Origin: a bacterium
GTDB lineage: Bacteria > Bacteroidota > Ignavibacteria > Kapaibacteriales > UBA7675
Length of the DNA: 64,000 nt
Direction of reading: 5' to 3'
NCBI GenBank assembly: GCA_030430495.1
Contig: JAUIKM010000009.1
Span: forward strand, 6,250-70,249
In this document: piece after piece, positions 1-64,000 of the stretch
How positions within the stretch are numbered: position 1 is the first letter of the stretch
How the letters are laid out: each line of letters begins with the position of its first letter
Translations under genes and position numbers: made by a program
Notes under the pieces: generated by a model
Database searches by the model: none
Told to the model about the DNA's origin: nothing
Seen by the model: the letters and a program-made list of their open reading frames with translations, nothing else

Positions 1-2017
1 CGTCGGCCGATACAAAGCAGGCGCCTTCATTAAACTCGTGCCCCTGCAGACCGTCATTGATATCAAAACTGCGAAAATGAGCACGCCGTTCACCGCCATC
101 GATCGCCTCATCATAGGTCAGCCGCGACAGCCCCTGATCGGCGCTGATCCAGTACGCGCCGGCAGAGTCGGCACAAATTGCGTACACGCGGTTGTTCACC
201 AGTCCATCCGCAACCGTAAATCGTTCAAATTGCGCCGAAACGCCGGCAACGCCGCCCGCATTGCGCAGACAGTTAACGCCGCCCCGATCAGTCCCGATCC
301 AGAGTGCCCCGGCGGCATCCACAAACATGTGGTTGATTGAGTTACTGCTCAAGCCGCGCGGATTATCCGGCTCCTGACGAAAGTTGACAAAGCGCTCGGT
401 TTCTGGCTGAAACAGGCTGACGCCGCCGTCGAGCGTGCCGACCCACAATCTTCCGGCGCTGTCGACGACCATCGCGGAAACAAAGTTGTTAACCAGTGAA
501 TTTTCATCGCCCGGCCGATTGAGAAATCGCCTGAACGTTTTGGACACCGGGTCAAACAGATTAAACCCTCCGCCGGAAGTACCGACCCAGAGCTTGCCGT
601 CAGCCCGTTCGATTACAGCGCGGACATCATTGTGGCTGATGCTCGTACTGTCGTCCGGCTTGTGTTTAAACTGCGAAAAATTATTGGTCGACGGGTCGAA
701 GATCATCAATCCTCCGCCGACGGAGCCCACCCACAGCTTGCCATCTTGGCGTGGACGTATCACGCGAATATCAGTATCATATGCGGAAAGATTTGAGTTT
801 TCAAACGAGACGCTGCCGCTGTAGGTCCACTCACCGCGTTGAAGTTTAAATCGGTTCAGACCGCTCCAGGCGCCGACCCACAGCGTCGTCTTGTCCGCCT
901 GCGCAATCGCGTGCACCTCATTGCGGTTAATACCTACCTGCCCCGTACCGCGCGCCCGGTAGTGCGCAAATTTCTGTTTAAGTTTATCGTATACATTCAG
1001 CCCGCCCCAGGTGCCCACCCACATGATGTCGGACGCTCCGCGGCAGATCGAACTGACGAGATCATCACTTAAACTCTGACGCTCCTCGGGGTCATTGTCA
1101 TACAGCCTGAACTCGGATGCTCCGCGATTGAGTATGGAAACGCCGCCGCCCCAGGTGCCAATCCACAAGCTGCCTTCAGCATCGTTTACAATGCTGCGAA
1201 TGTAGTCGTTCGACAGCGAGTTGGGCTTTTCCGGACGGTGGATAAAACGTCGCGAGTTTCCGTTGACGCGATCCAGCAGGAACACGCCGGCGCCCCAGGT
1301 CCCGACCCACAGCGAGTCGCCGACGGCATGGAGTGCGGAAATATCGTTAAGATGTGCAACGGCCTCCGCGCCTTCCATCAGTACGACCGGCTCAAAGGCG
1401 TCTGCATCCGCATTGTATCGCATCAGTCCATTTCCGCTGGTCCCCACCAGGATGTCGCCATCGACATCTTCGTACACCACCCAGACATTGTCTTCGCGTA
1501 CAACGGAATTGGAATCGGCCAACTGATAACGCGTAAACTCTTCTGTTAAACGATTCAGCCGGCACACGCCGCCGCCCCAGGTCCCGACCCACAAGTTGCC
1601 CTTGCGATCTTCACAAATTGTTCGCACGTCGTCGGAACTGATACTCGACGCGTTCCCGGCATTGTGGCGGTATGCGGTAAAACGCCCCGAACCCCGATTC
1701 AGTTTGTTTAAGCCGCCGCCCCAGGTGGCGATATACAGCACGCTGTCGCTCGTTTCATACACGGCCCACACCCGGCTGTTACTCAGGCTGGCGGGATCTT
1801 TGGGATCGTGATTAAACTCGCGAAATTCGTAGCCGTTGTACAGGTTTAATCCGTTGTTGGTCCCGATCCAGATGAACCTGCGGTTGTCCTGTACAATGCA
1901 GTTGATCTGGCTTTGGGAAATCCCCTGATCCCACGAAATTCTTTCGAACTTCACCTGGGCATGCAGCGACGCGGTCGCACATGTTAACACGGCGATTAAA
2001 CAGAGCGGCAATCTCAT
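1..2017 (-). CDS. Periplasmic sensor protein with at least 10 two-component-regulator-propeller repeats (PF07494-like). Partial: the 3' end runs off the window start.
   Basis: The ATG at 2017..2015 opens a minus-strand frame that I translated without stops down to position 1. The track does not list it because no stop falls inside the window. The translation starts MRLPLCLIAVLTCATASLHAQ (a signal peptide). It is followed by repeated W(V/I)GTWGGG(L/V) ... L(Y/F) ... D motifs: WIGTNNGL, YIATWGGGL, WVGTWGGGV, WVGTWGAGV, WIGTWGGGV, WVGTWGGL, WVGAWSGL, WVGSVGGGL, WVGTSGGG, WVGTLDGGV, WIGTDRGGV. These are the hallmark of sensor propeller repeats found in Bacteroidota hybrid two-component systems. 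Confidence 0.75.
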   Translation of the reverse strand, partial: MRLPLCLIAVLTCATASLHAQVKFERISWDQGISQSQINCIVQDNRRFIWIGTNNGLNLYNGYEFREFNHDPKDPASLSNSRVWAVYETSDSVLYIATWGGGLNKLNRGSGRFTAYRHNAGNASSISSDDVRTICEDRKGNLWVGTWGGGVCRLNRLTEEFTRYQLADSNSVVREDNVWVVYEDVDGDILVGTSGNGLMRYNADADAFEPVVLMEGAEAVAHLNDISALHAVGDSLWVGTWGAGVFLLDRVNGNSRRFIHRPEKPNSLSNDYIRSIVNDAEGSLWIGTWGGGVSILNRGASEFRLYDNDPEERQSLSDDLVSSICRGASDIMWVGTWGGLNVYDKLKQKFAHYRARGTGQVGINRNEVHAIAQADKTTLWVGAWSGLNRFKLQRGEWTYSGSVSFENSNLSAYDTDIRVIRPRQDGKLWVGSVGGGLMIFDPSTNNFSQFKHKPDDSTSISHNDVRAVIERADGKLWVGTSGGGFNLFDPVSKTFRRFLNRPGDENSLVNNFVSAMVVDSAGRLWVGTLDGGVSLFQPETERFVNFRQEPDNPRGLSSNSINHMFVDAAGALWIGTDRGGVNCLRNAGGVAGVSAQFERFTVADGLVNNRVYAICADSAGAYWISADQGLSRLTYDEAIDGGERRAHFRSFDINDGLQGHEFNEGACFVSAD

Positions 2018-2314
2018 CAAACGGCTGACCGCAATTGATCGCGGGGTCGGCATAATCCTGTTCCCTCTTGGTTCGGTGTAGCAGGCCGCGGAACGGCCGG
2101 TGGAAAATACGACAATCCCGATAGCCGCCCAACAGCCCGACACTCGGCAGGGCGGGACGATCCCCGGCGGACGCTCTTCCGGTCGCCTTGCTCTCTGAAA
2201 CCTCTGCCTGATTTTCTTGTTTGTCAGCGTGTTTGCCGTCTCGCGTCCACATCATGTCGACCGGCGCGAAGCGGCGAATGCCCCGGCAATTCCCGTTCAT
2301 CGCTCCTGAACCGC

Positions 2315-2557
2315 CGTTCAACCAGATTTTCCCCACCGCTCAGTTTTTTCGCCATGGATTTCAGGCCAACAGACCTTAGAATGGACAGAAAGCGGGCAGG
2401 CACGTGCATTCGGCCCGCCGATAAGCAGCTGAGCGCGACGGCGCCGAGCCGCTGAATCCGGGAACCCTGGCGGGGGCGAGCGGACGGAGAGCCTGTGCAC
2501 GGAAAATTTTCAGGCGTGGTGGTGGAGGGTAACGGGTGGGCCCAAAGATTCATCGCA
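2315..2557. repeat. Copy A of a 243-bp tandemly duplicated non-coding element (candidate structured RNA or regulatory module).
   Basis: Position-by-position alignment with 2761..3003 gives about 95% identity, with equal length and the same orientation. The track ORFs 2224..2553 and 2625..3233 merely read through the two copies. Internal GC-rich stems include GCGGGCAGGCACGUGCAUUCGGCCCGC and GGGUGGGCCC. Confidence 0.7.
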
Positions 2558-2760
2558 GGAGTGCGCCCAATTCATCAGCACATTGGCTGATTGCCGACTC
2601 GGATCACTTTTTACATGGTTCTGCCTAAATGAGAGCTTGCCTCAAAGCACACAACACTCTCCCGTGAACATGGCCGCAATCTGTGCCAAGGCCGCCCGAA
2701 TCGGGAGTAGTGCCGGCAGGTGAATCAATGCCGGTCGGCCGGTCATGACAATCCAACGAC

Positions 2761-3003
2761 CGTTCAACCAGGTTTTCCCCACCGCTCAGTTTTTTCGCCA
2801 TGGATTTCAGGCCAACAGACCGTAGTATGGACTGAAAGCGGGCAGGCACGTGCATTCGGCCCGCCGATAAGCAGCTGAGCGCGACGGCGCCGAGCGGCTG
2901 AATCCGGGAACCCTGGCGGGGACGAACGGACGGAGAGCCTGTGCACGGAAAATTTTCAGGCGTGGTGGTGGAGGGTAACGGGTGGGCCCAAAGATTCATC
3001 GCA
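2761..3003. repeat. Copy B of the 243-bp element, 203 bp downstream of copy A.
   Basis: See copy A. There are about a dozen substitutions and no indels. Both copies lie between the propeller sensor gene (minus strand) and the lipoprotein gene (plus strand). Confidence 0.7.
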
Positions 3004-3698
3004 AAAATGCGCTCAAATCTTAGTCTCAAGAACTTGAATACTGCTTCTCCTGGTTTCTGAAACCTGCACAGCCTCGGGATTTGCACAATTGGCGACCTCG
3101 AGTCCCATTCGCCTGGGCGCGCGCACCTTGGGCCGCGCCTCATTCCGCCCGCTGCATGCGACTCGGTTAGTCCGCAATTGTGAGACTCGAACCCATCTTC
3201 CATTCCTCTAACCGATCGCTGCACGACGAACAAAAATGGATTGCAAAAGGCGATGTGAGCAGCGCCTGGTCTGGTAGTGGAGAATACTTGAGGCCCGGGC
3301 GATTTTTTTCACGCCGACGAGTCTCAAATCGCAGCGGAATATTGTTAATAAAAGTGCGTTCTTCGGAACGTCGTAAAATTAGAGATGGACTTAAGCGCCT
3401 GCAACATATAATGTATCAATGACCGGTTTCGATCTATGCCTGACAAACATTAACTGATAGTCGCAACAATCAAATCTCCACACCGCCCGGCCGGGCCGGA
3501 CTTAAACAACCGCGCAGTAATCTCAATAGCCCGAACTACATCTATTCGCACTGCGGCTGCTGATTGTTTTACACCGCAACCATTCGTACTTTTGTCCGTT
3601 GGCGTTTCCAATGACCCGGCAGTCTTCCGGCAAACACCAATTGAAATTTGCGCCAGAGTTCCCGGCCTGTCGGCGTGTTAAAACGCGGAGGCAAACAC

Positions 3699-4412
3699 AT
3701 GCGCTCATTCAAGTACATCCTCGTGCTGCTCGCACTTGCGGCGGGTATGCAATCCTGTCATTTCAACTACCTTGAATCAAAAAACAGCGACCGCTACGGC
3801 ATCACGGCTTACGTCGATCCGGCCTACTATTCGCAGACCTTTGACGCGATCGCGGTGTACAGCGACAGCAGCGACTTACAATGGCGGCGCATCATCGAGA
3901 CCAAAACGCTGGAGACGCTGCACAAAAACGGCGTGCGTGCATTCTCCGGTTCGCGTTTGGTTCCGCCCACGCGACAATGGACGCGCACGGAAGGCGACAG
4001 CATCCTGCGGCTGGCGGGAGTGAACGCCGTCCTCCTATTCGACGTTGAAGTCGACTCGACAACCACGGAAGTATTTGTGCCCTTAACAACCAGCTCCAAA
4101 ACACGCGAGGAAAACAAACGCACCCAAAGCAGCGCCAGGCAGGATACCACCGGTGCCAAACCGCAACGCAACAGTGAAAAAGGTGTGCGTGAGGAGTGGA
4201 CCGTTGTCGAGAAAAAAGGCGGCTACATGAAAACAGAAGTGACGCGACACTACAACATTCGCGCGCGCCTTGTTGATGTTCGCAACGGCGCCGTGGCCTG
4301 GGTTGGACACTATTCGAGCAACAATGACAACTACCTGGACGACTTCACCTGGCGCGTGGCCAATCAGCTGATGATGGATGAGCTGGTGTTCAGAAGAGTC
4401 AGGCAGGATTAA
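3699..4412 (+). CDS. Hypothetical secreted protein or lipoprotein.
   Basis: GGAGG sits 8 nt upstream of the ATG at 3699. The N-terminus is MRSFKYILVLLALAAGMQSC, a signal peptide with a Cys at the cleavage region. The track ORF is 3648..4412. No recognisable catalytic motifs. Confidence 0.5.
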   Translation: MRSFKYILVLLALAAGMQSCHFNYLESKNSDRYGITAYVDPAYYSQTFDAIAVYSDSSDLQWRRIIETKTLETLHKNGVRAFSGSRLVPPTRQWTRTEGDSILRLAGVNAVLLFDVEVDSTTTEVFVPLTTSSKTREENKRTQSSARQDTTGAKPQRNSEKGVREEWTVVEKKGGYMKTEVTRHYNIRARLVDVRNGAVAWVGHYSSNNDNYLDDFTWRVANQLMMDELVFRRVRQD

Positions 4413-4735
4413 CAAAACGCCGAACTTAAACAACCATAATGGCGGAAGGCGGAGAATACAGCATCCCCGCCTCCCGCCCGAGTGAATCGGCGCACCGCTA
4501 CCGGCGCAGCGGCGCACCGCTCCGAACTATGTGCCGCCTGCTCCTGATTTCACCGCAATCCGTCACGCAACGTCGGAGAATCGTCCCGTGAATTGAATGA
4601 CCGGGAGATGAACAAACAGGCAACATGGTTACAATCGGGCGGGCGCATGCAGGCAAATACCGACCGCAACCGGGCGGACGAGATCCGTGCCGGCGGACAC
4701 ATACTGAGATCGGGCCAGGTTAAAACTCACGGCGG

Positions 4736-6073
4736 TTAACGAATTTCTCTGCGCAGTACGTCGACAAGCAACTGCAAGTCGGCTGTTGAAGTACAATACA
4801 TCGGCGCAATTCGAATGGCATTCAGCCCGTGCTCGCCGACAAAACGAAGGCGGATGCCGTCGCGCTCCGATAAAACGCGCAGTAAATCACGCGGATCGAT
4901 CGCATCGTTTAAAATCTGGAAAGTAACGATTGAAGCGCTGTCCGCCTCGGTCAGCGGTGTTAACAGTTTCAGGCCGGTTATCTGCAGGAGATTCTGTTTC
5001 AGGAATTCCGCCAGAAAGGCGCCGCGCCTGGCAATGTTTTCAAGGCCGATGGATTCCGCCAGATCTGCGGCGGCCGCCAGCGCTTCGAAAGCCGCACAGT
5101 TATACGTGCCGACCTCCACCGCACGCGCCTTGTTAAGCGGTGTAAAATCGGCTTCTTCCAATGAATAACTGGCGTCCGCGTACGCACCGGCCAGCGGCGT
5201 CGACCACACGTCCAGCAATTCACGGCGCACATACAGAATACCCGTCCCGGTGGGACCGTACAACCACTTGTGCCCCGAACTAGCGTAAAAATCACATCCG
5301 AGTTCGCGCAGGTTGACGTAGAACATTCCCGGCGGATGCGCTCCGTCAACAACACTTAAACAACCATGCGTGCGGCAGAGCGCGCTGATCGCTTTTATCG
5401 GCATGCGATAACCGGTTGTGCAGGTCACGTGCGAAACCATGACAAGCCGCGTTTGCGGCGTCAACAGCGCCTGCACGGCGTTCAGCGTCGCCTCCGCCGT
5501 ATCGCCCGGTTCAAACAGGCGGATGCGGCATCCGATGTCCTGCGCCCGTTTTATCCAGATCATGGCGCCGCCCGGATGTTCATGCGTGCTCATGATAATT
5601 TCATCGTCGGCCTTTAACGCCAGCCCGTTGGCAATCAGGTTCATGGCCGATGTTGTGCCGGCCGTAAACGCCAGTTCATCGTCGTCGCAGCCCAGGAACG
5701 TCGCCATTCGCCCGCGCGCCGTCTTCATTCGTTTGCGCTGCTCTTCCCCCGCTTCGGCAATCTCCAGTTCGGCGCGCTGCCTGGTCTGCAACGCCGGCCA
5801 GGACGCCGGCCCGAATCCGCCGCTGTTTAAGTAAATCCTGTCGTCGCGCAGCGGAAACAGACTGCGCAGCGACGTCCACGCCCGTTCGTCGGCGGCGTCG
5901 GACACCAGCTCCGTCAAAGGCTCGACGTCGGCCGCCGGTTCCGTCAGAATGCCGTCGGCGGACTGCTGTGCCGCCCCCTGCAATGCGCCCGTAAAACTGC
6001 CGAGGCCCAAAGCCACGGTCGCCGCGCCGCCCATTCGCAGAAAAGCGCGTCTCTCCTCCTGTCTGCTGCCCAT
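4736..6073 (-). CDS. Class V aminotransferase-fold PLP enzyme (cysteine desulfurase / SufS-IscS-like) with a twin-arginine (Tat) signal peptide.
   Basis: The SGHKWLYGPTGTGILYVRRELLD motif matches the PLP-lysine region of class V / SufS-type enzymes. The N-terminus from the internal start is MGSRQEERRAFLRMGGAATVALGLG, containing an RRxFL Tat motif. GGGAGG lies 6 nt upstream of that ATG at 6073. The track ORF extends to 6157. Confidence 0.7.
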   Translation of the reverse strand: MGSRQEERRAFLRMGGAATVALGLGSFTGALQGAAQQSADGILTEPAADVEPLTELVSDAADERAWTSLRSLFPLRDDRIYLNSGGFGPASWPALQTRQRAELEIAEAGEEQRKRMKTARGRMATFLGCDDDELAFTAGTTSAMNLIANGLALKADDEIIMSTHEHPGGAMIWIKRAQDIGCRIRLFEPGDTAEATLNAVQALLTPQTRLVMVSHVTCTTGYRMPIKAISALCRTHGCLSVVDGAHPPGMFYVNLRELGCDFYASSGHKWLYGPTGTGILYVRRELLDVWSTPLAGAYADASYSLEEADFTPLNKARAVEVGTYNCAAFEALAAAADLAESIGLENIARRGAFLAEFLKQNLLQITGLKLLTPLTEADSASIVTFQILNDAIDPRDLLRVLSERDGIRLRFVGEHGLNAIRIAPMYCTSTADLQLLVDVLRREIR

Positions 6074-6560
6074 AGTGTCCCTCCCCGGCGCACCGCTGCG
6101 CGCCCGTCCAAACTGAGTCCCGGAAAATTTGCGGGGCATTCCGCCCTCCGCGTACATCTACCCCGGCCTGTGGCAGTTGCGCCGTCATTCCGACGCTTAC
6201 ACCGCCCATCCACCCGATTGACTGTACACCGTGCCATATCGACGATCTCACGTGCGAAGTTCTCGCCGACACCGAATCGCGAGCCGCAGCCGATCCGCCT
6301 GCAAAAATAGTCCCTGCACCGCAATATCGCCCATTCGGCCTCTCTACCGCCGCACAACACGGCCGGATTTCCGGCGCATCCGTAAAAATAATTTGCAGGT
6401 CAACCTCGGTTCGCATAGATTTGCAGGCGTCAACCAAATGGTTAAACCCTTTGATTTACCCTTTTGGTTAGTCGCCGGGATTGAAACACGCAGTCCCCGG
6501 AACAGAAGTGCGGCTTCGCCGCATTTGTCCGAAGTCCATGAGCATAACAGAGGTCCGCCA

Positions 6561-7241
6561 ATGAACAGCAATAGGTCAAACGTGCCGCAGGGCGGTCGCG
6601 AGTCCTCCGATCTGCCCGCGCAGAGTCCGCAGGCGAACCGCGAGTCGGAAACCGAGCAGCGCATCCTCGACGCCGCGCGCCAGGTCTTCATCCTGAACGG
6701 ATTTTCCGGCGCGCGCATGCAGGCCATCGCCGACAAAGCCGGTATCAACAAAGCCATGCTGCACTACTACTACCGCAATAAACAGAAGCTGTTCGACGCG
6801 GTGTTTACCGAAGCGCTCGGCAAAATCCTGCACGTCGTTTTTGCCATCGTCGAATCCGACGCGCCGCTCGACGACAAGATTCCGCTCTTCTTCAACGAAT
6901 ACATCGGCATCCTGCAGCGGCATCCGCACATGCCCGCATTTGTCGTCAACGAAGTCAATCAGAACGGCAACTGGCTGCCGGAAATATTCAAAAAACACGG
7001 CGTCCACAAGCCGAAAAAACTCCTGCAGCAGTTTGCCGAGATCTACCAGCAGCCCGAACTTGATTGCCCGCGCCCCGAACATCTGATGGTCAACATGTTG
7101 GGCCTGGCGCTGTTTCCCTTCCTTGCCGCACCCCTGCTCAAACGCGTGCTGAATATGGACGACGCGGATTTTGCCGCGTTCCTGGAGGAACGCAAGACGC
7201 ATCTGCCCGCATTTTTCCAACAAGCCATCAAAACAACATGA
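6561..7241 (+). CDS. TetR/AcrR-family transcriptional regulator.
   Basis: The helix-turn-helix region RILDAARQVFILNGFSGARMQAIADKAGINKAMLHYYYRNKQKLF is typical of TetR. AGAGG precedes the ATG at 6561. The track ORF started at 6231 with a non-protein-like, R-rich extension. The stop overlaps the next gene's start (ATGA). Confidence 0.85.
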   Translation: MNSNRSNVPQGGRESSDLPAQSPQANRESETEQRILDAARQVFILNGFSGARMQAIADKAGINKAMLHYYYRNKQKLFDAVFTEALGKILHVVFAIVESDAPLDDKIPLFFNEYIGILQRHPHMPAFVVNEVNQNGNWLPEIFKKHGVHKPKKLLQQFAEIYQQPELDCPRPEHLMVNMLGLALFPFLAAPLLKRVLNMDDADFAAFLEERKTHLPAFFQQAIKTT

Positions 7242-8485
7242 AAACCTTCACCTGCCTGTGCCTGTTGCTGGCGGCCGGCGTTTTGCAGGCCCGCGATCTG
7301 AACATTCGCAGCGCCTGGAATCTGGCCGAACAGCATCACCCGCGCGCAGTCGAGTTTAACCTCTCGGACTCCGTCTACGCCCTCAAAGCGGAAAACATCG
7401 AAACCGTCTGGTTGCCGCTCCTGCTGCTCAATGCACGCGCCACATGGCAGTCGGAAACGGCCGAAATTGACGTTCCGCTGCCGGGAGTCGACATTCCCTC
7501 ACCGCCGCAGACCAATTACTCCATCGGCCTGCAACTGCGCCAGACACTGTACGACGGCGGACGCAGCAGCGCGCTCGGCGAGATCAACGCAGCCGAGGCC
7601 GAGGTTGAAGACCTGAAAATTGCCCAGGCGATTTATCGCATCCGCGCGGACGTCAACACCTGGTTTTTCCAGTGTTTAAGTCTGCAGGAAGATGCGGCCA
7701 TCCTGGATACACAGCTCGCACTGTTAAACGACAAACTGCGCGAGATGCGCGCGCGCCTGGCGCAGGGCGTCGTCACGCCCGATCTGATCGACCAGTTAAC
7801 CGCCGACGCCCTGCGCCTGCAGACGCGACGCATCGGCCTGCGCCATCAGCGCCGGATCGCCTTGCAACGGCTCTCGGTCTACCTGGGCCAAAACGTCGAC
7901 ACCAACACGCGTTTAAGTGCCGATCTGGCGGCCGACACCTTAAACAAACTGCGACCGGAGCAACGCCTCTTTGCCGCGCAGACGCAACGCCTGCGCGAGG
8001 CCGAAACCATCCTCGCCGCAAATCTCCGCCCGACGGTCGAGGTCTTCGGCGACGCGGCATTCGGACGGCCGGGCTACAACGTGTTTGCCGAAGACCCGCA
8101 CCTCTACGCCCTTTTCGGCATACAGCTGAATTGGAAGCTCCGGGACTGGGGACGCGCCGACCGCGAGCGCGGCGCCTTGCAGCTTCAGCAGGAAATGGTC
8201 GCCTCACAACGACTGGAGTTTGAGCGCGAACGCAGCCTGGCGATGCGCGATGTCCTGACAGGTATCGCGGCCGTCGACGAACAGATGGAACTCGACAAAA
8301 ACGTCGTTGAACTGCGGCGCAACATCACGACGCGGAGCGCTCGCAGACTGGACCAGGGAGTCGTCAACGCACACGACTATCTGGCCGATATCCGCGCTCT
8401 GGAAACCGCACAACTTGAGTTTAACCGTCGCCGCGTGGAACGCGAACGCCTGCTGGCGACGCTTCACTTTCTGGCAGGAGAATAA
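7238..8485 (+). CDS. TolC-family outer membrane efflux protein.
   Basis: Signal peptide MKTFTCLCLLLAAGVLQA. Coiled-coil and beta-barrel repeat organisation, with the typical two-repeat TolC/OEP architecture. Translationally coupled to the upstream TetR and the downstream HlyD. Confidence 0.8.
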   Translation: MKTFTCLCLLLAAGVLQARDLNIRSAWNLAEQHHPRAVEFNLSDSVYALKAENIETVWLPLLLLNARATWQSETAEIDVPLPGVDIPSPPQTNYSIGLQLRQTLYDGGRSSALGEINAAEAEVEDLKIAQAIYRIRADVNTWFFQCLSLQEDAAILDTQLALLNDKLREMRARLAQGVVTPDLIDQLTADALRLQTRRIGLRHQRRIALQRLSVYLGQNVDTNTRLSADLAADTLNKLRPEQRLFAAQTQRLREAETILAANLRPTVEVFGDAAFGRPGYNVFAEDPHLYALFGIQLNWKLRDWGRADRERGALQLQQEMVASQRLEFERERSLAMRDVLTGIAAVDEQMELDKNVVELRRNITTRSARRLDQGVVNAHDYLADIRALETAQLEFNRRRVERERLLATLHFLAGE

Positions 8486-8487
8486 TC

Positions 8488-9387
8488 GTGGTACGCAACA
8501 GTCTGGTATTTCTTCTGGCGGGAACACTTTTGTTAACCGCCGCGTGTGAAGACAACACGCGCACATCGGACGCATACGGCAACTTTGAAGCCGATGAAAT
8601 TCTTATCTCGGCCGAAACGCCCGGAAAAATTCTGCGCCTGAACGTGACGGAAGGTGAGATGCTGCAAGCCGGCGACACCGTGGCACAGATCGACACAAGC
8701 GATCTGCACCTGCAACGCCTGACGCTGGATGCGCAGCGCAATGCCGTCCGCGCGCGCTATCCGCAGTTAACGGCCCAGATCGACATCGTCAAAGCCGAGC
8801 GCGCCGTACTTGAACGCGATAAAACACGCCTGGAAGCGCTCGTGGCTGACAGCGCCGCCACACAGCAGGAGCTGGATGGAGTTAACGGCAGGCTCGACGT
8901 GCTCGAAGAACGCATCAGATCCATCCGGACGCAGCACGAACCGCTGCTCGCCGAGCTTGGCCTCATCGACGCCCAGGAGGCGCGGCTGGACGATATGTTT
9001 AACAAGTCGACCATCGTCAATCCCGTCGGCGGAACAGTATTGATTAAACACGCCGAGGAATACGAACTGGCATCGCCGGGACGGCCGCTCTATACGATCG
9101 CCGCGCTGGATGAACTCGACCTTCGGGTATTTGTCTCCGGTGCGGACCTGCCGAATGTTAAACTCGGTGAAAAAGCCGAGGTTATCGTCGACGACGGCAA
9201 TGGCTCCCTGCATACGCTGCCCGGCGTCGTAAGCTGGGTGAACGCCAAAGCCGAGTTCACGCCGACAACTGTGCAGACGCGCGAAGAACGCGTCAATCTG
9301 GTCTACGCGGTTAAGGTCCGCACGCCGAACGACGGCTCGCTGAAAATCGGCATGCCCGGCGAAGTCAACTTTGAAGCGGGACGTTAA
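8488..9387 (+). CDS. HlyD-family membrane fusion / periplasmic adaptor protein (YbhG-like).
   Basis: GTG start 2 nt after the TolC stop. Single N-terminal TM or signal segment. It has a biotinyl/lipoyl-like motif (ILISAETPGKILRLNVTEGEMLQAGDTVAQID), a coiled-coil region and a C-terminal beta-barrel (GMPGEVNFEAG). Confidence 0.8.
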   Translation: MVRNSLVFLLAGTLLLTAACEDNTRTSDAYGNFEADEILISAETPGKILRLNVTEGEMLQAGDTVAQIDTSDLHLQRLTLDAQRNAVRARYPQLTAQIDIVKAERAVLERDKTRLEALVADSAATQQELDGVNGRLDVLEERIRSIRTQHEPLLAELGLIDAQEARLDDMFNKSTIVNPVGGTVLIKHAEEYELASPGRPLYTIAALDELDLRVFVSGADLPNVKLGEKAEVIVDDGNGSLHTLPGVVSWVNAKAEFTPTTVQTREERVNLVYAVKVRTPNDGSLKIGMPGEVNFEAGR

Positions 9388-9389
9388 AT

Positions 9390-10325
9390 ATGCAATCCAC
9401 CGTGGTCCGCATCGAACACCTGGTTAAACGCTTCGGCGATGTGCAGGCGCTGGACGACTGCAACGCCGAAGTCCTTCAGGGCGAAATCTTCGGATTCATC
9501 GGCCCGGACGGCGCGGGTAAAACAACGCTGTTCCGCATTCTCACGACGCTGCTCACGCCCGATGAAGGCCGCGCCGAAGTCCTGGGCCTCGACGTCGTCG
9601 ACGACTACCGCCGCATACGCCCGCAGCTCGGCTACATGCCCGGCCGTTTTTCGCTCTATCACGACCTGAGCGTCGAGGAAAACCTGACCTTCTTTGCAGG
9701 CATTTTCGACGCGGATGTTCAACAGAATTACGAGCTGATACGCGACCTGTACGAGCAGCTGGCGCCGTTTAAAGACAGGCGCGCCGGCAAACTCTCCGGC
9801 GGTATGAAACAGAAACTTGCGCTGTGCTGCGCCCTGATTCACAAACCCCAACTGCTCGTGCTCGACGAGCCAACCACCGGCGTCGACGCCGTCTCGCGCC
9901 GCGAATTCTGGGACATGCTCGGACGCCTGCGGGAACACGGAATCAGCATTGTCGTGAGCACGCCCTACATGGACGAGGCGCGCCGCTGCGACCGCATTGC
10001 ACTGATTCAGGATGGCCGTATCCTGAGCACCGACAGCCCGCAAGCCCTGTCGCGCTCCTACCGCCGGCCGCTGCTGAGCGTGCGTGTTAAACAGAGTTTT
10101 GCCGCCCTGCGTGCGCTGCGCGAGTTTAAACACGCTCACAGTGTGTACAGCTTCGGCGACGCCCTGCACTACAGCGACGCGCGTACAACGCTGACCGGAA
10201 AAGACATCAGCGAACTGCGCGACTACCTGAGCGGCCGCTCCATCGAAGTGGAAGAACTGCACCCGATCGAACCGACCATAGAGGACAGTTTCATGGAACT
10301 CTCCACGGAGCGCAACGATGGCTGA
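9390..10325 (+). CDS. ABC transporter ATP-binding protein (first of two; split YbhF-like).
   Basis: Walker A GPDGAGKTT, ABC signature LSGGMKQKLALCCAL, Walker B LLVLDEPTTGVD. Confidence 0.9.
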   Translation: MQSTVVRIEHLVKRFGDVQALDDCNAEVLQGEIFGFIGPDGAGKTTLFRILTTLLTPDEGRAEVLGLDVVDDYRRIRPQLGYMPGRFSLYHDLSVEENLTFFAGIFDADVQQNYELIRDLYEQLAPFKDRRAGKLSGGMKQKLALCCALIHKPQLLVLDEPTTGVDAVSRREFWDMLGRLREHGISIVVSTPYMDEARRCDRIALIQDGRILSTDSPQALSRSYRRPLLSVRVKQSFAALRALREFKHAHSVYSFGDALHYSDARTTLTGKDISELRDYLSGRSIEVEELHPIEPTIEDSFMELSTERNDG

Positions 10326-11076
10326 AAACGCCAAAGTCATCACGGCGGATAAACTGACCAAACGCTTCGGTGCATTTACCGCGGTCGACGCGATCAGCTT
10401 TGAGGTCGGCGCCGGTGAAATTTTTGGCTTTCTGGGAGCCAACGGCGCGGGTAAAACAACGGCCATGCGCATGCTGACCGGTCTGCTTAAACCGACGTCG
10501 GGCCGCGCCGGCGTGGCGGGCTACGATGTGTTCACGCAGAGTGAAAACATTAAACGACGCATCGGTTATATGTCGCAAAGGTTTTCCCTGTACGAAGATC
10601 TGACCGTCTACGAAAACGTGCGATTCTACGGCGCGGTCTACGGCCTGCGTTCGGAGACGCTGCGGGCTAAAATCAAAGCCGTGCTGGAGGAGCTGGACTT
10701 AACACACGCACGCAACACCTTGCTCGCAGAACTGCCGCTGGGCTGGAAACAGCGCCTGGCGTTTTCCACCGCCTTGATCCACGATCCGGCCATCGTTTTC
10801 CTGGATGAACCGACCGGCGGCGTCGACCCCATAACGCGCCGGCAGTTCTGGGAAATGATCTACGAACAGGCCGAACGCGGCACGACGATCTTTGTGACGA
10901 CGCACTACATGGATGAAGCCGAATACTGCGACCGCGTCTCGATTATGGTCGACGGACGTATCGCCGCACTGGACACGCCGCGCGGACTTAAACAGACATT
11001 TCAGGCTGAAACGATGGACGACGTCTTTGTTCGGTTGGTCCGCGGTCCCAAAAGTTCGGTTGAGGCGGGAGGGTAA
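10318..11076 (+). CDS. ABC transporter ATP-binding protein (second ATPase).
   Basis: Walker A GANGAGKTT, Walker B IVFLDEPTGGVD. Overlaps the upstream ATPase gene by 8 nt. Confidence 0.9.
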   Translation: MAENAKVITADKLTKRFGAFTAVDAISFEVGAGEIFGFLGANGAGKTTAMRMLTGLLKPTSGRAGVAGYDVFTQSENIKRRIGYMSQRFSLYEDLTVYENVRFYGAVYGLRSETLRAKIKAVLEELDLTHARNTLLAELPLGWKQRLAFSTALIHDPAIVFLDEPTGGVDPITRRQFWEMIYEQAERGTTIFVTTHYMDEAEYCDRVSIMVDGRIAALDTPRGLKQTFQAETMDDVFVRLVRGPKSSVEAGG

Positions 11077-11081
11077 AACGC

Positions 11082-12185
11082 ATGCGCGCTTTTGCAGGTT
11101 TTGTTCGCAAGGAATTCAGGCATATCATCCGCGATCCGCGCACTCTGCTGATCCTCTTCGGCATGCCCGTCATCCAGCTCGTCCTCTTCGGTTTTGCCAT
11201 CAGCACCGAACTGCGCACGTCCAACCTCGCCGTGCTCGACATGTCGCGCGATGAAGTCAGCGGCGCAATTCTCGACAGAATGCGCGACTCCGAGTATTTT
11301 AACATAGTCGAAGATGTCGGGAGCGAAGAAGATATCAACGCGGCGATGCAGGCCGGCCGCGTCAAACTCGGTCTGATCTTTGGTCCTGGATTTGCCGGGC
11401 GTTTCAGCTCCGGCGACGGCGCGGCTCTGCGTATCGTGACCGATGCCGCCGACCCGAATACGGCGCGCCTGCTGCAAAGTTATGCCGCGGCGATCGTGCG
11501 TCAGTTTCAGCGGGAGCAGTTAAACGCGCCGGAAACGCCGGGCATGCGTATTCGCACCGCCCTTCTGTTTAACCCGCTGTTGCAATCCGTTTACATGTTT
11601 GTGCCCGGCCTGATAGTCGTTGTGCTCATGCTCGTCTCGGCACTGATGACGTCCATTGCCATCACCCGTGAAAAAGAGATGGGCACGATGGAAGTACTGC
11701 TCGTCTCGCCGCTGCGGCCCTTCCAGATTATCCTCGGCAAGGTATTGCCCTACCTGTTGCTCTCCTGTTTAATCGCCGCACTGATCCTCGTGCTCTCGCA
11801 GACGGTTTTTGCACTGCCCTTCAACGGCAGCATGCTGCTCTTCTGGGTCGAGTGTCTGTTGTTCATTTTCACGTCGCTGGCACTGGGCATTTTCATCTCA
11901 ACGGTGGCGCGCACGCAGCAGGTGGCCATGATGGTTTCGCTCGCGGGATTGCTGATGCCGACAATCCTGCTGTCGGGTTTCATTTTCCCCATCGAAAACA
12001 TGCCGCTGCCGCTGCAGGTAATTGCCAACATCATTCCGGCGCGCTGGTTTCTCGAAATACTCAAAGGCGTCATGATCAAGGGGCTCGGCATTCAGCAGCT
12101 TTGGACACAAACGGCGGTGATAGTTTTCATGCTGCTGCTGTTCACCGGACTGAGCATTCGCAAATTCAACATTCGTTTGCAGTAG
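11082..12185 (+). CDS. ABC-2 family transporter permease (YbhS-like).
   Basis: N-terminus MRAFAGFVRKEFRHIIRDPRTLLILFGMPVIQLVLFG. Six predicted TM segments in the C-terminal half, typical of ABC-2 permeases. Confidence 0.85.
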   Translation: MRAFAGFVRKEFRHIIRDPRTLLILFGMPVIQLVLFGFAISTELRTSNLAVLDMSRDEVSGAILDRMRDSEYFNIVEDVGSEEDINAAMQAGRVKLGLIFGPGFAGRFSSGDGAALRIVTDAADPNTARLLQSYAAAIVRQFQREQLNAPETPGMRIRTALLFNPLLQSVYMFVPGLIVVVLMLVSALMTSIAITREKEMGTMEVLLVSPLRPFQIILGKVLPYLLLSCLIAALILVLSQTVFALPFNGSMLLFWVECLLFIFTSLALGIFISTVARTQQVAMMVSLAGLLMPTILLSGFIFPIENMPLPLQVIANIIPARWFLEILKGVMIKGLGIQQLWTQTAVIVFMLLLFTGLSIRKFNIRLQ

Positions 12186-12209
12186 TTAAACACAATCGGC
12201 ACGGACGGC

Positions 12210-13334
12210 ATGCGCACGATCCTGTTTATCATCCAGAAAGAATTCCTGCAGATTTTCCGCAACAAACAAATGTTGCCGATCATCTTTGTCATGCCGATCA
12301 TCCAGCTCTTTGTGCTGGTGCACGCCGCCAATTTTGAGATTCGCAGCATTCGGCTCGACGTCAACGATATGGACCGCAGCCAGGCTTCGCAGCTGCTGCA
12401 ACAAAAACTCGTCGCGGGCGACCTGTTCCGCATTGTCAACACTTCCGCCACGGCAATGGAGGGACGTCGCAGTCTGGCGGAAGCCCACGCGGACGTCGCC
12501 CTTGTCATCCCCCACAACTTTGAACGGGAATTGCGCGAAGGTAAAAATCCCGTCGTGCAGGTTTCGGTCGACGCCTTGAACGGATTTGCGGCGGGCGTCA
12601 GCCAGTCCTATATCGCCGCTCTGGTGCAGGAGTTCAACGCGGAATATCTGGCGGCGATCGCTGCGGCGCCCCGTGGCGGCGGGCAAGCGGCGGCAATAGA
12701 TCTGAGTTCGTCCTTCTGGTACAACCGCACGATGGAATACGACATCTTCATGGCCCCGGGCATTCTGGTTGTGCTGATCACCATGATCGGCCTGTTCCTG
12801 GCGGGGATGAACATCGTCAAGGAAAAAGAAAGCGGCACAATCGAGCAGTTAAACGTCACTCCGATCAACAGAGTGCAGTTTATCGCCGGCAAGCTGCTGC
12901 CTTTCTGGCTGCTCGCCCTGGGCGAACTGAGCTTCGGCATGGTCTTTGTTAAACTCGTCTTCGACGTTCCCTTCCTTGGCAGCATCGCCCTCGTCTTTGC
13001 GGCGGCGGCAATCTACCTCGTGGTCATTCTCTCGCTCGGCCTGTTGATTTCCACCGTCACCGAAACACAGCAGCAGGCCATGTTTATCGCCTGGTTTATC
13101 ATGGTGATTTTCATTCTCATGAGCGGCATGTTTACGCCAATTGAGAGTATGCCCGACTGGGCGCAGTCAATCAGCCGCGGCAATCCCGTCGCTTATCTCA
13201 TCGAAATCATCCGCCGCGTTCTGTTAAAAGGCGCCGCCGCGGGCGACATCGCACAGCAGCTTTGGGTTCTCTCCGGAATGGCGGGCGGCGTCCTGCTCCT
13301 TGCCGGATTGCGCCAGCGCAAGTCGACCGCCTGA
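12210..13334 (+). CDS. ABC-2 family transporter permease (YbhR-like).
   Basis: A paralogous N-terminus, MRTILFIIQKEFLQIFRNKQMLPIIFVMPIIQLFVL, and the same architecture as the preceding gene. Confidence 0.85.
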   Translation: MRTILFIIQKEFLQIFRNKQMLPIIFVMPIIQLFVLVHAANFEIRSIRLDVNDMDRSQASQLLQQKLVAGDLFRIVNTSATAMEGRRSLAEAHADVALVIPHNFERELREGKNPVVQVSVDALNGFAAGVSQSYIAALVQEFNAEYLAAIAAAPRGGGQAAAIDLSSSFWYNRTMEYDIFMAPGILVVLITMIGLFLAGMNIVKEKESGTIEQLNVTPINRVQFIAGKLLPFWLLALGELSFGMVFVKLVFDVPFLGSIALVFAAAAIYLVVILSLGLLISTVTETQQQAMFIAWFIMVIFILMSGMFTPIESMPDWAQSISRGNPVAYLIEIIRRVLLKGAAAGDIAQQLWVLSGMAGGVLLLAGLRQRKSTA

Positions 13335-13387
13335 CGAGGCCGGGCTTTGTTAACTTCCGGCAGTACATCTGCCGAAATTGCGCCTGC

Positions 13388-13592
13388 GCGCCTGTTTTTG
13401 TCGGCTCACTTTGTTAAACCACCGACCAATTTCAGAGCGCTCACCTGCGGTGGCTTTTATGACTGTTTTGTTTGTCGTGGAGTGTTGTGCCCGGAGGCTG
13501 CGGGACTGTCTTCAAACCCAAAGTCTCCGAGACTTCAACCCGTCCCGCAGCTCACAGTCTTCAAACCCGGTGATAAACAAAAAAATCAAGAA
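13388..13592. mobile_element. MITE/REP-like intergenic element, bounded by an inverted TTTTTGT(T/C) motif and containing a nested 10-bp-stem hairpin.
   Basis: The left end reads CCTGTTTTTGTCGGC. The right end reads CCGGTGATAAACAAAAAAA, which is the reverse complement of TTTTTTTGTTTATCACCGG. Inside is GCUGCGGGAC...GUCCCGCAGC, enclosing AGUCUC-CG-GAGACU. The right arm TTTTGTTTATCACCGGGTTTGAAG matches 56320..56345 at 24 of 25 positions. Confidence 0.5.
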
Positions 13593-13692
13593 GCCCATGA
13601 GCCTGCAAAGCAGCGAGTGAGGCGCCCTCAGGCCAGGTGAAAAGTCAGCGGAAAGTTAACAAAAGTGCTCGCAGAGCCGCGGTGAACGTCGT

Positions 13693-14655
13693 TTAATCAT
13701 ATCGGCGAAAGAGGTCAAAAGCCGTGTCCAGATCGACGTTGCCGCCGCTGATGACAATGAGAATTCTCTTGCTGCGCAATTGTTCGGCCTGTTTAAGCGC
13801 CACCGCCAGCGAGACCGCGCCCGAGGGTTCAACGATGATGTTGAGGTATTGCCACAACAGACGCATGGCGCGCACGATATCCGCGTCGTCCACCGTGTAA
13901 ATATCGTCGACATTATGCTGGATAATCGGCCAGGTGAGCTCGCCCAGTGAAGTAAGAAGTCCGTCGGCAATTGTGTCGGGTTTAACAGACGGAATGATGT
14001 GACCCGCGCGCAGTGAACGCAGTGCGTCGTCGGCCCCGGTCGGTTCCGCGCCCCAGAGTCGGGCCGTCCTGCCGTCGGCGCGCAGACTCAGCGCCGTGCC
14101 GGAAAGCAGGCCGCCGCCGCCCACCGGAGCAATGACGTGGTTAAACACGTCGTCGTCCTGCAGCGCTTCCCTCAGCGCCGTGGACTGGCCGCAGATAATG
14201 CGTTCGTCGTCGTAGGGATGCACCACGTGCGCGCCCAGGTCCTCCACCAGGCGGGCCACCCCGTCCTCGCGCGCCTGCAGCGTCGGCACGCAGTGATGAA
14301 TATTTGCACCGGCATTGCGCACACGCCGTTGTTTAACTTCCGGTGCATTGTCCGGCATGACGATGTTTGCGTCTATTCCGCGCATCTGCGCCGCCAGAGC
14401 CAGCGCCGCCGCGTGGTTGCCCGAAGAATGAGTGGTCACGCCGCGCTTGGCGGTTTCCTCGTCCAGACCAAAAACGGCATTACATGCGCCGCGAAACTTA
14501 AACGCGCCACAGTGCTGCAGGTTCTCGGGTTTAAAGCGAAGATCGAGGCCCGTGACTTTGTTTAACTCGGCGGAAAACAAAAGCGGCGTGCGCCGCACGT
14601 AAGGTGCTATGCGCTCCGCCGCTTGTTGAAGTTCGTGTTCCTGCGGGAACTGCAT
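13693..14655 (-). CDS. Threonine/serine dehydratase-like PLP enzyme (fold type II, Trp-synthase beta superfamily).
   Basis: The HSSGNHAAALA and GGGGLLSG glycine loop are typical of threonine ammonia-lyase or serine racemase. The start codon overlaps the upstream gene's stop by 1 nt (TAATG). Confidence 0.8.
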   Translation of the reverse strand: MQFPQEHELQQAAERIAPYVRRTPLLFSAELNKVTGLDLRFKPENLQHCGAFKFRGACNAVFGLDEETAKRGVTTHSSGNHAAALALAAQMRGIDANIVMPDNAPEVKQRRVRNAGANIHHCVPTLQAREDGVARLVEDLGAHVVHPYDDERIICGQSTALREALQDDDVFNHVIAPVGGGGLLSGTALSLRADGRTARLWGAEPTGADDALRSLRAGHIIPSVKPDTIADGLLTSLGELTWPIIQHNVDDIYTVDDADIVRAMRLLWQYLNIIVEPSGAVSLAVALKQAEQLRSKRILIVISGGNVDLDTAFDLFRRYD

Positions 14656-17600
14656 TACTGGTTTGCGCCGCCGGATGCCGCGTCCGCCCCGCCTTCCGGC
14701 AGACTGTCGCTCACCGGAAAACCGGCCTTGCGTTTAAGGTCCATGATCTGGAACTCAATTTGCGGAATCAGGGCGTTGAGGTACTGATGCCCGGAGTTGC
14801 GATAGGATTCGATCACCTTCTCGGCTTCCGCGATTGCCTCGCTGTACTTGCCTTCCGACTCGTATTTCTCGATGCGGAGTTGATCGATAATCCCTTGCAG
14901 GCTGGGGTCGTCGCCGCGGCCGATTGATTCGCCGTATTGCTGCCAGTAATCCATTGCGGCGTCGTAGTTGCCGAGCATTGTGCTGGCGTCTGCGGCGATC
15001 TGAGCCGGATTATAGGAGTAGGTATAGCGCTCGCGCGTATTCCAGAGTTGGCGATTTTCGGGTTGCAGCAGAAAGTCGGACGATTCCAGCGCCATCTGCG
15101 CAAAGTGCTCGGCCTGGCGCTCCGCTCCGGCGCGGCTGTAGATTTCGGCTATCTGCATTTCCGTGGCAAAAGGCATCGGGAACATCTTGCTCGAAATGTA
15201 TTTGTCGAGCGTGTCCATGACGGCAGTCGCCTTTTCCTTGTTGCCCTGATTCAGCTGCCAGGTGGCGTAGTTCAGGTAGATATTGCGATAGCTGGGAACC
15301 GGGCGCCGGTTGGATTCGTCGTAGTAGACGTCCGGATTGTTCAGGTTGCGCAGTTTCCAGCCGTAGTGCTGCTGCTTGTGATAGTCGTTGCCCGGAATGA
15401 TGTTCAGCAGCGTCTGGTCCATGATGGCTTCGTTGCAGGCAAAAAAGCCGGACTGGTTGTTTTGTGAAACCGGACAGACGCGCAGACACATTCCCTCCAG
15501 GCGGAAGAAGTCTTCCAGCCCCGCATAGGCGTCGGGACCGACGGACATGGAGTAGTACACCGGACGCTCAAAACGCGTGGTTTTGAGGATGTCCGTCACC
15601 AGCTGGTCCTGCACGCGGATCACGTATTCCTGCGGCTCACTACCGCTGCCGTAGGGATCGCCGATGAGCTGCCAGCTCATTTTACCACTGTTGATAATGG
15701 CGGGATCGTCCGTGTACTGGCGCAGGATGTCGGGCGAAACGCTGACTTCCATCGTGCGCTCGCGGTCGATGTAATATGTCAATGCGACCGGCGAGTTTTC
15801 ATCGCGCGTCTGAATCGAAGCATCGCTGAACGAGAGCGGAATCTGCTCCGCGTTCCACGGTCGTTCGTTTTTCAGCTGATCGACGTACCAGAGGGTGTTG
15901 CCGAGGCTCAGGTTGACGATGCGCACGTCGCGACGCACGCCGGCGACGTCCTGCAGGTACCAGACCGGGAAGGTGTCGTTGTCGCCGTTGGTAAAGACAA
16001 TCGCATTTTCCTCGACGCTCTGCAGAATATTATAGGCGTAGTCGAATGGCAGGTAGTTGCCGCTGCGATCGTGAATCGCCCAACCCTGCCAGGCCATGTT
16101 GGCCGGTACCGCCACAAAGGACAGGATCAGAATGACGGCCACCAAAGGCGCGTAACCCGCCTCGCGCTGACGTCGCAATTGTTCGGCGATAAAATACACG
16201 CCGAGGCCTATCCACATGGCAAAGACCATAAATGAACCGGTGTAGAAATAGTCGCGCTCGCGCGGCTGCGGATTCTGTTGGTTCTGCTGCAGCGCAGCTA
16301 TTATTCCGGTCAGCAGGAAAAGCACAAAGTACGCGATTGCCATGCGCGGATCGCGGAATGCCTGAAAGAAGAGACCCAACAGTCCAAAGAGCAGCGGCAG
16401 CGCAAAGAAGCGCGCCGGAAAGTGCTCGGCGAAGGTGCCGACGCCGTAGAGCCAATAGTCTTCATCCGCCCCGATTTTGGTCCAGGGCGCGTCCTGAATG
16501 TCGCTCACCCGGCCGATAAAGTTCCAGGCGAAGTAACGCCCGTACATGTGGCTGGCCTGGTAGTCGATCAGGTAGTTGAATTCGCCGGCTGCGTTGACCT
16601 GGTTGAAGACAGGTACCGCCAGCACCACGCCGTCTTCGCGCTCAACGCGTTCGCGATCGGGCGGATACCATTCGCCGTAGGCGTTAAAATTGCGCTGAAT
16701 ATGCGGACGCGTGTCGTAGCGACGCGGCCACATAGGCGCATCGCCGTATTGTTCGCGGCCCAGGTAGGACACCAGGCTGCTGAGGTCGTTCGGGTTGTTT
16801 TCGTTCATCGGCGGGTGGGCGTTGGCGCGCAGCAGGATGTGCGTGTAGGTGCTGTAGCCCACAAAAATCAGCACAAAACAGGAGCCGACCACCACCAGGA
16901 GGTTGCGGTTGTTGCGCCAGGACCAGAAGATGAAAACCGCCGTGAAGAGCACCAGGAAACCGGCCACGATGCGGTCCAGTTTGCCGGCGTTGATTGTCCA
17001 GTTGCCGTCGATCATGGCCGGCAGCCACTTGACGATGCCGGGGTAGACCATGCCGAAAGCCGCCACCGCCGCGACGCCCATGACCAGGAAGGACAGCAGG
17101 CCCGGCTCGTTTTTGCGGAAGTATATAATGAGTGCAATCGGGAAGATCGTCAGAACCGCCAGCAGGTGAACGCCGATTGAAAGGCCGATCAGATACGCGA
17201 TCATCAGCAGGTAGCGCTCGTTGCCGGGATTGTCCGCCTCCTCATGCCATCGCATGATCAGCCAGACAATGATCGCCACAAAGAGCGTCGAGGCCGCATA
17301 GACCTCCGACTCCACCGCGTTAAACCAGAAAGTATCTGAAAAGATAAAAGCCGCCGCGCCGATAAAAGACGAGCCGTAGACCATCAGGCCCTCGCCGAAG
17401 TCCTTCGGTTTTTCGCCGCGGAAGTTGTTGATGACTATGACGGAGATCAAATAGAGAAGCAGGACACAAAATGCGCTGGAAAGCACGGAGACCAGGTTGA
17501 TGCGCCAGCCTTCATCGCCGAAGGGCAATAAAACGTGAAACACCTTGCCGACCATCAGAAACAGCGGCGCGCCCGGCGGGTGCGGCACCTGTTGCTGGAT

Positions 17601-17726
17601 GGCCGCGGCCGAAAATTCACCGCAGTCCCAGAACGGGACCGACGGCTGCACCGTGAGCATATAGGTGACGAGCGCCAGAGCAAATACCAGGATGCCAAAA
17701 GCGCGATGGAGAGTCTTTGTATCCAT
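14655..17726 (-). CDS. DUF2723 (TMEM260-type) GT-C fold membrane glycosyltransferase-like protein with a C-terminal TPR region. Paralog 1.
   Basis: From the internal ATG at 17726 the N-terminus is MDTKTLHRAFGILVFALALVTYMLTVQPSVPFWDCGEFSAAAIQQQVPHPPGAPLF, the DUF2723 signature. There are about 11 TM helices, then a large soluble region with TPR-like repeats. The track ORF extends 25 codons further upstream. Confidence 0.8.
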   Translation of the reverse strand: MDTKTLHRAFGILVFALALVTYMLTVQPSVPFWDCGEFSAAAIQQQVPHPPGAPLFLMVGKVFHVLLPFGDEGWRINLVSVLSSAFCVLLLYLISVIVINNFRGEKPKDFGEGLMVYGSSFIGAAAFIFSDTFWFNAVESEVYAASTLFVAIIVWLIMRWHEEADNPGNERYLLMIAYLIGLSIGVHLLAVLTIFPIALIIYFRKNEPGLLSFLVMGVAAVAAFGMVYPGIVKWLPAMIDGNWTINAGKLDRIVAGFLVLFTAVFIFWSWRNNRNLLVVVGSCFVLIFVGYSTYTHILLRANAHPPMNENNPNDLSSLVSYLGREQYGDAPMWPRRYDTRPHIQRNFNAYGEWYPPDRERVEREDGVVLAVPVFNQVNAAGEFNYLIDYQASHMYGRYFAWNFIGRVSDIQDAPWTKIGADEDYWLYGVGTFAEHFPARFFALPLLFGLLGLFFQAFRDPRMAIAYFVLFLLTGIIAALQQNQQNPQPRERDYFYTGSFMVFAMWIGLGVYFIAEQLRRQREAGYAPLVAVILILSFVAVPANMAWQGWAIHDRSGNYLPFDYAYNILQSVEENAIVFTNGDNDTFPVWYLQDVAGVRRDVRIVNLSLGNTLWYVDQLKNERPWNAEQIPLSFSDASIQTRDENSPVALTYYIDRERTMEVSVSPDILRQYTDDPAIINSGKMSWQLIGDPYGSGSEPQEYVIRVQDQLVTDILKTTRFERPVYYSMSVGPDAYAGLEDFFRLEGMCLRVCPVSQNNQSGFFACNEAIMDQTLLNIIPGNDYHKQQHYGWKLRNLNNPDVYYDESNRRPVPSYRNIYLNYATWQLNQGNKEKATAVMDTLDKYISSKMFPMPFATEMQIAEIYSRAGAERQAEHFAQMALESSDFLLQPENRQLWNTRERYTYSYNPAQIAADASTMLGNYDAAMDYWQQYGESIGRGDDPSLQGIIDQLRIEKYESEGKYSEAIAEAEKVIESYRNSGHQYLNALIPQIEFQIMDLKRKAGFPVSDSLPEGGADAASGGANQ

Positions 17727-17839
17727 ACGGTTGCCGATGTCCGATTGAAATTGTTGGCCGTCGGAGAAATGCGCTGCGCGCGTCCGGCCTGTGACACACA
17801 AATCCGTAATTTACCGCTTTGAGCGCAGACTGCAAGGTC

Positions 17840-19039
17840 TTATTTGCGGCTTTCGTCTGCGGCGAGCGTCCATTCCGCTCCGGCGGCGTCTTCCAGCCGC
17901 GTGATCACCTCGGCTGAAATTGCATCACAGACCATATAACCGGCTGCCGTCAGACTGATAACGCCCCCGTCAAAGCGCGCCAGTCCACGATCCTGCAGCT
18001 GCCCGGCATAGTCGCCCAGCGCCGCAACGACGTCGATATCAAATTCGCGCTGAAAATCGGCCGGTACTATTCCGGTGGAGCGCAGGCCGAGAAAAGCGCG
18101 TTCAAACATGCGGTCGCTGCGCGAAAGGCGTTCGGAGTTCGCCAGCGGCAGCACGCCCTCGTTCATCATATCCATATAGCGTTTGAGGTTGCGCACGTTC
18201 CAGTAGCGCGTTTCGTCCAGGTAGCCGTGCGCGGAGGGACCGACGGCAAAGTATTCTTCTCCGTTCCAGTATTTCAGGTTGTGGCGGCAGCGCAGGCCGT
18301 CGCGCGCAAAATTGGATACTTCGTACTGTTCATAACCGCCGTCCGCCAGGATCTGCATAACGTCGTCGTACATTGCGGCGTCCAGGTCTTCATCGGCTTC
18401 CCGCACTTCACCGCGCAGGCGCATGGCGTTGAGCGGCGTACCTTCTTCAAAGATGAGGCTGTAGGCGGAGATGTGTTCGGGGCCCAGTTCCAGCGCGTGC
18501 TTCATGTTTGCCTGCCAGCGCTCGCGCTTCTGGCGCGGCAGCGCAAACATCAGGTCCAGGTTAACATTGTCAAAGCCGGCCGCTCTGGCGGTGGTCAGCG
18601 CGTCAAATGCTTCGGTTCGCGAATGAATGCGCGAGAGGAATTTCAGATCGTCTTCGTAAAAGGACTGCACGCCGAAGCTTAATCTGTTGACGCCGTGTTC
18701 GCGGTAGCCGCTCAGACTCTCAACTGTTACCGTCCCGGGATTGCACTCCATTGTCAACTCGACATCCGGAGTCAACACAAGGTGTTCGCGTACGTTGTTT
18801 AATATGTTTCCGATCTGTTCGGGCCGCAGCAGCGAGGGCGTTCCCCCGCCAAAAAATACGGTATCGACCGTCCGCTGACCTTCCGGCAGTTTGTTTAAGC
18901 GCAGATCGATCTCACGCAGCAGCGCGTTAACAAATGCATCGATCATCGAGGTATTTTCGATGGAATAGAAGTCGCAATAGATGCACTTTTTATCGCAGAA
19001 CGGAATATGCAGATAGAGTCCGCGTTGCACGCCATTTCC
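17840..19039 (-). CDS. hemW: Radical SAM HemW/HemN-like protein (heme chaperone / oxygen-independent coproporphyrinogen oxidase family).
   Basis: LYLHIPFCDKKCIYCDF is the CxxxCxxC radical-SAM cluster motif, and GGGTPSLL is present. The track ORF (to 19297) adds an S/Q/R/K-rich, non-protein-like 86-aa extension with no internal Met. The likely start is the GTG at 19039 (VQRGLYLHIPFC), preceded by AGGGAAA. Confidence 0.75.
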   Translation of the reverse strand, partial: GNGVQRGLYLHIPFCDKKCIYCDFYSIENTSMIDAFVNALLREIDLRLNKLPEGQRTVDTVFFGGGTPSLLRPEQIGNILNNVREHLVLTPDVELTMECNPGTVTVESLSGYREHGVNRLSFGVQSFYEDDLKFLSRIHSRTEAFDALTTARAAGFDNVNLDLMFALPRQKRERWQANMKHALELGPEHISAYSLIFEEGTPLNAMRLRGEVREADEDLDAAMYDDVMQILADGGYEQYEVSNFARDGLRCRHNLKYWNGEEYFAVGPSAHGYLDETRYWNVRNLKRYMDMMNEGVLPLANSERLSRSDRMFERAFLGLRSTGIVPADFQREFDIDVVAALGDYAGQLQDRGLARFDGGVISLTAAGYMVCDAISAEVITRLEDAAGAEWTLAADESRK

Positions 19040-19683
19040 CTGTTTAATAACACGCCGGATTTTTCTCCGGCGACTTACACGGATGTTCCTGAGGGACTGA
19101 CACGGTTGAGCGCTGTAAAACGTGTAGCGGCTTTGTGGTTGGCGGGATTGAGGCCTGTCAGAAAGCGCTGTGCGCTTTTGGTTCTCCTGCCTGATTGACG
19201 CTGAACGACTTGAGGCTTGAGCGCTTCGCCCCTTCGTTCCACTCTGTGGCTTGCTTTTTTCTTTTTGTTTGCCGGCGGGTGTCGAACTTGGAGACATCGG
19301 GACCGCAAAAGGGTACGCCGGCCGTTGGTCGATTTTTTTCGATCAGATCAAATTTTTGTTTCGCTCGCTCTTATCGGCGAATTCAGCCTGCAAGGCGGAC
19401 ATCTCCGGCACGCGTAATGTAGATTTTTCACCTCGGCCATGTTTTCGGTTTGTTTCATTTGGCAAACGTTCGCTATGTTCCCACAAATTTCAAAGACATC
19501 TAAAAGAATCGCGCAGCACATCCACTCCCCAACACTCTGCATTTATGTATCCGATTCTTACTGGTCTCTGAATAACAGAAATCCGCAAAAACCACTGCCG
19601 TGAACCGCAAGGTTCAAACCCACTCGGTTGCGGAGAGTACATACGCCTTATGGATGGTGCACTGTTCAGTCCCGGCGTAAAGA

Positions 19684-19707
19684 TGAACCAAACAGACGTG
19701 TTTGGTT
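19684..19707. promoter_or_regulatory. 24-bp perfect palindrome GAACCAAACAGACGTGTTTGGTTC (10-bp arms, 4-bp spacer), a candidate dimeric TF operator.
   Basis: Read directly from the sequence, about 77 bp upstream of the 19784 ATG, inside an unusually AT-rich 740-bp intergenic region. Confidence 0.5.
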
Positions 19708-19783
19708 CGGCGACAAGTAAAAACCAAGGCCGTTTATCGCGATTTATTCGCTCAGTCATCCCAAACACTGGGAGTATTTCAAC

Positions 19784-20722
19784 ATGATGAAACAAATCTA
19801 TCAACGCTCATTGATAACGAGCACGCTTTTGACGACCGTTATGATTCTGCTGTTCTCAAGTTTAACCGCCAACGCACAATGCCTGCCGGACTGCCGGCAA
19901 TCGCCGTGGGGACCGCCGCAGACGAGAAATATCATCTTGTTTCATGAGTGTTTTGGCTGTGCTATAGAAGTGACTTTTGTCACAAGACGTGCTTGCGGAG
20001 CATTCGATGACATGCAGATAACTGAAGTAGAATTGGTTTCCGGCTGTGGTGGATGTACGCTGCAAGAAGTATTCGAAGCGGCATTTGAAGCACTGATTAT
20101 GGATGAACCTCGAATTTTTGAAGACCCTGATAATGGAGAGTGTGCAAATAACTGGCGTATTTCTTCAGCCGGCTGCTTTAACGAATGGTTCGTGACATTT
20201 CCGGAAGGAGGATCCGGTACATTCCTCGTGCCCTGCGACGGTGAAACCTGTTGTTTGACCCCGCTTCGGGTTTGTCGCGACAACAATGGAAATATTGAGT
20301 CAATCACACCTCTTGGTGGCCCCTTTGGCGGTGGTGATTGCGCCCAGTCTACTCCTGTATTTGGCGAGGGCCCCTGTTTTACGACCTGCGAATTTGACGG
20401 ATTTACTCTGGGCAAAGGTTCTCTACCTGGTGGCCGAGTTACCAACGATCCGGCACATGCCATTGAGCATGCGATTGCCATGCCCAATCCGGCAACCGGC
20501 ACCACGGTTGAATTCGAACTCGACGTAAACGCAGCCGGCCAGGCACATTTGGCGATTTATGACATGCAGGGGCGCATCGTCAAAGAAACATCTGTGAGCC
20601 TTGCCAATGGCAAAGCGCGCGTCGCCGTCGACGTCGCCGATTTGACACCGGGCTCCTACGTTTATGAACTGACGGTGGCCGGGCGCAAACTCGTCAACGA
20701 CAAACTTGTGATCAGCAAATAA
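19784..20722 (+). CDS. Secreted cysteine-rich protein with a Por/T9SS C-terminal sorting domain.
   Basis: N-terminal signal peptide MMKQIYQRSLITSTLLTTVMILLFSSLTANA. More than 25 Cys in about 200 aa. The C-terminal roughly 80 aa (NPATGTTVEFELDVNAAGQAHLAIYDMQGRIVKE...GSYVYELTVAGRKLVNDKLVISK) match the T9SS CTD pattern. Confidence 0.7.
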   Translation: MMKQIYQRSLITSTLLTTVMILLFSSLTANAQCLPDCRQSPWGPPQTRNIILFHECFGCAIEVTFVTRRACGAFDDMQITEVELVSGCGGCTLQEVFEAAFEALIMDEPRIFEDPDNGECANNWRISSAGCFNEWFVTFPEGGSGTFLVPCDGETCCLTPLRVCRDNNGNIESITPLGGPFGGGDCAQSTPVFGEGPCFTTCEFDGFTLGKGSLPGGRVTNDPAHAIEHAIAMPNPATGTTVEFELDVNAAGQAHLAIYDMQGRIVKETSVSLANGKARVAVDVADLTPGSYVYELTVAGRKLVNDKLVISK

Positions 20723-20760
20723 TATACTGAATCGTTATTTTATCTTTTTCTCAGAATACT

Positions 20761-22236
20761 ATGCAACGCAATTCAGCCGATTACGGTTGTTGGCTGCAAG
20801 AAGTAGGAGGGATCGCATCACCGGTCCCTCCTACCTTTATTGATACTTTCAATCGGACTTCAATGAAGCCCGCACGGACGACAGACAAAATCATGCACAA
20901 TTTCAAATCGCCCCTTCGCCTCAACATCGGGAAATTTTTCGCTTGTTTCTTTATCAACAGTATGTTCGTAGTAGTCTGCGCCATTGCGCAGCCACACTAC
21001 TGGGAGACTGTCGATCATATCCCAAGCCTTGATTACGAGGACATTGATTGTGCCGACAGCAATTCAATAATGGCGGTTGGCAACTGGGCCAACGGAGCGA
21101 GGCCGACAATCCGTAGAACGACGGATGGCGGCAAGACCTGGACCTCAGTAATTGAGAATGAAGTCGAGCGCGATGAAAATGGGAATGCAATCAGTTTTCC
21201 AATTCGTTTTATTGCGATTTCCCATCCTTCACCAGATATTGCCATCGTCGCTGCGGACAGTGGATTGATTTTGAGAACCTATGATCAAGGAAGTACCTGG
21301 GACACTCTGAATTTTGGCTTTGATGAGAGATTTCGCGACGTCGCGGTGACGCCCGCCGGCTCCGGAATTGCCACGACTATCAATGACCGGATATTTCTTA
21401 CAAATGATAGTGGAAAAACCTGGGAAGAAATCGAGTCGCCCGGAATAGCTTCTCAACGTGACATTGCATTTTACGACGGCATTGACGTTGTCCTGAAAGT
21501 ATTCACTGGTCCTGAAAACGGTGTTGGAGTCCGAACTAAAAAACTGGGAGAAAAGCAATGGAACGCCTTTGTAGCTCCAAACGAGCCTGGTGAAATGTTT
21601 TTCGCCACACCCGAAATTGGTTGGCTGGTTGGTTTTGAAACGACCGAAGGCAGTATTGGGAACGACCTCATTTACTCCACCACAGACGGAGGTAAAAACT
21701 GGACAACATTGCTTCGTGAACAAATAGAACAACCCTATGGATTGTACAGCATTGCCTTCGCCGACGAAAATCACGGTATAGCAGGCGGCTACTACGGTAA
21801 AATTCTTCGCACCAGTGACGGCGGTAAAAACTGGATTGTGGATACATCCGATATCAGAGAGTCCATTTTCCATGTGGTCATGAAGGTTTCATACCCCTAC
21901 ATAGATCTGGCTTATGCTGTCAGCCAAAACGGCCACATCGTGCGTTACAAACCGACGACCACATCGGTGGACGACGACACTCCGCGACGTCAAAACGAAC
22001 CCGTCACGCTCTACCCCAATCCGGCCACGCAGACAATCAATATCAAACTGCCGAAGCACTGTTTAAACTCGACAGTTGAACTCTTTGACGCCGCAGGCAG
22101 AAAGCTGCGGACACGGAACGCGCGGTCCGCCCGACAGATTGCTCTCGACGTCAATGGTCTGGAAGCGGGACTTCACATTGTCAGGCTCTCCGGCTGCGGC
22201 GAGTCATATACGCAGACGGTGATGATTGCCCGTTAA
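20761..22236 (+). CDS. Secreted BNR/Asp-box (Ycf48-like) beta-propeller repeat protein with a T9SS C-terminal sorting domain.
   Basis: Repeated S/T-x-D-x-G-x-T/N-W motifs: TTDGGKTWTSV, TYDQGSTWDTL, TNDSGKTWEEI, STTDGGKNWTTL, RTSDGGKNWIV. The C-terminus YPNPATQTINIKL...VELFDAAGRKL...GLHIVRL has the T9SS CTD pattern. The likely start is an internal Met (MKPAR, or MHNF at 20893) before the hydrophobic signal segment. Confidence 0.7.
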   Translation: MQRNSADYGCWLQEVGGIASPVPPTFIDTFNRTSMKPARTTDKIMHNFKSPLRLNIGKFFACFFINSMFVVVCAIAQPHYWETVDHIPSLDYEDIDCADSNSIMAVGNWANGARPTIRRTTDGGKTWTSVIENEVERDENGNAISFPIRFIAISHPSPDIAIVAADSGLILRTYDQGSTWDTLNFGFDERFRDVAVTPAGSGIATTINDRIFLTNDSGKTWEEIESPGIASQRDIAFYDGIDVVLKVFTGPENGVGVRTKKLGEKQWNAFVAPNEPGEMFFATPEIGWLVGFETTEGSIGNDLIYSTTDGGKNWTTLLREQIEQPYGLYSIAFADENHGIAGGYYGKILRTSDGGKNWIVDTSDIRESIFHVVMKVSYPYIDLAYAVSQNGHIVRYKPTTTSVDDDTPRRQNEPVTLYPNPATQTINIKLPKHCLNSTVELFDAAGRKLRTRNARSARQIALDVNGLEAGLHIVRLSGCGESYTQTVMIAR

Positions 22237-22322
22237 ACTTCTTTCAAAGGCGCAGGGTGTACAGATCTACGTAATTTTCTCAGAGATTGAAGAATCTGCC
22301 GTTTTTGGCACGACAGAAAAAT

Positions 22323-22351
22323 GAGCTGTGTGCCCTAAGGGCACACAGCTC
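22323..22351. terminator. Bidirectional intrinsic-terminator-like hairpin between convergent genes.
   Basis: GAGCUGUGUGCCC-UAA-GGGCACACAGCUC, a perfect 13-bp stem with a 3-nt loop, flanked by T-rich runs on both strands (tacgtaattttc appears on both sides). Confidence 0.6.
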
Positions 22352-22421
22352 ATACGTAGTTTTACGTAATTTTCAGTCTTTTCGCCGCAGCGACCAACGC
22401 TCAACCCAAAATCCCGCCCGC

Positions 22422-25400
22422 TCAGGCGTCGGGAAGTGACAAACCAGCCGCCGAGTCTCCCGGCGCCCCGGCTTTGAACTGGAGCTGCCGCATATGCTGC
22501 TCCAACTGCGGAATAATGCCGTTCAGGTATGCCGAACCCGAAGCGCGGTACTCAGTGATAATCTTCTGAATTTCCGCGATGGCCGCTACCACATCGCCCT
22601 CCGCCGTGTGGCGCTCGATGCGCAGCTGATCGATGACCGCTCGCAGGCCGGGGTCGTCGGCCCGGCCGATTGAAGCGCCGTAATCGCGCCAGTACTGCAT
22701 CGCTTCGTCGTAGCGACCGAGTATGGTCACCGCCTCGGCGGCAATCTGCATCGGGTTGTACGAATACGTGTACAGTTCGCGCGTGCCCCACAGATCCCGG
22801 TTGTTTAACAGATGTTCCGAGGACTTCAGTGCCATCTCCGCGAATTCGCGCGCACGCTCCGTTGCTCCCGCGCGCAGGTACATGTCGGCTGTTTGCAGCT
22901 CGACGGCAAAAGGCATCGGGAACATCTCCGTAGAAATGTAGTCGTTCATTGTGTTGAGCACCTGCTGCGCCTTGTCGTTTTTGCCGCGAGCAATCAACCA
23001 GTTGGCGTAGTTCATGTAGATATTGCGATAGCTCGGAATCGGACGACGGTTGGACTCATCGTAGTAAACATCCGGGTTGTTTAAGTTGCGCAGCTTCCAG
23101 CCGGGATGCGGTTCGGTGAAGAACTCATCACCCTCAACGATATTCATGATTGTCCGGTCCATCATCTCTTCACTACAGGCGTACAGATCGCCGCGATTGT
23201 GCTGCGGTACCGGACAAACGCGCATAGCCATGCCCTCCATCCTGAAGTGATCCTGCAAACCTGCGTAGGCGTCTGGACCGACAGACAGGGAGAAGTACAC
23301 GGGCCGCTCAAATCGAATAACTTCGATTATTTCGCGGATCAACTGATCCTGAACACGGAACACGTACTCGCCTTCACCGTGATTAAACTCCTCACCCTCA
23401 AAGAGCCAGCTCATCTTCGGCGTCTGCAACAAGGCCGGGTCGTCCGTGTATTGCGCCATGATTTCGCGGCGCACCGGCACTTCAACCTGACGGGCCTTGT
23501 CGATGTAGTACGACAGCGCCTCGCGGGCGTTGGGATCGTCAACCTGGATTGACTCATCGCTGAAACGCAGTGGAATGGCCGCAGCGCCCCACGGTTCGCT
23601 GTTTTTCAGTTGATTGACGTACCAGGGGGTATTGCCGAGGCTCAGGTTAACAATGCGTACGTCGCGACGCACGCCGGCAACGTCCTGCATGTACCAGACC
23701 GGAAATGTGTCGTTGTCGCCGTTGGTAAACACAATCGCATTTTCGTCAACGCTCTGCAGGATATTGTAGGCGTAGTCAAAGGGCATGTAGTTGCCGCTGC
23801 GATCGTGCACTTTCCACCCCTGGATGGCCATGCTCGCCGGCGCGGCGACAAAACTCACCAGCAGGACGCAGGCCACAATCGGCAGGGCCATGCGTTTATT
23901 GATGCTGCGTGCGCGTTCCGCCAGATAATAAACGCCGATTCCGATCCACATGGCAAAGATCATGAATGAACCGGTGTAAAAGTAATCGCGCTCGCGCGGC
24001 TGCGGATTCTGTTGGTTCTGCTGCAAGGCAACGATTATCCCCGCCAGAATAAACAGAATGAAAAATGACGCGGCGGCTTTTGGATCGCGCCGTGCATGAT
24101 AAAACAAACCGAGCAGGCCCAACAGAAAAGGCAAAGCAAAAAAGTTAATCGGAAAATAGTCCGCGAACAGTCCGACGCGATAATTCCAATAGTCCACATC
24201 TGCGCCCGGATGCACCCAGGGAGAATCCTGTATGTCGCCGACGCGCCCGATAAAATTCCAGGCAAAATAGCGCCAGTACATGTGGTCGGCCTGGTAGCTG
24301 AGCAGGTAGTTCAACTCCGCCCGGGTATTGATGTCGCTGTTCTCGTAGTCGACCACGCTCAACGCCATACCGTCGCGACGAACAACGCGTTTGCGCGCCG
24401 GCGGCTGCCATTCGCCATAGGCGTCAAAGTTGCGCTGAATCTGCTTGCGCGTATCGTGGCGACGCGGCCAGAAAGGAGCCTGGGGATATTGTTCGCGCCC
24501 CAGATAGTCCGCCAGGCCGCTGAGGTCGCCGGGATTGTTTTCATTCATCGGCGGATTGGCATTTGCGCGCAGCAGAATGTGACCGTACGTGCTGTAGCCG
24601 AGAACCGTCAGAATAAAACAGGCGCTGACGAGCGTCAACAGCCCCGACCGGCGACGGTATGCCCAGATAAACAGCACCAACGCAGCGCTTAATATTGAAT
24701 ATGCCAGGAGCCGCAACAGGGAGCTGTCCACCGCCATCCACTCGTTCGCTTCCGTCTTGAACGGCGCGTGACCGTCCATCATGCCCGGCAGCCACTTGAC
24801 CATACCGGGATAAATCACAAAAAAGACGGCTACAGCTATTGCGCCCATTGTGATAAATGTTAACGGTTTGAATTCGTACTTGCGGAAGTACACGATCATC
24901 GCAATCGGAAATATCGTCAGCAGAGCCAACAGGTGAACGCCGATCGACAATCCAAGCAGATAGGCAATGAGGAGCAAATAGCGCTCGTGCCCCGCCTCGT
25001 CGGCAGCTTGATGCCAGCGTAAAATCAGCCAGACAGTCAGCGCGACGAACAAAGTCGAAGCGGCATAAACCTCCGATTCCACTGCGTTGAACCAAAAAGT
25101 ATCGCTGAATGTCAACGAACATGCGCCGACAAACCCCGCGCCGTACACCGAGAGCGCCTCCGTGAATTCGCGCGGCCGGCCGCCGCGGAAATTGTCAATC
25201 ACCAGGACAATTATCAGGTACAACAGCAGCGCTATCACCGCACTTGCACAGACGGAAACGAGATTAACACGCCAGGCCGACTCGCCGAAGGGGATCAGCA
25301 AATCAAATGTTTTACCGACCATCAGAAAAAGCGGCGCGCCCGGCGGATGCGGCACCTGCTGCTGTACGGCCGCCGCGGTAAATTCCCCGCAATCCCAGAA

Positions 25401-25493
25401 CGGAACAGTATCCTGTACCGTCAGCAGGTAGGTGCAGAACGCCAGGATAAAGGTCAGAAATGCAAAAGATCGATGCAGTAATTTTACGTTCAT
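22422..25493 (-). CDS. DUF2723 (TMEM260-type) GT-C membrane glycosyltransferase-like protein with a C-terminal TPR region. Paralog 2.
   Basis: N-terminus MNVKLLHRSFAFLTFILAFCTYLLTVQDTVPFWDCGEFTAAAVQQQVPHPPGAPLF. Collinear with the 14655..17726 paralog along the whole length, with the same TM block and the same soluble repeats. Confidence 0.8.
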   Translation of the reverse strand: MNVKLLHRSFAFLTFILAFCTYLLTVQDTVPFWDCGEFTAAAVQQQVPHPPGAPLFLMVGKTFDLLIPFGESAWRVNLVSVCASAVIALLLYLIIVLVIDNFRGGRPREFTEALSVYGAGFVGACSLTFSDTFWFNAVESEVYAASTLFVALTVWLILRWHQAADEAGHERYLLLIAYLLGLSIGVHLLALLTIFPIAMIVYFRKYEFKPLTFITMGAIAVAVFFVIYPGMVKWLPGMMDGHAPFKTEANEWMAVDSSLLRLLAYSILSAALVLFIWAYRRRSGLLTLVSACFILTVLGYSTYGHILLRANANPPMNENNPGDLSGLADYLGREQYPQAPFWPRRHDTRKQIQRNFDAYGEWQPPARKRVVRRDGMALSVVDYENSDINTRAELNYLLSYQADHMYWRYFAWNFIGRVGDIQDSPWVHPGADVDYWNYRVGLFADYFPINFFALPFLLGLLGLFYHARRDPKAAASFFILFILAGIIVALQQNQQNPQPRERDYFYTGSFMIFAMWIGIGVYYLAERARSINKRMALPIVACVLLVSFVAAPASMAIQGWKVHDRSGNYMPFDYAYNILQSVDENAIVFTNGDNDTFPVWYMQDVAGVRRDVRIVNLSLGNTPWYVNQLKNSEPWGAAAIPLRFSDESIQVDDPNAREALSYYIDKARQVEVPVRREIMAQYTDDPALLQTPKMSWLFEGEEFNHGEGEYVFRVQDQLIREIIEVIRFERPVYFSLSVGPDAYAGLQDHFRMEGMAMRVCPVPQHNRGDLYACSEEMMDRTIMNIVEGDEFFTEPHPGWKLRNLNNPDVYYDESNRRPIPSYRNIYMNYANWLIARGKNDKAQQVLNTMNDYISTEMFPMPFAVELQTADMYLRAGATERAREFAEMALKSSEHLLNNRDLWGTRELYTYSYNPMQIAAEAVTILGRYDEAMQYWRDYGASIGRADDPGLRAVIDQLRIERHTAEGDVVAAIAEIQKIITEYRASGSAYLNGIIPQLEQHMRQLQFKAGAPGDSAAGLSLPDA

Positions 25494-25753
25494 GGTCTTC
25501 CGTCCGGAATTCGCAGCCGCAGTTTGTTAAAGACAAACAATGGCGGCGACGGCAATGAAATGCAGGGGCGTACGCCTCCGCTTCACCGTCGAATGTGAAG
25601 TGTCAATCTGTGTTTAAGTACGGATAGAGGGGCGGCTCGCTACGACCGCACCGAAGTGAATACCGGGACAGCGTCGTGGTTAACGCTTAAACAAACCCGA
25701 CCCGCGCCTGCACGGCTCCGGGTTTTCGTTTAACGACTTTTTCTGAGCAGAGA

Positions 25754-26659
25754 TTACTCGACAATGGTTCCGATTCGGCCAAAATCAATTTCGCCCCGGT
25801 CGTCGCGCGACCAATACACCAGGACGGCCTTGCCGAGAATTCTGTCGCATGCCACGCATCCCCAATAGCGCGAATCGTAGCTGTTGTCGCGATTATCGCC
25901 TACAACAAAGACGTAGTCGTGCTCGAATGTATAGCTGTCGCAGTATTCGCCGTTGATGTACACCTTAGCTTCGCTGAGGTTCACGCGATTACCGGCGGAA
26001 ATGATTAATTCTTTCCATGCTTCGATATTCCTATCGTCTATCTTGATCGTCAGCCCGCGGTAAGGCACGATCAATCGTTCGCGTGGCGCACCCTCCGGCA
26101 CGGCCAGATGCATGCGCTGTGCGCGCATGAGGAATGCACCGCCGAGCTTCGGCAGGTCGAGCTGTTGATTTGTCGTCAGATTCGTCAGGCGGCGACCGTC
26201 AAAGTGGACCGAATCGCCGGGCAGCCCCCAGGCGCGTTTGACGTAGCGCTCCAGCGGCGCGTCCCTGAGCCCATAAGCCGGAAAGTCAAAAACGATGACG
26301 TCGTCGTGCTCGACGTCAAAAGTTGAAAATCGCCAGTCGAGCGGGTTGTCCGCGTCGGTGAAAGGTATCGTGCGCGGCAGCCCCGCCGAATACGCCAGTT
26401 TGTTGACGACAACAAAATCGCCGATGTGCAGCGTCGGCTGCATCGAGCCGCTCGGAACCGAGAAAATGTCGAGCACAAAAATCTTTAACATCAGGCCCAC
26501 CGCCAGCGCCCAGATCAGCGCCTCGACGATGTCGCGAAGCCCGATGGAATCGGACTTGGGCCCGGGAGCCTTGTCGGAATCCGACGCCGGGCCGCTCTCA
26601 TCTTTCCGCTCCGACGGATCGGGCGCTTCGGCGCCGTTATGTTGGCTGGATTCGCTCAT
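25754..26659 (-). CDS. lepB: Signal peptidase I (S26 family), paralog 1 of 3.
   Basis: Catalytic Ser box PSGSMQPTL, Lys box KRAWGLPGD, and box E VVGDNRDNSYDSRYWG. N-terminal acidic, low-complexity extension followed by a TM segment. Confidence 0.85.
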   Translation of the reverse strand: MSESSQHNGAEAPDPSERKDESGPASDSDKAPGPKSDSIGLRDIVEALIWALAVGLMLKIFVLDIFSVPSGSMQPTLHIGDFVVVNKLAYSAGLPRTIPFTDADNPLDWRFSTFDVEHDDVIVFDFPAYGLRDAPLERYVKRAWGLPGDSVHFDGRRLTNLTTNQQLDLPKLGGAFLMRAQRMHLAVPEGAPRERLIVPYRGLTIKIDDRNIEAWKELIISAGNRVNLSEAKVYINGEYCDSYTFEHDYVFVVGDNRDNSYDSRYWGCVACDRILGKAVLVYWSRDDRGEIDFGRIGTIVE

Positions 26660-26686
26660 GAACTCGCTGATTATTCTGCTGCCGGT

Positions 26687-27598
26687 CTATTCCACGGAAG
26701 TCATAAAGCGATCCGACCGCGTCTGCCCCGTTACCGGATCGACCGAGTAGTAGACGAGGAAAGGACTGCCCACGACGTCGTCAAGCGCCACAAATCCCCA
26801 GTAGCGGCTGTCGAGACTGTTGTCGCGGTTGTCGCCCATCATGAAAAGATAGTCGCGCTCGACAGTGTAGTTCATCACTGGGCGGCCGTCGATCACCCAA
26901 TTTTCGTTGAGAAAATCGATATTGACGGCGTGCCCCTCACGCGCGATGAACACCTGCCATCTGTTGATGGTCTCTTCACTCAGGTCGAGCGTCACGACGT
27001 CGCCTGCGGCCGGGACGCGCAGCGGACCGTATTCGGTGGCCGACCATTCGCTGCCCTTGGGGAAAATCCTTCCCGCACCGGCCGGCATCCACGGATTGTC
27101 TTCGCGGTAGGCGTGTTCCGGCAGCGCGTCTTTGAGGCCGTTGATGTACAAATCGTTATGGCGCATCTCCACCGTGTCTCCGGCAATAGCCACACAGCGC
27201 TTCAGGTAGTAGTTGAATTGTCCCGCCTCGATCTGATCGCGATCGCCGGGATATTCAAATACCACCAGGTCGCCGCGGTCGGGTTCATCCCAGGAAGGCA
27301 GAAGCGGGATCCAGGGCGCTTCCACGCCGAGAACGGGAATGGTGCGTGGCGTGGTCAGCCGGTAACGCGCTTTGTTGACGAGTACGTAGTCGCCCGCAAG
27401 CACGGTGCCTTCCATCGAGCCCGTTGGGAGGAAAAAAGTGGACACGGAGCAGAAGTAGAGAAAACCCAAAATACACGACGCGGCTATCAGACCATAGATT
27501 CCGCGCGATCGCCTGGGCGTTTTATCCGAAGCCTTGTCAATTCGGGCCATACAAGCGATTCTCGTTGCGTGGTCGCCGGAACACCGGCCGTTGATCAC
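26687..27598 (-). CDS. lepB: Signal peptidase I (S26 family), paralog 2 of 3.
   Basis: PTGSMEGTVLAGDYVLVNK, KRCVAIAGD, MMGDNRDNSLDSRYWG. An alternative start at the Met at 27550 is possible. Confidence 0.85.
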   Translation of the reverse strand: MINGRCSGDHATRIACMARIDKASDKTPRRSRGIYGLIAASCILGFLYFCSVSTFFLPTGSMEGTVLAGDYVLVNKARYRLTTPRTIPVLGVEAPWIPLLPSWDEPDRGDLVVFEYPGDRDQIEAGQFNYYLKRCVAIAGDTVEMRHNDLYINGLKDALPEHAYREDNPWMPAGAGRIFPKGSEWSATEYGPLRVPAAGDVVTLDLSEETINRWQVFIAREGHAVNIDFLNENWVIDGRPVMNYTVERDYLFMMGDNRDNSLDSRYWGFVALDDVVGSPFLVYYSVDPVTGQTRSDRFMTSVE

Positions 27599-27666
27599 CG
27601 CATGTTCGGCGCGCGCCCACCTGAATCAGACCGGCGCGCTCAGCATTTCACCTTGTGATTTTTAAC

Positions 27667-28584
27667 TCAGTCGATGCCGGTAAAAATCCGGTCCAGTCGC
27701 AGGCGCGACCACTTTTCTGCCAGAGGATATTCCTGATTGCTGTTCTTCGGGCCTACTTCCCAGGACCAATACACAAACATCGGTGTGCCGACGATATTGT
27801 CAACCGGAACAAAACCCCAGAAGCGGCTGTCGAGGCTGTCATCGCGATTGTCGCCCATGCCGAAAACGTAGTCGCGCTCAACTGTATACGTCTGCGCCTC
27901 CACCCCGTCGATGCGCCACGTCCCCGTCGCCTGGTCGTAATCCACGTCGTGACCCTCGCGCTGAATAAAGATATTCCAGCGATTGAACGTGTCGGGATCG
28001 GCATCCAGCGTCACCACATCGCCTTCCTTCGGCACCGTAATCGGGCCGTAATTCGACGGCGACCAGCTGGTTCCACGCGGAAACAGGCTGCCAGGGCGGT
28101 AGTGTTTGTCCCCGCTGAAATTCGCCAGCTCGGGGTTTTCCTGCAGACTGCCGTTCACGTACAACTTGTTTTCGCGCACTTCCACTTCATCGCCGCCGAC
28201 AGCTACGCAGCGTTTGAGATAGTAGGTGAATTCTTTGGATTCAACCATGTCGCGATCGCCCGGAAAGATAAACACAATCACGTCGTTGCGCTCCGGAGCC
28301 CAGATCGGCGCCGTCTTCCAGAACGGCAGGGGCTCGTTCAGAAAAGGAACGATCTGCGGCGTGGAAGGACCGTACACAAATTTGTTTACAAAGACAAAAT
28401 CACCGGCGAGCACCGTGCCCTCCATGGAGCCGGTCGGTACGACGAAGGACGCTACCAGCGCGCCGTTGACGAACATGACGATGATGATGGCGCCGATGAT
28501 TGTTTTAATCCAGGAGGTCAGGCCGGCCACAAAACCGACTTTTTCATTTGAAGGTCGTTTGCCCTCCGACTTTGGTCTCGCCAC
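27667..28584 (-). CDS. lepB: Signal peptidase I (S26 family), paralog 3 of 3.
   Basis: PTGSMEGTVLAGDFVFVNK, KRCVAVGGD, GMGDNRDDSLDSRFWG. Located immediately downstream of lepA, the canonical lepA-lepB arrangement. Confidence 0.85.
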   Translation of the reverse strand: MARPKSEGKRPSNEKVGFVAGLTSWIKTIIGAIIIVMFVNGALVASFVVPTGSMEGTVLAGDFVFVNKFVYGPSTPQIVPFLNEPLPFWKTAPIWAPERNDVIVFIFPGDRDMVESKEFTYYLKRCVAVGGDEVEVRENKLYVNGSLQENPELANFSGDKHYRPGSLFPRGTSWSPSNYGPITVPKEGDVVTLDADPDTFNRWNIFIQREGHDVDYDQATGTWRIDGVEAQTYTVERDYVFGMGDNRDDSLDSRFWGFVPVDNIVGTPMFVYWSWEVGPKNSNQEYPLAEKWSRLRLDRIFTGID

Positions 28585-28758
28585 GGTTTTACCCTGTATT
28601 GTATCGTGATAGAAAGGTCTGCAAGTGAGTTTTCAGCCCCGCATTTCAGGCGACGCAACGCCGCGCTCCGCGAGCCACAGTGATGCAGCTACGCGCCCGG
28701 TCGGCAAATGTTTCCACCGCCGGAATATCCGCGGCCGTAAACGGCAAAAGTCGGCAGT

Positions 28759-30561
28759 TTAATCGTTGATGCGCAGGACGGCCAGGAATGCTTCCTGCGG
28801 CACCTCCACGCTGCCGATCTGTTTCATCTTGCGTTTGCCGGCTTTCTGTTTTTCGAGCAGCTTGCGCTTGCGCGAAATATCACCGCCGTAGCACTTGGCC
28901 AGCACGTTCTTGCGCATGGCGCGGATGGTGTCGCGTGCAACAATGCGCGTTCCGATAGCCGCCTGGATGGCAACTTCAAACATCTGGCGCGGAATCAATT
29001 CTTTCAGCTTGGCGCACAGTTTTTTGCCCCATTCGTGCGCCTTGGAACGGTGAATGATGCACGACAGAGCGTCCACCGGGTCGCCGTTGAGCAGGATGTC
29101 GAGCTTGACCAGTTCGCTGGGACGCTCTTCCAGGATCTCGTAGTCGAGCGAGGCATAACCGCGCGTCGAGGATTTGAGCCGATCAAAAAAGTCGAAAATC
29201 ACCTCGGCCAGCGGCAGGTCGAAGTTCATTTCCACGCGGTCTTCGCTCAGGTAATTTGTACTCACCGGCGCGCCGCGGCGCTCCAGGCACAGTTTCATCA
29301 CCGCGCCGATGTACTCCGACGGACAGATGATCTGCGCGCGGATGATCGGCTCTTCAATGCGGTTGATCACGCCCGGCGAGGGCAGGTCGACCGGGTTGTC
29401 GACTTTCAGCACTTCGCCGTTGGTGCGGTAGACCGTATATGCCACGTTGGGCACCGTCGTCACAATTGTCATCTTGAACTCGCGTTCCAGACGCTCCTGC
29501 ACGATCTCCATGTGCAGCAGTCCAAGGAAGCCGCAGCGGAAACCGAAGCCGAGCGCCGAACTGGACTCGGGCTCAAAGGTAATCGCCGAGTCGTTCATCG
29601 CCAGTTTGGACAGCGCCTCGCGCAGATTCTCAAAGTCCTCGCTGTCCTGCGGGTAAATCCCGCTGAAGACCATCGGCTTGACTTCCTTGAATCCCGCTAT
29701 CGCATTCTCGACGCCGTTCTTAACCGTTGTGATCGTGTCGCCGACCTTGGTATCGTGCAGGTTTTTGATGGCGGCGGTCATGTAGCCGACCTCGCCCGCA
29801 CGCAGTTCACTCTGCGGCACGCGCCCCATGCGCATGATGCCGACTTCTTCCACTTCGTATTGCGGCTGTGTGGCAAAAAAACGGATTTTCTGGCCTTTTT
29901 TTATCACGCCGTCTATCACGCGAATGTTAACAACCACGCCGCGGTAGGGATCAAACACGGAATCGTAAATCAGCGCCCGCAGCGGCGCTTCGGGGTCGCC
30001 CGTCGGCGGCGGAACCTTTTCAACAATCGCTTCAAGGATGTCTTCCGTGCCGATGCCCTCTTTGGCCGATGCCAGGATCATGTCCTCATCTTCGCAACCG
30101 ATTAACTCGCGCACCTGTTTCTGCACGTTTTCCAGCGTGGTCGCCGCACTCGGCAAGTCAATTTTGTTAACAACCGGAATGATCTCCAGTCCGGCGTCAA
30201 TCGCCAGATAGAGATTGGAAATTGTCTGCGCTTCCACGCCCTGGGTTGCGTCTACAATTAACAACGCACCTTCGCAGGCCGCCAGCGAACGCGACACCTC
30301 GTAGGAAAAGTCCACGTGCCCCGGCGTGTCGATCAGGTTCAGGACGTACTCTTCCCCGTCTTTGGCTTTGTAGCGCATCTGAATGGCATGCAGTTTGATC
30401 GTGATGCCGCGCTCCTGCTCCAACGGATTGTCGTCCAGGACCTGCTTGGTTTTAAACGCTTTGGCGTTCAGCGTTTTGGTAAATTCGAGCAGCCGATCCG
30501 CCAGCGTCGATTTGCCGTGGTCGATATGCGCGATAATGCAGAAATTGCGAATCTTCTTCAT
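28759..30561 (-). CDS. lepA: Translation elongation factor 4 (LepA).
   Basis: [25 protein letters not shown] is the G1 motif. DTPGHVDF and NKIDL are present. The protein is LepA-like along its whole length. The internal Met at 30561 matches the canonical LepA N-terminus. The track ORF adds 12 codons. Confidence 0.9.
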
Positions 30562-30638
30562 CAAGTATTGCCTTGTCCCAATCGGGTCACGCCGCATCTC
30601 CGTCCGTTTAATCCGGTGCGGTCGTACATTGTCTGTGT

Positions 30639-33134
30639 TTAAAGTGCGCGGTCCAGGAATTTAACAAACGCGGCTTCGTCCGTTGTGTAGGCGGACTTGG
30701 ATATCAACTGCTCCTGCGGTGTTAAAATCACGTAGAGCGGCAGGCTGATGTCGCCGTAGCGTTCCTCCTGCATCTTCTTGTACCGGTTGCTGTCATCCGA
30801 GCGCAGATCCGTATACAGTTGCACCACAACCATCTGTTCCAGACGGGTTTTAACACTCTCCTTCGGGAACATGGTCTTTTCCATCAGGCGGCAGTTTGTA
30901 CAGGTTTTGCCGGTAAAATCCACAAAGAGCGGTTTACCCGTTTTCTGCGATTCGGCCAGCGCCGCTTCGTAGTCCAGGAATATCTGCTCGCCTGCGTGTT
31001 TTTGCTTGAGCCTTTCCAGGAAATCACTACTGTTTTCCCCGGCTGCGGCTTCGCCGGCGCCTGGCTGTGCGAGGTCTGAATTTGTCGAGCTGTTTTCAGT
31101 CGTGACCGAGTTTCCGCCTTCCTCAAAATTGTGGAAGTAGATTTTGTCGTCCGGCGGCAGGAACGAGTCGATCATGCCGAGGTTTTTGCCCATCAATCCC
31201 GTAAACAGGAAAAAGGTGATGCTGGCAAAAAAGAGCGCAAACATCGCGCGCGTAGCGCCGACGCTGTCAACCGGACTGTCGTGCGAAAACCGGAAAATAC
31301 CCAGGATGTAAATCACGATGAAAATCGCGCAGCCGATCCACGTCGCAAGAAACAGATCGCGCGATAAAATTTGCCAGTTCCACACCAGGTCGGCATTGGA
31401 TATGAACTTCACCGCCGCCGCAATCTCGATGAATCCCATCACCACTTTGATGTTGTTCATCCAGCCGCCGGCGCGCGGCAGCTTCTGCATCATAGCCGGA
31501 AACAACGCCAGCAAAAAGAATGGCAATGCAAAAACCGTCGCGAATGCCGTCATCCCCAGAACCGGCCGCAGCAGCTCCGTTTCAGCGCCGCCGGTAGAAA
31601 TGAAAGCGGTCCCCACAAAGGGCACCGTACAGGTAAACGAGGTCAGCGAAAAGGTCAAAGCCATCAACAGAATGCCCGTGAAACCCTTGCCGTCGCCGCT
31701 GGCCGTATTCAGTTTGTTAAGTATCGCCGCCGGTATCTGAATCTCAAATGCGCCGAAGAGATTAAACGCAAAAATGATAAAGACCGAGGCAATCGCGATG
31801 TTCACCCAGGGATTCGTCGAGAAGTCGCGAACGCCCGTCGCGCCGAACAACAGCGTCAAAAGGACGCCCAGCACAACAAAGGTCAGGATAATGCCGAAGG
31901 AATAGACCAGGCTGTCGATCACGCCGCGGCCCGGATTTTTCTCGGAGCGTTTGGTGAAAAACGACACGGTGATCGGAATCATCGGGAACACACAGGGCGT
32001 CAGCAGAGCGCCGGCGCCGGCGACCATCGCCAGGATGAGGTACATCCACGTCGTCGCCTTGATCGTGGCCGTGATGTACATTTTGTGCTGCGTCGGCGGC
32101 AGACAGGCGCCTTCCTTGCAGATCTGATAGTCGATCGAAATGCTGAAGGGCTCCTGTGAATTGTCCTGCTCCAGCTTGACATTGTCCGGCACGTACACCG
32201 GAATCCGGAAGGTCGCTTCTTTTTTGTGTTTGCCGACGTCCATCATCTGGGCTTCGTCGTATTCCACCGTCGGCTGCGACTCCGTCACGTCTCCCATGCG
32301 AATTTTATCGCCGCCCTCCACCTCGAAGGTCGTGGCCTGGGGACCGAGTCCGTATTCGTCAACCGTTGCATTGATGCTGTAGGCATGCCAGCCGTCGGCA
32401 ATTTTCATGGTGACGTCGAGGTACACCGTATCGCCGACGACAATCGCCAGGTTCGTCGTGTCGGCAATCGAGATGTCGACCAGTTTGTCGTAGCTCGCAT
32501 TCGACAGATCGTCGCCGGACGATGCACCGTCCGACTCCATCGACTCGGAGTAATCTTCGCCTTCGTCGGAACTTTCGTCATCACTTGCGGCATCATCCGC
32601 GGCGCTGTCGGTCGTGGATGTGGCCGCACCGCTCACTTTGACCGTCAGCGGCAGTTCTTTCATGTCCGGCGGCAGACAGCGCGTCGGATCGCAGGACTGG
32701 AAGTACACCCTTACTTTGCCGGTGTAATCACCGGGCGCCATTCCGGCCGCCGCTTTGACGTTGACCGTAAAGTTGGCGCTGTGCTCGTGGTATTCAATAT
32801 CAAAATCAAAACCCTTGTCGAATTTCGACTTGGGTTTGGGCTCTTTTACGCCGGCCAGGCTGATGCCGTCGGCAAAACCGTCCAGCTCGACCTCGGTGGC
32901 CGTCGGTCCGATGCCGTATTCATCGCTTTTGGGGTTGACGCCGTAGATGTACCAGGTCTCGTCGATCGTGGCTTTCAGACCTACCGCCGCTTGTGAACCG
33001 GCTTCAACGCTGATGCTGTTGCCGCCGAGCGACCACTGCACCTTGGCGCCGTCTTCGCTGAAAAGCGTACTGTAGCCGACCGCCGCAAGCAGAAGAACGG
33101 TCGCCGTAATCAGGAATTTATCGGCTCTTGTCAT
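30639..33134 (-). CDS. dsbD: Thiol:disulfide interchange protein DsbD-family, with a duplicated nDsbD-like periplasmic domain.
   Basis: TM core with CVFPMIPI (CxxP variant). C-terminal thioredoxin-like domain [10 protein letters not shown] (CxxC). There are two N-terminal domains, each ending in a Cys pair before LPP: CDPTRCLPP and CKEGACLPP. They are separated by a D/S/E-rich acidic linker. Confidence 0.8.
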
Positions 33135-33320
33135 GCGTCAACTCCTCCAGAGGAACGGTTCGCCGTCGCGACAAACCGAATTTCGCAAGTTAGCGATTTA
33201 GCCAGTCATAATAAAACGGGATGAGCCCCGCAAAACCATTTCACCAGCGCGTTTGGTTCCCGCAATTTTTCCGGAGCCGATGCGCCTCCAATCGACAATC
33301 TCACGGGCCGGATCGCGTCT

Positions 33321-35255
33321 GTGGCGCCTATGAGCGACGCATCCGCACCGGGCCGCGCATCGAAGGACGACAACAAACTCGACGGCAAATTGCTGAAACG
33401 ACTGGTCGTCTTTTTGAAGCCCTATAAACGCCTGGTTATCCTGGCAATTGTCTTTAACATTCTGGCCGCAGGCCTTGGGCCCTTCCGCGCAGTCCTCGTG
33501 AACTACGCCGTGGACGACGCCATCAAGATTACGGCGGTCGATGATGACAGCCCCACAGACGCCGGCGCATCGCTCACCCCCGGCGCAACGACTGAACCTC
33601 AGACTCCCGCCCTCTCTCCCGCTGACAAACAAAAGAATGCCCAAAACGATCCGCAAACACGCTACGATCTGCTGCAATTTTACTGCCTCAGCATTTTTGG
33701 ACTGCTGGTGCTGCAGGGCCTGCTGCAGTATTTCCTGACGCTCCTGATGAACTGGATCGGCCAGAATACGATCAACGATGTGCGGACGACGCTTTTTGAC
33801 ATCGTACAGCGATTGTCGCTGCGTTTCTACGACACAAATCCGATCGGGCGGCTGATTACGCGGGTTACCAGCGATGTGGAGGTGTTGCAAACGATGTACA
33901 CCGACAGCCTGGTGATGATCATTTCGAACGTCTTCCAGCTGGTGTTTATCGTCGCGGCCATGTTCATCGTCTCGTGGCAACTCGCCTTTGCCACGCTGGC
34001 CATCGTGCCGCTGCTGCTGATCGCCACGTCGATTTTCCGCCGCCACGTGCGCGAGGCCTTCCGCAGTATTCGCGGCCTCGTCTCGCGCATGAACGCCTTC
34101 CTGAATGAGTACATCACGGGCATTTCCGTGGTGCAGCTCTTTTCCCAGGAACGCAAACAGGCCGCCAAGTTCGACAAGATCAACAAGGAACACACCGACG
34201 AGCAGATCCGCACCGTCACCTACTACGCGCTCTTTTTTCCGGTTGTGGACTTCCTGACTTCGATGTCGACCGCCATAACGGTTGGTTTCGGCGGCTGGGC
34301 CATCACGGGCGGCAGCGTGGAACTGGGCGATCTGATCGCATTTATCCTGCTCTTTGAGCTCTTTTTCCGTCCCCTGCGCGAACTGTCGGACAAATACAAC
34401 GCACTGCAAAACGCCATGGCTTCGTCGGAGCGCATTTTTGAGCTGCTCGACGAAGACTCATTTATCTCCGACTCACCGCAGGCGCAGGATATGCCAAGGT
34501 TGGCGCGCGCCGTGGAATTCAACAAGGTCGGCTTTGCCTACGACGGCGTCAACTTTGTGCTCGACGATATTTCCTTTACCGTCAACAAAGGTGAGACGAT
34601 TGCAATTGTCGGCGCCACGGGCGCGGGCAAGAGTTCCATCATCAACCTGCTGACGCGATTTTACGAGTTCCAGCGCGGCAGTATCCGCGTCGACGGCGTC
34701 GACATCCGCGACCTGCGCCAGAATTCCCTGCGCAGTCACATCGCAATTGTGCTGCAGGATGTCTTCATGTTTTCGCGCAGCGTGCTCGACAACATCACAC
34801 TCGGCGACGAAAACATTACGCGCGAGGATGCCGTCGCGGCCGCCAAAGCCGTCGGTGCGCACGACTTCATCGAACGGCTGCCGCAGGGCTACGACACGCA
34901 GGTCCGCGAACGCGGATCCACGCTCTCCGTCGGTCAAAGGCAACTCTTGTCCTTTTGTCGCGCACTCGCCGCGGACCCGGACATTCTCATTCTGGACGAA
35001 GCGACGTCCAGCGTCGACACGGCAACGGAACAGATTATCGAGGCGGCCATTTCGCGTCTGCTGGCGGGCCGCACCTCAATTGTTATTGCACACCGCCTTT
35101 CCACCGTCCGCCGCGCGGACCGGATCATTGTTATGCACCGCGGCAAGATGTACGAGCAGGGCAGCCACGAGGAATTGATCGCGGCCGACGGCCTGTACGC
35201 CAAGCTGTACAAATTGCAGTACAAGGAACAGCTCACCACTCCGCTCGACTCCTGA
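33321..35255 (+). CDS. ABC exporter, fused permease-ATPase (MsbA/lipid-export-like).
   Basis: Six-TM domain followed by an NBD: Walker A GATGAGKSS, signature LSVGQRQLLSFCRAL, Walker B ILILDEATSSVD. The antisense ORF 33198..34409 is spurious. Confidence 0.85.
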   Translation: MAPMSDASAPGRASKDDNKLDGKLLKRLVVFLKPYKRLVILAIVFNILAAGLGPFRAVLVNYAVDDAIKITAVDDDSPTDAGASLTPGATTEPQTPALSPADKQKNAQNDPQTRYDLLQFYCLSIFGLLVLQGLLQYFLTLLMNWIGQNTINDVRTTLFDIVQRLSLRFYDTNPIGRLITRVTSDVEVLQTMYTDSLVMIISNVFQLVFIVAAMFIVSWQLAFATLAIVPLLLIATSIFRRHVREAFRSIRGLVSRMNAFLNEYITGISVVQLFSQERKQAAKFDKINKEHTDEQIRTVTYYALFFPVVDFLTSMSTAITVGFGGWAITGGSVELGDLIAFILLFELFFRPLRELSDKYNALQNAMASSERIFELLDEDSFISDSPQAQDMPRLARAVEFNKVGFAYDGVNFVLDDISFTVNKGETIAIVGATGAGKSSIINLLTRFYEFQRGSIRVDGVDIRDLRQNSLRSHIAIVLQDVFMFSRSVLDNITLGDENITREDAVAAAKAVGAHDFIERLPQGYDTQVRERGSTLSVGQRQLLSFCRALAADPDILILDEATSSVDTATEQIIEAAISRLLAGRTSIVIAHRLSTVRRADRIIVMHRGKMYEQGSHEELIAADGLYAKLYKLQYKEQLTTPLDS

Positions 35256-35320
35256 CGTACACGCCTGTTTAAGCTTCGCGTTCGATGAATTCCGCCCGGA
35301 TCGACTTGCAGCTTCCCATT

Positions 35321-35460
35321 TACTCGGCGGCCTGACATTTTTGTTTGTCAGCGCGAGCGGGGCGTGGGGCTGGTTTGGAGACGTCTGGTTTACTCGGCGG
35401 CCTGACATTTTTGTTTGTCAGCGCGAGCGGGGCGTGGGGCTGGTTTGGAGACGTCTGGTT
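35321..35460. repeat. Perfect 2x70-bp tandem duplication. Each unit contains a CUGACA-UUUUUGUU-UGUCAG hairpin.
   Basis: 35321..35390 equals 35391..35460 base for base: TACTCGGCGGCCTGACATTTTTGTTTGTCAGCGCGAGCGGGGCGTGGGGCTGGTTTGGAGACGTCTGGTT. It lies between convergent genes. Confidence 0.9.
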
Positions 35461-35816
35461 GAGCGATGGACATTAGATCTGGCGGCAAAAAACAATTCAG
35501 ATGTAGTCTTGAACAAAGACCTTGTACAGTATCACAACCAGGCGTTCAGCGATAGCCAAAAGTCGCCGAACTTCAAGTCCAAAGTCCGTTTCAATCACAT
35601 CAGTGCAACATCACCTGAAATCCCGGCGGTTCGCAGCGGGCCTGAAACAGGCTGGTCCAAAGTATCAGTGCGGTCGGGAGGACAAAAGCAGTTAAACCGT
35701 GGTGTCGGGAAAACGTCGTAACTGTGTCGGAAGGCGTTGATCTCTCGTGCGCCGTACATGCATGGGTGGGTTTAAAAGCAGACGGGCCGCTTGCGCGGCC
35801 CGTCCTGTTAACAGTC

Positions 35817-37577
35817 TTATGCTTCCATCTCTTCTTCGACATCTTCTTCCATGTCGTCGATATCGTCAACGTCGTCAACGTCGTCCATCTCGTCGTCCAT
35901 GTCGTCCATATCCTCATCGTGCTCTTCGGAATCTTCGTCCGCGTCGCTGTTGGTCGGACGCTGATAGAAGTAGGATGACTCCGTCGTGTCGTGACCGAGC
36001 AGTTCGGCCAGTTCGATTTCGTTCATCTGTTTCCACGAACCTTCCTTGATCGTATCGGTCGTGAGTGTGCCGATGCGGAAGCGGTGCATGGAAAGCACTT
36101 CCAGGTCGTTGTTTTTGAGCACTTTGTTGATATCGGTCACGCCGCCGCGTTTAACAATGATCGACAGCCAGCAGGAGCGTTTGTTCTTCTGCAGGACCGC
36201 AGCTTTGGTCTCTTTGCCGTTGTCGTCATGCAGCGCGCGCAGGGCCTTGTTCAAGGCCGTGATTTCCGTGCGCTTGGGAACGCGGTTAACCTTGACGTGG
36301 TATTCTTTTTCCAGCGTGTTAAACTCCGACGCGTCGGAATTGCGATGCGCTTCGTCATTGGTCGTAATCACCAGACCGCTCATCGCTTTGGACAGGCGTC
36401 CGGCCGGGAAGTACCAGTGTTCGGAGTTCGGCACCAGCGAGTGCACCGAGCGCACGTTCGGCTCTTTGGACGGCACGAGGCCGGCCGGTTTGTGCAGCAC
36501 CACGAAGTTGCCGCTGCGATTTGCTTTCAGCGGCATGTAGTCGACGGCAACGCGGTCCTTAAACAGGATGACGCGTTTGTTCGGATCGGAAACGATAGCA
36601 TTGTTAACCGACACGCGCGAGTTGCGGATAAAGTCGATCGTAATGTTGCGCGATCCGAACTGCAGTTTGGCCATGGCGCGCGGCAGCGAGACAATCTGCA
36701 GATTGCGCCGCTTTTTGGTAAAGTTTTTCTGGGCTTCCTTGCGCGTAATCTGCGGTTTGCGCGGCTTCTGGAATCGCTGATTCTGGTGGCGCGCCTGCTG
36801 GCCGCCGCCCGGATGACGTCCCTGTTGTCCGCCGCCGGGGTGATCGCCGCCGCCGCGGCGATCCTGCTGCCGATCCTGCTGATAACCGCCTTCGCGGCGC
36901 TGATACTGGCGACTTTCGCCCTGATAGCCACCACCGCCGCCGCCGCCTCGATGTGAGGGTTGCGCCGGCGCCGGTCCCGGCGGACGGCGTTTGATCATGC
37001 GGCGCGGCCGCGGTTCCGGCGCGCGATTGTCGTACTGCTGATAACTGTCGCGATCGCGGTCGCGGTCGCGGTCCCGACTGCCGCCGCCGCCGTAATCGCC
37101 GCCGCGCGAACGGTAGTTGTCGCGCGGTTGCCGATTTTCATAGTTGTGCGAGTCGCGGTAGTTGTCGCGCGGCGGGCGGTTGTCGTACTGCTGCTGACGC
37201 GGCTGATAAGACGAACGACGCTGGTAGGACTGGTTGCCGCCGCCACCGCCGCCGTACCCGCCGGATTTCTGGCGGTTGTAGTTGCCGCCGTACGAGGGGT
37301 TCTGGTCGCTGTAAATTTTCGGGTTGCCGACGTTGGCGCCTTCGCGATTCCAGCGGTGCTCATCGGGTTCTTCGTAGTCGTAATCGTAGTCGTAATCGCG
37401 CTTGGGCACGCGGCCGGCCGCATCCTGCGGATTCGGCGCCTGATCGTAGGGCGGCTGTTGCTCCGGTTGGCGCGGCGCGTCCTGATCCTTGGCATCATCC
37501 TGTTGCCATTGCTGATTCTTCCAGACTCTGCCGGAGCGCGAATTGTCGCGCCGCGGTATTCTGTTTTTCCCATTCAT
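35817..37577 (-). CDS. RluB/RsuA-family pseudouridine synthase, with a roughly 300-aa RGG/YGG-rich N-terminal disordered region and a poly-acidic C-terminal tail.
   Basis: S4 domain (SRVSVNNAIVSDPNKRVILFKDRVAVD). Catalytic region with VVLHKPAGLVPS and ITTNDEAH. The N-terminal segment is low-complexity: GGYGGGGGGNQSYQRR, RDRDRDRDSYQQY, GGGGGGYQGESRQYQRREGGYQQDRQQDRRGGGDHPGGGQQGRHPGGGQQ. The C-terminus reads DEDSEEHDEDMDDMDDEMDDVDDVDDIDDMEEDVEEEMEA. GGAGAT RBS before the ATG at 37577. Confidence 0.75.
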   Translation of the reverse strand: MNGKNRIPRRDNSRSGRVWKNQQWQQDDAKDQDAPRQPEQQPPYDQAPNPQDAAGRVPKRDYDYDYDYEEPDEHRWNREGANVGNPKIYSDQNPSYGGNYNRQKSGGYGGGGGGNQSYQRRSSYQPRQQQYDNRPPRDNYRDSHNYENRQPRDNYRSRGGDYGGGGSRDRDRDRDRDSYQQYDNRAPEPRPRRMIKRRPPGPAPAQPSHRGGGGGGGYQGESRQYQRREGGYQQDRQQDRRGGGDHPGGGQQGRHPGGGQQARHQNQRFQKPRKPQITRKEAQKNFTKKRRNLQIVSLPRAMAKLQFGSRNITIDFIRNSRVSVNNAIVSDPNKRVILFKDRVAVDYMPLKANRSGNFVVLHKPAGLVPSKEPNVRSVHSLVPNSEHWYFPAGRLSKAMSGLVITTNDEAHRNSDASEFNTLEKEYHVKVNRVPKRTEITALNKALRALHDDNGKETKAAVLQKNKRSCWLSIIVKRGGVTDINKVLKNNDLEVLSMHRFRIGTLTTDTIKEGSWKQMNEIELAELLGHDTTESSYFYQRPTNSDADEDSEEHDEDMDDMDDEMDDVDDVDDIDDMEEDVEEEMEA

Positions 37578-37697
37578 GAGGGTATCTCCCTTCAAACTAT
37601 TACACAAGTATTAATATCATATTCTTCAATTGCACGGTCACATCACCAATGTGTGTGTTGACTGTGGGTGTGACGGACCGGTTGGGCTGAGGCGACT

Positions 37698-38300
37698 TCA
37701 GAGTAGTACTTTAACGACGTAAAATCCAAGCACCAGAAGTACGATGAACACGATAGAGAGAATATCGAAATATTTATCGATAAATACCTTGATCTGTGCT
37801 CCGAAGATTCGAATCAAGCCCCCAACGAGGAAAAATCTCCCCGCACGACCGATCGTAGAAATCAGAATAAACGGCAAAATCGGCATCTCGAAGGCGCCTG
37901 AGGCGATTGTAGCCACTTTGTACGGTATGGGCGTAAACGCCGCTCCGAGAAGCAGAAGGTTACCGTACTCGTCGTACATCGCCTGGAATTCCTCCCACTT
38001 GGATTCCAGGCCGTACATCGCGATAACAGGATTTCCTACGACATCCATCAGTCCGAATCCAATGAGATAACCGATTACCCCGCCAACCAGAGACCCCAAG
38101 GTGCACCACAACGCCGCCTGTAACGCCTTGTCAGGCCTTGAGACAGCGATGGCGATAAGCAGTACGTCCGGTGGAATCGGAAATACAGAAGATTCGGCCA
38201 ATGCCAAAAAGAACAAAGCATACATTGCGGACGGTTTTTCCGCAAAACTTTCCATCCAGGCTTTCAGACTTCGCATCCAGCGAAAAAACGCTTTCACCAC
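37698..38300 (-). CDS. DedA/YqaA-family (VTT domain) membrane protein.
   Basis: 200 aa with about 5 TM helices. It has the ESSVFPIPPDVLLIA motif characteristic of the DedA/SNARE-associated family. Confidence 0.75.
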   Translation of the reverse strand: MVKAFFRWMRSLKAWMESFAEKPSAMYALFFLALAESSVFPIPPDVLLIAIAVSRPDKALQAALWCTLGSLVGGVIGYLIGFGLMDVVGNPVIAMYGLESKWEEFQAMYDEYGNLLLLGAAFTPIPYKVATIASGAFEMPILPFILISTIGRAGRFFLVGGLIRIFGAQIKVFIDKYFDILSIVFIVLLVLGFYVVKVLL

Positions 38301-38376
38301 TCAGATCCTTAACGTGTCTTGCCCCGTGAAGGTCGCCGCCCGAAAACACTGTGTGTTTCGGTCACGCCGGCGTTCT

Positions 38377-39363
38377 TCAGACAGGATCCGCACTTACTTC
38401 CGTCCAGATACCCATTGCGCTGAACTTGTTCAATCGTTGTTCCAACAAGTCAGTGGTGTCGAACTTAAGCAGGCCGCGAAGTTCATCAGTCAAAATACGC
38501 TGCATCGTTGCAAACATTGCGCCGTGGTCGGCATGAGCTCCGCCAATAGGTTCGGGAACGATGCGATCTATTATTCCGAACTTTTGCAGATCCGGCGCCG
38601 TCAGTTTAAGTGCTTCAGCCGCCTGCTCTTTGTATTCCCAGCTGCGCCACAAAATGCTGGAGCAGGACTCGGGCGCAATCACCGAATACCAGGCGTTTTC
38701 CAACATCAGAACCCTGTCCCCGATTCCAATGCCCAGCGCGCCGCCGGAGGCGCCCTCGCCGATAATTGTTATGATAATCGGCACGCTCAACCGCGCCATT
38801 AAACGCAAATTGCGGGCGATTGCCTCTGCCTGTCCGCGTTCCTCGGCTTCCATGCCCGGATACGCGCCCGGAGTGTCAATCAGGCAAACAACAGGTTTGT
38901 TGAATTTTTGCGCCAACTCAAACAGTCGGTGCGCCTTGCGGTATCCCTCGGGATTCGGCATGCCGAAATTGCGCATCAGGTTCGATTTGGTATCGCGCCC
39001 CTTTTGATGCCCCACCACTACGACGCCGCGGCCGTCCAGCCGGGCCAGACCGCCCACAATCGCAGGATCGTCACGGAACGAGCGGTCGCCGTGCAACTCA
39101 ACAAAATCGGTAAAAATGTTTTCGATGTAATCAAGCGTCTGCGGACGCTGCGGGTGGCGCGCTATCTGGACGCGCTGCCAACGGGTAAGTTTGGAATACA
39201 CTTCCTCACGCAGGCGCCTGACTTTGCTTTCGAGTTTGTCTATCTCGAGATTGATCTCCATGGAATCGGCCATCGCCCGCATCTCGTCGACCTTGGCTTC
39301 CAGGTCGATGATCGGTTTTTCAAATTCGAGAATGGGGCTGATATTTTTTTTACCCGACGCCAC
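38377..39363 (-). CDS. accA: Acetyl-CoA carboxylase carboxyltransferase alpha subunit.
   Basis: [41 protein letters not shown]. Full-length AccA. Confidence 0.9.
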
Positions 39364-41329
39364 TGTTTCTACGGAAAAAATATTTTACAAAAATTTCAAA
39401 ATCCAGCGCCAGTGAGTAATGGCGCAAATAATAGTCATTTAAACTGCGTAAAGCCTGGATGGATATCTTTTCGGCTTTGTTGATGTGAGCCAGGCCCGTT
39501 AATCCGATTTTGCCGATTTTTGACTCTGAATCGCCTTCCAGGGGATAAATGCCGAATAGGCTGTAGTCACCTTTGAGGACCAGTACCAGCTTGTGCCTCG
39601 CGACCTTTGGATCAGCAGACGCCAAATATACGATAGGCAACCCAATTGTCAAAAGAAAAAGCGAGCCGCAAATGTCGATCAAACGCTTGGCCAGACGATT
39701 ACCCGGACGCGTAATTTTATACTGCGCCGCCGCCGGCGCCACGCCGGTCAGACTCTCGATTATTCGCGAGGTTATAACTTCGTCGTAACTGTGCGCAAAA
39801 CGCCAGTGGCGCGCATGCCCCGCCAGCTCCGTCATGTTCCGCAGCATCTCCGTGCGCGAAAGCTCGCCGTCCGTCACGATCAACTCGTCGATTCCGTGGT
39901 CGCGCACGATTTTGTTCAGGTAGCTGATGTTCCCGAGCACCGGGTCCGCCCAGGACGGCAGCGCTGCGCCCGGCTGTGTGTTGACGAAACCCACCAGGTC
40001 CGTGTTGCGCGCCTCGGCCGTCTGCAGGTCCGTCATCAACTGGCGCGAGACGTCGTTCACGCCCACAATCGCGATGCGCTTGTCCGCGTCGCGCCCCAGC
40101 AATTTCTCAAAAACGGAAATCGCCAGGCGCAGCGCGCCAAGACCAACAAAACTCAGCCCCAGGAACATCAGGAGCACGCCGCGGGAAATGGCGTAGTCTT
40201 CCACGAAGTACGGCACCGTCGAGAGCAGGAAAAACGAAATCATCAGCGCCGTCACCAGATTCCGGATCGACGAGCGTTGGTATATCGAGTACTCGCCCGC
40301 ATACAACAGCGAGACAAGCAAAAAACCGGCCGGAATCAACGGAATCTCCGGGTAGGCATAGGCCGGAAAACCCAGGAACGAACCAGTGCGAATCTTGATC
40401 CCCATCATCAGCGCCGCATTCGCCAGCGCAAAGTCCGCCAGCGCCAGACCCCACTGCGCCCGGTACTGCCAGATGTAGGCGATAAATGAACGCACCGTGA
40501 TGCCCAGTCGCAAAAACAACAGGAAAAGTTTGCTCGCCCCGAAGTGTTTGTTAACAAACACCTCCATCGCCCGGTAAAATTCGCGTACCTCGTTCAGCGA
40601 GGAACGCCGCGTGCTCTCGCCCTTGAAGTGAATGACGGAGGTCGAATGCACGTAGACAATCTGCCAGCCGGCGCGCCCCACGCGATAACACAGGTCCAGA
40701 TCCTCGCCGTACATGTAGTAGTCCGGGTCGAATCCGCCCGTCTGCTCCAGCGCCTCGCGCCGCATAAACATGAATGCTCCCGCCACCGCATCCACCGGAT
40801 AGGTCTCGTTCACATCGCGAAAAGTCTGGTTGTACTGTCCAAAAAGCCTGGAGTTGGGAAAGAGTGATTGCAGGCCGAAAATTTTGGTGAATGACACCCA
40901 GGGCGTCGGAAAGCCGCGGCGGCAGGGCAGCTGGAAACTGCCGTCGTGGTTGAGCAGCTTGCAGCCGCTCAGGCCCACCTGCGGATGGCGGCGCATGTAG
41001 TCCACCATGTGGTCCATCGTGTCTTCGCTCACCAGCGTGTCGGGATTCAGACACAACACAAACGCGCCGCGGCAGCGCTCAAAACCAATATTGTTGGCCT
41101 TGCCGAACCCCAGGTTCTCCGTCTGCCGGATGAACTCCACCTCCGGAAAGAGCGGCGCAAGGTAATCCACGGAGCCGTCCTGAGAGTTGTTGTCCACGAC
41201 GATGACCTGTCCTTCCAACGTGGCAAATGCATCGCGCAGCGACTGCAGGCAGTTGTACAGGAAGTCCTTGACGTTGTAGTTGACAATTACAACGCTGACG
41301 TCGGGCTGTTTGGCTTCACGTGAAATCAA
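39350..41329 (-). CDS. Fusion protein: N-terminal GT2 glycosyltransferase plus a WbaP-like multi-TM/Rossmann linker region and a C-terminal sugar-transferase-like domain.
   Basis: N-terminus [14 protein letters not shown]...[10 protein letters not shown]...[11 protein letters not shown] (GT2 DxD and QxxRW-type region). The middle has 4-5 TM helices and [15 protein letters not shown]...ELIVTDG (WbaP-like). The C-terminal approximately 120 aa is divergent and has no clean PGITG motif. The 3' end overlaps accA by 14 nt. Confidence 0.6.
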
Positions 41330-41544
41330 TCTGCGGCAACCTCTCGTTTAACAAAGGCGCTTCTGCGCGGCGCCGCTAATTTACGAACGAAATCTCTCAC
41401 CGCACGCCTGCGGCACGCCTCGCTGCGCTCCATCGTTCCCACCGACCGCCAATTGCGGATCCGCTTAGCCGAAAAATAGCTAGATTGCAATTCTACGTGG
41501 CTGCTTGTGAACCTTGGAATGTTGTTGTCTTCCAGCCCCCGCGC

Positions 41545-42303
41545 ATGAAAATTTCGATTATTACCGTTGTGTACAACGGCGCTCAGACCATTGCCGATAC
41601 CATCAGGTCCGTTCAGGCCCAGAATTACGACGACATAGAATACATCGTCATTGACGGCGGCTCGACGGACGGCACCCAGGATGTCGTCCGCTCATTCGGC
41701 AGCGCTGTCGACACTTTCATCTCCGAGCCCGACAAAGGCATTTACGACGCCATGAACAAGGGCCTGCGCCTGGCCGGCGGCGAGTTGGTGAGCATTCTCA
41801 ATTCCGACGATTTTTATGCATCTCCCGACGTTCTGCGCACGGTGGCCGAGGCTTTTTCCGGCAATGACGTCGACGCGGTCTACGGCGACCTTGTTTACGT
41901 CGATGCGGACGACCCCGACAAAGTCGTGCGTTTCTGGCGTTCGCGCAGCATGTACCCGCGTTTTTTCGAGGACGGCAACGTCCCTCCCCACCCCAGTCTT
42001 TTTGTTCGCCGCTGCGTCTATGAGGACATCGGACTGTTCGACCCTTCCATGCGTCTGGCGGCCGACCACGAATTCATGCTGCGTCTGTTCCGCATTCACC
42101 GTCGCAAAGGCCTCTACATTCCGCGGATTTTTGTGCGTATGCGCCTGGGCGGCGCGTCCAACCCCAGCCTGTTAAACATGTTGCGCTCCAATCGCGAGAT
42201 CGCCGGGGCCTGGAAAAAAAACGGACTGACCATTCCGACGCGAGCGCTGATCTTGCGCATGTGGTTGCGCATTCGCCAGTACATTCAGCGCCCCGATCAG
42301 TGA
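41545..42303 (+). CDS. GT2 family glycosyltransferase.
   Basis: MKISIITVVYNGAQTIADTIRSVQAQNYDDIEYIVIDGGSTDGT, with a DxD-type LNSDD motif. Start at the internal ATG at 41545. Confidence 0.8.
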   Translation: MKISIITVVYNGAQTIADTIRSVQAQNYDDIEYIVIDGGSTDGTQDVVRSFGSAVDTFISEPDKGIYDAMNKGLRLAGGELVSILNSDDFYASPDVLRTVAEAFSGNDVDAVYGDLVYVDADDPDKVVRFWRSRSMYPRFFEDGNVPPHPSLFVRRCVYEDIGLFDPSMRLAADHEFMLRLFRIHRRKGLYIPRIFVRMRLGGASNPSLLNMLRSNREIAGAWKKNGLTIPTRALILRMWLRIRQYIQRPDQ

Positions 42304-43466
42304 TGTGCGTTCGTCACGCGGCGGTACACCTCGTAAATCTTGCCTGCTATAACTTCATTTGTGTAGTGCGTTTCCACTCTTTTTGCGCCGGCTTCGCCCA
42401 GAGCAAGCCTTTTTTGTTCGTCATCGAGCAATTCGGTCACGCGGCCGGCCAGTTGGTCCGCATCCCCTTCGTGAAAAACCAGACCGCCTTCGCCGATGAC
42501 GTTCGGAATTTCGCCCGAGTCCGAGCCGATCGCCGGCACGCCGCAGGCCATCGCTTCAATCAAAACACGCCCGAACTGTTCTTTCCAGACATCCGTCGTA
42601 AGCGAGGGCAGCACCAGCATGTCGATGGCGTTGAAATACTGCACCACGTCCGCCGCCGGCACCGACTGCACCCAGCGAATGCGCGATGCAATGCCCAGTT
42701 TGCCTGCCAGCGCCTGAAATCTCTCTTTGTCCGGCCCCGAGCCGAGAAAAAGCATCGTCCAGTCGTCGCGGTCGGCGATACGCTGCAGCGCCTGCAGCAG
42801 ACTGTCGATGCCCTTCATTCTTAACATGCGGCCCACGTAGCCGATCACCTTGCCGCGCAACGCGTGTTTTTCCTTCAACGCCGGATTGGCCGGCCGTCGC
42901 CCGAAGCGCTGCGGGTCAACGCCGTACTGCGGAATCAGCGCCTGCGGCGCGGTGCAGCCCTTGTCGCTGAAAATCTCCAGCGCTTCCCCGTTGCCGCCGA
43001 TCAAAAAGTCCAGCTTTTTAAGCACAAATCGCTCCACGCGCGGCTGAATGTAGCGCTGCGGTTTGAGCGGGGAAAATGTGCCGTAGTCGTACACCAGATT
43101 CTGCCAGGTGAACAGGACAATGCGCGCCCGCGGCGCCTGGCGCCGCGCCGCCCGGATTATCTGCCGCGTCACCAGACTGGACGGCTCTTCTTCAATGTGT
43201 ATAATGTCCGGCTGCGTCATCGCAATCACGCCCGGCAGGCCGATAAACAGGTACATGTTCTGCCGTCCATAGCGCCCTGCCAGCGTCGGTCGTTTTATCA
43301 CCCTGTACTCGCCGCCGCCCTCCCAGGCTTCGACCAGACGCGTGCCTTCGCGGTACACCGCGGGCAGTAAAACGCTCAGATTGACGTCGGGTCGACGGCC
43401 CAGGTAGCGCAGTTTGTCCTGGTACACGTCGACGACGGAAGAATGTGAAATGAATAAAACATTCAT
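42297..43466 (-). CDS. GT4 (group 1) glycosyltransferase.
   Basis: C-terminal GT-B motif LVLPSLTTDVWKEQFGRVLIEAMACGVPAIGSDSGEIPNVI, with the EX7E-type region. Confidence 0.8.
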   Translation of the reverse strand: MNVLFISHSSVVDVYQDKLRYLGRRPDVNLSVLLPAVYREGTRLVEAWEGGGEYRVIKRPTLAGRYGRQNMYLFIGLPGVIAMTQPDIIHIEEEPSSLVTRQIIRAARRQAPRARIVLFTWQNLVYDYGTFSPLKPQRYIQPRVERFVLKKLDFLIGGNGEALEIFSDKGCTAPQALIPQYGVDPQRFGRRPANPALKEKHALRGKVIGYVGRMLRMKGIDSLLQALQRIADRDDWTMLFLGSGPDKERFQALAGKLGIASRIRWVQSVPAADVVQYFNAIDMLVLPSLTTDVWKEQFGRVLIEAMACGVPAIGSDSGEIPNVIGEGGLVFHEGDADQLAGRVTELLDDEQKRLALGEAGAKRVETHYTNEVIAGKIYEVYRRVTNAHH

Positions 43467-43588
43467 TGCGGCAGGAATCCCGGTATTTTTTTCACCCTTT
43501 GCAGGCGCGCAAACTTACGTAAATTGCCCCTGACGGCAAATCCTGCACGCCGGGTGCAAGACCCGTGAGCACTCTCCGATAGAGCACT

Positions 43589-44713
43589 ATGAATATCAGC
43601 GTCAATACACGTTTGTTAATGCCTGGAAGGCTCGAAGGAATCGGCTGGTTTACCTTCGAAATTTTCCGCCGCCTGGCCGCGCGCCATCCCGAGCACTCCT
43701 TCCACTATTTATTTGATCGTCCCTTTGCCGACGAATTTTTAACATCCGACAACATCGTGCCGCACGTTCTGCCGGTGCAGGCGCGCCACCCCGTCCTGTG
43801 GCACATCTGGCACGAGTGGCTGCTGCCGCGCCACTTAAACAAGATCAAACCCGATATTTTCATCGCGACCGACGGACTGTTTACGCGGCGCGGCGCGGGC
43901 AAAGCCGTCAGCGTTATCCACGATCTCAATTTTGAGCATCACCCCGAAGTGCTGCCGCCGCTGGTGGCGCGCTACTACCGCCGCAACATTCCCGACTACG
44001 CGCGCCGTTCAACGCGGCTGGCCGCAGTGTCCGCTTTTACCAAAGAAGATGTTAAACAGACCTACGGCTTTGCCGACGAACAGATCGACGTGGTGTACAA
44101 CGGCGTGCGCAGCGAGTTCAGGCCCATGGACGAAGTTAAACAGACAGAAGTCAGACAAAGAGTCAGCGGCGGCGCGCCCTACTTCGTCTACGTCGGCAGC
44201 ATTCATCCGCGCAAGAACATCGCGCGCCTGTTGAAGGCCTATGATCGTTTTCGCGAAGCCGCGCCGTCCAACATCAAACTCGTACTGGCCGGCGCACGCA
44301 TGTGGAACGATCCCGACATCGAAGCCGCCTACAAGACAATGAAATTTCGCGACGACGTGATCCTGACCGGACGCATCAGCAGCGCCGAACTCTGCGACAT
44401 TCTCGCCGCCGCGCTGGCGCTGACCTACGTCTCGCTCTTTGAAGGATTCGGCATTCCGATCGTCGAAGCATTTGCCTCCGACGTACCGGTGCTCACGTCG
44501 GATTGTACCTCGATGCCGGAAGTCGCCGGCGACGCCGCCGTGCTGGTAAACCCCGAGTCCGTCGACGCAATCGCACAGGGCATGCGGCAGCTGGCGGCTT
44601 CGGCGGACGTGCGCGCGCGCCTGATTGCCGCCGGCCGCGCTCGCGCGCAACACTTCAGTTGGGAACATTCGGCCGACTCCATGTGGCGCTGCATCGAACG
44701 CGCCCTCGGCTGA
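43589..44713 (+). CDS. GT4 (group 1) glycosyltransferase.
   Basis: YVSLFEGFGIPIVEAFASDVPVLTSDCTSMPEVAGDAAVLVNP, the canonical GT4 C-terminal domain. Confidence 0.8.
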   Translation: MNISVNTRLLMPGRLEGIGWFTFEIFRRLAARHPEHSFHYLFDRPFADEFLTSDNIVPHVLPVQARHPVLWHIWHEWLLPRHLNKIKPDIFIATDGLFTRRGAGKAVSVIHDLNFEHHPEVLPPLVARYYRRNIPDYARRSTRLAAVSAFTKEDVKQTYGFADEQIDVVYNGVRSEFRPMDEVKQTEVRQRVSGGAPYFVYVGSIHPRKNIARLLKAYDRFREAAPSNIKLVLAGARMWNDPDIEAAYKTMKFRDDVILTGRISSAELCDILAAALALTYVSLFEGFGIPIVEAFASDVPVLTSDCTSMPEVAGDAAVLVNPESVDAIAQGMRQLAASADVRARLIAAGRARAQHFSWEHSADSMWRCIERALG

Positions 44714-44757
44714 TTTCCGCGGCAAGCAGATATTCTCACGATTCTTTGCCTCCGAAC

Positions 44758-44795
44758 GCTGCGGCGCAGCGGCGCAGCGGCGCAGCGGCGCAGCG
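44758..44795. repeat. Octanucleotide tandem repeat (GCGCAGCG) x about 4.5 in the 5' region of the downstream membrane glycosyltransferase gene.
   Basis: GCTGCGGCGCAGCGGCGCAGCGGCGCAGCGGCGCAGCGG, read directly, 30-70 bp upstream of the ATG at 44827. Confidence 0.8.
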
Positions 44796-44826
44796 GTTTT
44801 GGCCAGGCATTAAACACGTACTCACT

Positions 44827-46161
44827 ATGGTTTCATCCTTTCTTTCCGATCTCCTGCAGCGCTTCAACGGGCTCGATACGCGCCGCGTGCTGACGGCCTG
44901 TTTTATGCTGGCGCTCACGCTGCGACTGCTGCTGATTGCCACGGCCGCGCCGCTGGACGGCAGCGGTCAGTTTGAACACGGCGAAATTGCGCGCAACCTG
45001 GTCCACGGCCACGGTTTTGCGATGCATTGGCCCTACGAACCCATCGACCCGCAGCGTCAGGCGCTCAAAAACGCACCGCCGACGCACGAGACGGCCTTTC
45101 TGCCGCCGCTCAACCCCTGGCTGCTGGCCGGGACATTTACCCTGCTGGGCGACGGACCCGCCGCCAACCTCGCGGTCCTGTTGTTCTATGCGCTGGTTTC
45201 CTGCTGCCAGGTCCTGTTGGCCTACGGCATCTGTCGTTATTTCACGTCCGAATCCACGGCGCGCCTGGCGGCCCTGATGGCGGCCGTATTTGTTCCGGCG
45301 GCAACGGCGGTGGCCTCGTTCAGCGGTTCGGCGCTGTACCAGACGCTGGCGCTGACGGTGCTGTGGCTCTGCCTGCGACTCAACCGGCGCGCGGATCTGT
45401 CCACGGCTCTGCTCGCCGGCCTGGCGTTGGGGCTGCTCATCCTGCTGCGCGCCGAGTTTATCGCCTTCGGACCGGTTCTGCTGCTGATCGCTTTGTGGCC
45501 GCGGCTGCGCACGCAGCGGATACTCGTTGTCAAACTTCTGGCTGTCGCGGCGCTTCCGGTTCTTGTGCTCGTGGGCCCCTGGCTGCTGCGCAACTATCAA
45601 CTCTTCAACAAACCCGTCGGCATGTCCAGCCACCCCTGGAATGAAATCTGGCGCGGCACCAACCCGCACGCCTCCGGCAGTTCCTACGACGCCGCAGGCA
45701 ACTCCGTCTGGGTTGGTCACGGTCCCTGGACCGACATCGCCGCACGCCTGGATTCGCTGCCGTATAACGCGCGTTTTGAGCCGGCCGCCGACAGCCTGCA
45801 ACGCGAAATTGTGCTTGACTTTATCAGTCGCGAACCCGCGCACGCCGCACGCCTCTTTGCCGCAAAATTCGCCATGATCTGGACCTTCGACTGGTACGCG
45901 CCCAAAGCGCGCAATCCCGTTTACCTGCTCTTTTCCTTTGCGATGATTCTACTGTTTATTGTCGGCATGAATGTGCTGCGCCGCAACCGGCAGTGGTTGC
46001 CCTTTCTGGTTTTCCTGGCTTTTGTGCTGGCATACACAGCGCTGTTTACTCTCACGCACGTGGAACCGCGCTATCGCATTTACATGATGAGCTGCATGAC
46101 GCCTGTCGCCGCAGTGGGACTAAACACCCTTCTGGCGCGTTTAACACAGGCCAAACCCTGA
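44827..46161 (+). CDS. Polytopic membrane protein, putative GT-C fold glycosyltransferase (ArnT/PMT, COG1807-like). Tentative.
   Basis: 444 aa with 10 or more TM helices. The first extracytoplasmic loop carries LDGSGQFEHGEIARNLVHGHGF, an acidic D/E-containing loop at the position of the GT-C DE motif. The track ORF (from 44503) overlaps the upstream GT4 gene and is R-rich and non-protein-like before MVSSF. Confidence 0.5.
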   Translation: MVSSFLSDLLQRFNGLDTRRVLTACFMLALTLRLLLIATAAPLDGSGQFEHGEIARNLVHGHGFAMHWPYEPIDPQRQALKNAPPTHETAFLPPLNPWLLAGTFTLLGDGPAANLAVLLFYALVSCCQVLLAYGICRYFTSESTARLAALMAAVFVPAATAVASFSGSALYQTLALTVLWLCLRLNRRADLSTALLAGLALGLLILLRAEFIAFGPVLLLIALWPRLRTQRILVVKLLAVAALPVLVLVGPWLLRNYQLFNKPVGMSSHPWNEIWRGTNPHASGSSYDAAGNSVWVGHGPWTDIAARLDSLPYNARFEPAADSLQREIVLDFISREPAHAARLFAAKFAMIWTFDWYAPKARNPVYLLFSFAMILLFIVGMNVLRRNRQWLPFLVFLAFVLAYTALFTLTHVEPRYRIYMMSCMTPVAAVGLNTLLARLTQAKP

Positions 46162-46171
46162 CATGACCTTC

Positions 46172-46218
46172 TTGTTTGTCGCGCAGCTGAAAGTGTTAAA
46201 CACAGCGACAAACAAAAG
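46172..46218. repeat. Hairpin of the TTGTTTGTC/GACAAACAA family: 11-bp stem, 22-nt loop.
   Basis: CTTGTTTGTCGC-gcagctgaaagtgttaaacaca-GCGACAAACAAG. It lies 11 bp after the stop of the 44827..46161 gene, so it is possibly a terminator. Confidence 0.55.
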
Positions 46219-46852
46219 CGGCTTTAAAGCAGGAATCAGTGCGACGTTGTTCCGGCGACGGGCACGAAGCCGGAAATGTATCCGCCGGCCATTCCAGGGC
46301 AAAGACAGGCAGTGCGCGCACAACAGACGACAAAAAGGGGACGGATTTTTGACCAGCATTTTGCTTGCGCAACAAACAGCGGCGTTGTATGTTTGAGGCA
46401 CAAAACTTTTGCGAACAGAAAAAGCGCCAATGAAATCTGTTTCTACGAATTGTGTCTTCCGACTTCTCAGACTTCCAACTAATACAGTTGCTTAACGACC
46501 CACTTTACCATTTCTGACAACAGGCTTCTTCCGATAGTCCGACCGCCCTGCCCCGGCGGTTCCCGGTCTGTCCGGTCGTGGTTAACAACGCGATCGCAGC
46601 CGAAGCCATCCACTTGCCAATCAATTCAAAACGCCGCTGCTGGTGAGCAACGGCATTGACACTGCTGTTAACAATTCCCAGAACGCACGGCCGCCGGCTG
46701 CGCGATGAGACGGTGTTGTTGATACGGCATTCCGTGTCCACCGAGAAAAATGGGGCCGGGTCGGCATACTTTAATTAACTGTTAGAGTGCGCGTTTCCAT
46801 TGCCGACTCCGGCCTCATGTTTAATGAGCCGCGAGAACCCAAAAAGTTGAAT

Positions 46853-48070
46853 TCACCGCTCAGAATTATCGGCCCGACCGGCCGCTTCCCGCAGAAATCG
46901 TTCAAACTCCTGCGTCAGCGTTTCCCACGAATACTTCTGCACGGCCGTAGTGCGTGCCGCCCGCTCCAGCGACTGTTTAAACGCCGCATCTTCCAGCAGG
47001 CGGGCAACCGACTTAACAAATTCCTCCGGATTTTCGGCGATCAACAGGTCGCGTCCGTCGCGGTAGTCAATCCCCTCGGCGCCCACGGCCGTGGAGACAA
47101 TCGCCTTGTGCGCCGCCATGGCTTCCACGACTTTAACGCGCATGCCGCCGCCGATGCGCAGGGGCACCAGCAGAATATCATACGAATGCAGGAAATTCGG
47201 TGCGGACGGCACATTCGCATGCACATGCACGTCGGGCCGATTGTTAAACGCCAGAATGTCCGGCTCCGGATTTTTACCGCCGATATGCAGCTCCAGGTCC
47301 GGGAATTTCAACTTGAGCGCCGGCCAGATGTCGCGCATCAGCCAGTGCACCGCATCGGCATTGGGCGCCCAGTCAAACGATCCAAAGTAGAGCAGCGAAC
47401 GCGGCACGGCCCGCACTTCCGGCGTTTTGTTAAACGCTTCGATGTCCACGCCAAGCGCCACCGGACGCAGCAAAGTGGAACAGCCCAGCGCGCGAATTCT
47501 CTCGGCGTCCTGCTCCGTCATCGGCGCAATGCCGTCGCACAGCCCGTACATTTCGCGCTCCATGGCGCGCGTGCCGTTGATGTTGAAGCTCAGGTACCAG
47601 GACAGCAGACGCGACTCGCTGCCGCGGGCCATGCGCGTCAACAGCGCGTATTCCACATTGTGATTGCGGTGCACGATCGGCACGGCGCTGACGGCGCGAA
47701 TGTCCGGCACGTAGAGCACCATCGGCGTCTGGTCCGGCACGATGACGTCAAACTCTTCCTGCGTGAGAATTGCGCGCAGACGCGCGGCCATTTCCCTGGA
47801 ATAAAAGCGGCGGTATTTATACGGCGGGCGGCTGAACAGGTGCAGCATCGCGGCCGGACGGCTCGGCGTTGTATCGACGTCGACCGCTTCTACGCGGTCG
47901 CAGACCTCGGCCATTACGGAGGGGTCCTGCCTGAACTTGACCGGATTGAGCGCCAGCACCGTGATGTGATGCCCGGCGCGGCGCAGATAGCGCAGTTGCT
48001 GATAGGTAGCCACCGCTCCGCCGTCGTGCAGCGGCCAGGGAATGCGCGGCAAGAGATAAAGAATCTTCAC
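46853..48070 (-). CDS. GT4 (group 1) glycosyltransferase.
   Basis: LLYFGSFDWAPNADAVHWL...ELHIGGKNP...LLVPLRIGGGMRVKVVEAMAAHKAIVST (GT-B C-terminal domain). The probable start is the GTG at 48070 (VKILYLLPRIPWPLHDGG). The track extension (to 48376) is R-rich and non-protein-like. Confidence 0.7.
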   Translation of the reverse strand: MKILYLLPRIPWPLHDGGAVATYQQLRYLRRAGHHITVLALNPVKFRQDPSVMAEVCDRVEAVDVDTTPSRPAAMLHLFSRPPYKYRRFYSREMAARLRAILTQEEFDVIVPDQTPMVLYVPDIRAVSAVPIVHRNHNVEYALLTRMARGSESRLLSWYLSFNINGTRAMEREMYGLCDGIAPMTEQDAERIRALGCSTLLRPVALGVDIEAFNKTPEVRAVPRSLLYFGSFDWAPNADAVHWLMRDIWPALKLKFPDLELHIGGKNPEPDILAFNNRPDVHVHANVPSAPNFLHSYDILLVPLRIGGGMRVKVVEAMAAHKAIVSTAVGAEGIDYRDGRDLLIAENPEEFVKSVARLLEDAAFKQSLERAARTTAVQKYSWETLTQEFERFLREAAGRADNSER

Positions 48071-48263
48071 TGAATTTTCCGCCCAGCTGTGAACCCGACG
48101 CCGGAGCCGACGGGCGCAACAATCGATCCCGCAATTTACGAGGAATTGGCGGCATGGCCTGCGACGGCCTGCTCCGCTCCGCCCAATTTTGCTAGTTTTG
48201 CCGTCGATTGCGAGCAACAAACACAGGAATCGCGGCGCATCCGGGCGCCGCGGCGACACGGCC

Positions 48264-48875
48264 ATGAACAGACTTCTCGACTTCCGCAAACCGCTCATTC
48301 TGGCTTCGGCCTCGCCGCGCCGCCGGCAGCTCTTAAGCCAGCTCAACCTGGAATTTGAGGTGCGCGTGGCGCGCATCGACGAGGAAAAACTTGCGCGCGG
48401 CCTGCAACCGCGCGACTACGTCATGAAACTGGCACAGTCCAAAGCAGCCGCGATTGCTCGGGACGCGGGCGACGCATGGGTGATCGGCGCGGACACAATC
48501 GTCGTGCTGGACAACAACATCATCAACAAACCGGCCGACGCGGACGAAGCCTGTGCGATGCTGCGCCGCCTTTCCGGTCGCACGCATCAGGTCTACAGCG
48601 GCTTTGCCATTATCGACGCCGGCACCGGCGCGAGCCTGGCTGACTACCGCCGCACGGACGTGGAATTCCGCGAGTTGGACGAAGATGAAATACGCGACTA
48701 CGTGGCGGGCGGCTCGCCGCTGGACAAAGCCGGCGCATACGGCATCCAGGATGATTTCGGCGCAGTCTTTGTGCGCGAGGTGCGCGGCTGTTACTACAAC
48801 GTCGTCGGCCTGCCGCTGGAACTGCTGTACCGCCGTCTGCGCGAATGCCTCACTACGGGAATTACAGCCGAATGA
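48264..48875 (+). CDS. maf: Maf-family nucleoside triphosphate pyrophosphatase.
   Basis: LILASASPRRRQLL is the Maf N-terminal motif. IGADTIVVLD and GAYGIQD are present. Confidence 0.85.
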   Translation: MNRLLDFRKPLILASASPRRRQLLSQLNLEFEVRVARIDEEKLARGLQPRDYVMKLAQSKAAAIARDAGDAWVIGADTIVVLDNNIINKPADADEACAMLRRLSGRTHQVYSGFAIIDAGTGASLADYRRTDVEFRELDEDEIRDYVAGGSPLDKAGAYGIQDDFGAVFVREVRGCYYNVVGLPLELLYRRLRECLTTGITAE

Positions 48876-49771
48876 AACTGAGCATCGGGCGCACAACGCG
48901 CCTGCACGGCCAGACGGCGATCCTGCTTTCGCCCTGGATGATCACCTTCCTGGTGTTCTGGCTTTTTCCGCTCATCTACGCGTTGTACATGAGTTTCACG
49001 CGTTACCTGACGCTGCGCAACGAGGCCGAGTGGATCGGGTTCGACAACTACGTACGCATCTTCAACGACGACCTGTTCTGGACGGCGCTGGCCAATACCT
49101 CGATTTTTGTCGTCGGAACGATCCCCTTCACGACGGCGCTGGCGCTGGGCCTGGCTTTGGCGGTGCACCGCGTCAAAAAATTCCGCAATTTTTTCCGCTC
49201 GGCTTTTTTCCTGCCTTCGGTCAGCTCGCTGGTGGTGCTCTCGCTCATCTTCACCAATCTCTACGCCAAGGACGGCTACATCAATTACCTGCTGCAGATG
49301 CTGGGACTCGACTACCCCGAACGCGGCTGGCTGCTGGAACCGTCGACGGCGCTCTTTGCCGTGATGGGCATGGAGGTCTGGATTTCGGCAGGATATTACA
49401 TGGTTATTTTCCTGGCGGCGCTGCAGACGATCCCGAAGGATTACTACGAGGCGGCCGAGCTGGCGGGCGCAAACCTTTGGACACAACTGACGCGCATAAC
49501 CATTCCCCTGCTCAGACCAACCCTCTTGTTTGTCCTCGTGATCAACACGATCAAGTCGTTTCAGGTATTCGTCGAGATTTACGTGATGACAAAGGGCGGT
49601 CCATTGCACGCCACAACAACGCTGATTTACCAGGTATTTATCAACGCCTTTGAAAAAGCCGATATGATGGGTTATGCGGCGGCGCTGGCCTATGTGGTTT
49701 TCATAATAATTCTGCTGTTTTCCCTTCTACAGATCAAAATTTTGCGCATCGACCGCGGAACAGGCGAATGA
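48872..49771 (+). CDS. ABC transporter permease (MalF/UgpA-type, binding-protein-dependent). An orphan.
   Basis: EAA loop AAELAGANLWTQLTRITIPLLRP and six TM helices. Start ATGA-coupled to the maf stop. The stop overlaps the plsY start. Confidence 0.75.
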   Translation: MKLSIGRTTRLHGQTAILLSPWMITFLVFWLFPLIYALYMSFTRYLTLRNEAEWIGFDNYVRIFNDDLFWTALANTSIFVVGTIPFTTALALGLALAVHRVKKFRNFFRSAFFLPSVSSLVVLSLIFTNLYAKDGYINYLLQMLGLDYPERGWLLEPSTALFAVMGMEVWISAGYYMVIFLAALQTIPKDYYEAAELAGANLWTQLTRITIPLLRPTLLFVLVINTIKSFQVFVEIYVMTKGGPLHATTTLIYQVFINAFEKADMMGYAAALAYVVFIIILLFSLLQIKILRIDRGTGE

Positions 49772-50433
49772 GTACTTTTGAATCGATTCTGGTTTCGATA
49801 GCAAGCGCGGCGGTGGGCTATATGCTCGGCGCTATTCCGACGGCCTGGCTTGTTATGCGCCGCGCATTGGGACGCGACATCCGCAGCGAGGGCTCGCACA
49901 ACGTCGGCACGCGCAATTTTTACGAGGTTTCCGGCTCAAAATGGCTGAGTGTGGCAGTACTGCTGGGCGATGCGCTCAAGGGCGCGGCGGCCGTCTGGTT
50001 CGGCATATTCATTTCGCCCGACGACTTTCTGGGCGCGGGCGTGGCGGCCTTTTTTGCGGTGGTCGGGCACAACTACAACATTTTCATCCGCGCGGGCGGG
50101 CGCGGCCTGGCTACGGCGGCGGGCGCGGCGCTGGCGATGAATCCGCTGCCGCTGGTACTTTTCCTGCTGATGTACGTTACCGGTTTTTATATTATTCGCC
50201 GCAACGTGCACATCGCGACGGTCATCGGCGCGCTCGGCATGGCTACGCTGTTGTTCAACACGCCGCAGCCGATTATCGAGTACATTCAGTTTGCGCCGCT
50301 CGAATACGTGTCCCAGTTCAAGGTCGCCTGGACGGCCATCGCGCTGCTGGTGGTCGTCAAAAACATCGAGCCGATCCGCGAGCTCGTCGGCGCAAATCGC
50401 GAAGCCGACGAGGAGTCGATCAGGAATAATTGA
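49768..50433 (+). CDS. plsY: Glycerol-3-phosphate acyltransferase PlsY.
   Basis: GSHNVGTRN (a variant of the PlsY GSGNxGATN motif). 5-6 TM helices over about 220 aa. Confidence 0.85.
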   Translation: MSTFESILVSIASAAVGYMLGAIPTAWLVMRRALGRDIRSEGSHNVGTRNFYEVSGSKWLSVAVLLGDALKGAAAVWFGIFISPDDFLGAGVAAFFAVVGHNYNIFIRAGGRGLATAAGAALAMNPLPLVLFLLMYVTGFYIIRRNVHIATVIGALGMATLLFNTPQPIIEYIQFAPLEYVSQFKVAWTAIALLVVVKNIEPIRELVGANREADEESIRNN

Positions 50434-50727
50434 GCGGCGCATCATCGCCGGAATCACCTGCCTATGATCCAGCAAATCACATATCTGCGAAACGCCCTGC
50501 GCCGTTTGTTCCTGACGGTCATGGTCTGTTACGTCATGGCCGTGCGCTCGGCCGTGCTGCCGCCGGGCGCGCTGCGTGAGACCGCGCCGATTGTCTTCCA
50601 CCTGGAGAATCCACCCGACTACGCGCGCCGCAAACCCGCCAAAAGGCATCACCTGCAGGGCCGCCGCCACTTGCAGGCCATCATTTGAGCGCCATCCGAC
50701 CGACCGGGGTCAGACGGGGCCAAATTC

Positions 50728-52344
50728 GTGACCACGCCCGCGGCGCTAAAAATTGTAAATTTGCAGCGTGAATCCGGAGGGTGGAACGACAGATCGTTCC
50801 GCGTGTACTGCCTTCCAAAGAGACCCGGCCATCATATTCATGGTTCTACGTTGAGCGACAATCAAGAAGCGGCTGCGGGCGCAGGGGCGGGGCGGACAAT
50901 CCTGGCCGGCTCGGCGGTGGTGTTTGCCGCGCAGATGATCAACACACTCCTGATGATCCTTGCGCAGCGCGCCATCCTCTCGACCCTGCCCAAGGACGCC
51001 AACGGCGATTTCTACTGGGTGCAGCGCTTCGTCGACCTGGCCATCGTCGTGTTTGTCGAGCTCGGCATGGCGCAGGTGGCCGGACGCATGATCATCCACC
51101 AGCCGCATCGCGCCGACGACATCATGGGAACCTTCATCAAGCTGCGCATGATGCTGTGGCTGCTGGTGTCCGCCGCCACGCTGGGCGCAATCCTCTTCTA
51201 CAAACCTGGCGTTGTTGACCTTACCCTGCTCACTCTGCTTTTTTACCTGGTGGCCGGACGCACCGGCGTCATGCGCATGGTGTTTGAGACGCGCCGCCGC
51301 GCACGCACGGACCTGACGCTGATCTCGGCTTTGTCCGTCCTGGACATGCTGCTCTTCACAACACTCGTCATCTTCGACCAGTCCAGCCTGACGCCGGAGC
51401 GCGTCATGCTGTGGATGCTGCTGGCCGCCCTGCCCGGTTTTGTCTGGATGGTCCTGGTCTCGGGCGACGTCAAACGCATCTTCAGCAATTTCAGTCTGGA
51501 TATCGCGCGGCAGTTCCTGCGCGAATGCGCGCCGATTTTCATGGCCGGCATTTTCATGCAGGTGGCCGAAAAGGCCGAGATCTTCTTTTTTGACCTGTAC
51601 TCAACCAGCACGGAGACCGGCATTTACGGCGCGGCCTCCAAGGTCTACCTGCCTTTTCTGGTCGTCGTCGTGTCGTTCACCACCGGTCTCTACGCCTCGG
51701 TGGCGCGTTTTCACAGGGAGGACCCGGAGCGCGCCAACCGCATGATTTATCGCGGTTTAAAGGTGTTGCTCCTCCTGGCCGTGGGCTTCTCGATGCTGAC
51801 GAGCGCGGCCGCGCCGTGGATTATTCACTTCCTGACAAAAGATCAATACGCGGACAATCTGGTGCATTTTCAGTTGTTCCCGTGGACGTCCTTCGCCGTT
51901 TTTGTCGTGCACTACGTGATGTTCATGCACATCACGATCGGCACACAGCGGCGCAACAACTGGATTGCCATCGCCCTGCTGGTCTCCAGCGCGGCGGCGC
52001 ACATCGTGTTTACCTCGCAGTTTGAAGCGCTCGGCGCCATCGTCGCGCGCCTCGTCGCCAACCTGATTACGGCGGGCGTGGCGCTCTACACCCTGCGCGA
52101 CGTTTTCAACGGCGAGCGCCTGCGCGGCCTGCTGCTCAACGTAGGCGCGCTGGCGCTGATTTCCGCCGCGGCAACGTGGTACGGACTGCAAATCCTGCCG
52201 ACCGCGGCGGCTGTTCTGGCGGCATTGCCTATCTTTGTGCTTTTTGTCGTGCTGACGCGCGCCGTCGACAAACAGGACGTCGACCTGGCCCGCAGCATCT
52301 TCCAGGGCGTGCTGAACAAACTGGGAATCAAGGGAGGCCGGTAG
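50728..52344 (+). CDS. Wzx-like polysaccharide flippase (MOP / polysaccharide biosynthesis protein family).
   Basis: About 12-14 TM helices, typical of Wzx-family flippases. The start is uncertain: the first roughly 40 codons from the GTG at 50728 are not membrane-protein-like. The TTG at 50851 (MSDNQEAAAGAG...) is an alternative. Confidence 0.7.
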   Translation: MTTPAALKIVNLQRESGGWNDRSFRVYCLPKRPGHHIHGSTLSDNQEAAAGAGAGRTILAGSAVVFAAQMINTLLMILAQRAILSTLPKDANGDFYWVQRFVDLAIVVFVELGMAQVAGRMIIHQPHRADDIMGTFIKLRMMLWLLVSAATLGAILFYKPGVVDLTLLTLLFYLVAGRTGVMRMVFETRRRARTDLTLISALSVLDMLLFTTLVIFDQSSLTPERVMLWMLLAALPGFVWMVLVSGDVKRIFSNFSLDIARQFLRECAPIFMAGIFMQVAEKAEIFFFDLYSTSTETGIYGAASKVYLPFLVVVVSFTTGLYASVARFHREDPERANRMIYRGLKVLLLLAVGFSMLTSAAAPWIIHFLTKDQYADNLVHFQLFPWTSFAVFVVHYVMFMHITIGTQRRNNWIAIALLVSSAAAHIVFTSQFEALGAIVARLVANLITAGVALYTLRDVFNGERLRGLLLNVGALALISAAATWYGLQILPTAAAVLAALPIFVLFVVLTRAVDKQDVDLARSIFQGVLNKLGIKGGR

Positions 52345-52352
52345 AAGCCGAG

Positions 52353-53861
52353 GTGTCGACACTTTCCGCAGACAAAGCCGATGTACGCAGCCGCCGCATT
52401 CGCGGACGGCGCCTGGCCGAATGGACGCCCAGCGTGTTCCAGTTTCTGGCGGACGTCGTGGCGATGATCGGCTCGGTGCTGCCCTACTACTGGCTCAAAT
52501 TTTTCTCCGGCTGGTTTGAAACGGAAACGCCGGCGCACGTGGCTTCCAACCCGCTGCTGATTGCCTTCACGGTGGTGGGCCTCTCGCTCTTCTGGATTGT
52601 GCTGTTCTGGTTTGCCGGGCTGTACAAAAATTGGTTCGTGCGCTCGCCCTTTGAAGAACTCTTCTCGGTCGTCAAACTGACCATCGTCGGCTGTTTCATA
52701 TTGTTCGCGGCGATTCTGTGGGATGACAACTTCGGCTCCTCGCTCAACTCGCGGCTGATCATACTCGTGTACTGGCTGCTCGTTTCACTCTCGGTGATGT
52801 TCGGCCGTTTGACGGCGCGGGCGGTGCAGCGCCGTCTGCGCGAACGCGGCATTATTCGCATTCCGGCTATTCTGGTCGGCTGTGCCGACAAAGTCGCCGA
52901 TTTGTACCGCTCGCTCAAGTCCGCGCCGGCGCTCGGTTACCTTCCGCTGGGTGTTGTGTTACAGCCTTCGGCCGCAGACAGCGAAAACGCCGAGCGCGAC
53001 GCAGCCGCGCGCGACGAACTGCGCGACCTGGAAGATCTGGGATCGCCGGCTAACCTTGGAAAAATTCTGGAAGACAAGCGCCCGCGCGAAGTCCTCATGG
53101 CAATCGGCCGGATAAGTCACGACGACCTGCTGGACCTGGCGTCCACCTGCAGCGCCAAGAACGTTCAAGTGAAAATTGTGCCCGATCTGTACGAAATTTT
53201 TTCCGGTCAGGCGCGCACGATGCAAATTTACGGGACGCCGCTGATCGAGGTCAGCCCGCAGCTGATGAAACCCTGGGAGGAAGTCGCCAAGCGCCTGCTC
53301 GACATCCTCGTCAGTCTGGGCGTCCTTGTCGTCGGCCTGCCGCTCTGGGTAATGGTGGCCATCCTGATCCGCCTGGATTCGCCCGGCCCGATTCTGTACT
53401 CACAGACGCGGGTGGGACGCGACGGCCGCAATTTTACGCTGCACAAGTTCCGTTCGATGTACACGGATGCCGAAAAACACGGCCCGCAGTGGGCCAAAAT
53501 GAACGATCCGCGGGTGTCGCGTGTAGGCCGATTTATTCGCAAAACGCACATCGACGAGTTTCCGCAGTTCTGGAACGTCTTGCGCGGCGAAATGAGCATG
53601 GTGGGACCGCGGCCCGAACGCCCCTACTACGTTGAAAAATTTACCGAGGCGATTCCGTATTACCCGCGGCGTCTGAAGGTGCGGCCCGGCATTACCGGCT
53701 GGCACCAGGTCAAATACGTCACGTACGACGAAACGCTGAAGGACGTGCGCGAGCGGCTGCGCTACGACTTTTTCTACATCGAAAACATGTCGTTTAAACT
53801 CGACCTGGAAATCCTGGCGCGGACTGTCTTCCGCGTGCTCAAGGGGCATGGCCAGGCCTGA
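52353..53861 (+). CDS. Polyprenyl (undecaprenyl)-phosphate sugar phosphotransferase (WbaP/CpsE-type priming enzyme).
   Basis: C-terminal catalytic domain RLDSPGPILYSQTRVGRDGRNFTLHKFRSM...DEFPQFWNVLRGEMSMVGPRPE...RPGITGWHQV. N-terminal TM block plus a CoA-binding-like linker. Candidate GTG start at 52353. The track ORF starts at 52176, overlapping the flippase. Confidence 0.8.
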   Translation: MSTLSADKADVRSRRIRGRRLAEWTPSVFQFLADVVAMIGSVLPYYWLKFFSGWFETETPAHVASNPLLIAFTVVGLSLFWIVLFWFAGLYKNWFVRSPFEELFSVVKLTIVGCFILFAAILWDDNFGSSLNSRLIILVYWLLVSLSVMFGRLTARAVQRRLRERGIIRIPAILVGCADKVADLYRSLKSAPALGYLPLGVVLQPSAADSENAERDAAARDELRDLEDLGSPANLGKILEDKRPREVLMAIGRISHDDLLDLASTCSAKNVQVKIVPDLYEIFSGQARTMQIYGTPLIEVSPQLMKPWEEVAKRLLDILVSLGVLVVGLPLWVMVAILIRLDSPGPILYSQTRVGRDGRNFTLHKFRSMYTDAEKHGPQWAKMNDPRVSRVGRFIRKTHIDEFPQFWNVLRGEMSMVGPRPERPYYVEKFTEAIPYYPRRLKVRPGITGWHQVKYVTYDETLKDVRERLRYDFFYIENMSFKLDLEILARTVFRVLKGHGQA

Positions 53862-53895
53862 GCGCGCACGCGCCGGCCGATTATCTGGAACAGCG

Positions 53896-54636
53896 ATGAA
53901 AGCACTTGTCGTCATACCCACATACGATGAAAAAGACAACATCCGCGCGATTATCAGCGCCGTGCTGGCCGTGGACGAACGCCTCGAAATTCTGGTGGTG
54001 GACGACAGCTCGCCCGACGGCACGGGGCAGATCGTCAGGGACATGCAGGCCGCGGGTGAGAGCCGCCTGCACCTGAAGGAACGCGCCGGCAAGATGGGCC
54101 TCGGCACCGCCTACGTGGCCGGTTTTGGATATGCGCTGCAACGCGACTACGACTTCGTGTTTGAAATGGACGCCGACTTTTCGCACGACCCCAAAGAGCT
54201 CAAAAACTTCCTGGAAAAAATCGAAGACGCGGACCTGGTGCTCGGCTCGCGTTACATCAAAGGCGTCAACGTCGTCAACTGGCCGATGTCGCGCCTGCTG
54301 CTCTCCTACTTTGCCAACCTGTACACGCGCATCGTGACGGGCATGCCGGTCAAAGATGCGACGGGCGGCTTCAAGTGTTTCCGCGCCGCGACGCTGCGAG
54401 CCATCGACTTTTCGGACATCAAGTCCAACGGCTACGCCTTCCAGATTGAAATGACCTTCAAAGCCTGGCAGGCCGGCGCGCGCATCGTCGAAATCCCGAT
54501 CATTTTTGTCGACCGGCGCTCGGGCGTCTCCAAGATGAGTAAAAACATCATCTACGAAGCCGCCTTCCTGGTCTGGAAACTCAAAATTTCTTCCCTCTTC
54601 GGCAAACGGCGGCGCAGCAGACTGCCGACCAATTGA
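53896..54636 (+). CDS. Polyprenol-phosphate mannose (or hexose) synthase, GT2 Dpm1-like.
   Basis: MKALVVIPTYDEKDNI...ILVVDDSSPDGTGQIV...FEMDADFSHDP, the Dpm1 / ArnC / GtrB-type DAD motif region. 246 aa with no TM anchor. Confidence 0.8.
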   Translation: MKALVVIPTYDEKDNIRAIISAVLAVDERLEILVVDDSSPDGTGQIVRDMQAAGESRLHLKERAGKMGLGTAYVAGFGYALQRDYDFVFEMDADFSHDPKELKNFLEKIEDADLVLGSRYIKGVNVVNWPMSRLLLSYFANLYTRIVTGMPVKDATGGFKCFRAATLRAIDFSDIKSNGYAFQIEMTFKAWQAGARIVEIPIIFVDRRSGVSKMSKNIIYEAAFLVWKLKISSLFGKRRRSRLPTN

Positions 54637-54717
54637 AACGGGACGCGTGGAGCGGCGAACAGGCTCCGGAAATTTTTTCAGCGGCGGCAACAGCCGCCCG
54701 GTTTTGATGCAGCACTT

Positions 54718-56226
54718 ATGAACGTCGACGCCCTGCAAAACACCTGGAACGAATTACGCCGCAACCCGCCATTGCAGTGGTGGGCGGGCATTCTTTTCGG
54801 AGCCGTCCTGGCCGCGATCCTGATCGGCGCGTTTTTTAACAGCCGCGTGCTCTACCTGGCCGCCGGAGCGTTTGTCGCTTTCCCGCTCGTGGCGATCATG
54901 TCGCGCTACCCGCAGGCCTGGATCTTCAGCGTCGTGGCGCTGCACGCCGTCTGGCTGCGCACGAGCGACAAAGGGCTGAGCCTGGTGGAAATTGCCATCG
55001 TCGGTTTTTTCTTCGGCAGCCTCAGCCTGTGGTTCCTGTGGCAATTTGTGGTCAAACGCAAGCGCCTGGTGCGCCACGCCGGCGACCTGCTGATATTGAT
55101 AGCCTCCGGTCTGGCCGTCCTCAACCTGGGCGTGGCGTACTACCGCGAAGTTCTCATCCTGGAGTGGTTCCGGCAGTTCCTGCTCTGGGCCATGATCCTC
55201 TACTACTTCCCGATACGCGAGTACATCACCACCGACAAACGCCTGCGCATCTTCTTTTACATTCTGCTGGGCGTGTTTTGCGTGGTCGGCGTGCAGACGG
55301 TGCAGGCGTATATTCGCGCCACGACGGACATCGTCTACGCCTACGAGCTGGTCTCGGCGCGTTCGGCGCTGACGGAAATGGCGCTGGTGGCCGCGACCAT
55401 CGGCTGCGCCGGCGCATTGCTTTTTGCGCGGCGACTGATCAGCAATATTTTCTCGCTGGGACTGACGGTCTTTTTCTTCAGCTGCCTCGTGGCCACCTTC
55501 TCGCGCAGTTTCTGGGCGGCGACGATGATGAGCCTGGGCATGCTGTATGTCTTTTCGCGTGCGCGGCAGCGAGCCAAGATTCTGGTCATGTCGCTCATCG
55601 GCGTGGCGATCGCAATTTTCGGCATCCTCACTTTTGTGGGCGAGGACAAAGCCGAGCTTTTTCTGGGGATGTTGCAGTCGCGCTTTGAGTCGATATTTTC
55701 GCCCACCAAATCCGTCTCGCTGGAAGCGCGCGGCAGCGAGTCGGCTGAGCTGGTCAAACTCATTCCGGAGTCGCCGATGCTCGGTTTTGGCTTCGGCGCG
55801 ACCTTCATGTTTTACGACCCGATTTTCAACACCTACGCCGTCGGCAACTTCATTCACAACGGCTACCTCTACCTGGCATTCAAGCTGGGCATACCGACGG
55901 CGCTGCTCTTTCTGGCGGGACTGATTATTCACCTCTGGCGCGCCATTCCACTTTTCCGGCGGGTGCACGACCCGCTCCTGCGCTACGCCCTGATGGTGTC
56001 CTTCGCCTGTTTGTCCGCCGAATTGATGGTCAGTTATTTCGGCAACCAGTTTGCCTTCCGCGAGGGCGTTTTCCTCTACGCCATCAACCTGGCGCTGATT
56101 TCGATTGTCGAACGCCGCGTGGATCAAACTGAAACGGGCGGCAAAACGCTGGACCGCGTGCTTCCGTTGCTGCCGGCGGGCAGACAGAAAGCACTTCAGG
56201 CGGCTTCCACGAACACAACACCCTGA
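54718..56226 (+). CDS. O-antigen ligase / Wzy-like polymerase family membrane protein.
   Basis: About 12 TM helices. Wzy_C-like region FSRSFWAATMMSL ... large periplasmic loop ... NFIHNGYLYLAFKLGIPT (H-N-x-Y-L motif). Confidence 0.7.
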   Translation: MNVDALQNTWNELRRNPPLQWWAGILFGAVLAAILIGAFFNSRVLYLAAGAFVAFPLVAIMSRYPQAWIFSVVALHAVWLRTSDKGLSLVEIAIVGFFFGSLSLWFLWQFVVKRKRLVRHAGDLLILIASGLAVLNLGVAYYREVLILEWFRQFLLWAMILYYFPIREYITTDKRLRIFFYILLGVFCVVGVQTVQAYIRATTDIVYAYELVSARSALTEMALVAATIGCAGALLFARRLISNIFSLGLTVFFFSCLVATFSRSFWAATMMSLGMLYVFSRARQRAKILVMSLIGVAIAIFGILTFVGEDKAELFLGMLQSRFESIFSPTKSVSLEARGSESAELVKLIPESPMLGFGFGATFMFYDPIFNTYAVGNFIHNGYLYLAFKLGIPTALLFLAGLIIHLWRAIPLFRRVHDPLLRYALMVSFACLSAELMVSYFGNQFAFREGVFLYAINLALISIVERRVDQTETGGKTLDRVLPLLPAGRQKALQAASTNTTP

Positions 56227-56317
56227 CGAGCACGCAAAGGCGCCGACGTCTTCACCTGGTTAACAGGGTGTGGAACGCGCGCCTTGACACTTCCTCTTTT
56301 GCGCATTTTAAACAGCC

Positions 56318-56412
56318 TCTTTTGTTTGTCACCGGGTTTGAAGCCGGAAGACTTCGGGGCTGTTAACAGACTCGCAGGTTTGGAGCTTAAAACTCGCTGA
56401 CAAACAAGAGGG
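56318..56412. mobile_element. MITE/REP-like element with imperfect about-16-bp terminal inverted repeats of CCTCTT(TT)GTTTGTCA.
   Basis: The left end is CCTCTTTTGTTTGTCACCGGGTTTGAAG. The right end is GCTGACAAACAAGAGG, which is the reverse complement of CCTCTTGTTTGTCAGC. The left arm matches the right arm of the 13388..13592 element. Confidence 0.5.
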
Positions 56413-56570
56413 AAAAGCAAGCCGCCCGCAGAGCGGAGGCGAAGCGCTCAAACCTCAGACAATCAGCAATACCGATTCAATCAAACCTTAAACACATCGG
56501 CAAACGGCAGATCCGGACCGCTTAAACAACGGCCCGGGCAAGTGGTGAACGCGGCAACAATCAGAGATAA

Positions 56571-56990
56571 TCAGGCGGCCTGGCGGTACTGCTCGGCATA
56601 GCGCTGAATCTGGGCCAGCAGGTCCTCCAGCCCGGTCGTGTGGTTGGCCGACTTAAACGCATCCATGTCCAGCTGCTGCACAAAATTCGGCGGTGAATCC
56701 AGAATCTCCTGCGGCGAACGGCTCGAATAAATGCGCATTAACATCGCAATAATGCCGCGCATCTGCATTGAGTCGCTGTAACATTCAAATTCGAGTTTGC
56801 CGTCGACGAAGTTAACATCGTGCCAGATAACCGTCTGGCAACTGACGAGGGTGCGTTCGGGTGTTTTTTTCTCTTCGGGGAACGGCGGCAGACTGCGCCC
56901 GAGCCTGACCATGTAACGAAAGCGCGCCTCAAAGTTTTCGAGGGCGTTAAACTCTTCCACAATCTGTTGTTGTACGTCGTTACAGGTCAT
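56571..56990 (-). CDS. sufE: SufE-family cysteine desulfuration / sulfur acceptor protein.
   Basis: 139 aa. LVSCQTVIWHDVNFVDGKLEFECYSDSMQMRGIIAML matches the SufE C-x-S-x-V-W core with a conserved Cys. Confidence 0.75.
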   Translation of the reverse strand: MTCNDVQQQIVEEFNALENFEARFRYMVRLGRSLPPFPEEKKTPERTLVSCQTVIWHDVNFVDGKLEFECYSDSMQMRGIIAMLMRIYSSRSPQEILDSPPNFVQQLDMDAFKSANHTTGLEDLLAQIQRYAEQYRQAA

Positions 56991-57137
56991 TGCTCTTTCT
57001 GATAATGGTTAAACAACGCGGCCAGGTCTGCGCCGACTCGTACGCAGGCCACAGGTACATCCGCCGAAACGGGCGGACAAATTACGGAATTTTCGGGAGA
57101 TGAACACGGTGACGTTCCGACGCGTCGGACGCTGCGC

Positions 57138-58775
57138 TCAGAAGTCTTCAAATGCAAATGCCAGGCTGAAATTGTGCGCCGCCGCGCCGTTGACGTTGTC
57201 GAGCCGGTAAACCGCGTGCACGTTAAAACCGCGAATAAACTCCCAGCCGGCCGCCAGCCCGAGTGCAAAGCGGCGTTCGACGTCGCCGTCCAGAAAAGGA
57301 CTGATTTCCGAGTCCTCGCTGCGGCGCGCCTGCAGCACATCGCCGCCGACATTTTTGATCAGCGTTACGCCGTCGGCCGCGTAGATATTGCGTCCGTGGC
57401 GACGGAAGGAAGCCTCGACGGTGACGGGATAACGACCGCCGTACCACCAGCGCATACGCGCCGCCAGCTGATCCGAGTTGGGCGGCAGAAAACCGCCGAG
57501 CTGAACCTGGTCATTTGTGATGGAATTCTGCACGTTGAAGTGGCTGTAGGTGTAGGGCCGCACGCGGCTGTACTCCAGCGCGGCGTCGAGCGGCAGGCGT
57601 GGAGCGAACATCAGGCCGACGTTCCAGGCGGTTTTGTTGCCGGAAAACTCATCGCCGATGCGGCCAAACTGCAGATCGTCCAGGAAAAAAGCGGCGCGCA
57701 GTTCCAGGCCGTCGAGCGGTCGAATCGTGGCGTCGAGGCCCAGGGCGCTGTTGTCGCGGTCGCGCAGCGAGTGTTCGATCGACTTGAAAAAGCTGAGCGG
57801 GTTCAAGTAGGCCAGGTCGAGGTTGCGGTCGCTGTACATCACCTGCTCGGTGAAGGAGACCTGGCCCCAGCCGGCGCGCAGCGCAAAGCGGTGGTACGCC
57901 ATGTACTTGGCCGGAATCAGCGCTTCGGGCCCAAACTGAAAACCGGTCTGCGGGCCGCCGACGAGCGAGGCGTGCGCAAAACGATAGGCGAAGTGTTCGA
58001 AATCGGCCTCAACGCTGAGTGCGTCCATCGGCGGCGCAAGATTGCCGATAAAAATGCGGTTGAAGTAACCCGCTCCGCTGAGCCGCCGCATGCGCGAGAT
58101 TGAAACGCCGAACCAGTCGCGCGCAAATCGCACATGCGACTCGGCGAAGTCAAAGTCGCTGTCCAGGTCGCCGAATTTGACGTTGGCGGACAGGCGCGGA
58201 TCTTCGAGCGCCAGGGACTTCTCACCTGAAATCGCCGCGCCGTTGGTGACCTGCAGGTAAAACCCGAGCATGTCGTCGACACTGCCGTGGAAACGCAGGC
58301 CGCCCTGCCCCAGCAGGACGCTGCGCGAGGAATCGGCGCTCTGCATGCGCTGCTCCACCGCTCCGAGCGGCTGCAGAAACATCCGCAGGCGGTCCGTACT
58401 GTCGTAGTAGACTGATTTTTCGCTGTCGCTGAAAAGACCGTCAAAAAAGAGGTCCTGCTGGTCGCCGTGCGCAAAGATGGCGGCGCGGCGCGATTCCGTC
58501 AGACCAAACTCGCGCTCAAACTGTTCGAGCAGACTGAGTTCGGCGGCATCCAGCCGGGTGGCTTCGGCACGCAGCGTCCGCAGCGCGGCGCTCACATGCC
58601 CGCGCGGCAGCGGCAGTTCCGCCAGTGAAAAATTACCGAGCAGACCGCGCGCCTGCATGCGCTCCAGCCAGGGATAGACCGGGTGTTCAATCGGCAGGTA
58701 CTCCACCTGCGCCGTCGCGGACGCGATCGTCAGGAGCGCCAGGACCGGCAGCAGCAGAATGCGAAGTCGGGTCAT
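57138..58775 (-). CDS. Outer-membrane beta-barrel protein, probably capsule-assembly Wzi family.
   Basis: Signal peptide MTRLRILLLPVLALLTIASATA. An early HPVYPWLERMQARGLL motif resembles the Wzi N-terminal helix. The C-terminus ends ...LAFAFEDF (aromatic-terminal OMP signature). It lies adjacent to a Wza-like exporter. The family call is from memory and tentative. Confidence 0.5.
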   Translation of the reverse strand: MTRLRILLLPVLALLTIASATAQVEYLPIEHPVYPWLERMQARGLLGNFSLAELPLPRGHVSAALRTLRAEATRLDAAELSLLEQFEREFGLTESRRAAIFAHGDQQDLFFDGLFSDSEKSVYYDSTDRLRMFLQPLGAVEQRMQSADSSRSVLLGQGGLRFHGSVDDMLGFYLQVTNGAAISGEKSLALEDPRLSANVKFGDLDSDFDFAESHVRFARDWFGVSISRMRRLSGAGYFNRIFIGNLAPPMDALSVEADFEHFAYRFAHASLVGGPQTGFQFGPEALIPAKYMAYHRFALRAGWGQVSFTEQVMYSDRNLDLAYLNPLSFFKSIEHSLRDRDNSALGLDATIRPLDGLELRAAFFLDDLQFGRIGDEFSGNKTAWNVGLMFAPRLPLDAALEYSRVRPYTYSHFNVQNSITNDQVQLGGFLPPNSDQLAARMRWWYGGRYPVTVEASFRRHGRNIYAADGVTLIKNVGGDVLQARRSEDSEISPFLDGDVERRFALGLAAGWEFIRGFNVHAVYRLDNVNGAAAHNFSLAFAFEDF

Positions 58776-60586
58776 CAGCGGTTCAGCCAGTTGATGAGCG
58801 TGGTCGCCACAACCACGGCAGCGGACACGAGGTTGACGTAGAAGGAGTATTCCTGCGCCTCCACGCCCGGCGCAAACTGCGGGTCGGCCGGAACGTATAT
58901 GATGTCGCCGGACTCGACCACGATGTCGTCAAAGTTGTCTTCGATCCAGATATTGGTTCGTCCCTTGATCACCGCCGCGCGTCCCATGTCCGCCGATTCG
59001 GCCGCGCCGCCGGCTTGCCGCAGATACCAGGCGGCCGTGCGCCCCTCCACAAAACCGACGTAGCCGGGATTTGCGACGTGGCCGTAGACGTAGACATTCA
59101 TTGGGTTGCGCGGGATCACCAACACGTCGCCGTTCTGCATGGTGATGTTGTCCTGCTCGGAATTTTCCAGCAGGGCCGCGCCGACGTCGCAGGCGGCCAT
59201 CGAGCTGCGCAGCATATTGTGCATGCGGAAACGCGCGGTGTCGCCCAGGCCGAGCGTATAAAATTGCGTCAGGCGCACCTGGGTCTCTTCGGGCGTGTAG
59301 TGTTCCGCTCCCATGAAGTCGCGGCGCAACACGTATGCAAGCGGCAGATAGGCTTCCTCGTTGGTTCCGCCGGCCATTTCCACCAGATCTTTCAGGCGCG
59401 TCTCACCCGGTTGAATGACAAAGGTCCCCGGTTTTGCAACCATGCCGCTGACCGACGCGGTCACGACGCTTGCGGGCTCAAGAGCTGAGCGCTCAACGAC
59501 AATTTTTGCGCCGGCGGTGATGGGGCGATCGCCCTGACCGGACATGACCGCGTTCACGTCGATATTTTCGCGCGAGGCCGAGCCCGGCGCCAGGTAGTAC
59601 ACTTCGTTGGAGTCGGCGTGATCCGCGAGGCCGTAACCGGCGCGCAGCAGCAGCGAGAGGCTGTCGCCGCGGCGCCATGGAATAATGGCGGGGCGGCGCA
59701 CCGCTCCGGCAATCGAAACGGTCGGCGCTTCGGCCGGTTCAAAGGGAACAAAAATTTCATCGCCTTCGCGCAGCGTGGGGTCCTCTTCGGGACGGTTCAA
59801 CAGACGCGCGCGGATGTCGTCGGAAATATGCGAGGTGCCGTCCTTGTGGTAGACGACCGTATTGCGACGCAGCCATTCACAGAGGTAATTCTCGCCCAGT
59901 TCGGACTCTACCTTGGCATAGGCGCGGTCGCGCAAGGTGCGAATGAGCGGTTTGCCGCCGCCGCCGAGTGTGGTCTTTGGATCCTGATTGGCGTACTGCA
60001 CGGCCGTCGAGACGCGCATCGAAGCAGGCAGGGCGTACATGCGCGGATATTTGACGTTGCCGCCGATATCGACAAATACGGTGCGCGCTTTCAGCAGCGA
60101 CACCGCGACGCCCCAATTGGCATTGCGCTCGCGGTACAGCGCTTCGACCGTATCGCGCACTTCGGCCAGATTTCTATCCAGCACGGAAATGCGGCCGATG
60201 CGCGGCAGCATCAACATGCTTTCGGGCGAAATCATCAGCGGATACTCACCGGACAGCGTACCGACCAGTTGCAGCAGCAGCACGTCGCCGGGGCCGACCT
60301 GGTAGACCTCGGGGTCGACCACGTTGTCGGTCGGAAACGCATCGGTGTCGCTCGCCAGCAATTCGAGCGGACTCGCGCCGCTCTGCGCCGACACACCCGG
60401 GCCGGGCATGCCGTAGGAATCGTCGCTGCCACCGCCGAGACCGCCGGACTGGGCGTAGACTGCCGGACAGCAGCAAATCGCGATGAACAGAAGGAGTGCA
60501 TTAAGTCGAAGCGCGGCTCGCATCATAGGTCGGCGTTGCATCACAGAGATGCGCATGTTTGTACAGACAGAGGTTTGTTCAGTCAC
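58775..60586 (-). CDS. Polysaccharide export protein (Wza-like: Poly_export plus SLBB domains).
   Basis: Signal peptide. YQVGPGDVLLLQLVGTLSGEYPLMISPESMLMLPRIGRISVLDRNLAEVRDTV is the Poly_export motif. Multiple SLBB-like beta-grasp repeats follow. Confidence 0.75.
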   Translation of the reverse strand: MTEQTSVCTNMRISVMQRRPMMRAALRLNALLLFIAICCCPAVYAQSGGLGGGSDDSYGMPGPGVSAQSGASPLELLASDTDAFPTDNVVDPEVYQVGPGDVLLLQLVGTLSGEYPLMISPESMLMLPRIGRISVLDRNLAEVRDTVEALYRERNANWGVAVSLLKARTVFVDIGGNVKYPRMYALPASMRVSTAVQYANQDPKTTLGGGGKPLIRTLRDRAYAKVESELGENYLCEWLRRNTVVYHKDGTSHISDDIRARLLNRPEEDPTLREGDEIFVPFEPAEAPTVSIAGAVRRPAIIPWRRGDSLSLLLRAGYGLADHADSNEVYYLAPGSASRENIDVNAVMSGQGDRPITAGAKIVVERSALEPASVVTASVSGMVAKPGTFVIQPGETRLKDLVEMAGGTNEEAYLPLAYVLRRDFMGAEHYTPEETQVRLTQFYTLGLGDTARFRMHNMLRSSMAACDVGAALLENSEQDNITMQNGDVLVIPRNPMNVYVYGHVANPGYVGFVEGRTAAWYLRQAGGAAESADMGRAAVIKGRTNIWIEDNFDDIVVESGDIIYVPADPQFAPGVEAQEYSFYVNLVSAAVVVATTLINWLNR

Positions 60587-61682
60587 GGAGAATCAGATCC
60601 AGATCGTTGGCGATGCGTTCGGCCGCACGCCCGTCCCAGAAGGGCGGAACCTCGGTCCCCTGCGGCGGATGCGCAAAGGTCTCGGCCAGGGCGGTTCGCA
60701 GCAGATCCACCTGCGGCGCAACCAGTCGATTGCTGCCGAGGGTAATTGTCGACGGGCGTTCCGTGCTCGTGCGCATGGTGACGCAGGGCACTTTCAACGC
60801 GGTCGTTTCTTCCTGGATGCCGCCGGAGTCCGTCAGCACGAGCGCGGCTTCGCGCATCAGCGCCGTAAAACGAACGGGCGACTGCGGCTCCAGGATGTGC
60901 AGGCGCGGATGATCTTCGATCATGGCCTGCATTCCGAATTTTTCGATGCGCGCCCGCGTGCGCGGATGCAGCGGCAGGACGACGTCGCGTTCGTCGGCCG
61001 TGTCGCGCAGCAGCTGCAGCAGACCGCGCAACTGTTCTTTGTCGTCGACATTGCTGGGGCGGTGCAGCGTCACCAACACGTACTCCCCCGCCGTCAGTCC
61101 CAACTCGGCGCGCAGCGGACAGGCGCGCGCCGCGTCGAGGATAAAAAACAGCGAGTCGATCATCGTGTTGCCGCGGAAAAAAATGCGCTCGCGCGGCCAG
61201 CCCTCGCGCAGCAGATTGTCCAGGCCGCTCTGTTCCGTCACAAAGGCGTAGTCGCAGACGGCGTCGATCGCCAGACGATTCAATTCTTCCGGCATCTCGC
61301 GATCGCCGGAGCGCAGGCCGGATTCAATGTGCACCAGCGGCACGTGCAGTTTGCGCGCCGTCAGGCCGCAAGCCAGGCTGGAATTGACGTCGCCCACGAC
61401 AATGACAAGGTCGGGTTTGTGCTCCTGCACAACGCCCTCAAACGCCATCATCACGCGCGCTGTCACTTCGGCATGACTGCCGGATCCAACGCCCAGAAAC
61501 ACGTCCGGTTCGGGTAGTTGATGTTCCTGAAAAAAAACATCCGACATGTTGACGTCATAGTGCTGCCCGGTGTGCACAATGACGTGCTGAATGCGATCGG
61601 CACAGGCTTGCAGCGCCCGGTGGATCGGCGCGACTTTCATGAAGTTGGGTCGCGCGCCGACGACCGAAATCACTTTTTTCAT
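60579..61682 (-). CDS. wecB: UDP-N-acetylglucosamine 2-epimerase (non-hydrolysing).
   Basis: MKKVISVVGARPNFMKVAPI...VHTGQHYD...DLVIVVGDVNSSLA...HIESGLRSGD. Full-length WecB. Confidence 0.9.
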   Translation of the reverse strand: MKKVISVVGARPNFMKVAPIHRALQACADRIQHVIVHTGQHYDVNMSDVFFQEHQLPEPDVFLGVGSGSHAEVTARVMMAFEGVVQEHKPDLVIVVGDVNSSLACGLTARKLHVPLVHIESGLRSGDREMPEELNRLAIDAVCDYAFVTEQSGLDNLLREGWPRERIFFRGNTMIDSLFFILDAARACPLRAELGLTAGEYVLVTLHRPSNVDDKEQLRGLLQLLRDTADERDVVLPLHPRTRARIEKFGMQAMIEDHPRLHILEPQSPVRFTALMREAALVLTDSGGIQEETTALKVPCVTMRTSTERPSTITLGSNRLVAPQVDLLRTALAETFAHPPQGTEVPPFWDGRAAERIANDLDLILRD

Positions 61683-63091
61683 TTGCCGTCTCCCAGCAGC
61701 ACCACTTTGGCCCGATCGGCTTCGGGGACGTTGCGGCAGGCATTGCGCGTGTCGATCACCACATTGCTGTTGGCGGCGATCATATCGTAGTCAAAGCTGC
61801 TGTGATCGGTCGTGATCACGCAGACGTCGTAGCCCTTGAGCACGTCCGGATCGATCGCCGGCAGCGAGTCTATCGTGCGGCCGTGAATGCGGATCGACGG
61901 CACGTAGGGATCGAAGTAGTTGATATTCGGGATGTCGTCCTCGTCCAGCAGCTCGATGACTTTGAGCGCCGGCGAGTGGCGCAGATCGTCCACGTCGCGC
62001 TTGAAGGCGACGCCCAGCAGCAGGATGCGAGCCTCGATGGTCGTCACCGGCTGGCGTGCAATCTCGCGCGTAATCATGTCGCGCACATAAAAGGGCATCG
62101 ACTCATTGACTTCGGCCGCCAGCGTGATAAAATTCGTCACGAAGTCGTCCTTGCGCGCCGCCCAGGAGAGGTAGTATGGATCGATCAGGATGCAGTGTCC
62201 GCCGATGCCCGGTCCGGGGAAAAAGGGCATAAAACCGAAAGGTTTGGTGGAGGCGGCTTCAATCGCCTCCCACACGTTGATGCCGCCCATGCGGTCGCAG
62301 AGCTGCGCCAGTTCGTTGACGAGCGCGATGTTGACGCTGCGGAAAATGTTCTCGAGCAGCTTGGACATCTCGGCGACTTTGGGGTTGGACACCGTCACAA
62401 CCTCTGCGATAATCAGCTCGTTGACTTCGGCCGCCAGTTTGGTGCACAGTTGCGTCACACCGCCGACCACGACGGGCGTATTGCCCGTGTTGAACCGCTG
62501 ATTGCCCGGATCGATGCGCTCGGGCGAAAAGGCCAGGAAAAAATTGCGGCCGACTTTTCTCTGCTCGTTTTCGAGCTGGGGCAGCACGTGCCCTTCGGTC
62601 GTGTTCGGAAAAGTCGTGCTTTTGAGAATCACCAGCTGGCCGAGCTGCATGTGCGCCGCGATATTGCCCGTAGCGCTCATGATATACTGGATATCCGGTT
62701 CTTTATTCGGTGTGAACGGCGTCGGAACGCAGATGTAGAGCACATCGCAACCGGCGAGCCGACTGAAGTCGTCCGTGGCGTCGAGCAGATTGTCCCGCAC
62801 CAGTTGACGCAACACGTCGCTGTCGACGTCCTGGATGTAGTTGTCGCCACGATTGATCGCCTGCGTTTTAGCGGCGTCGACGTCGAACCCCAGCACCTGG
62901 ATGCCGCGTTGACCAAACTCGACTGCCAGCGGCAGGCCGACATAGCCGAGCCCGATAATGCCGATTTTCAGCGTTCTGGCACTGATTTTCTCGCGCAGTT
63001 GCGTCGCAAGCGCCGTCGCCTCCGGATGTGCGTTCCGCTCGTTGTAGCCGGGCGCATCTCCCCGTGAACCATGCAGTTGTTGTGACGCCAT
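61679..63091 (-). CDS. Nucleotide-sugar dehydrogenase (UDP-ManNAc / UDP-GlcNAc 6-dehydrogenase, WecC/TviB-like).
   Basis: NAD-binding KIGIIGLGYVGLPLAVEF. The catalytic Cys region and the C-terminal UDP-binding domain are present. Overlaps wecB by 4 nt. Confidence 0.85.
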   Translation of the reverse strand: MASQQLHGSRGDAPGYNERNAHPEATALATQLREKISARTLKIGIIGLGYVGLPLAVEFGQRGIQVLGFDVDAAKTQAINRGDNYIQDVDSDVLRQLVRDNLLDATDDFSRLAGCDVLYICVPTPFTPNKEPDIQYIMSATGNIAAHMQLGQLVILKSTTFPNTTEGHVLPQLENEQRKVGRNFFLAFSPERIDPGNQRFNTGNTPVVVGGVTQLCTKLAAEVNELIIAEVVTVSNPKVAEMSKLLENIFRSVNIALVNELAQLCDRMGGINVWEAIEAASTKPFGFMPFFPGPGIGGHCILIDPYYLSWAARKDDFVTNFITLAAEVNESMPFYVRDMITREIARQPVTTIEARILLLGVAFKRDVDDLRHSPALKVIELLDEDDIPNINYFDPYVPSIRIHGRTIDSLPAIDPDVLKGYDVCVITTDHSSFDYDMIAANSNVVIDTRNACRNVPEADRAKVVLLGDGK

Positions 63092-63100
63092 AGTCTTTAT

Positions 63101-64000
63101 TCAGAGCTTGTAATGTTGTCGATAATACTCGCGGTACGCGCCGGACCGCACGTGCGCACACCAATCGGCGTTGGCGCGGTACCATTCGATCGTAGACCGC
63201 AAACCCGCTTCAAAGCTGTGCCGCGGTTGCCAGCCGAGATTGCTCCGCAGAGCGCTCGCATCCACCGAATAGCGGAAATCGTGCCCGGGTCTGTCCGCAA
63301 CAAAGCGGATTAAACGTTCCGATTTGCCTAAAATTTGAAGGATGGCGCGAACAACGTCCATGTTCGCCTGTTCGCCGTCGGCGCCGATGTTATACACTTC
63401 ACCGGCATTTGCGTTGCAATACACCGCCCAGACGGCGCTGCAATGGTCGTCCACGTGAATCCAGTCGCGCACATTCTCGCCGTCGCCATACACCGGCAGC
63501 GGCTCGTCGTCCAGCGCATTGAGGATCATCAGAGGAATGAGTTTTTCGGGGAATTGACGCGGGCCGTAGTTGTTGGAGCAGCGCGTAATCACAGTGTCCA
63601 TGCCGTAGGTGTGGTGGTAGGCGCGCACCATCAGGTCGGCGCTCGTCTTGGACGCCGCGTAGGGTGAATTGGGCCGCAGCTGTGAGTGTTCCGTAAAAGT
63701 TCCGTCGCGGCCGAGCGTGCCGTACACTTCGTCGGTGGAAATCTGCAGAAAACGACGAATGCCGTGGGCGCGGGCGCACTCAAGCAGCGCCAACGTGCCG
63801 GAAACATTAGTGTCGACAAAAATCGCCGGGCCGCTGATCGAACGGTCCACGTGCGTTTCCGCCGCAAAGTTGATAATGCCGTCGAAGTCCTGTTCACCGA
63901 CCGTTTTGTTCAGCGCCGCAGCGTCGCGGATGTCGCCGTGGACAAAAGTGTAGCGCGGGTCGGATTCCAGATCGCTGAGATTTTCCAGGTTGCCGGCGTA
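63101..64000 (-). CDS. rfbB: dTDP-glucose 4,6-dehydratase (partial: the 5' end is beyond the window end).
   Basis: HFAAETHVDRSISGPAIFVDTNV...TDEVYG...PYAASKTSADLMVRAYHHTYG...C-terminal ...YYRQHYKL. The frame stays open from 63850 up to position 64000 (AGNLENLSDLESDPRYTFVHGDIRD...). Confidence 0.85.
   Translation of the reverse strand, partial: YAGNLENLSDLESDPRYTFVHGDIRDAAALNKTVGEQDFDGIINFAAETHVDRSISGPAIFVDTNVSGTLALLECARAHGIRRFLQISTDEVYGTLGRDGTFTEHSQLRPNSPYAASKTSADLMVRAYHHTYGMDTVITRCSNNYGPRQFPEKLIPLMILNALDDEPLPVYGDGENVRDWIHVDDHCSAVWAVYCNANAGEVYNIGADGEQANMDVVRAILQILGKSERLIRFVADRPGHDFRYSVDASALRSNLGWQPRHSFEAGLRSTIEWYRANADWCAHVRSGAYREYYRQHYKL

Follow-up and report, generated by a model that had tools for sequence, protein, structure and literature searches.

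In Escherichia coli, lepA lies directly upstream of a type I signal peptidase (SPase I) gene; there is one lepB in that organism, and its product has two transmembrane (TM) helices. The stretch of DNA analysed here (64,000 nucleotides, hereafter the window) comes from an uncultured bacterium of the Kapabacteria/Ignavibacteria type and differs from this arrangement in that lepA is followed by three SPase I genes, whose products have one TM helix each. How did this array arise, and do the three enzymes share one task or divide it? An earlier reading of the sequence alone (the sequence-only reading) had described three tandem, catalytically intact SPase I genes after lepA, and our analysis confirmed this description, with scores far above the family cut-offs. 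In the following, the three genes are named SpA, SpB and SpC in the order of transcription.

Organization of the lepA-linked array

The four ORFs lie on the same (minus) strand and are transcribed in the order lepA, SpA, SpB, SpC. The lepA gene (28759..30561), coding for translation elongation factor 4, specifies 600 aa from an ATG start (MKKIRNF). Its open frame reaches 30597, beyond the ATG at 30561; within this longer frame the TIGR01393 match begins at residue 14, and LepA relatives align with the 600-aa product from its residue 1 onwards. In the profile search the product scored 974 bits on TIGR01393 (cut-off 534), and it carries the GTP_EFTU (PF00009) and LepA_C (PF06421) domains, as found in members of the LepA/EF4 family. 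SpA (27667..28584, minus strand) encodes 305 aa from a GTG start. SpB (26687..27550, minus strand) encodes 287 aa; its ATG start (MARIDK) is backed by the ortholog in the related assembly L082, while the ORF itself extends to a GTG at 27598. SpC (25754..26659, minus strand) encodes 301 aa.

The spacing is 174 nt between lepA and SpA, 116 nt between SpA and SpB, and 27 nt between SpB and SpC. From the common strand and the spacing, we infer that the four genes form a single operon, the scans for promoters and terminators having been uninformative: over the array, the sigma-70 promoter and terminator consensus matched no more often than in shuffled sequences. A candidate hairpin with a U-rich tail lies 3' of SpC (25684..25735, minus strand; -22.9 kcal/mol). 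It was missed by the consensus terminator scan and is no more stable than shuffled sequence (z = -1.1), so that it is a weak, although possible, candidate for the end of the operon. Long antisense ORFs run across the array on the plus strand (26639-27658, 27655-28551 and 29035-30105), and these were treated as shadow frames because the genes on the other strand match their families strongly. On the 3' side the array is followed by a TMEM260-like glycosyltransferase gene, the corresponding neighbour in the relative L085 being HemN.

The same array was found in the assemblies L002 and L082 and in the Logan contigs L001, L083 and L084. An assembly artefact was rejected, since the copies are just 30-50% identical and the array recurs in independent assemblies.

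Family membership and catalytic residues

All three products matched the SPase I profiles, with PF10502 scores of 138 (SpA), 123 (SpB) and 125 bits (SpC) against a cut-off of 22.9, and TIGR02227 scores of 127, 122 and 114 bits, respectively, against a cut-off of 47. Every motif quoted in the sequence-only reading (GSM, K-R...GD and box E) was present, and no copy lacked catalytic residues. The Ser boxes, PTGSMEGT in SpA and SpB and PSGSMQPT in SpC, align to E. coli PSGSMMPT (Ser90). The wider context is SMEGTVLAGD in SpA and SpB and SMQPTLHIGD in SpC, so the claim that two of the genes share this context and one departs from it holds. The catalytic residues of SpA are Ser53 and the Lys of YYLKR, together with GDNRDDSLDSRFWG; those of SpC are Ser72 and the Lys of RYVKR, together with GDNRDNSYDSRYWG; and those of SpB are likewise intact. 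The general base in box D is Lys145 in E. coli and His in enzymes of the ER/SipW type. The box D sequences of SpA, SpB and SpC (YYLKRCVAVGGD, YYLKRCVAIAGD and RYVKRAWGLPGD) are all of the P-type (Lys), not of the ER/SipW type. Box E, GDNxxxSxDSR(Y/F)WG, is present in all three proteins (seen as GDNRDxSxDSR(Y/F)WG) and, with minor variation only, in all 89 S26 copies of the related loci.

These features identify SpA, SpB and SpC as putative type I signal peptidases of the P-type (MEROPS S26A), and as members of this group they are predicted to cleave after A-x-A-type sites. The presence of Ser and Lys in all three excludes the group of non-catalytic SPase-like proteins (S. aureus SpsA, S. pyogenes SipA). 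S26 proteases of conjugative TraF or Ni-SOD maturation were rejected as well: the best scores on TIGR02771, NF010459 and TIGR02754 were 18-42 bits against cut-offs of 63-156.

Membrane topology, N-terminal tails and fold

Each protein has one N-terminal TM helix: in a 19-aa hydropathy scan a single window (score 2.0-2.5) resembled a TM segment, and this window ends about 5-8 residues ahead of the catalytic Ser. By homology, the orientation would be N-in. In SpA the helix covers approximately residues 29-47 and the N-terminal tail has a net charge of +4. The tail of SpC is 47 aa long and contains 11 acidic and 5 basic residues (net charge -6), so the long acidic extension noted earlier for one paralog does exist. 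However, about 40 aa of it are predicted to be disordered, with a pLDDT below 50 in the AF2 model, and the orthologs P0122, L082 and P0123 do not keep its charge, for which reason a conserved role was rejected.

The enzymes of the window, about 300 aa in length, resemble E. coli LepB (PDB 1B12, 1T7D, 6B88) in their Ser-Lys dyad, their box E and the large domain inserted between boxes D and E; LepB was also the best sequence/fold match of both SpA and SpC. The AF2 model of SpC (pLDDT 77.7, TM helix 41-62) retrieved E. coli LepB in its best 16 PDB matches (probability 1.0, E down to 2.5e-10). The global TM-score was just 0.38-0.50, which implies that the inserted domain is poorly matched and not superposable.

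A doublet of signal peptidase genes in the relatives

The sequence-only reading took a lepA-lepB pair as the baseline from which the array had expanded. This did not hold when we surveyed 46 species-representative lepA loci of the Ignavibacteria/Kapabacteria type. In 39 of them two tandem S26 genes follow lepA; a single gene is present at five loci and three genes at L022, and the remaining locus is truncated. All S26 copies at these loci keep Ser, Lys and box E. In Bacteroidia, no S26 gene adjoins lepA (0 of 33 loci). Judged from this distribution, a pair of lepB1 and lepB2 is the ancestral state of the whole class, and with such a class-wide doublet the step taken in the lineage of the window is from two to three genes, not from one to three.

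The nearest doublet-only relative is L085, a syntenic locus (DsbD-lepA-S26-S26-HemN) whose LepA is 84% identical; DsbD and an ABC exporter lie upstream in both L085 and the window. SpA and SpC are the window's orthologs of the class doublet, and the difference is an extra gene of the copy-1 type, SpB, sitting between them. In many doublet relatives the second copy is short (about 200 aa), whereas SpC and its close relatives have about 300 aa. Whether relatives all carry the same triplet thus receives a divided answer, as two of the genes belong to an old, fixed pair and the third is specific to the lineage.

The relatives also show which copy is old. In a neighbour-joining (NJ) tree of 55 taxa with closer relatives added, SpC fell together with the second copy from L085 and that from L087 (240 of 300 bootstraps), and its relatives form a graded identity series (92, 61, 43 and 39%). 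The sequence-only reading rightly singled out a divergent paralog; its paralog 1 is SpC, which is the last gene in transcription and which the tree places as an ancient second paralog and not as the new copy. The only lineage-specific extra is SpB, found in three closely related assemblies.

Divergence, selection and proposed roles

SpA and SpB are 47-51% identical, and SpC is about 30-34% identical to either. Compared with L002, dN/dS was 0.043 for SpA, 0.092 for SpB and 0.130 for SpC (0.032 for lepA), and the values obtained against L082 were 0.081 and 0.131. All three peptidase genes are under purifying selection (dN/dS 0.04-0.13).

A comparison of the S1/S3 pockets had been suggested earlier, and we carried it out by aligning the proteins onto the E. 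coli pocket positions (taken from PMC2259416). The paralogs (in the order SpA/SpB/SpC) differ at known positions: V/L/V at E. coli Ile86, V/F/S at Gln85, T/T/S at Ser88, V/V/L at Leu95, Y/Y/R at Asp142 and L/L/V at Ile144. The changes are conservative hydrophobic swaps, except for Asp142 to Tyr or Arg. On this basis the three proteins are likely isoenzymes. The housekeeping role would fall to SpA, since its sequence is under the tightest constraint and every relative carries an ortholog of it; SpC and SpB would be accessory enzymes with overlapping but shifted substrate preferences, because the known pocket positions differ.

The alternative is that the same specificity is present three times and the extra copies only add capacity, or a reserve of it, for processing a large secretome. 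The catalytic machinery and architecture are alike in all three proteins, most positions of the pocket show the same residue or a conservative replacement, and according to PMC8724576 the minor SPases of Streptomyces lividans can compensate for a lost major one. Pure redundancy nevertheless seems doubtful to us, although it is the most serious competitor: copies so far apart in sequence are each held by purifying selection, lepB1 and lepB2 have been kept distinct across the whole class, and divergent copies that are kept over long times have usually undergone some subfunctionalization.

Origin of SpB

SpB falls inside the copy-1 clade in 195 of 200 bootstraps of a first NJ tree and in 297 of 300 bootstraps of the 55-taxon tree. 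Its position within this clade is less straightforward. SpA and SpB were sisters in 75 of 200 bootstraps, and this value dropped to 35 of 300 when the closer relatives were added; in the latter tree SpA paired with the first copy of L085 (252 of 300) and SpB took a nearly basal position among the copy-1 proteins. SpA is also 53-62% identical to other copy-1 orthologs, which is above its identity to SpB (47%). The site patterns favour the grouping of SpA and SpB by just 3:1:1. In the database search, SpA matched SpB with 280 bits, a thin margin over the 274 bits of other copy-1 proteins. These observations would fit a SpB that is not a recent local duplicate but an old copy-1 paralog lost nearly everywhere else, or a copy-1-type gene acquired from distant Ignavibacteriota/Kapabacteria that came to lie between lepB1 and lepB2.

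Still, we regard such an origin as unlikely. SpB has diverged about 3.5 times faster than SpA (dN 0.040 versus 0.011), and NJ tends to place a single fast-evolving branch basally. Among 5.8 billion proteins, the only SpB orthologs were P0002 (L002, 93%) and P0001 (L082, 83%); the next match, and thus the best non-orthologous one, was the neighbouring SpA (53%), and there was no donor-like sequence above 53% identity, which speaks against acquisition. Moreover, four residues are common to SpA and SpB and occur in no other copy-1 sequence, one of them being the Gly in SMEG. The version with an ancient duplication would need many independent losses, of which no relics were found: when the stretches separating the two lepB genes of L085, L003, L009 and L015 were searched by tblastn for a remnant of a middle gene, nothing better than E = 0.3 was obtained. 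The gap in L015 holds an unrelated open frame of 659 codons.

Taken as a whole, the explanation that we consider probable is an array of the form lepA-lepB1a-lepB1b-lepB2, in which the narrow lineage of the window added SpB to the ancestral lepB1 and lepB2. Most likely, lepB1 was duplicated locally in tandem, and the new copy, SpB, then diverged roughly three times faster. The products are three Ser-Lys dyad peptidases with one TM anchor each; their catalytic domains would face the periplasm, where the enzymes would act as isoenzymes on Sec preproteins. They would cut the signal peptides of Sec-exported and, if present, Tat-exported preproteins, nearby T9SS cargo included. As to the earlier suggestion that the organism uses both T9SS and Tat, T9SS cargo proteins are encoded nearby; no Tat component and no convincing twin-arginine signal was found in about 30 scanned ORFs and a motif scan.

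Comparison with known systems

The comparison with Gram-positive tandem expansions, already drawn in the sequence-only reading, is apt. As in the window, sipX-sipY-sipZ of Listeria comprises three adjacent paralogous and catalytically competent SPase I genes. The Listeria SPases are short, about 180-190 aa, and of the Gram-positive type. Listeria is a monoderm Firmicute, whereas the window belongs to a diderm of the FCB group with enzymes of about 300 aa encoded after lepA. In Listeria monocytogenes SipZ suffices for normal secretion and the other Sips give specific phenotypes (PMC4010754), and this major-plus-accessory pattern is the model proposed for the trio in the window. The sipW-sipX-sipY-sipZ cluster of S. 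lividans also unites several SPase I genes, with SipY as the major enzyme whose loss is partly compensated by the minor ones, as stated in PMC8724576 with reference to Parro 1999 and Escutia 2006. That cluster has four genes, comes from an actinomycete and is not lepA-linked, and the array of the window is known from sequence.

It is very improbable that any of the three paralogs has a dedicated or regulatory task in place of general signal peptide processing. Such cases exist (PMC8844934, PMC4049620), with precedents in B. subtilis SipW, in a Sip of B. thuringiensis that cuts the anti-sigma factor RsiP and in the non-catalytic proteins S. pyogenes SipA and S. aureus SpsA, and the constraint on SpB and SpC is weaker than that on SpA, but intact Ser, Lys and box E in every copy dispose of a non-catalytic model, all three are of the P-type and not of the SipW type, and no candidate gene for a dedicated substrate is linked to the array.

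Significance of the array

The array is an ordinary paralog expansion, as SPase I genes in tandem have been described before, and the wider importance of a routine expansion of a well-understood enzyme is limited. It does correct the assumption that one SPase I is usual in diderm bacteria: the Ignavibacteria/Kapabacteria class keeps a lepA-linked intact pair, to which one narrow lineage added a third gene. If the client sets are distinct, the pair or trio could help to show how SPase specificity is tuned in T9SS-bearing bacteria. A more far-reaching idea, which we hold to be a long shot, is that the lepB1/lepB2 pair and SpB split the secretome of a T9SS-bearing diderm into client classes; one enzyme might take T9SS/outer-membrane cargo with Gln at +1 and another the periplasmic/Tat clients. 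If this were true, SpB would be a recent neofunctionalization caught early, and the array would offer a natural system for the evolution of SPase I specificity at Ile86, Asp142 and Ile144.

Three intact signal peptidase I genes downstream of lepA

The window carries four head-to-tail ORFs on the minus strand, lepA and the type I signal peptidase (S26) genes SpA, SpB and SpC in transcription order. lepA (28759-30561) encodes 600 aa from the ATG of MKKIRNF, the open frame reaching 30597; SpA (27667-28584) encodes 305 aa from a GTG start, SpB (26687-27550) 287 aa from the ATG of MARIDK, with an open frame that reaches a GTG at 27598, and SpC (25754-26659) 301 aa. The spacers between them measure 174, 116 and 27 nt, and 260 nt separate the array from the next gene. 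LepA scored 974 bits against the EF4 equivalog TIGR01393 (cut-off 534), and SpA, SpB and SpC scored 138, 123 and 125 bits against Pfam Peptidase_S26 (cut-off 22.9) and 127, 122 and 114 bits against TIGR02227 (signal peptidase I; cut-off 47); their matches to the conjugative TraF and Ni-SOD protease profiles were far under the cut-offs. No other S26 gene was found within the 64-kb window. In an alignment of the three proteins with one another and with E. coli LepB crystal-structure sequences, P(T/S)GSM supplies the nucleophile Ser of each protein and (Y/R)Y(L/V)KR...GD its general-base Lys, while box E reads GDNRDxSxDSR(Y/F)WG. Because the general base is Lys, these are P-type enzymes. Thus, the ORFs, family scores and motifs bear out the sequence-only reading of lepA followed by three tandem, catalytically intact paralogs.

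Each protein has a single strongly hydrophobic 19-residue window, which stops a few residues short of the catalytic Ser. SpA and SpB have N-terminal tails with a net charge of +4. The long acidic tail noticed earlier in SpC is present (11 acidic and 5 basic residues in 47 aa), but its charge is not kept in the orthologs P0122, L082 and P0123, and the tail is predicted to be disordered (pLDDT <50 across most of residues 1-25; mean 49 for 21-30); therefore, we assign no specific role to it. The distinct Ser-box context of SpC is also real, but SMQPTL is the form closer to E. coli and the more generic of the two, and it is SMEGTV that is specific to SpA and SpB. In the AlphaFold2 model of SpC (pLDDT 77.7, pTM 0.73) a helix at 41-62 precedes a beta-rich domain, and the best 16 matches in the PDB were all E. 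coli LepB (probability 1.0). The global TM-scores were just 0.38-0.50, which implies that the SpC insert of about 100 aa, situated between box D and box E, cannot be superposed on domain II of the E. coli enzyme.

The lepA-linked doublet is the class baseline

Among species-representative genomes, relatives of the window LepA came from Ignavibacteria, Melioribacter and Candidatus Kapaibacterium MAGs (66-78% identity), followed by Bacteroidia (62-64%). We searched 8 kb on each side of lepA with an HMM built from SpA, SpB and SpC in 46 species-representative Ignavibacteria/Kapabacteria-type loci, L002, the window's near-identical lineage, being set aside. Two tandem S26 genes lay directly 3' of lepA in 39 of the 46 loci, a single copy in five (L012, L017, L018, L004 and L045) and three genes in L022 only; one locus was truncated. 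An S26 gene adjoined lepA in 0 of 33 Bacteroidia loci. Ser, Lys and box E were retained by every S26 copy in every locus scanned. With 39 loci already carrying the doublet, the class baseline is lepA-lepB1-lepB2, and not the lepA-lepB pair previously taken as the canonical starting state.

L012, L017 and L018 form a cluster in the copy-1 tree, suggesting one loss or relocation of lepB2 in their clade. The array of L022, a Candidatus Kapaibacterium MAG, comprises three genes after lepA (9804-12231). Its middle copy, carrying SMDTTV and FIG in place of FWG, is very divergent, being only 37% identical to SpB, 39% to the first L022 copy and 37-39% to any other copy, and looks like an independent expansion. 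In addition, LepA and lepB synteny place the MAGs L002, L009, L013, L018, L021 and L039 with Kapabacteria/Ignavibacteria; the titles of their records (Hyphomicrobiales, Patescibacteria, Chitinophagaceae or Chitinophagales) are probably taxonomic mislabels.

SpB is the lineage-specific copy

In neighbour-joining (NJ) trees the first copies and SpB formed one clade (195/200 and 297/300 bootstraps), SpA paired with the first copy of L085 (252/300), and SpC grouped with copy 2 of L085 and of L087 (240/300). L085 (GCA_028284775.1), whose LepA is 84% identical to that of the window, has the S26 doublet only and shares synteny with the window, its order being ABC exporter, DsbD, lepA, S26, S26, HemN. 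The relatives of SpC show graded identities (92, 61, 43, 39 and 38%), as would be expected from vertical descent. Among 5.8 billion proteins SpB had only two orthologs, in L002 (93%) and L082 (83%), and its next best match was SpA (53%). No relic of a middle gene was found in the copy 1-copy 2 gaps of L085, L003, L009 and L015. The observation behind the sequence-only reading is thus confirmed and its interpretation holds in part: the expansion started from a doublet, and SpB alone is the lineage-specific extra copy.

The most economical reading, which we consider probable, is that SpB is a local tandem duplicate of lepB1. The duplication would have followed the split of the L085 lineage and preceded that of L082, and SpB would have evolved faster afterwards (dN 0.040 vs 0.011 for SpA). 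The NJ trees do not confirm this source: SpA and SpB were sisters in 75/200 bootstraps, and in 35/300 with L085 added, and the long SpB branch joined the copy-1 clade close to its base. These placements speak for an older or transferred origin of SpB, which we nevertheless regard as rather unlikely, given that three sites group SpA with SpB and one supports each alternative grouping, a weak lean toward duplication, and that four residues, including the Gly of SMEG, are unique to SpA and SpB among copy-1 sequences.

Selection and proposed function

The same array occurs in L002 (LepA 98% identical) and in the more distant L082. Against L002, dN/dS was 0.032 for lepA, 0.043 for SpA, 0.092 for SpB and 0.130 for SpC; against L082 it was 0.081 for SpA and 0.131 for SpB. 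All three peptidase genes are under purifying selection, SpA being constrained like lepA and SpB and SpC two to three times more weakly.

The three proteins are membrane-anchored Ser-Lys peptidases and should act on the outer side of the inner membrane, cutting signal peptides off exported preproteins. The strongest candidate for a housekeeping role is SpA, since it has an ortholog in every relative, directly follows lepA and shows the lowest dN/dS. By alignment, we placed the paralogs on the E. coli S1 and S3 subsite residues given in PMC2259416, with the following residues in SpA, SpB and SpC, respectively: Phe84 (F, F, F), Gln85 (V, F, S), Ile86 (V, L, V), Ser88 (T, T, S), Leu95 (V, V, L), Ile101 (V, V, V), Val132 (V, V, V), Asp142 (Y, Y, R), Tyr143 (Y, Y, Y) and Ile144 (L, L, V). 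Relative to SpA, five of these subsite positions are changed in SpC and two in SpB. The pockets stay hydrophobic and A-x-A-compatible, and some shift of substrate preference among the paralogs is plausible.

Neighbouring genes and possible clients

Two genes that lie a few kilobases downstream from the array, 19784-20722 (+) and 20761-22236 (+), specify products bearing a T9SS C-terminal sorting domain (Por_Secre_tail), the second also with BNR/Sortilin-type repeats, in line with the T9SS use proposed earlier. Such proteins could be clients at hand for the signal peptidases. The first has a classic signal peptide ending ...SSLTANA/QC, and its Gln at +1 agrees with the 'Q-rule' described for Bacteroidetes and with the high Q-value, 77%, that is reported for Ignavibacterium album (PMC5837995).

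HemN directly follows lepB2 in L085, whereas in the window SpC is separated from HemN (17840-19297) by one TMEM260-like gene and the two T9SS-cargo genes; this interval therefore looks like an insertion or rearrangement. Two paralogous TMEM260-like/DUF2723 putative protein O-mannosyltransferases (PF11028, about 205-209 bits each) are encoded at 14655-17801 (-) and 22422-25493 (-), with 1048 and 1023 aa. Directly upstream of lepA, as in L085, is a DsbD-type thiol:disulfide transporter (30639-33134, -) with two DsbD_N-like stretches and a long acidic Ser/Asp-rich linker at about residues 170-215. An efflux/ABC-2 exporter cluster (7064-13334, +) contains an outer-membrane efflux protein (OEP), an HlyD-family adaptor, an ABC ATPase and two ABC-2 permeases. 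A large envelope-polysaccharide cluster (39350-56226) holds several GT2 and GT4 glycosyltransferases, two Bac_transf/CoA_binding_3 priming transferases, a PMT_2-like protein and a Wzy_C O-antigen ligase-like protein, with PlsY and an ABC permease interspersed. The products of 50728-52344 (+), 57138-58775 (-) and 9384-10472 (-), 362-545 aa long, had no Pfam match at E <= 1e-4; the last of them overlaps an ORF on the plus strand and may not be a real gene.

Relation to known systems

Listeria monocytogenes has, like the window, three neighbouring signal peptidase I genes, sipX, sipY and sipZ (PMC4010754), and Streptomyces lividans has four clustered ones as against three here, according to PMC8724576, citing Parro 1999. 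Tandem clusters in which a major enzyme is accompanied by several accessory ones are thus documented. Our literature search turned up no paper that combines signal peptidase with Melioribacter or Kapabacteria, and among the hits listed none dealt with signal peptidase I paralogs in the Ignavibacteria/Kapabacteria group. In this array, a well-understood enzyme has undergone an ordinary expansion of paralogs. The Listeria review (PMC4010754) gives one type I signal peptidase as the common state of Gram-negative bacteria; a pair throughout the class and a trio in one lineage, among diderm bacteria of the FCB group, therefore represent a modest addition.

Follow-up and report, generated by a model that had tools for sequence, protein, structure and literature searches.

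A pseudouridine synthase-like protein of Bacteroidota, probably without catalytic activity and with a long disordered N-terminal region

The window analysed here, a 64-kb stretch of bacterial DNA, carries on its minus strand the gene of a pseudouridine-synthase-like protein, flanked by putative signals of translation initiation and of termination. A protein of identical sequence (P0269) is present in NCBI on a 153-kb contig. Scanning the window against Rfam at gathering thresholds returned no structured RNA, and no second RsuA-type synthase was found in it.

35817..37577, minus strand: whole coding sequence of the query protein, ATG start, 586 aa plus stop
37585..37592, minus strand: Shine-Dalgarno-like AAGGGAGA, 7 nt 5' of the ATG
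35771..35804, minus strand: terminator-like hairpin (10-bp GC stem, GCAA loop, then UGCUUUUAAA), beginning 13 nt past the stop codon
36708..37577, minus strand: N-terminal low-complexity region, aa 1-290, rich in R/G/Q/P/D/Y/N, net charge +21, pLDDT 32-46, dN/dS 0.055
37356..37397, minus strand: acidic-aromatic block DYDYDYDYEEPDEH, aa 61-74, local net charge -7, a 6/12-nt tandem repeat
37305..37352, minus strand: conserved short linear motif WNREGANVGNPKIYSD, aa 76-91, of a recurring NRE(G/Q) type
37236..37254, minus strand: (GCC)6 tract coding the Gly run of GGYGGGGGG, with one codon fewer in L006 and P0121
37047..37077, minus strand: hexanucleotide repeat coding RDRDRDRD, its copy number varying among three close alleles

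The N-terminal part of the gene invites the suspicion of a mis-called upstream sequence, or of a decaying pseudogene with neutrally expanding repeats: its DNA is full of repeats and reaches 70% GC, spurious ORFs occur in other frames, and the sequence of the extension is poorly conserved in distant relatives. Against a mis-call, the Shine-Dalgarno-like AAGGGAGA lies within TTTGAAGGGAGAT, which is kept in the relative L006 and also in L007, despite the diverged upstream region of the latter. L007, with 63% identity in the core, also shares the N-terminus itself (MNGK.K.PRRD.SRSG.VW.NQ). The original prediction expected that a mis-called tail would betray itself by a start and ribosome-binding site immediately before the S4 domain; neither was found there. 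No in-frame ATG, GTG or TTG was found between Met194 and Met302, and Met302 is already inside the domain.

Compared with a 97%-identical relative, residues 1-290 have a dN/dS of 0.055 (43 synonymous and 10 non-synonymous changes) and the core one of 0.068, and indels are exclusively in frame. On these grounds, together with the conserved start, we reject a mis-called N-terminus; purifying selection and intact syntenic orthologues likewise lead us to reject a pseudogene, the composition and linear motifs of the extension being kept across about 40 diverged members. Either reading is thus very improbable. Judged from the sequences, the gene encodes a real, conserved protein under strong purifying selection.

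The region was described beforehand as one of extreme low complexity, and both its residue counts (R 45, G 42, Q 38, P 27, D 27, Y 21 and N 20 in aa 1-290) and the entropy of the ORF, the lowest among ORFs of the window, bear this out. Over the approximately 290 N-terminal residues, R accounts for 16%, G for 14%, Q for 13% and Y for 7%. The runs singled out in that description, GGYGGGGGGNQSY, RDRDRDRD and GGQQGRHPGGGQQ, are all present, next to three RGG, three YGG and six Gly runs of at least three residues. Within the window, low complexity stands out only in this ORF and in one acidic insert of a DsbD homologue; we therefore reject it as a genome-wide habit.

AlphaFold2, run with a 33-sequence alignment, places residues 1-280 and 538-586 at pLDDT 32-46 without secondary structure. 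The N-terminal region is thus predicted to be disordered, as anticipated, and a folded domain hidden in it is rejected, neither the model nor Pfam giving any sign of one. Some elements recur all the same: the block DYDYDYDYEEPDEH is conserved in P0001 and L007, and about 14 of 38 family members have an NRE(G/Q)-type motif in their N-terminal extension. Ahead of the S4 domain, basic residues cluster in aa 261-300 (net charge +12). The protein shares the Arg/Gly/aromatic-rich composition and predicted disorder of RGG/GAR-type condensate-forming regions, and a role as chaperone, in condensates or in autoinhibition fits these two properties.

Slippage in the repetitive DNA was also foreseen correctly. 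The gene contains (GCC)6, (GTCGCG)4.5 and (TCGTAA)4.5 tandem repeats, as well as 9-, 12- and 21-mers in the part coding the tail. Slippage-type indels, all in frame and located exactly in the repeat tracts, distinguish three nearly identical alleles (586, 582 and 580 aa). Since every repeat unit has a length divisible by three and no observed indel shifts the frame, only the length of the protein changes, and on/off phase variation by slippage is rejected.

The folded part of the protein and its tail comprise the following features.

36543..36695, minus strand: S4 RNA-binding domain, approximately aa 295-345, after the basic cluster aa 261-300
35988..36515, minus strand: RsuA/RluB/RluF/RluE-type pseudouridine synthase fold, approximately aa 355-530, from sequence and structure matches
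36390..36392, minus strand: codon TCC of Ser396, at the position of the GRLD catalytic Asp (RsuA Asp102) in a HMMER alignment
36126..36128, minus strand: codon of Asn484, aligned to the conserved motif III Arg/Lys (canonical QIRRM)
35820..35942, minus strand: acidic C-terminal tail, aa 546-586, 28 D/E in 41 residues, with a (M/V/I)-D-D period of three

The core is modelled with a pLDDT of 89 and a pTM of 0.83. Its best Foldseek matches are RluF (3dh3), RsuA (1ksk), RluB (4lgt) and RluE, with E-values of 1e-16 to 1e-9; structures of the RluA family match weakly (1e-5 to 1e-4). Sequence comparison agrees, phmmer aligning the protein with RsuA 1ksk at an E-value of 2.4e-10. Family models recognize it less readily: Pfam S4 alone is below threshold (E 0.074), PF00849 is barely passed (28.0 against a cut-off of 26.8), TIGR00093 of NCBIfam gives 68.6 bits against 109.3, and the RsuA, RluF and RluE equivalog models yield 23-53 bits against cut-offs of 275-318. 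The protein nevertheless has a pseudouridine synthase fold preceded by an S4 domain.

This core was taken to be ordinary at first, which does not hold. In the HMMER alignment AGRLSKAMSGL of the query stands opposite AGRLDIDTTGL of RsuA, so that Ser396 replaces the catalytic Asp, and no other acidic residue occurs in the loop GRLSKAMSG. Asn484, in the context VTDINKVLK, replaces the active-site Arg of motif III. The motif IIa Tyr (EKEY) and the Asp of TND are kept.

The query belongs to a family that forms about 50 clusters when grouped at 50% identity, found on contigs of Kapabacteria/Ignavibacteria-type Bacteroidota. A long N-terminal extension is no oddity of this one protein, as the original prediction had it, but characteristic of the family: nearly all full-length members carry one rich in R/G/N/Q/Y/D, and the core begins at residue 65-390 in 46 representatives retrieved at E <1e-30. 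Scored against TIGR00093, 33 family members all stay below the cut-off, with 2e-25 as the best E-value. Canonical matches all have VGRLD plus EG(K/R)NRQIRRM, and all are without the N-terminal extension. In a neighbour-joining tree without support values, the family is monophyletic with respect to canonical RluB-like enzymes.

The two catalytic residues tend to be kept or lost together. Among 66 aligned sequences, 25 have both the Asp and the motif III Arg/Lys and 34 have neither; six lack the Asp and keep the Arg/Lys, five of them with Glu instead, and a single one keeps the Asp without the Arg/Lys. On the same tree without support values, Asp/Arg were lost at least 4-5 separate times. Members with Asp plus Arg include P0127, P0128, P0137, P0142, P0143 and P0147-149, and because of them an ancestral, possibly still-shared role may include catalysis.

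Is the query, then, an active RluB/RsuA-type rRNA synthase that merely bears unusual disordered tails, as originally proposed? Its clear homology to RsuA, RluF and RluE and their common fold, the retained Tyr and TND Asp, the relatives with both residues and the JGI records, which label relatives 'pseudouridine synthase' (RluB or RsuA), speak for it. The substitutions Ser396 and Asn484 speak against it, and so does the position of the catalytic Asp, which is S or T in close orthologues and hypervariable beyond them (S, T, H, P, I, N, A, G; 11 different non-Asp residues family-wide); there is therefore no conserved alternative nucleophile. To our knowledge, all six families of pseudouridine synthases require this Asp. 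Since Asp and Arg are gone here and in most of the family, the protein is probably not a working pseudouridine synthase and the JGI label of an active one is probably wrong; we consider an active enzyme improbable. The family is apparently undescribed. Literature searches gave no description of a bacterial RsuA-family pseudoenzyme or of an RGG-bearing pseudouridine synthase.

The C-terminal tail was expected to be nearly uninterrupted in its acidic residues. It is strongly acidic, with a net charge of about -28 to -29, but M, V or I breaks the run at about every third position. Net charges of the corresponding tails are -26 in P0121, -16 in P0001, -11 in P0123, -8 to -9 in P0122, P0124 and P0125, and +1 in P0002. 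A strongly acidic tail is thus limited to the subclade of the query, where P0002 does without it; distant family members end in a W..LY.RWFKS motif instead. With a dN/dS of 0.55, a 3-codon indel relative to L006 and its absence from P0002, the tail appears poorly conserved.

The genomic position is conserved, always beside accA: the order GT2-AccA-(GT4/DedA)-PUS-like is found in all seven independent loci, across which AccA is 64-73% identical and the core of the query protein 26-63%. This GT2-accA linkage, invariant over deep divergence, would fit an RNA-binding pseudoenzyme outside ribosome biogenesis, which might, for example, control the neighbouring envelope, lipid or glycan genes (accA, GT2, DedA, ABC exporter) post-transcriptionally or serve as a general mRNA/sRNA chaperone. 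The immediate neighbourhood, where no ribosomal gene was found and LepA is 5 kb off, is consistent with it. However, the gene order may be merely historical, and a 120-bp AT-rich gap, together with the gene's own terminator, suggests possibly separate expression. Moreover, we know of no characterised S4 plus RsuA-family protein whose target is other than rRNA. We regard such a non-ribosomal role as a serious, if rather unlikely, alternative.

The loss of the catalytic residues, the disordered front end and the acidic tail together make an RNA-binding scaffold, rather than an enzyme, the most likely identity. We thus favour, with moderate confidence, a catalytically dead RsuA/RluB-type descendant selected as an RNA-binding chaperone or scaffold, probably for rRNA, with tails that would tune the binding. 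Its selected function would be to bind RNA instead of isomerizing uridine. Docking to structured RNA would fall to S4 and the inactive cleft, and the most plausible such RNA is a helix of rRNA within a ribosome assembly intermediate; it is solely ancestry that points to ribosome assembly. The Arg/Gly/Tyr-rich region may add multivalent contacts of low specificity to RNA, leading to chaperoning, annealing or condensate formation, while its conserved linear motifs WNREGAN and IKRRPP could recruit partners. In the subclade, the polyacidic tail may act as a competitor of RNA at basic surfaces, in cis or in trans, tuning affinity or solubility.

A bolder reading, which we hold only tentatively and think doubtful, is that, in one lineage of the Bacteroidota (Kapabacteria, Ignavibacteria and relatives), a pseudouridine synthase of rRNA was remodelled into a scaffold that resembles nucleolar proteins and whose condensate organizes ribosome assembly. 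The dead core would target nascent rRNA, and the RGG/Tyr-rich region, with the D/E tract of some members, would drive condensation. If so, bacteria would have in it a counterpart to the nucleolar proteins with GAR domains and acidic tracts, and the recurrent loss of catalytic residues would mark the non-catalytic role as primary.

It has long been asked whether the importance of rRNA pseudouridine synthases lies in the modification itself or in the enzyme being there while the ribosome assembles, and in this family nature seems to have put the question to the test. Orthologues at one conserved genomic position still have the synthase fold, an S4 domain and a long stretch of disorder, and dropped Asp and Arg together, several times; sister branches retaining both are built-in controls. 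The family also offers a bacterial example of an RGG/Tyr-rich region and a D/E tract on a predicted RNA-binding protein. This pairing is best known from nucleolar proteins, which makes the family a tractable model for charge-patterned autoregulation.

Among known systems, E. coli RsuA, RluB, RluF and RluE are the best sequence and structure matches, with a homologous S4 domain and catalytic fold. The motifs NKPxG, GRL, TND, EKxY and RxRIG of the RsuA family are retained in the query, and RluB is listed by Foldseek in PDB 9cl9, bound to pre-50S particles. Contrary to these enzymes, the query lacks the catalytic Asp and the motif III Arg, is just 18-25% identical to them, below NCBIfam cut-offs, and carries a 290-aa disordered N-terminal region and an acidic tail. 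No N-terminal extension occurs in the canonical enzymes recovered, some of which (P0111, P0178) have basic C-terminal tails. One precedent for a non-catalytic role of the fold comes from E. coli rRNA modification enzymes, which help 50S assembly independently of catalysis (PMC11194073).

For the disordered region, a parallel is Rho of Bacteroides thetaiotaomicron, where a biased disordered region drives condensation and modulates activity, and short autoinhibitory sequences control condensation (PMC10284900, PMC13269538). Both are proteins of Bacteroidota, RNA-binding in the case of Rho and putatively so here, with a compositionally biased disordered region; in Rho, however, it is an insertion in an unrelated folded domain, a helicase, and phase separation, shown for Rho, is hypothesized for the query. 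For the tail, disordered acidic sequences such as the Hfq CTD and D/E repeats, next to a basic RNA-binding surface, mimic nucleic acid and autoregulate binding (PMC5606850, PMC6561178, PMC10250230). The query may have a comparable arrangement; unlike that of Hfq, its tail is far longer and acid-denser (net -28), has a hydrophobic residue at every third position and is not conserved family-wide.

Two further precedents for non-catalytic roles of the fold are mitochondrial. Human RPUSD3, without the conserved catalytic Asp, belongs to a module controlling mitochondrial 16S rRNA and translation (PMC12710931). As proposed for the query, a dead synthase fold is retained there for RNA handling, but RPUSD3 is eukaryotic, organellar and of the RluA family. 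We know of no comparable RGG/Tyr-rich extension or acidic tail in it. The T. brucei pseudouridine synthase orthologue mt-LAF3 is a mitoribosome assembly factor and RNA-stabilizing scaffold whose catalytic Asp is dispensable (bioRxiv 10.1101/2023.02.23.529727). A chain of a T. brucei mitoribosome assembly intermediate (7aoi_XP) is among the weak Foldseek matches of the query. Nevertheless, mt-LAF3 is of the RluA family, still has its Asp, acts in a mitochondrial assembly complex and lacks the tail architecture of the query. As in these two proteins, fold and selection persist where the catalytic residue is missing or not needed; common descent with them is not indicated, the best matches of the query all belonging to the RsuA family. 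Altogether, the query protein is, as far as its sequence tells, an independent case, analogous to the pseudoenzymes of the RPUSD3 and mt-LAF3 type.

The open reading frame at window positions 35817-37577 encodes a real protein under selection, which keeps the S4 domain and the synthase fold, has lost both active-site-defining residues, and has tails predicted to be disordered. Read on the minus strand from an ATG at 37577 to a stop at 35817-35819, it gives a product of 586 aa, identical to NCBI protein P0269 from a 153-kb contig, and has the lowest sequence entropy among the ORFs of the window. A hairpin lies 3' of its stop (10-bp GC stem, GCAA loop, short U tract; dG -25 kcal/mol, z = -3.8). 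In minus-strand order, its surroundings are:

39350-41329, minus strand: GT2 fusion
38377-39363, minus strand: AccA
37698-38300, minus strand: DedA/VTT, directly upstream of the query gene
35817-37577, minus strand: query gene
33321-35255, plus strand: ABC exporter, convergent, past the query gene
30639-33134, minus strand: DsbD homolog, past the query gene
also past the query gene: LepA

The ABC exporter has 644 aa, against 594 aa at L007, a Ca. Kapaibacterium MAG locus; the tblastn match to L007 starts at residue 143, and the N-terminal part holds an additional Pro/Thr/Ala/Asp-rich segment at about aa 65-115. The DsbD homolog (831 aa; DsbD_N, DsbD_TM and thioredoxin-like) contains an acidic Ser/Asp/Ala-rich low-complexity stretch, the sole other strongly biased segment among real genes of the window. 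Two large paralogous ORFs of 1048 and 1023 aa (14655-17801 and 22422-25493, both minus strand) have a TMEM260-like protein O-mannosyltransferase domain at the N-terminus (E about 1e-60).

Residues 1-290 of the query are of extreme low complexity (R 45, G 42, Q 38, P 27, D 27, Y 21, N 20; net +21), and the runs quoted for the region in the original prediction are all found. Next to S4 lies a cluster of basic residues (aa 261-300, net +12). Compared with the 97%-identical relative at L006 (CAYULF010000011.1), there are 43 synonymous changes in aa 1-290 and 10 non-synonymous ones, a dN/dS of 0.055; the folded core gives 0.068. Three close alleles (586, 582 and 580 aa) owe their different lengths to indels that sit in the Gly run, the RD repeat and the acidic tail; each keeps the frame and lies within a short tandem repeat detected by TRF. 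The L007 ortholog, whose core is 63% identical, keeps the N-terminus MNGK.K.PRRD.SRSG.VW.NQ, together with TTTGAAGGGAGAT placed 6-7 nt 5' of the ATG, the remaining upstream sequence having diverged. There is no in-frame ATG, GTG or TTG between Met194 and Met302, and Met302 falls within the first S4 helix. Because of this dN/dS, the in-frame indels, the conserved start with its upstream element and the lack of a later start before S4, the region is true coding sequence rather than the mis-called upstream stretch that had been considered for it. The selection data rule out mis-annotation, and likewise a pseudogene. AlphaFold2, run with a 33-sequence family alignment, bears out the expected N-terminal disorder: pLDDT is 32-46, without secondary structure, for aa 1-280 and 538-586, and about 90 for the core.

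The folded core (aa 291-545) had been described as ordinary, which does not hold. HMMER against PDB sequences pairs AGRLSKAMSGL of the query with AGRLDIDTTGL of RsuA, placing Ser396 on the catalytic Asp; to our knowledge, this Asp is required in all pseudouridine synthase families. Motif III reads RGGVTDINKVL instead of the canonical EG(K/R)NRQIRRM, Asn484 replacing the conserved Arg, and the catalytic loop has no other acidic residue. The query scores 28.0 bits with Pfam PF00849, narrowly above the 26.8 cut-off, and 68.6 bits with TIGR00093, below its cut-off of 109.3; that NCBIfam cut-off was reached by none of the 33 family members tested. In the AlphaFold2 model (core pLDDT 89, pTM 0.83) the synthase fold is intact, the top Foldseek matches being RluF, RsuA, RluB and RluE.

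A word-indexed search returned only two close relatives, P0001 (63%) and P0002 (49%), followed by ordinary RluB-like proteins at no more than 33%. When 1.84 billion representatives were searched exhaustively with a profile, 46 proteins scored below E 1e-30; most have 400-670 aa, with a core that begins at residue 65-390. About 48 of the best 60 profile matches have in common an Asp position occupied by varying residues, a degenerate motif III, ....(D/E)I...LK..GLE.L, and family-specific W(Y/F)FP.G and GS.E motifs; nearly all full-length members among these 48 carry an R/G/N/Q/D/Y/S/P-rich N-terminal extension. The canonical matches all have VGRLD and QIRRM, and all are without extension. Across 66 aligned sequences, 25 have both Asp and the motif III Arg/Lys and 34 have neither; Arg/Lys occurs without Asp in six (five with Glu), and Asp without Arg/Lys in one. 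In a neighbour-joining tree, which carries no support values, the family forms one clade against canonical enzymes; Asp and Arg are kept by P0127 and P0128, which adjoin the query's subclade, and by the P0137/142/143/147-149 branch; elsewhere there were at least four or five losses. Since both residues are lost in the query and the Asp position is hypervariable among its relatives, the query is unlikely to be an active enzyme with odd tails. Precomputed Pfam annotation omits the synthase domain for several family members.

The query, P0001 and L007 share DY.YDYDY...WNREGANVGNPK(I/V)YSD, IKRRPP and RF.KPRKP within unalignable surroundings. An acidic-aromatic-(G)NRE(G/Q) motif occurs in about 14 of 38 extensions, distant ones included; as a sequence pattern, such recurrence is typical of partner-binding linear motifs. 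In one subclade (P0141, P0146, P0151, P0155, P0170), the acidic-aromatic DDD(D)SQ(I/L).(F/Y)FG lies within the N-terminal 10-40 residues; it differs from WNREGAN and has the look of a further docking-motif candidate. At the other end, aa 546-586 of the query contain 28 D/E out of 41 (net -28), with Met/Val/Ile at about every third position. This acidic tail is restricted to the query's subclade (net -29, -26, -16, -11, -8 to -9, but +1 in P0002) and evolves fast (dN/dS 0.55 and a 3-codon indel against L006). Its place is taken in distant members (P0131, P0133-P0135, P0138, P0139, P0147-P0149, P0154, P0162) by an aromatic/basic motif, W..LY.RWFKS(T), which may be an amphipathic helix or docking motif.

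The gene was examined at seven independent loci. In each, it is found a short way 3' of a GT2 fusion of about 670 aa and accA, sometimes with a GT4 or DedA gene in between; an ABC exporter or NUDIX gene comes after. Family members are orthologs sharing one genomic position. AccA identity across loci is 64-73%, that of the query-family core 26-63%: judged by sequence divergence, the protein evolves fast over long spans and is tightly constrained over short ones. The fusion, with its CoA_binding_3/Bac_transf-like C-terminus, is directly 5' of accA in the window (38377-41329, minus strand; 14-nt overlap) and at L001, L002 and L008-L012, a fatty-acid synthesis gene invariably paired with a glycan gene. 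A role linked to these envelope and lipid neighbours is possible given the invariant accA linkage, but an AT-rich gap precedes the query gene and a separate terminator follows it.

The window LepA is 100% identical to that of the NCBI 153-kb contig and 84% to that of the Kapaibacterium MAG contig; named matches at 72-78% come from Kapabacteria, Ignavibacteria, Chlorobiota and Bacteroidota. One distant locus has a T9SS sorting domain. The host is accordingly a Kapabacteria-like bacterium within Bacteroidota. The contig of L006, from a MAG titled 'uncultured Hyphomicrobiales bacterium', is 91-93% identical to the window in DNA. The LepA on the 158,906-bp contig of this MAG (98% to the window's) groups with Kapabacteria/Ignavibacteria/Chlorobiota and not Alphaproteobacteria, so a mistake in binning or taxonomy probably lies behind the label. 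P0165 (354 aa; L009 5323-6036, minus strand) probably has a truncated called N-terminus: a no-Pfam ORF (L009 6001-7065, plus strand) shares 36 nt (6001-6036) with the start called for P0165 and occupies the sequence just 5', where the extension is expected. Gene callers appear to mishandle the GC-rich repeat region of this family.

What is most informative is that Asp and Arg were lost as a pair, and repeatedly, inside a single syntenic ortholog group. We infer that the query protein binds RNA without modifying it. In FUS-type proteins, an Arg/Tyr sticker composition promotes multivalent contacts with RNA and condensation; the extension, whose 45 Arg and 21 Tyr give it this composition, could act likewise. 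The disordered region of Rho from B. thetaiotaomicron, also a Bacteroidota, phase separates (PMC10284900, PMC13269538). In view of the protein's ancestry, its likeliest target would be an rRNA helix within an assembly intermediate: PDB 9cl9 shows RluB bound on an intermediate-fraction particle obtained from 12 C cells, and other rRNA modification enzymes have assembly roles independent of catalysis (PMC11194073). Our literature searches turned up neither a bacterial RsuA-family pseudoenzyme nor a pseudouridine synthase bearing an RGG-type region; dead synthase folds are already known, and so, separately, are bacterial disordered regions that form condensates. RPUSD3 (PMC12710931) and mt-LAF3 (bioRxiv 10.1101/2023.02.23.529727) are dead or catalysis-dispensable synthase folds that scaffold mitochondrial RNA. 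Finally, the acidic tail could compete for basic surfaces against nucleic acid, as D/E repeats and the C-terminal domain of Hfq do (PMC5606850, PMC10250230).

Follow-up and report, generated by a model that had tools for sequence, protein, structure and literature searches.

In three-component systems, a cytoplasmic GT2 enzyme loads polyprenyl phosphate with a sugar, and a GT-C enzyme transfers this sugar to a polymer outside the membrane; GtrA/GtrB act together with a Gtr-type GT-C on the O-antigen, and CsbB/GtcA/YfhO act on teichoic acids (PMC5836110, PMC7389260, PMC8035078). Two enzymes that handle lipid-linked mannose provide further points of reference. Arg117, Arg131 and Ser135 of the dolichyl-phosphate mannose synthase (DPMS) from Pyrococcus furiosus (PfDPMS) bind the lipid phosphate and are retained among bona fide DPMSs (PMC5526996), and TMEM260 is a metazoan protein O-mannosyltransferase that uses Dol-P-Man (PMC10214176). 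The 64-kb stretch of DNA analyzed here, referred to as the window, resembles the three-component systems in that it encodes both a predicted GT2-type synthase and GT-C enzymes. A first-pass annotation had interpreted the synthase gene at 53896-54636 and the GT-C gene at 44827-46161 as a GtrAB-like side-branch system. We lean, if only slightly, toward another arrangement, in which the synthase would provide a shared supply of polyprenol-phosphate-mannose for several periplasmic GT-Cs, one of them decorating the polysaccharide of the locus.

The forward-strand gene at 53896-54636 encodes a protein of 246 amino acids that we classify as a Dpm1/DPMS-type GT2, a predicted polyprenol-phosphate mannose (hexose) synthase; according to the family alignment, the ATG at 53896 is to be preferred as its start over that at 53848. 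The protein matches Pfam Glycos_transf_2 (97 bits, E 1.5e-27) and possesses no transmembrane (TM) or hydrophobic segments. Its closest solved relative is PfDPMS (PDB 5mlz; 98 bits, E 3.5e-27), with which it shares 33% identity, while the PDB chains of ArnC score 36 bits (E 1e-8) and the GtrB protein sll0501 22.6 bits (E 5e-4). Ten residues of PfDPMS (Glu12, Asp39, Asp89/Asp91, His94, Arg117, Arg131, Ser135, Arg202 and Lys208) are all kept in the synthase, and they are invariant in 24 of the 24 family members, drawn from several phyla, over which we judged conservation. They comprise the DXD motif (D92-A-D94, corresponding to D89-A-D91 of PfDPMS), the lipid-phosphate-binding set R119, R133 and S137 (Arg117, Arg131 and Ser135), and the contacts to the GDP donor, namely D37 (Asp39, contacting guanine), E12, H97 (His94), R207 (Arg202) and K213 (Lys208). 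The likeness to DPMS, Dpm1 and Ppm1 hence extends over the GT2 domain, the DAD motif, the guanine-binding Asp, the lipid-phosphate Arg/Arg/Ser set and the Arg/Lys pair of the A-loop, and the description of the protein as a Dpm1-like synthase in the first-pass annotation was well chosen. Its sequence makes the protein a bacterial relative, conserved over a wide range, of the enzyme by which a membrane lipid carrier is charged with mannose.

The correspondence with PfDPMS is not complete. PfDPMS has four TM helices and the window protein has none; furthermore, the metal/phosphate contact Gln93 is replaced by Ser96, which is invariant in the family, the mannosyl/phosphoester contact Lys178 by Ala181, and Phe177 by Tyr. 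Human DPM1 carries the same changes at these three positions. An identity as ArnC, the undecaprenyl-phosphate Ara4FN transferase, was rejected, as the score for NCBIfam PRK10714, 39.8 bits, falls far short of the cutoff (529) and the PDB chains of ArnC are matched so much more poorly than PfDPMS; in this respect the synthase also departs from the ArnC/ArnT system. An identity as GtrB or CsbB, which make polyprenol-phosphate glucose or GlcNAc, was likewise rejected on account of the bit scores given above and of the two C-terminal TM helices that the window protein lacks. Every NCBIfam equivalog cutoff lies far above the score of the synthase, including those for AglJ, PpgS and the haloarchaeal hexose transferase. 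In the literature that we searched, we found neither a characterized polyprenol-P-mannose synthase from Bacteroidota or the FCB group (Fibrobacteres-Chlorobi-Bacteroidetes and allied phyla) nor a characterized member of this synthase family.

The synthase gene is flanked by genes for polysaccharide assembly. Directly upstream lies the gene for a WbaP/EPS-type polyprenyl glycosylphosphotransferase (PGT; 52353-53861, forward strand; TIGR03025 420 bits, cutoff 296; Bac_transf 232 bits), that is, the priming transferase; for Dpm1 and the mycobacterial Ppm1, no such arrangement is known. Directly downstream, a forward-strand gene (54718-56226) encodes a Wzy_C-family membrane protein of the polymerase, ligase or O-oligosaccharyltransferase type (Wzy_C 48 bits, cutoff 31.7) with about 10 hydrophobic segments. 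Ahead of the priming transferase, a Wzx-like flippase with an uncertain start codon (50728-52344, forward strand) is indicated by a weak Wzx_EPS match and 12 hydrophobic segments; its orthologues are called at 494-523 amino acids, and that of the relative L001 carries Polysacc_synt. Profile searches with Pfam and NCBIfam define at 39350-41329 (reverse strand) a fusion protein that joins an N-terminal GT2 domain to a WbaP-like membrane/CoA_binding_3 region and to a shortened PGT domain, whose alignment to the PGT ends at the re-entrant helix. Pfam matches further identify a GT2 (41485-42303, forward strand) and three GT4 enzymes (42297-43466, reverse; 43589-44713, forward; 46853-48376, reverse); the stretch from 41485 to 44713 constitutes a variable glycosyltransferase block. 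On the reverse strand follow genes for a Wzi-like protein (57138-58775), which has no Pfam match of its own and is 60% identical to an orthologue carrying Caps_assemb_Wzi, and, each by profile match, for a Wza-like protein (58775-60586), WecB (60579-61682) and a UDP-sugar dehydrogenase (61679-63091); the product of a truncated open reading frame fragment (63101-63850, reverse strand) aligns with the C-terminal part of RfbB alone. The set for a Wzx/Wzy-dependent pathway is thus present, with a priming transferase, Wzx (weak in the window), a Wzy-type protein and an outer-membrane exporter. No Wzz/Wzc chain-length regulator or co-polymerase was detected among the window open reading frames scanned, and it may lie beyond position 64000. 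The priming transferase, the three GT4 and two GT2 enzymes, Wzx, Wzy, Wza, Wzi, WecB, the dehydrogenase and RfbB had all been recognized by the first-pass annotation, and we recovered each of them where it had been placed or nearby. The region from 39350 to 64000, which had been treated as one locus, is nevertheless not uninterrupted, as it is broken by genes for Maf (48189-48875), an ABC permease (48845-49771), PlsY (49768-50433) and SufE (56571-56990).

The forward-strand gene at 44827-46161 encodes, from an ATG at 44827, a compact PMT_2/ArnT-like GT-C glycosyltransferase of 444 amino acids. Its sequence scores 40.6 bits with Pfam PMT_2 against a gathering threshold of 26.1, and its AF2 model (pLDDT 89.2, pTM 0.89) retrieves GT-C enzymes almost throughout ranks 1-39 of a Foldseek search against the PDB; the top match is AglB (E 4.5e-6, TM-score about 0.5), and ArnT, PglB/STT3, ALG9/12, Pmt, PimE and Emb can all be superposed on the model. 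When the PDB was searched by sequence with the same protein, no similarity to any solved GT-C was detected. Based on this modeled structure, the protein is confidently predicted to adopt a GT-C fold, and together with the PMT_2 match the superpositions establish its likeness to the ArnT/PMT_2 (GT83/GT39-like) enzymes, with the difference from ArnT that the window protein is just 444 residues long and has no large periplasmic domain. Of 16 homologues, at least 90% share E50, which is located in the motif YEHGEIA after the first TM segment. With a confident GT-C fold on the one side and a synthase that scores as DPMS over ArnC on the other, neither of the two outcomes that the first-pass annotation had named as speaking against its proposal, a missing GT-C fold and a grouping with ArnC, was found. 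A tandem repeat of five copies of an 8-nt unit (CGCAGCGG; 44757-44796; TRF score 73) ends 30 nt upstream of the start codon of the compact GT-C gene; the relative L009, which is 92% identical, has no such array at the corresponding position.

Homologues of the compact GT-C are always found in loci of the type Wza-Wzi-Wzz-GT-C-GT-C-Wzy_C-Wzx-GT-PGT, and since these are Wzx/Wzy-type loci throughout, the decoration of a polysaccharide in the periplasm is a reasonable role for this enzyme. The presence of the gene varies, and in the relative L002 a deletion of about 1.15 kb has left approximately its last 105 codons, about one quarter of the gene; the L002 synthase is nonetheless 94% identical to that of the window. 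In a more distant EPS locus with the GT-C (L094), the gene that follows the PGT encodes a DegT-like protein and not a synthase. By such sequence comparisons, the compact GT-C is an accessory gene of the Wzx/Wzy polysaccharide locus that varies between strains.

The synthase is distributed quite differently from this accessory gene. At least 8000 matches were obtained at E <= 1e-10, and 591 relatives reside in species-representative genomes; the best 80 of these 591, which we examined, are 52-70% identical and come from Ignavibacteria, Kapaibacterium, Chlorobiota, Gemmatimonadota, Fibrobacteres and Bacteroidota. Overall, identities amount to 52-80% over Ignavibacteria, Kapaibacteria, Bacteroidota, Gemmatimonadota and Fibrobacteres, a phylogenetic spread that places the synthase among the core genes of the FCB group as a whole and not among the serotype-specific accessory ones. 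A PGT gene directly 5' of the synthase gene was found in 17 loci, including those of every close relative and many distant ones, and the two genes are tightly coupled, overlapping in some lineages. The third gene of the arrangement encodes either Wzy_C (adjacent to the synthase in six of the loci) or a GT2-PGT-like fusion followed by AccA (nine loci); it is the counterpart of the fusion gene at 39350-41329 that directly follows the synthase in these relatives. The conserved gene order marks priming transferase, synthase and Wzy_C as an old, conserved operon in this lineage. Other phyla link their orthologue of the synthase to GT-C genes. In 11 of the 80 loci (again the best 80 of 591), mostly in Gemmatimonadota and reminiscent of CsbB/GtcA/YfhO, the start of the synthase lies 2-8 nt behind the end of a YfhO-like GT-C gene, and in 7 of these 11 the YfhO-like gene is preceded by a gene for a flippase-like LPG_synthase_TM protein. 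In a Calditrichaeota genome, a TMEM260-TPR gene and LPG_synthase_TM lie 3.5 kb upstream of the synthase, and in Bacteroidota the orthologue is located away from any glycan locus. The operonic association of the orthologue with GT-C genes in these other phyla supports a general synthase-plus-GT-C logic.

It is against this distribution that the proposal of a dedicated, Gtr-like pair has to be weighed, in which the sole task of the synthase and the compact GT-C would be to attach a side-branch hexose to the polymer made by this locus. Less than 8 kb separates the two genes in the window as well as in L009 and L001; the GT-C fold of the partner is confirmed, its relatives invariably sit within Wzx/Wzy loci, and the synthase-plus-GT-C logic that the orthologue displays in other phyla fits as well. 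We nevertheless consider such a pair unlikely, because the synthase is highly conserved in phyla that do not have this GT-C family nearby, because L002 retains its synthase with most of the GT-C gene gone, and because no synthase is present inside distant EPS loci that bear the GT-C; moreover, housekeeping genes separate the two genes, GtrA is absent, and the synthase is not of the GtrB type. The side-branch proposal consequently survives with regard to the decoration of a polysaccharide in the periplasm, and it fails with regard to a dedicated pair, as one member is a core gene and the other an accessory one. Since the features of GtrB are missing and no GtrA is present, the term GtrAB-like can stand for a functional analogy at most.

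The window encodes two further GT-C proteins that the first-pass annotation had missed, and these would make equally good or better clients of the synthase than the compact GT-C, which had been taken for its sole partner. Both are TMEM260-like (DUF2723) and are encoded on the reverse strand, one of 1023 amino acids (22422-25493; PF11028 204.6 bits) and one of 1048 amino acids (14655-17801; PF11028 208.8 bits; cutoff 24.2 for each); in a pairwise comparison they are 63% identical to each other. The protein encoded at 22422-25493 matches solved TMEM260 (PDB 9rql) with an E-value of 5.2e-19 in a best match that covers only the N-terminal ~200 residues, and it is the N-terminal GT-C module that both large window proteins have in common with TMEM260. 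They differ from it in size, with about 1020-1050 residues compared to 729 in the solved TMEM260 chain. By analogy to the eukaryotic enzyme, we regard the TMEM260-like proteins as candidate consumers of polyprenol-P-mannose.

One may go further and suppose that the synthase mainly feeds these TMEM260-like enzymes in a bacterial protein O-mannosylation, with the compact GT-C drawing on a different lipid-linked donor. In line with this idea are the strong PF11028 scores, the match to the solved human enzyme and the use of Dol-P-Man by TMEM260; in addition, both families are large and occur together at the level of phyla (Kapabacteria, Ignavibacteria and Bacteroidota), and in Calditrichaeota the respective genes are close together. 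Conserved linkage is absent, however: no TMEM260-like gene lies closer than 10 kb to the synthase in any of the 80 species-representative loci (best 80 of 591). In the window the distance amounts to 28-39 kb, so that the connection rests on the enzymology of the eukaryotic homologue. Furthermore, the literature that we searched holds no characterized bacterial TMEM260-like or DUF2723 protein, and no second polyprenol-P-sugar synthase that could serve the compact GT-C was found in the window. We therefore judge this alternative to be rather improbable. Very improbable, in our assessment, is that the GT2 does not make a polyprenol-monophosphate sugar at all and instead acts in the cytoplasm on the Und-PP-sugar product of the neighboring priming transferase, to which it would attach the second sugar. 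The tight and sometimes overlapping coupling to the PGT in many lineages, the missing TM helix and the NCBIfam equivalog scores below all cutoffs would speak for such a role. Opposed to it are the invariant Dol-P phosphate-binding residues (Arg117, Arg131, Ser135) and A-loop residues (Arg202, Lys208), the by far best match to DPMS among solved relatives, the Gemmatimonadota gene, whose coupling partners are a YfhO-like GT-C and a protein resembling a flippase instead of a PGT, and the position of the Bacteroidota gene apart from any glycan locus.

The data lend themselves best to the shared-supply model. The synthase, as a peripheral-membrane GT2 and the FCB-group orthologue of Dpm1/Ppm1, would move mannose from GDP-mannose to polyprenyl phosphate at the cytoplasmic face of the membrane; mannose is suggested as the sugar because of the DPMS signature residues, and another hexose would be possible. 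It would be expressed from the old operon together with the WbaP-type priming transferase and the Wzy_C-family enzyme. The mannose-lipid would then be flipped across the membrane by some further factor. The absence of a GtrA-like flippase noted in the first-pass annotation holds for the whole 64 kb, as our scan for small 4-TM proteins (open reading frames of 60-220 amino acids with at least three hydrophobic segments) gave none. The sole real small multi-TM candidate in this GtrA/GtcA scan was a DedA/VTT-family membrane protein of 200 amino acids (37698-38300, reverse strand; VTT_dom 47.7 bits, six hydrophobic segments), for which a function as polyprenyl-phosphate recycler or flippase would be speculative. 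Genes for YfhO-like and LPG_synthase_TM proteins, the partners of the synthase in other phyla, were not found among the window open reading frames scanned either. Once flipped, the mannose-lipid would serve as the common donor for GT-C glycosyltransferases that face the periplasm, with three candidate clients in the window: the two TMEM260-like enzymes, whose probable targets of mannosylation are proteins or some other acceptor in the envelope, and the compact GT-C, which most likely adds a side-branch sugar to the polymer of the locus. Which GT-Cs use the product of the synthase, and on which acceptors, is what we infer from these comparisons. In contrast to the GtrB/CsbB systems, the synthase at the center of this model is DPMS-type, has no C-terminal helices and is not accompanied by GtrA/GtcA; in contrast to the self-contained Gtr cassettes, it belongs to the core genes and probably has several GT-C enzymes as its clients. 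The tight coupling of the synthase to the priming transferase has no obvious rationale under a shared supply.

Lipid-linked monosaccharide donors and the GT-C enzymes that use them shape the surfaces of bacteria, and they thereby affect the interactions of the cell with phages, the immune system and antibiotics. As the synthase probably feeds several GT-Cs and not just one, the window offers an ordinary example of a system of well-known type, and the finding mainly improves the annotation of an uncultured Kapaibacteria/Ignavibacteria-like genome. A bolder and rather doubtful extension holds that the human-type, TM-less Dpm1 together with the DUF2723 proteins constitutes a widespread bacterial O-mannosylation, homologous to that by metazoan TMEM260, and that the operon marks a core glycoconjugate. 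If true, the operon of PGT, synthase and Wzy_C (or the GT2-PGT-like fusion) would point to an unrecognized core envelope glycoconjugate in Ignavibacteria and Kapaibacteria. The part most worth pursuing is the wider comparative pattern: a single, highly conserved Dpm1 orthologue throughout the FCB group, whose GT-C partner differs by phylum (YfhO-like, TMEM260-like or PMT_2-like) and whose coupling to the priming transferase is the unexplained part of this pattern.

The protein encoded at 53896-54636(+) (246 aa; Pfam Glycos_transf_2, 97 bits, E 1.5e-27) belongs to the Dpm1/DPMS enzymes rather than with GtrB or ArnC, and its Dpm1-like identity, proposed in the first-pass annotation, is thus borne out. 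Among solved structures, its top match by far is the dolichyl-phosphate mannose synthase PfDPMS of Pyrococcus furiosus (PDB 5mlz; 98.4 bits, E 3.5e-27; 33% identity across 219 positions), against ~36 bits for the ArnC chains and 22.6 bits for GtrB (sll0501). It reached none of the NCBIfam equivalogs, with ArnC at 39.8 against a cutoff of 529, and these scores together rule out a grouping with ArnC. Mapping of the PfDPMS functional residues (PMC5526996) onto the window synthase revealed that Glu12, the guanine-binding Asp39, Asp89/Asp91, His94, the lipid-phosphate-binding Arg117, Arg131 and Ser135, and Arg202 and Lys208 of the A-loop are all kept. Each of them is invariant across 24 family members from several phyla. 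Three positions are altered (Gln93 to Ser, Lys178 to Ala, Phe177 to Tyr), and human DPM1 probably has the same changes. The protein contains no hydrophobic segment and is thus of the peripheral, TM-less Dpm1 type.

This synthase is a core gene. Our homologue search gave at least 8000 matches at E <= 1e-10, those at 65-80% identity being annotated at source as polyprenol monophosphomannose synthase or dolichol-phosphate mannosyltransferase. Species-representative genomes contain 591 relatives, the best 80 of which (52-70% identity) derive from Ignavibacteria, Kapaibacterium, Chlorobiota, Gemmatimonadota, Fibrobacteres and many Bacteroidota orders, and the gene neighbourhoods differ by lineage. 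In Ignavibacteria and Kapaibacteria-like genomes, a priming transferase gene precedes the synthase gene, frequently overlapping it, and either a Wzy_C protein, as in the window (54718-56226(+); 502 aa, ~10 hydrophobic segments, Wzy_C above threshold), or a GT2-PGT-like fusion plus AccA comes next. In these relatives the fusion gene stands directly after the synthase and before accA; in the window, both lie at 38377-41329 on the opposite strand, so that the ancestral block is split here. The fusion (39350-41329(-); also L005 8724-10676) is conserved at 650-660 aa and combines a GT2 domain with a membrane/CoA_binding_3 region like that of WbaP and a PGT catalytic domain that is cut short, with ~90 residues after the re-entrant helix versus ~170 in a true PGT. 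A DedA/VTT-family membrane protein gene (37698-38300(-)) adjoins accA and the fusion gene; speculatively, it is a candidate polyprenyl-phosphate recycler or flippase.

In 11 of the 80 loci (Gemmatimonadota and a few others), a YfhO-like GT-C gene stops 2-8 nt before the synthase start, and in seven of these 11 it is preceded by an LPG_synthase_TM flippase-like gene, which is a textbook three-component operon. This operon was noted in L019, L024, L025, L026, L030, L048 and L056 (Gemmatimonadota) and in L018, L040 and L051. In one Calditrichaeota genome, genes for a TMEM260-TPR protein and for LPG_synthase_TM are located 3.5 kb upstream of the synthase. In Bacteroidota proper (28 loci), an amidohydrolase gene follows the synthase, and no GT-C was present among the large multi-TM neighbours scanned.

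The GT-C fold suspected for the small membrane protein at 44827-46161(+) (444 aa, multi-pass; Pfam PMT_2, 40.6 bits, cutoff 26.1), which resembles PMT_2/ArnT enzymes, was recovered in a confident AlphaFold2 model (pLDDT 89.2, pTM 0.89; alignment of 16 homologues). Foldseek ranks 1-39 against the PDB are nearly all GT-C enzymes (AglB, STT3, PglB, ArnT, ALG9/12, Pmt1/2/4, PimE, Emb, AftA, DPY19; lowest E 4.5e-6, query TM-scores ~0.5). The protein is compact, without a large periplasmic domain, and its type is not rare: a profile search gave 18344 cluster representatives at E <= 1e-10, of which 1192 pass E <= 1e-30. All nearer homologues lie within Wza-Wzi-Wzz-GT-C-GT-C-Wzy_C-Wzx-GT4-GT2-PGT loci, which supports a role on polysaccharide. 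Immediately after Wzz, Bacteroidota MAG EPS loci (L010 10001-17761, L011, L094 6397-9307) hold Wzy_C and Wzx with two or three PMT_2-like GT-C genes around them. An 8-nt repeat in five copies (CGCAGCGG; 44757-44796) lies 30 nt upstream of the window gene's start codon and is missing at the equivalent site of L009, a relative at 92% identity; the array may switch this accessory enzyme by slipped-strand mispairing.

Two further GT-C genes had been missed in the first-pass annotation. The TMEM260-like (DUF2723) proteins at 22422-25493(-) and 14655-17801(-) (205 and 209 bits to this family) are large paralogues with 63% identity, and the former hits the solved structure of human TMEM260 (9rql) at E 5e-19. 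TMEM260 is a Dol-P-Man-dependent protein O-mannosyltransferase of which only "distant homologs" were noted in bacteria (PMC10214176); the TMEM260-like family is large and conserved in Kapabacteria, Ignavibacteria and Bacteroidota. Two T9SS-tailed proteins (19784-20722, 20761-22236) are encoded between the paralogues.

The functional scheme proposed for the window is that of three-component periplasmic glycosylation, as carried out on O-antigen by Gtr systems and on teichoic acids by CsbB/GtcA/YfhO (PMC5836110, PMC7389260, PMC8035078). Gtr-type systems, however, possess a GtrA component without counterpart in the window, and the window synthase is not GtrB. An ORF search found no GtrA-like small 4-TM protein anywhere in the 64 kb, in agreement with its previously noted absence. 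The GtrAB-like pairing of synthase and small GT-C proposed earlier is only partly supported: the fold speaks for it, as does a distance of no more than 8 kb between the two genes in the window and in the relatives L009 and L001, but a dedicated pair is not supported. In relative L002, whose synthase is 94% identical, a ~1.15 kb deletion (~1971-3018 versus window 44713-46853) removed three quarters of the GT-C gene from its 5' end, leaving ~105 final codons (~88% identical), and we found no synthase inside distant EPS loci bearing a small GT-C homologue. Together with the two further GT-C genes, the TMEM260 donor and the breadth of the family, these findings render a dedicated Gtr-like pair unlikely. 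Supply mainly for the TMEM260-like enzymes, a reading in keeping with the TMEM260 donor, appears somewhat less probable still. That the synthase, encoded directly behind the priming transferase, is a cytoplasmic second-sugar transferase acting on the product of that enzyme is very improbable, as its lipid-phosphate residues are invariant in the family and orthologues are coupled to a YfhO-like GT-C.

All ORFs named in the first-pass annotation were found, including the WbaP/EPS-type priming transferase, three GT4 and two GT2 enzymes, WecB, a UDP-sugar dehydrogenase, Wzx-, Wza- and Wzi-like proteins and a truncated RfbB; 39350-64000 is not a single dedicated locus, being interrupted by Maf, an ABC permease, PlsY and SufE. 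Elsewhere in the window, a perfect 70-bp tandem duplication (35319-35460; 2.0 copies, TRF score 284) lies close to the start of a small ORF (35341-35721) without Pfam match, and two signal peptidase I (Peptidase_S26) genes (25754-26659(-), 27667-28584(-)) flank ORF 26639-27658 (339 aa), for which no Pfam match was found.

Family membership, the fold, conserved residues, synteny and the loss of a gene are observations, from which we infer the sugar, the links between donor and clients, and the acceptors in the mechanism that we consider most likely. The synthase would produce polyprenol-P-mannose at the cytoplasmic membrane face, and a separate factor would flip it, the DedA/VTT protein being, speculatively, the sole window candidate of this general kind. 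Several GT-C enzymes would then draw on the flipped product, the two TMEM260-like proteins for a protein or other envelope acceptor and the small, strain-variable GT-C for the locus polysaccharide. Of chief interest is the pattern of a core Dpm1 orthologue with phylum-specific GT-C partners, to which uncharacterised bacterial TMEM260 homologues and an unexplained coupling of the synthase to a priming transferase also belong.
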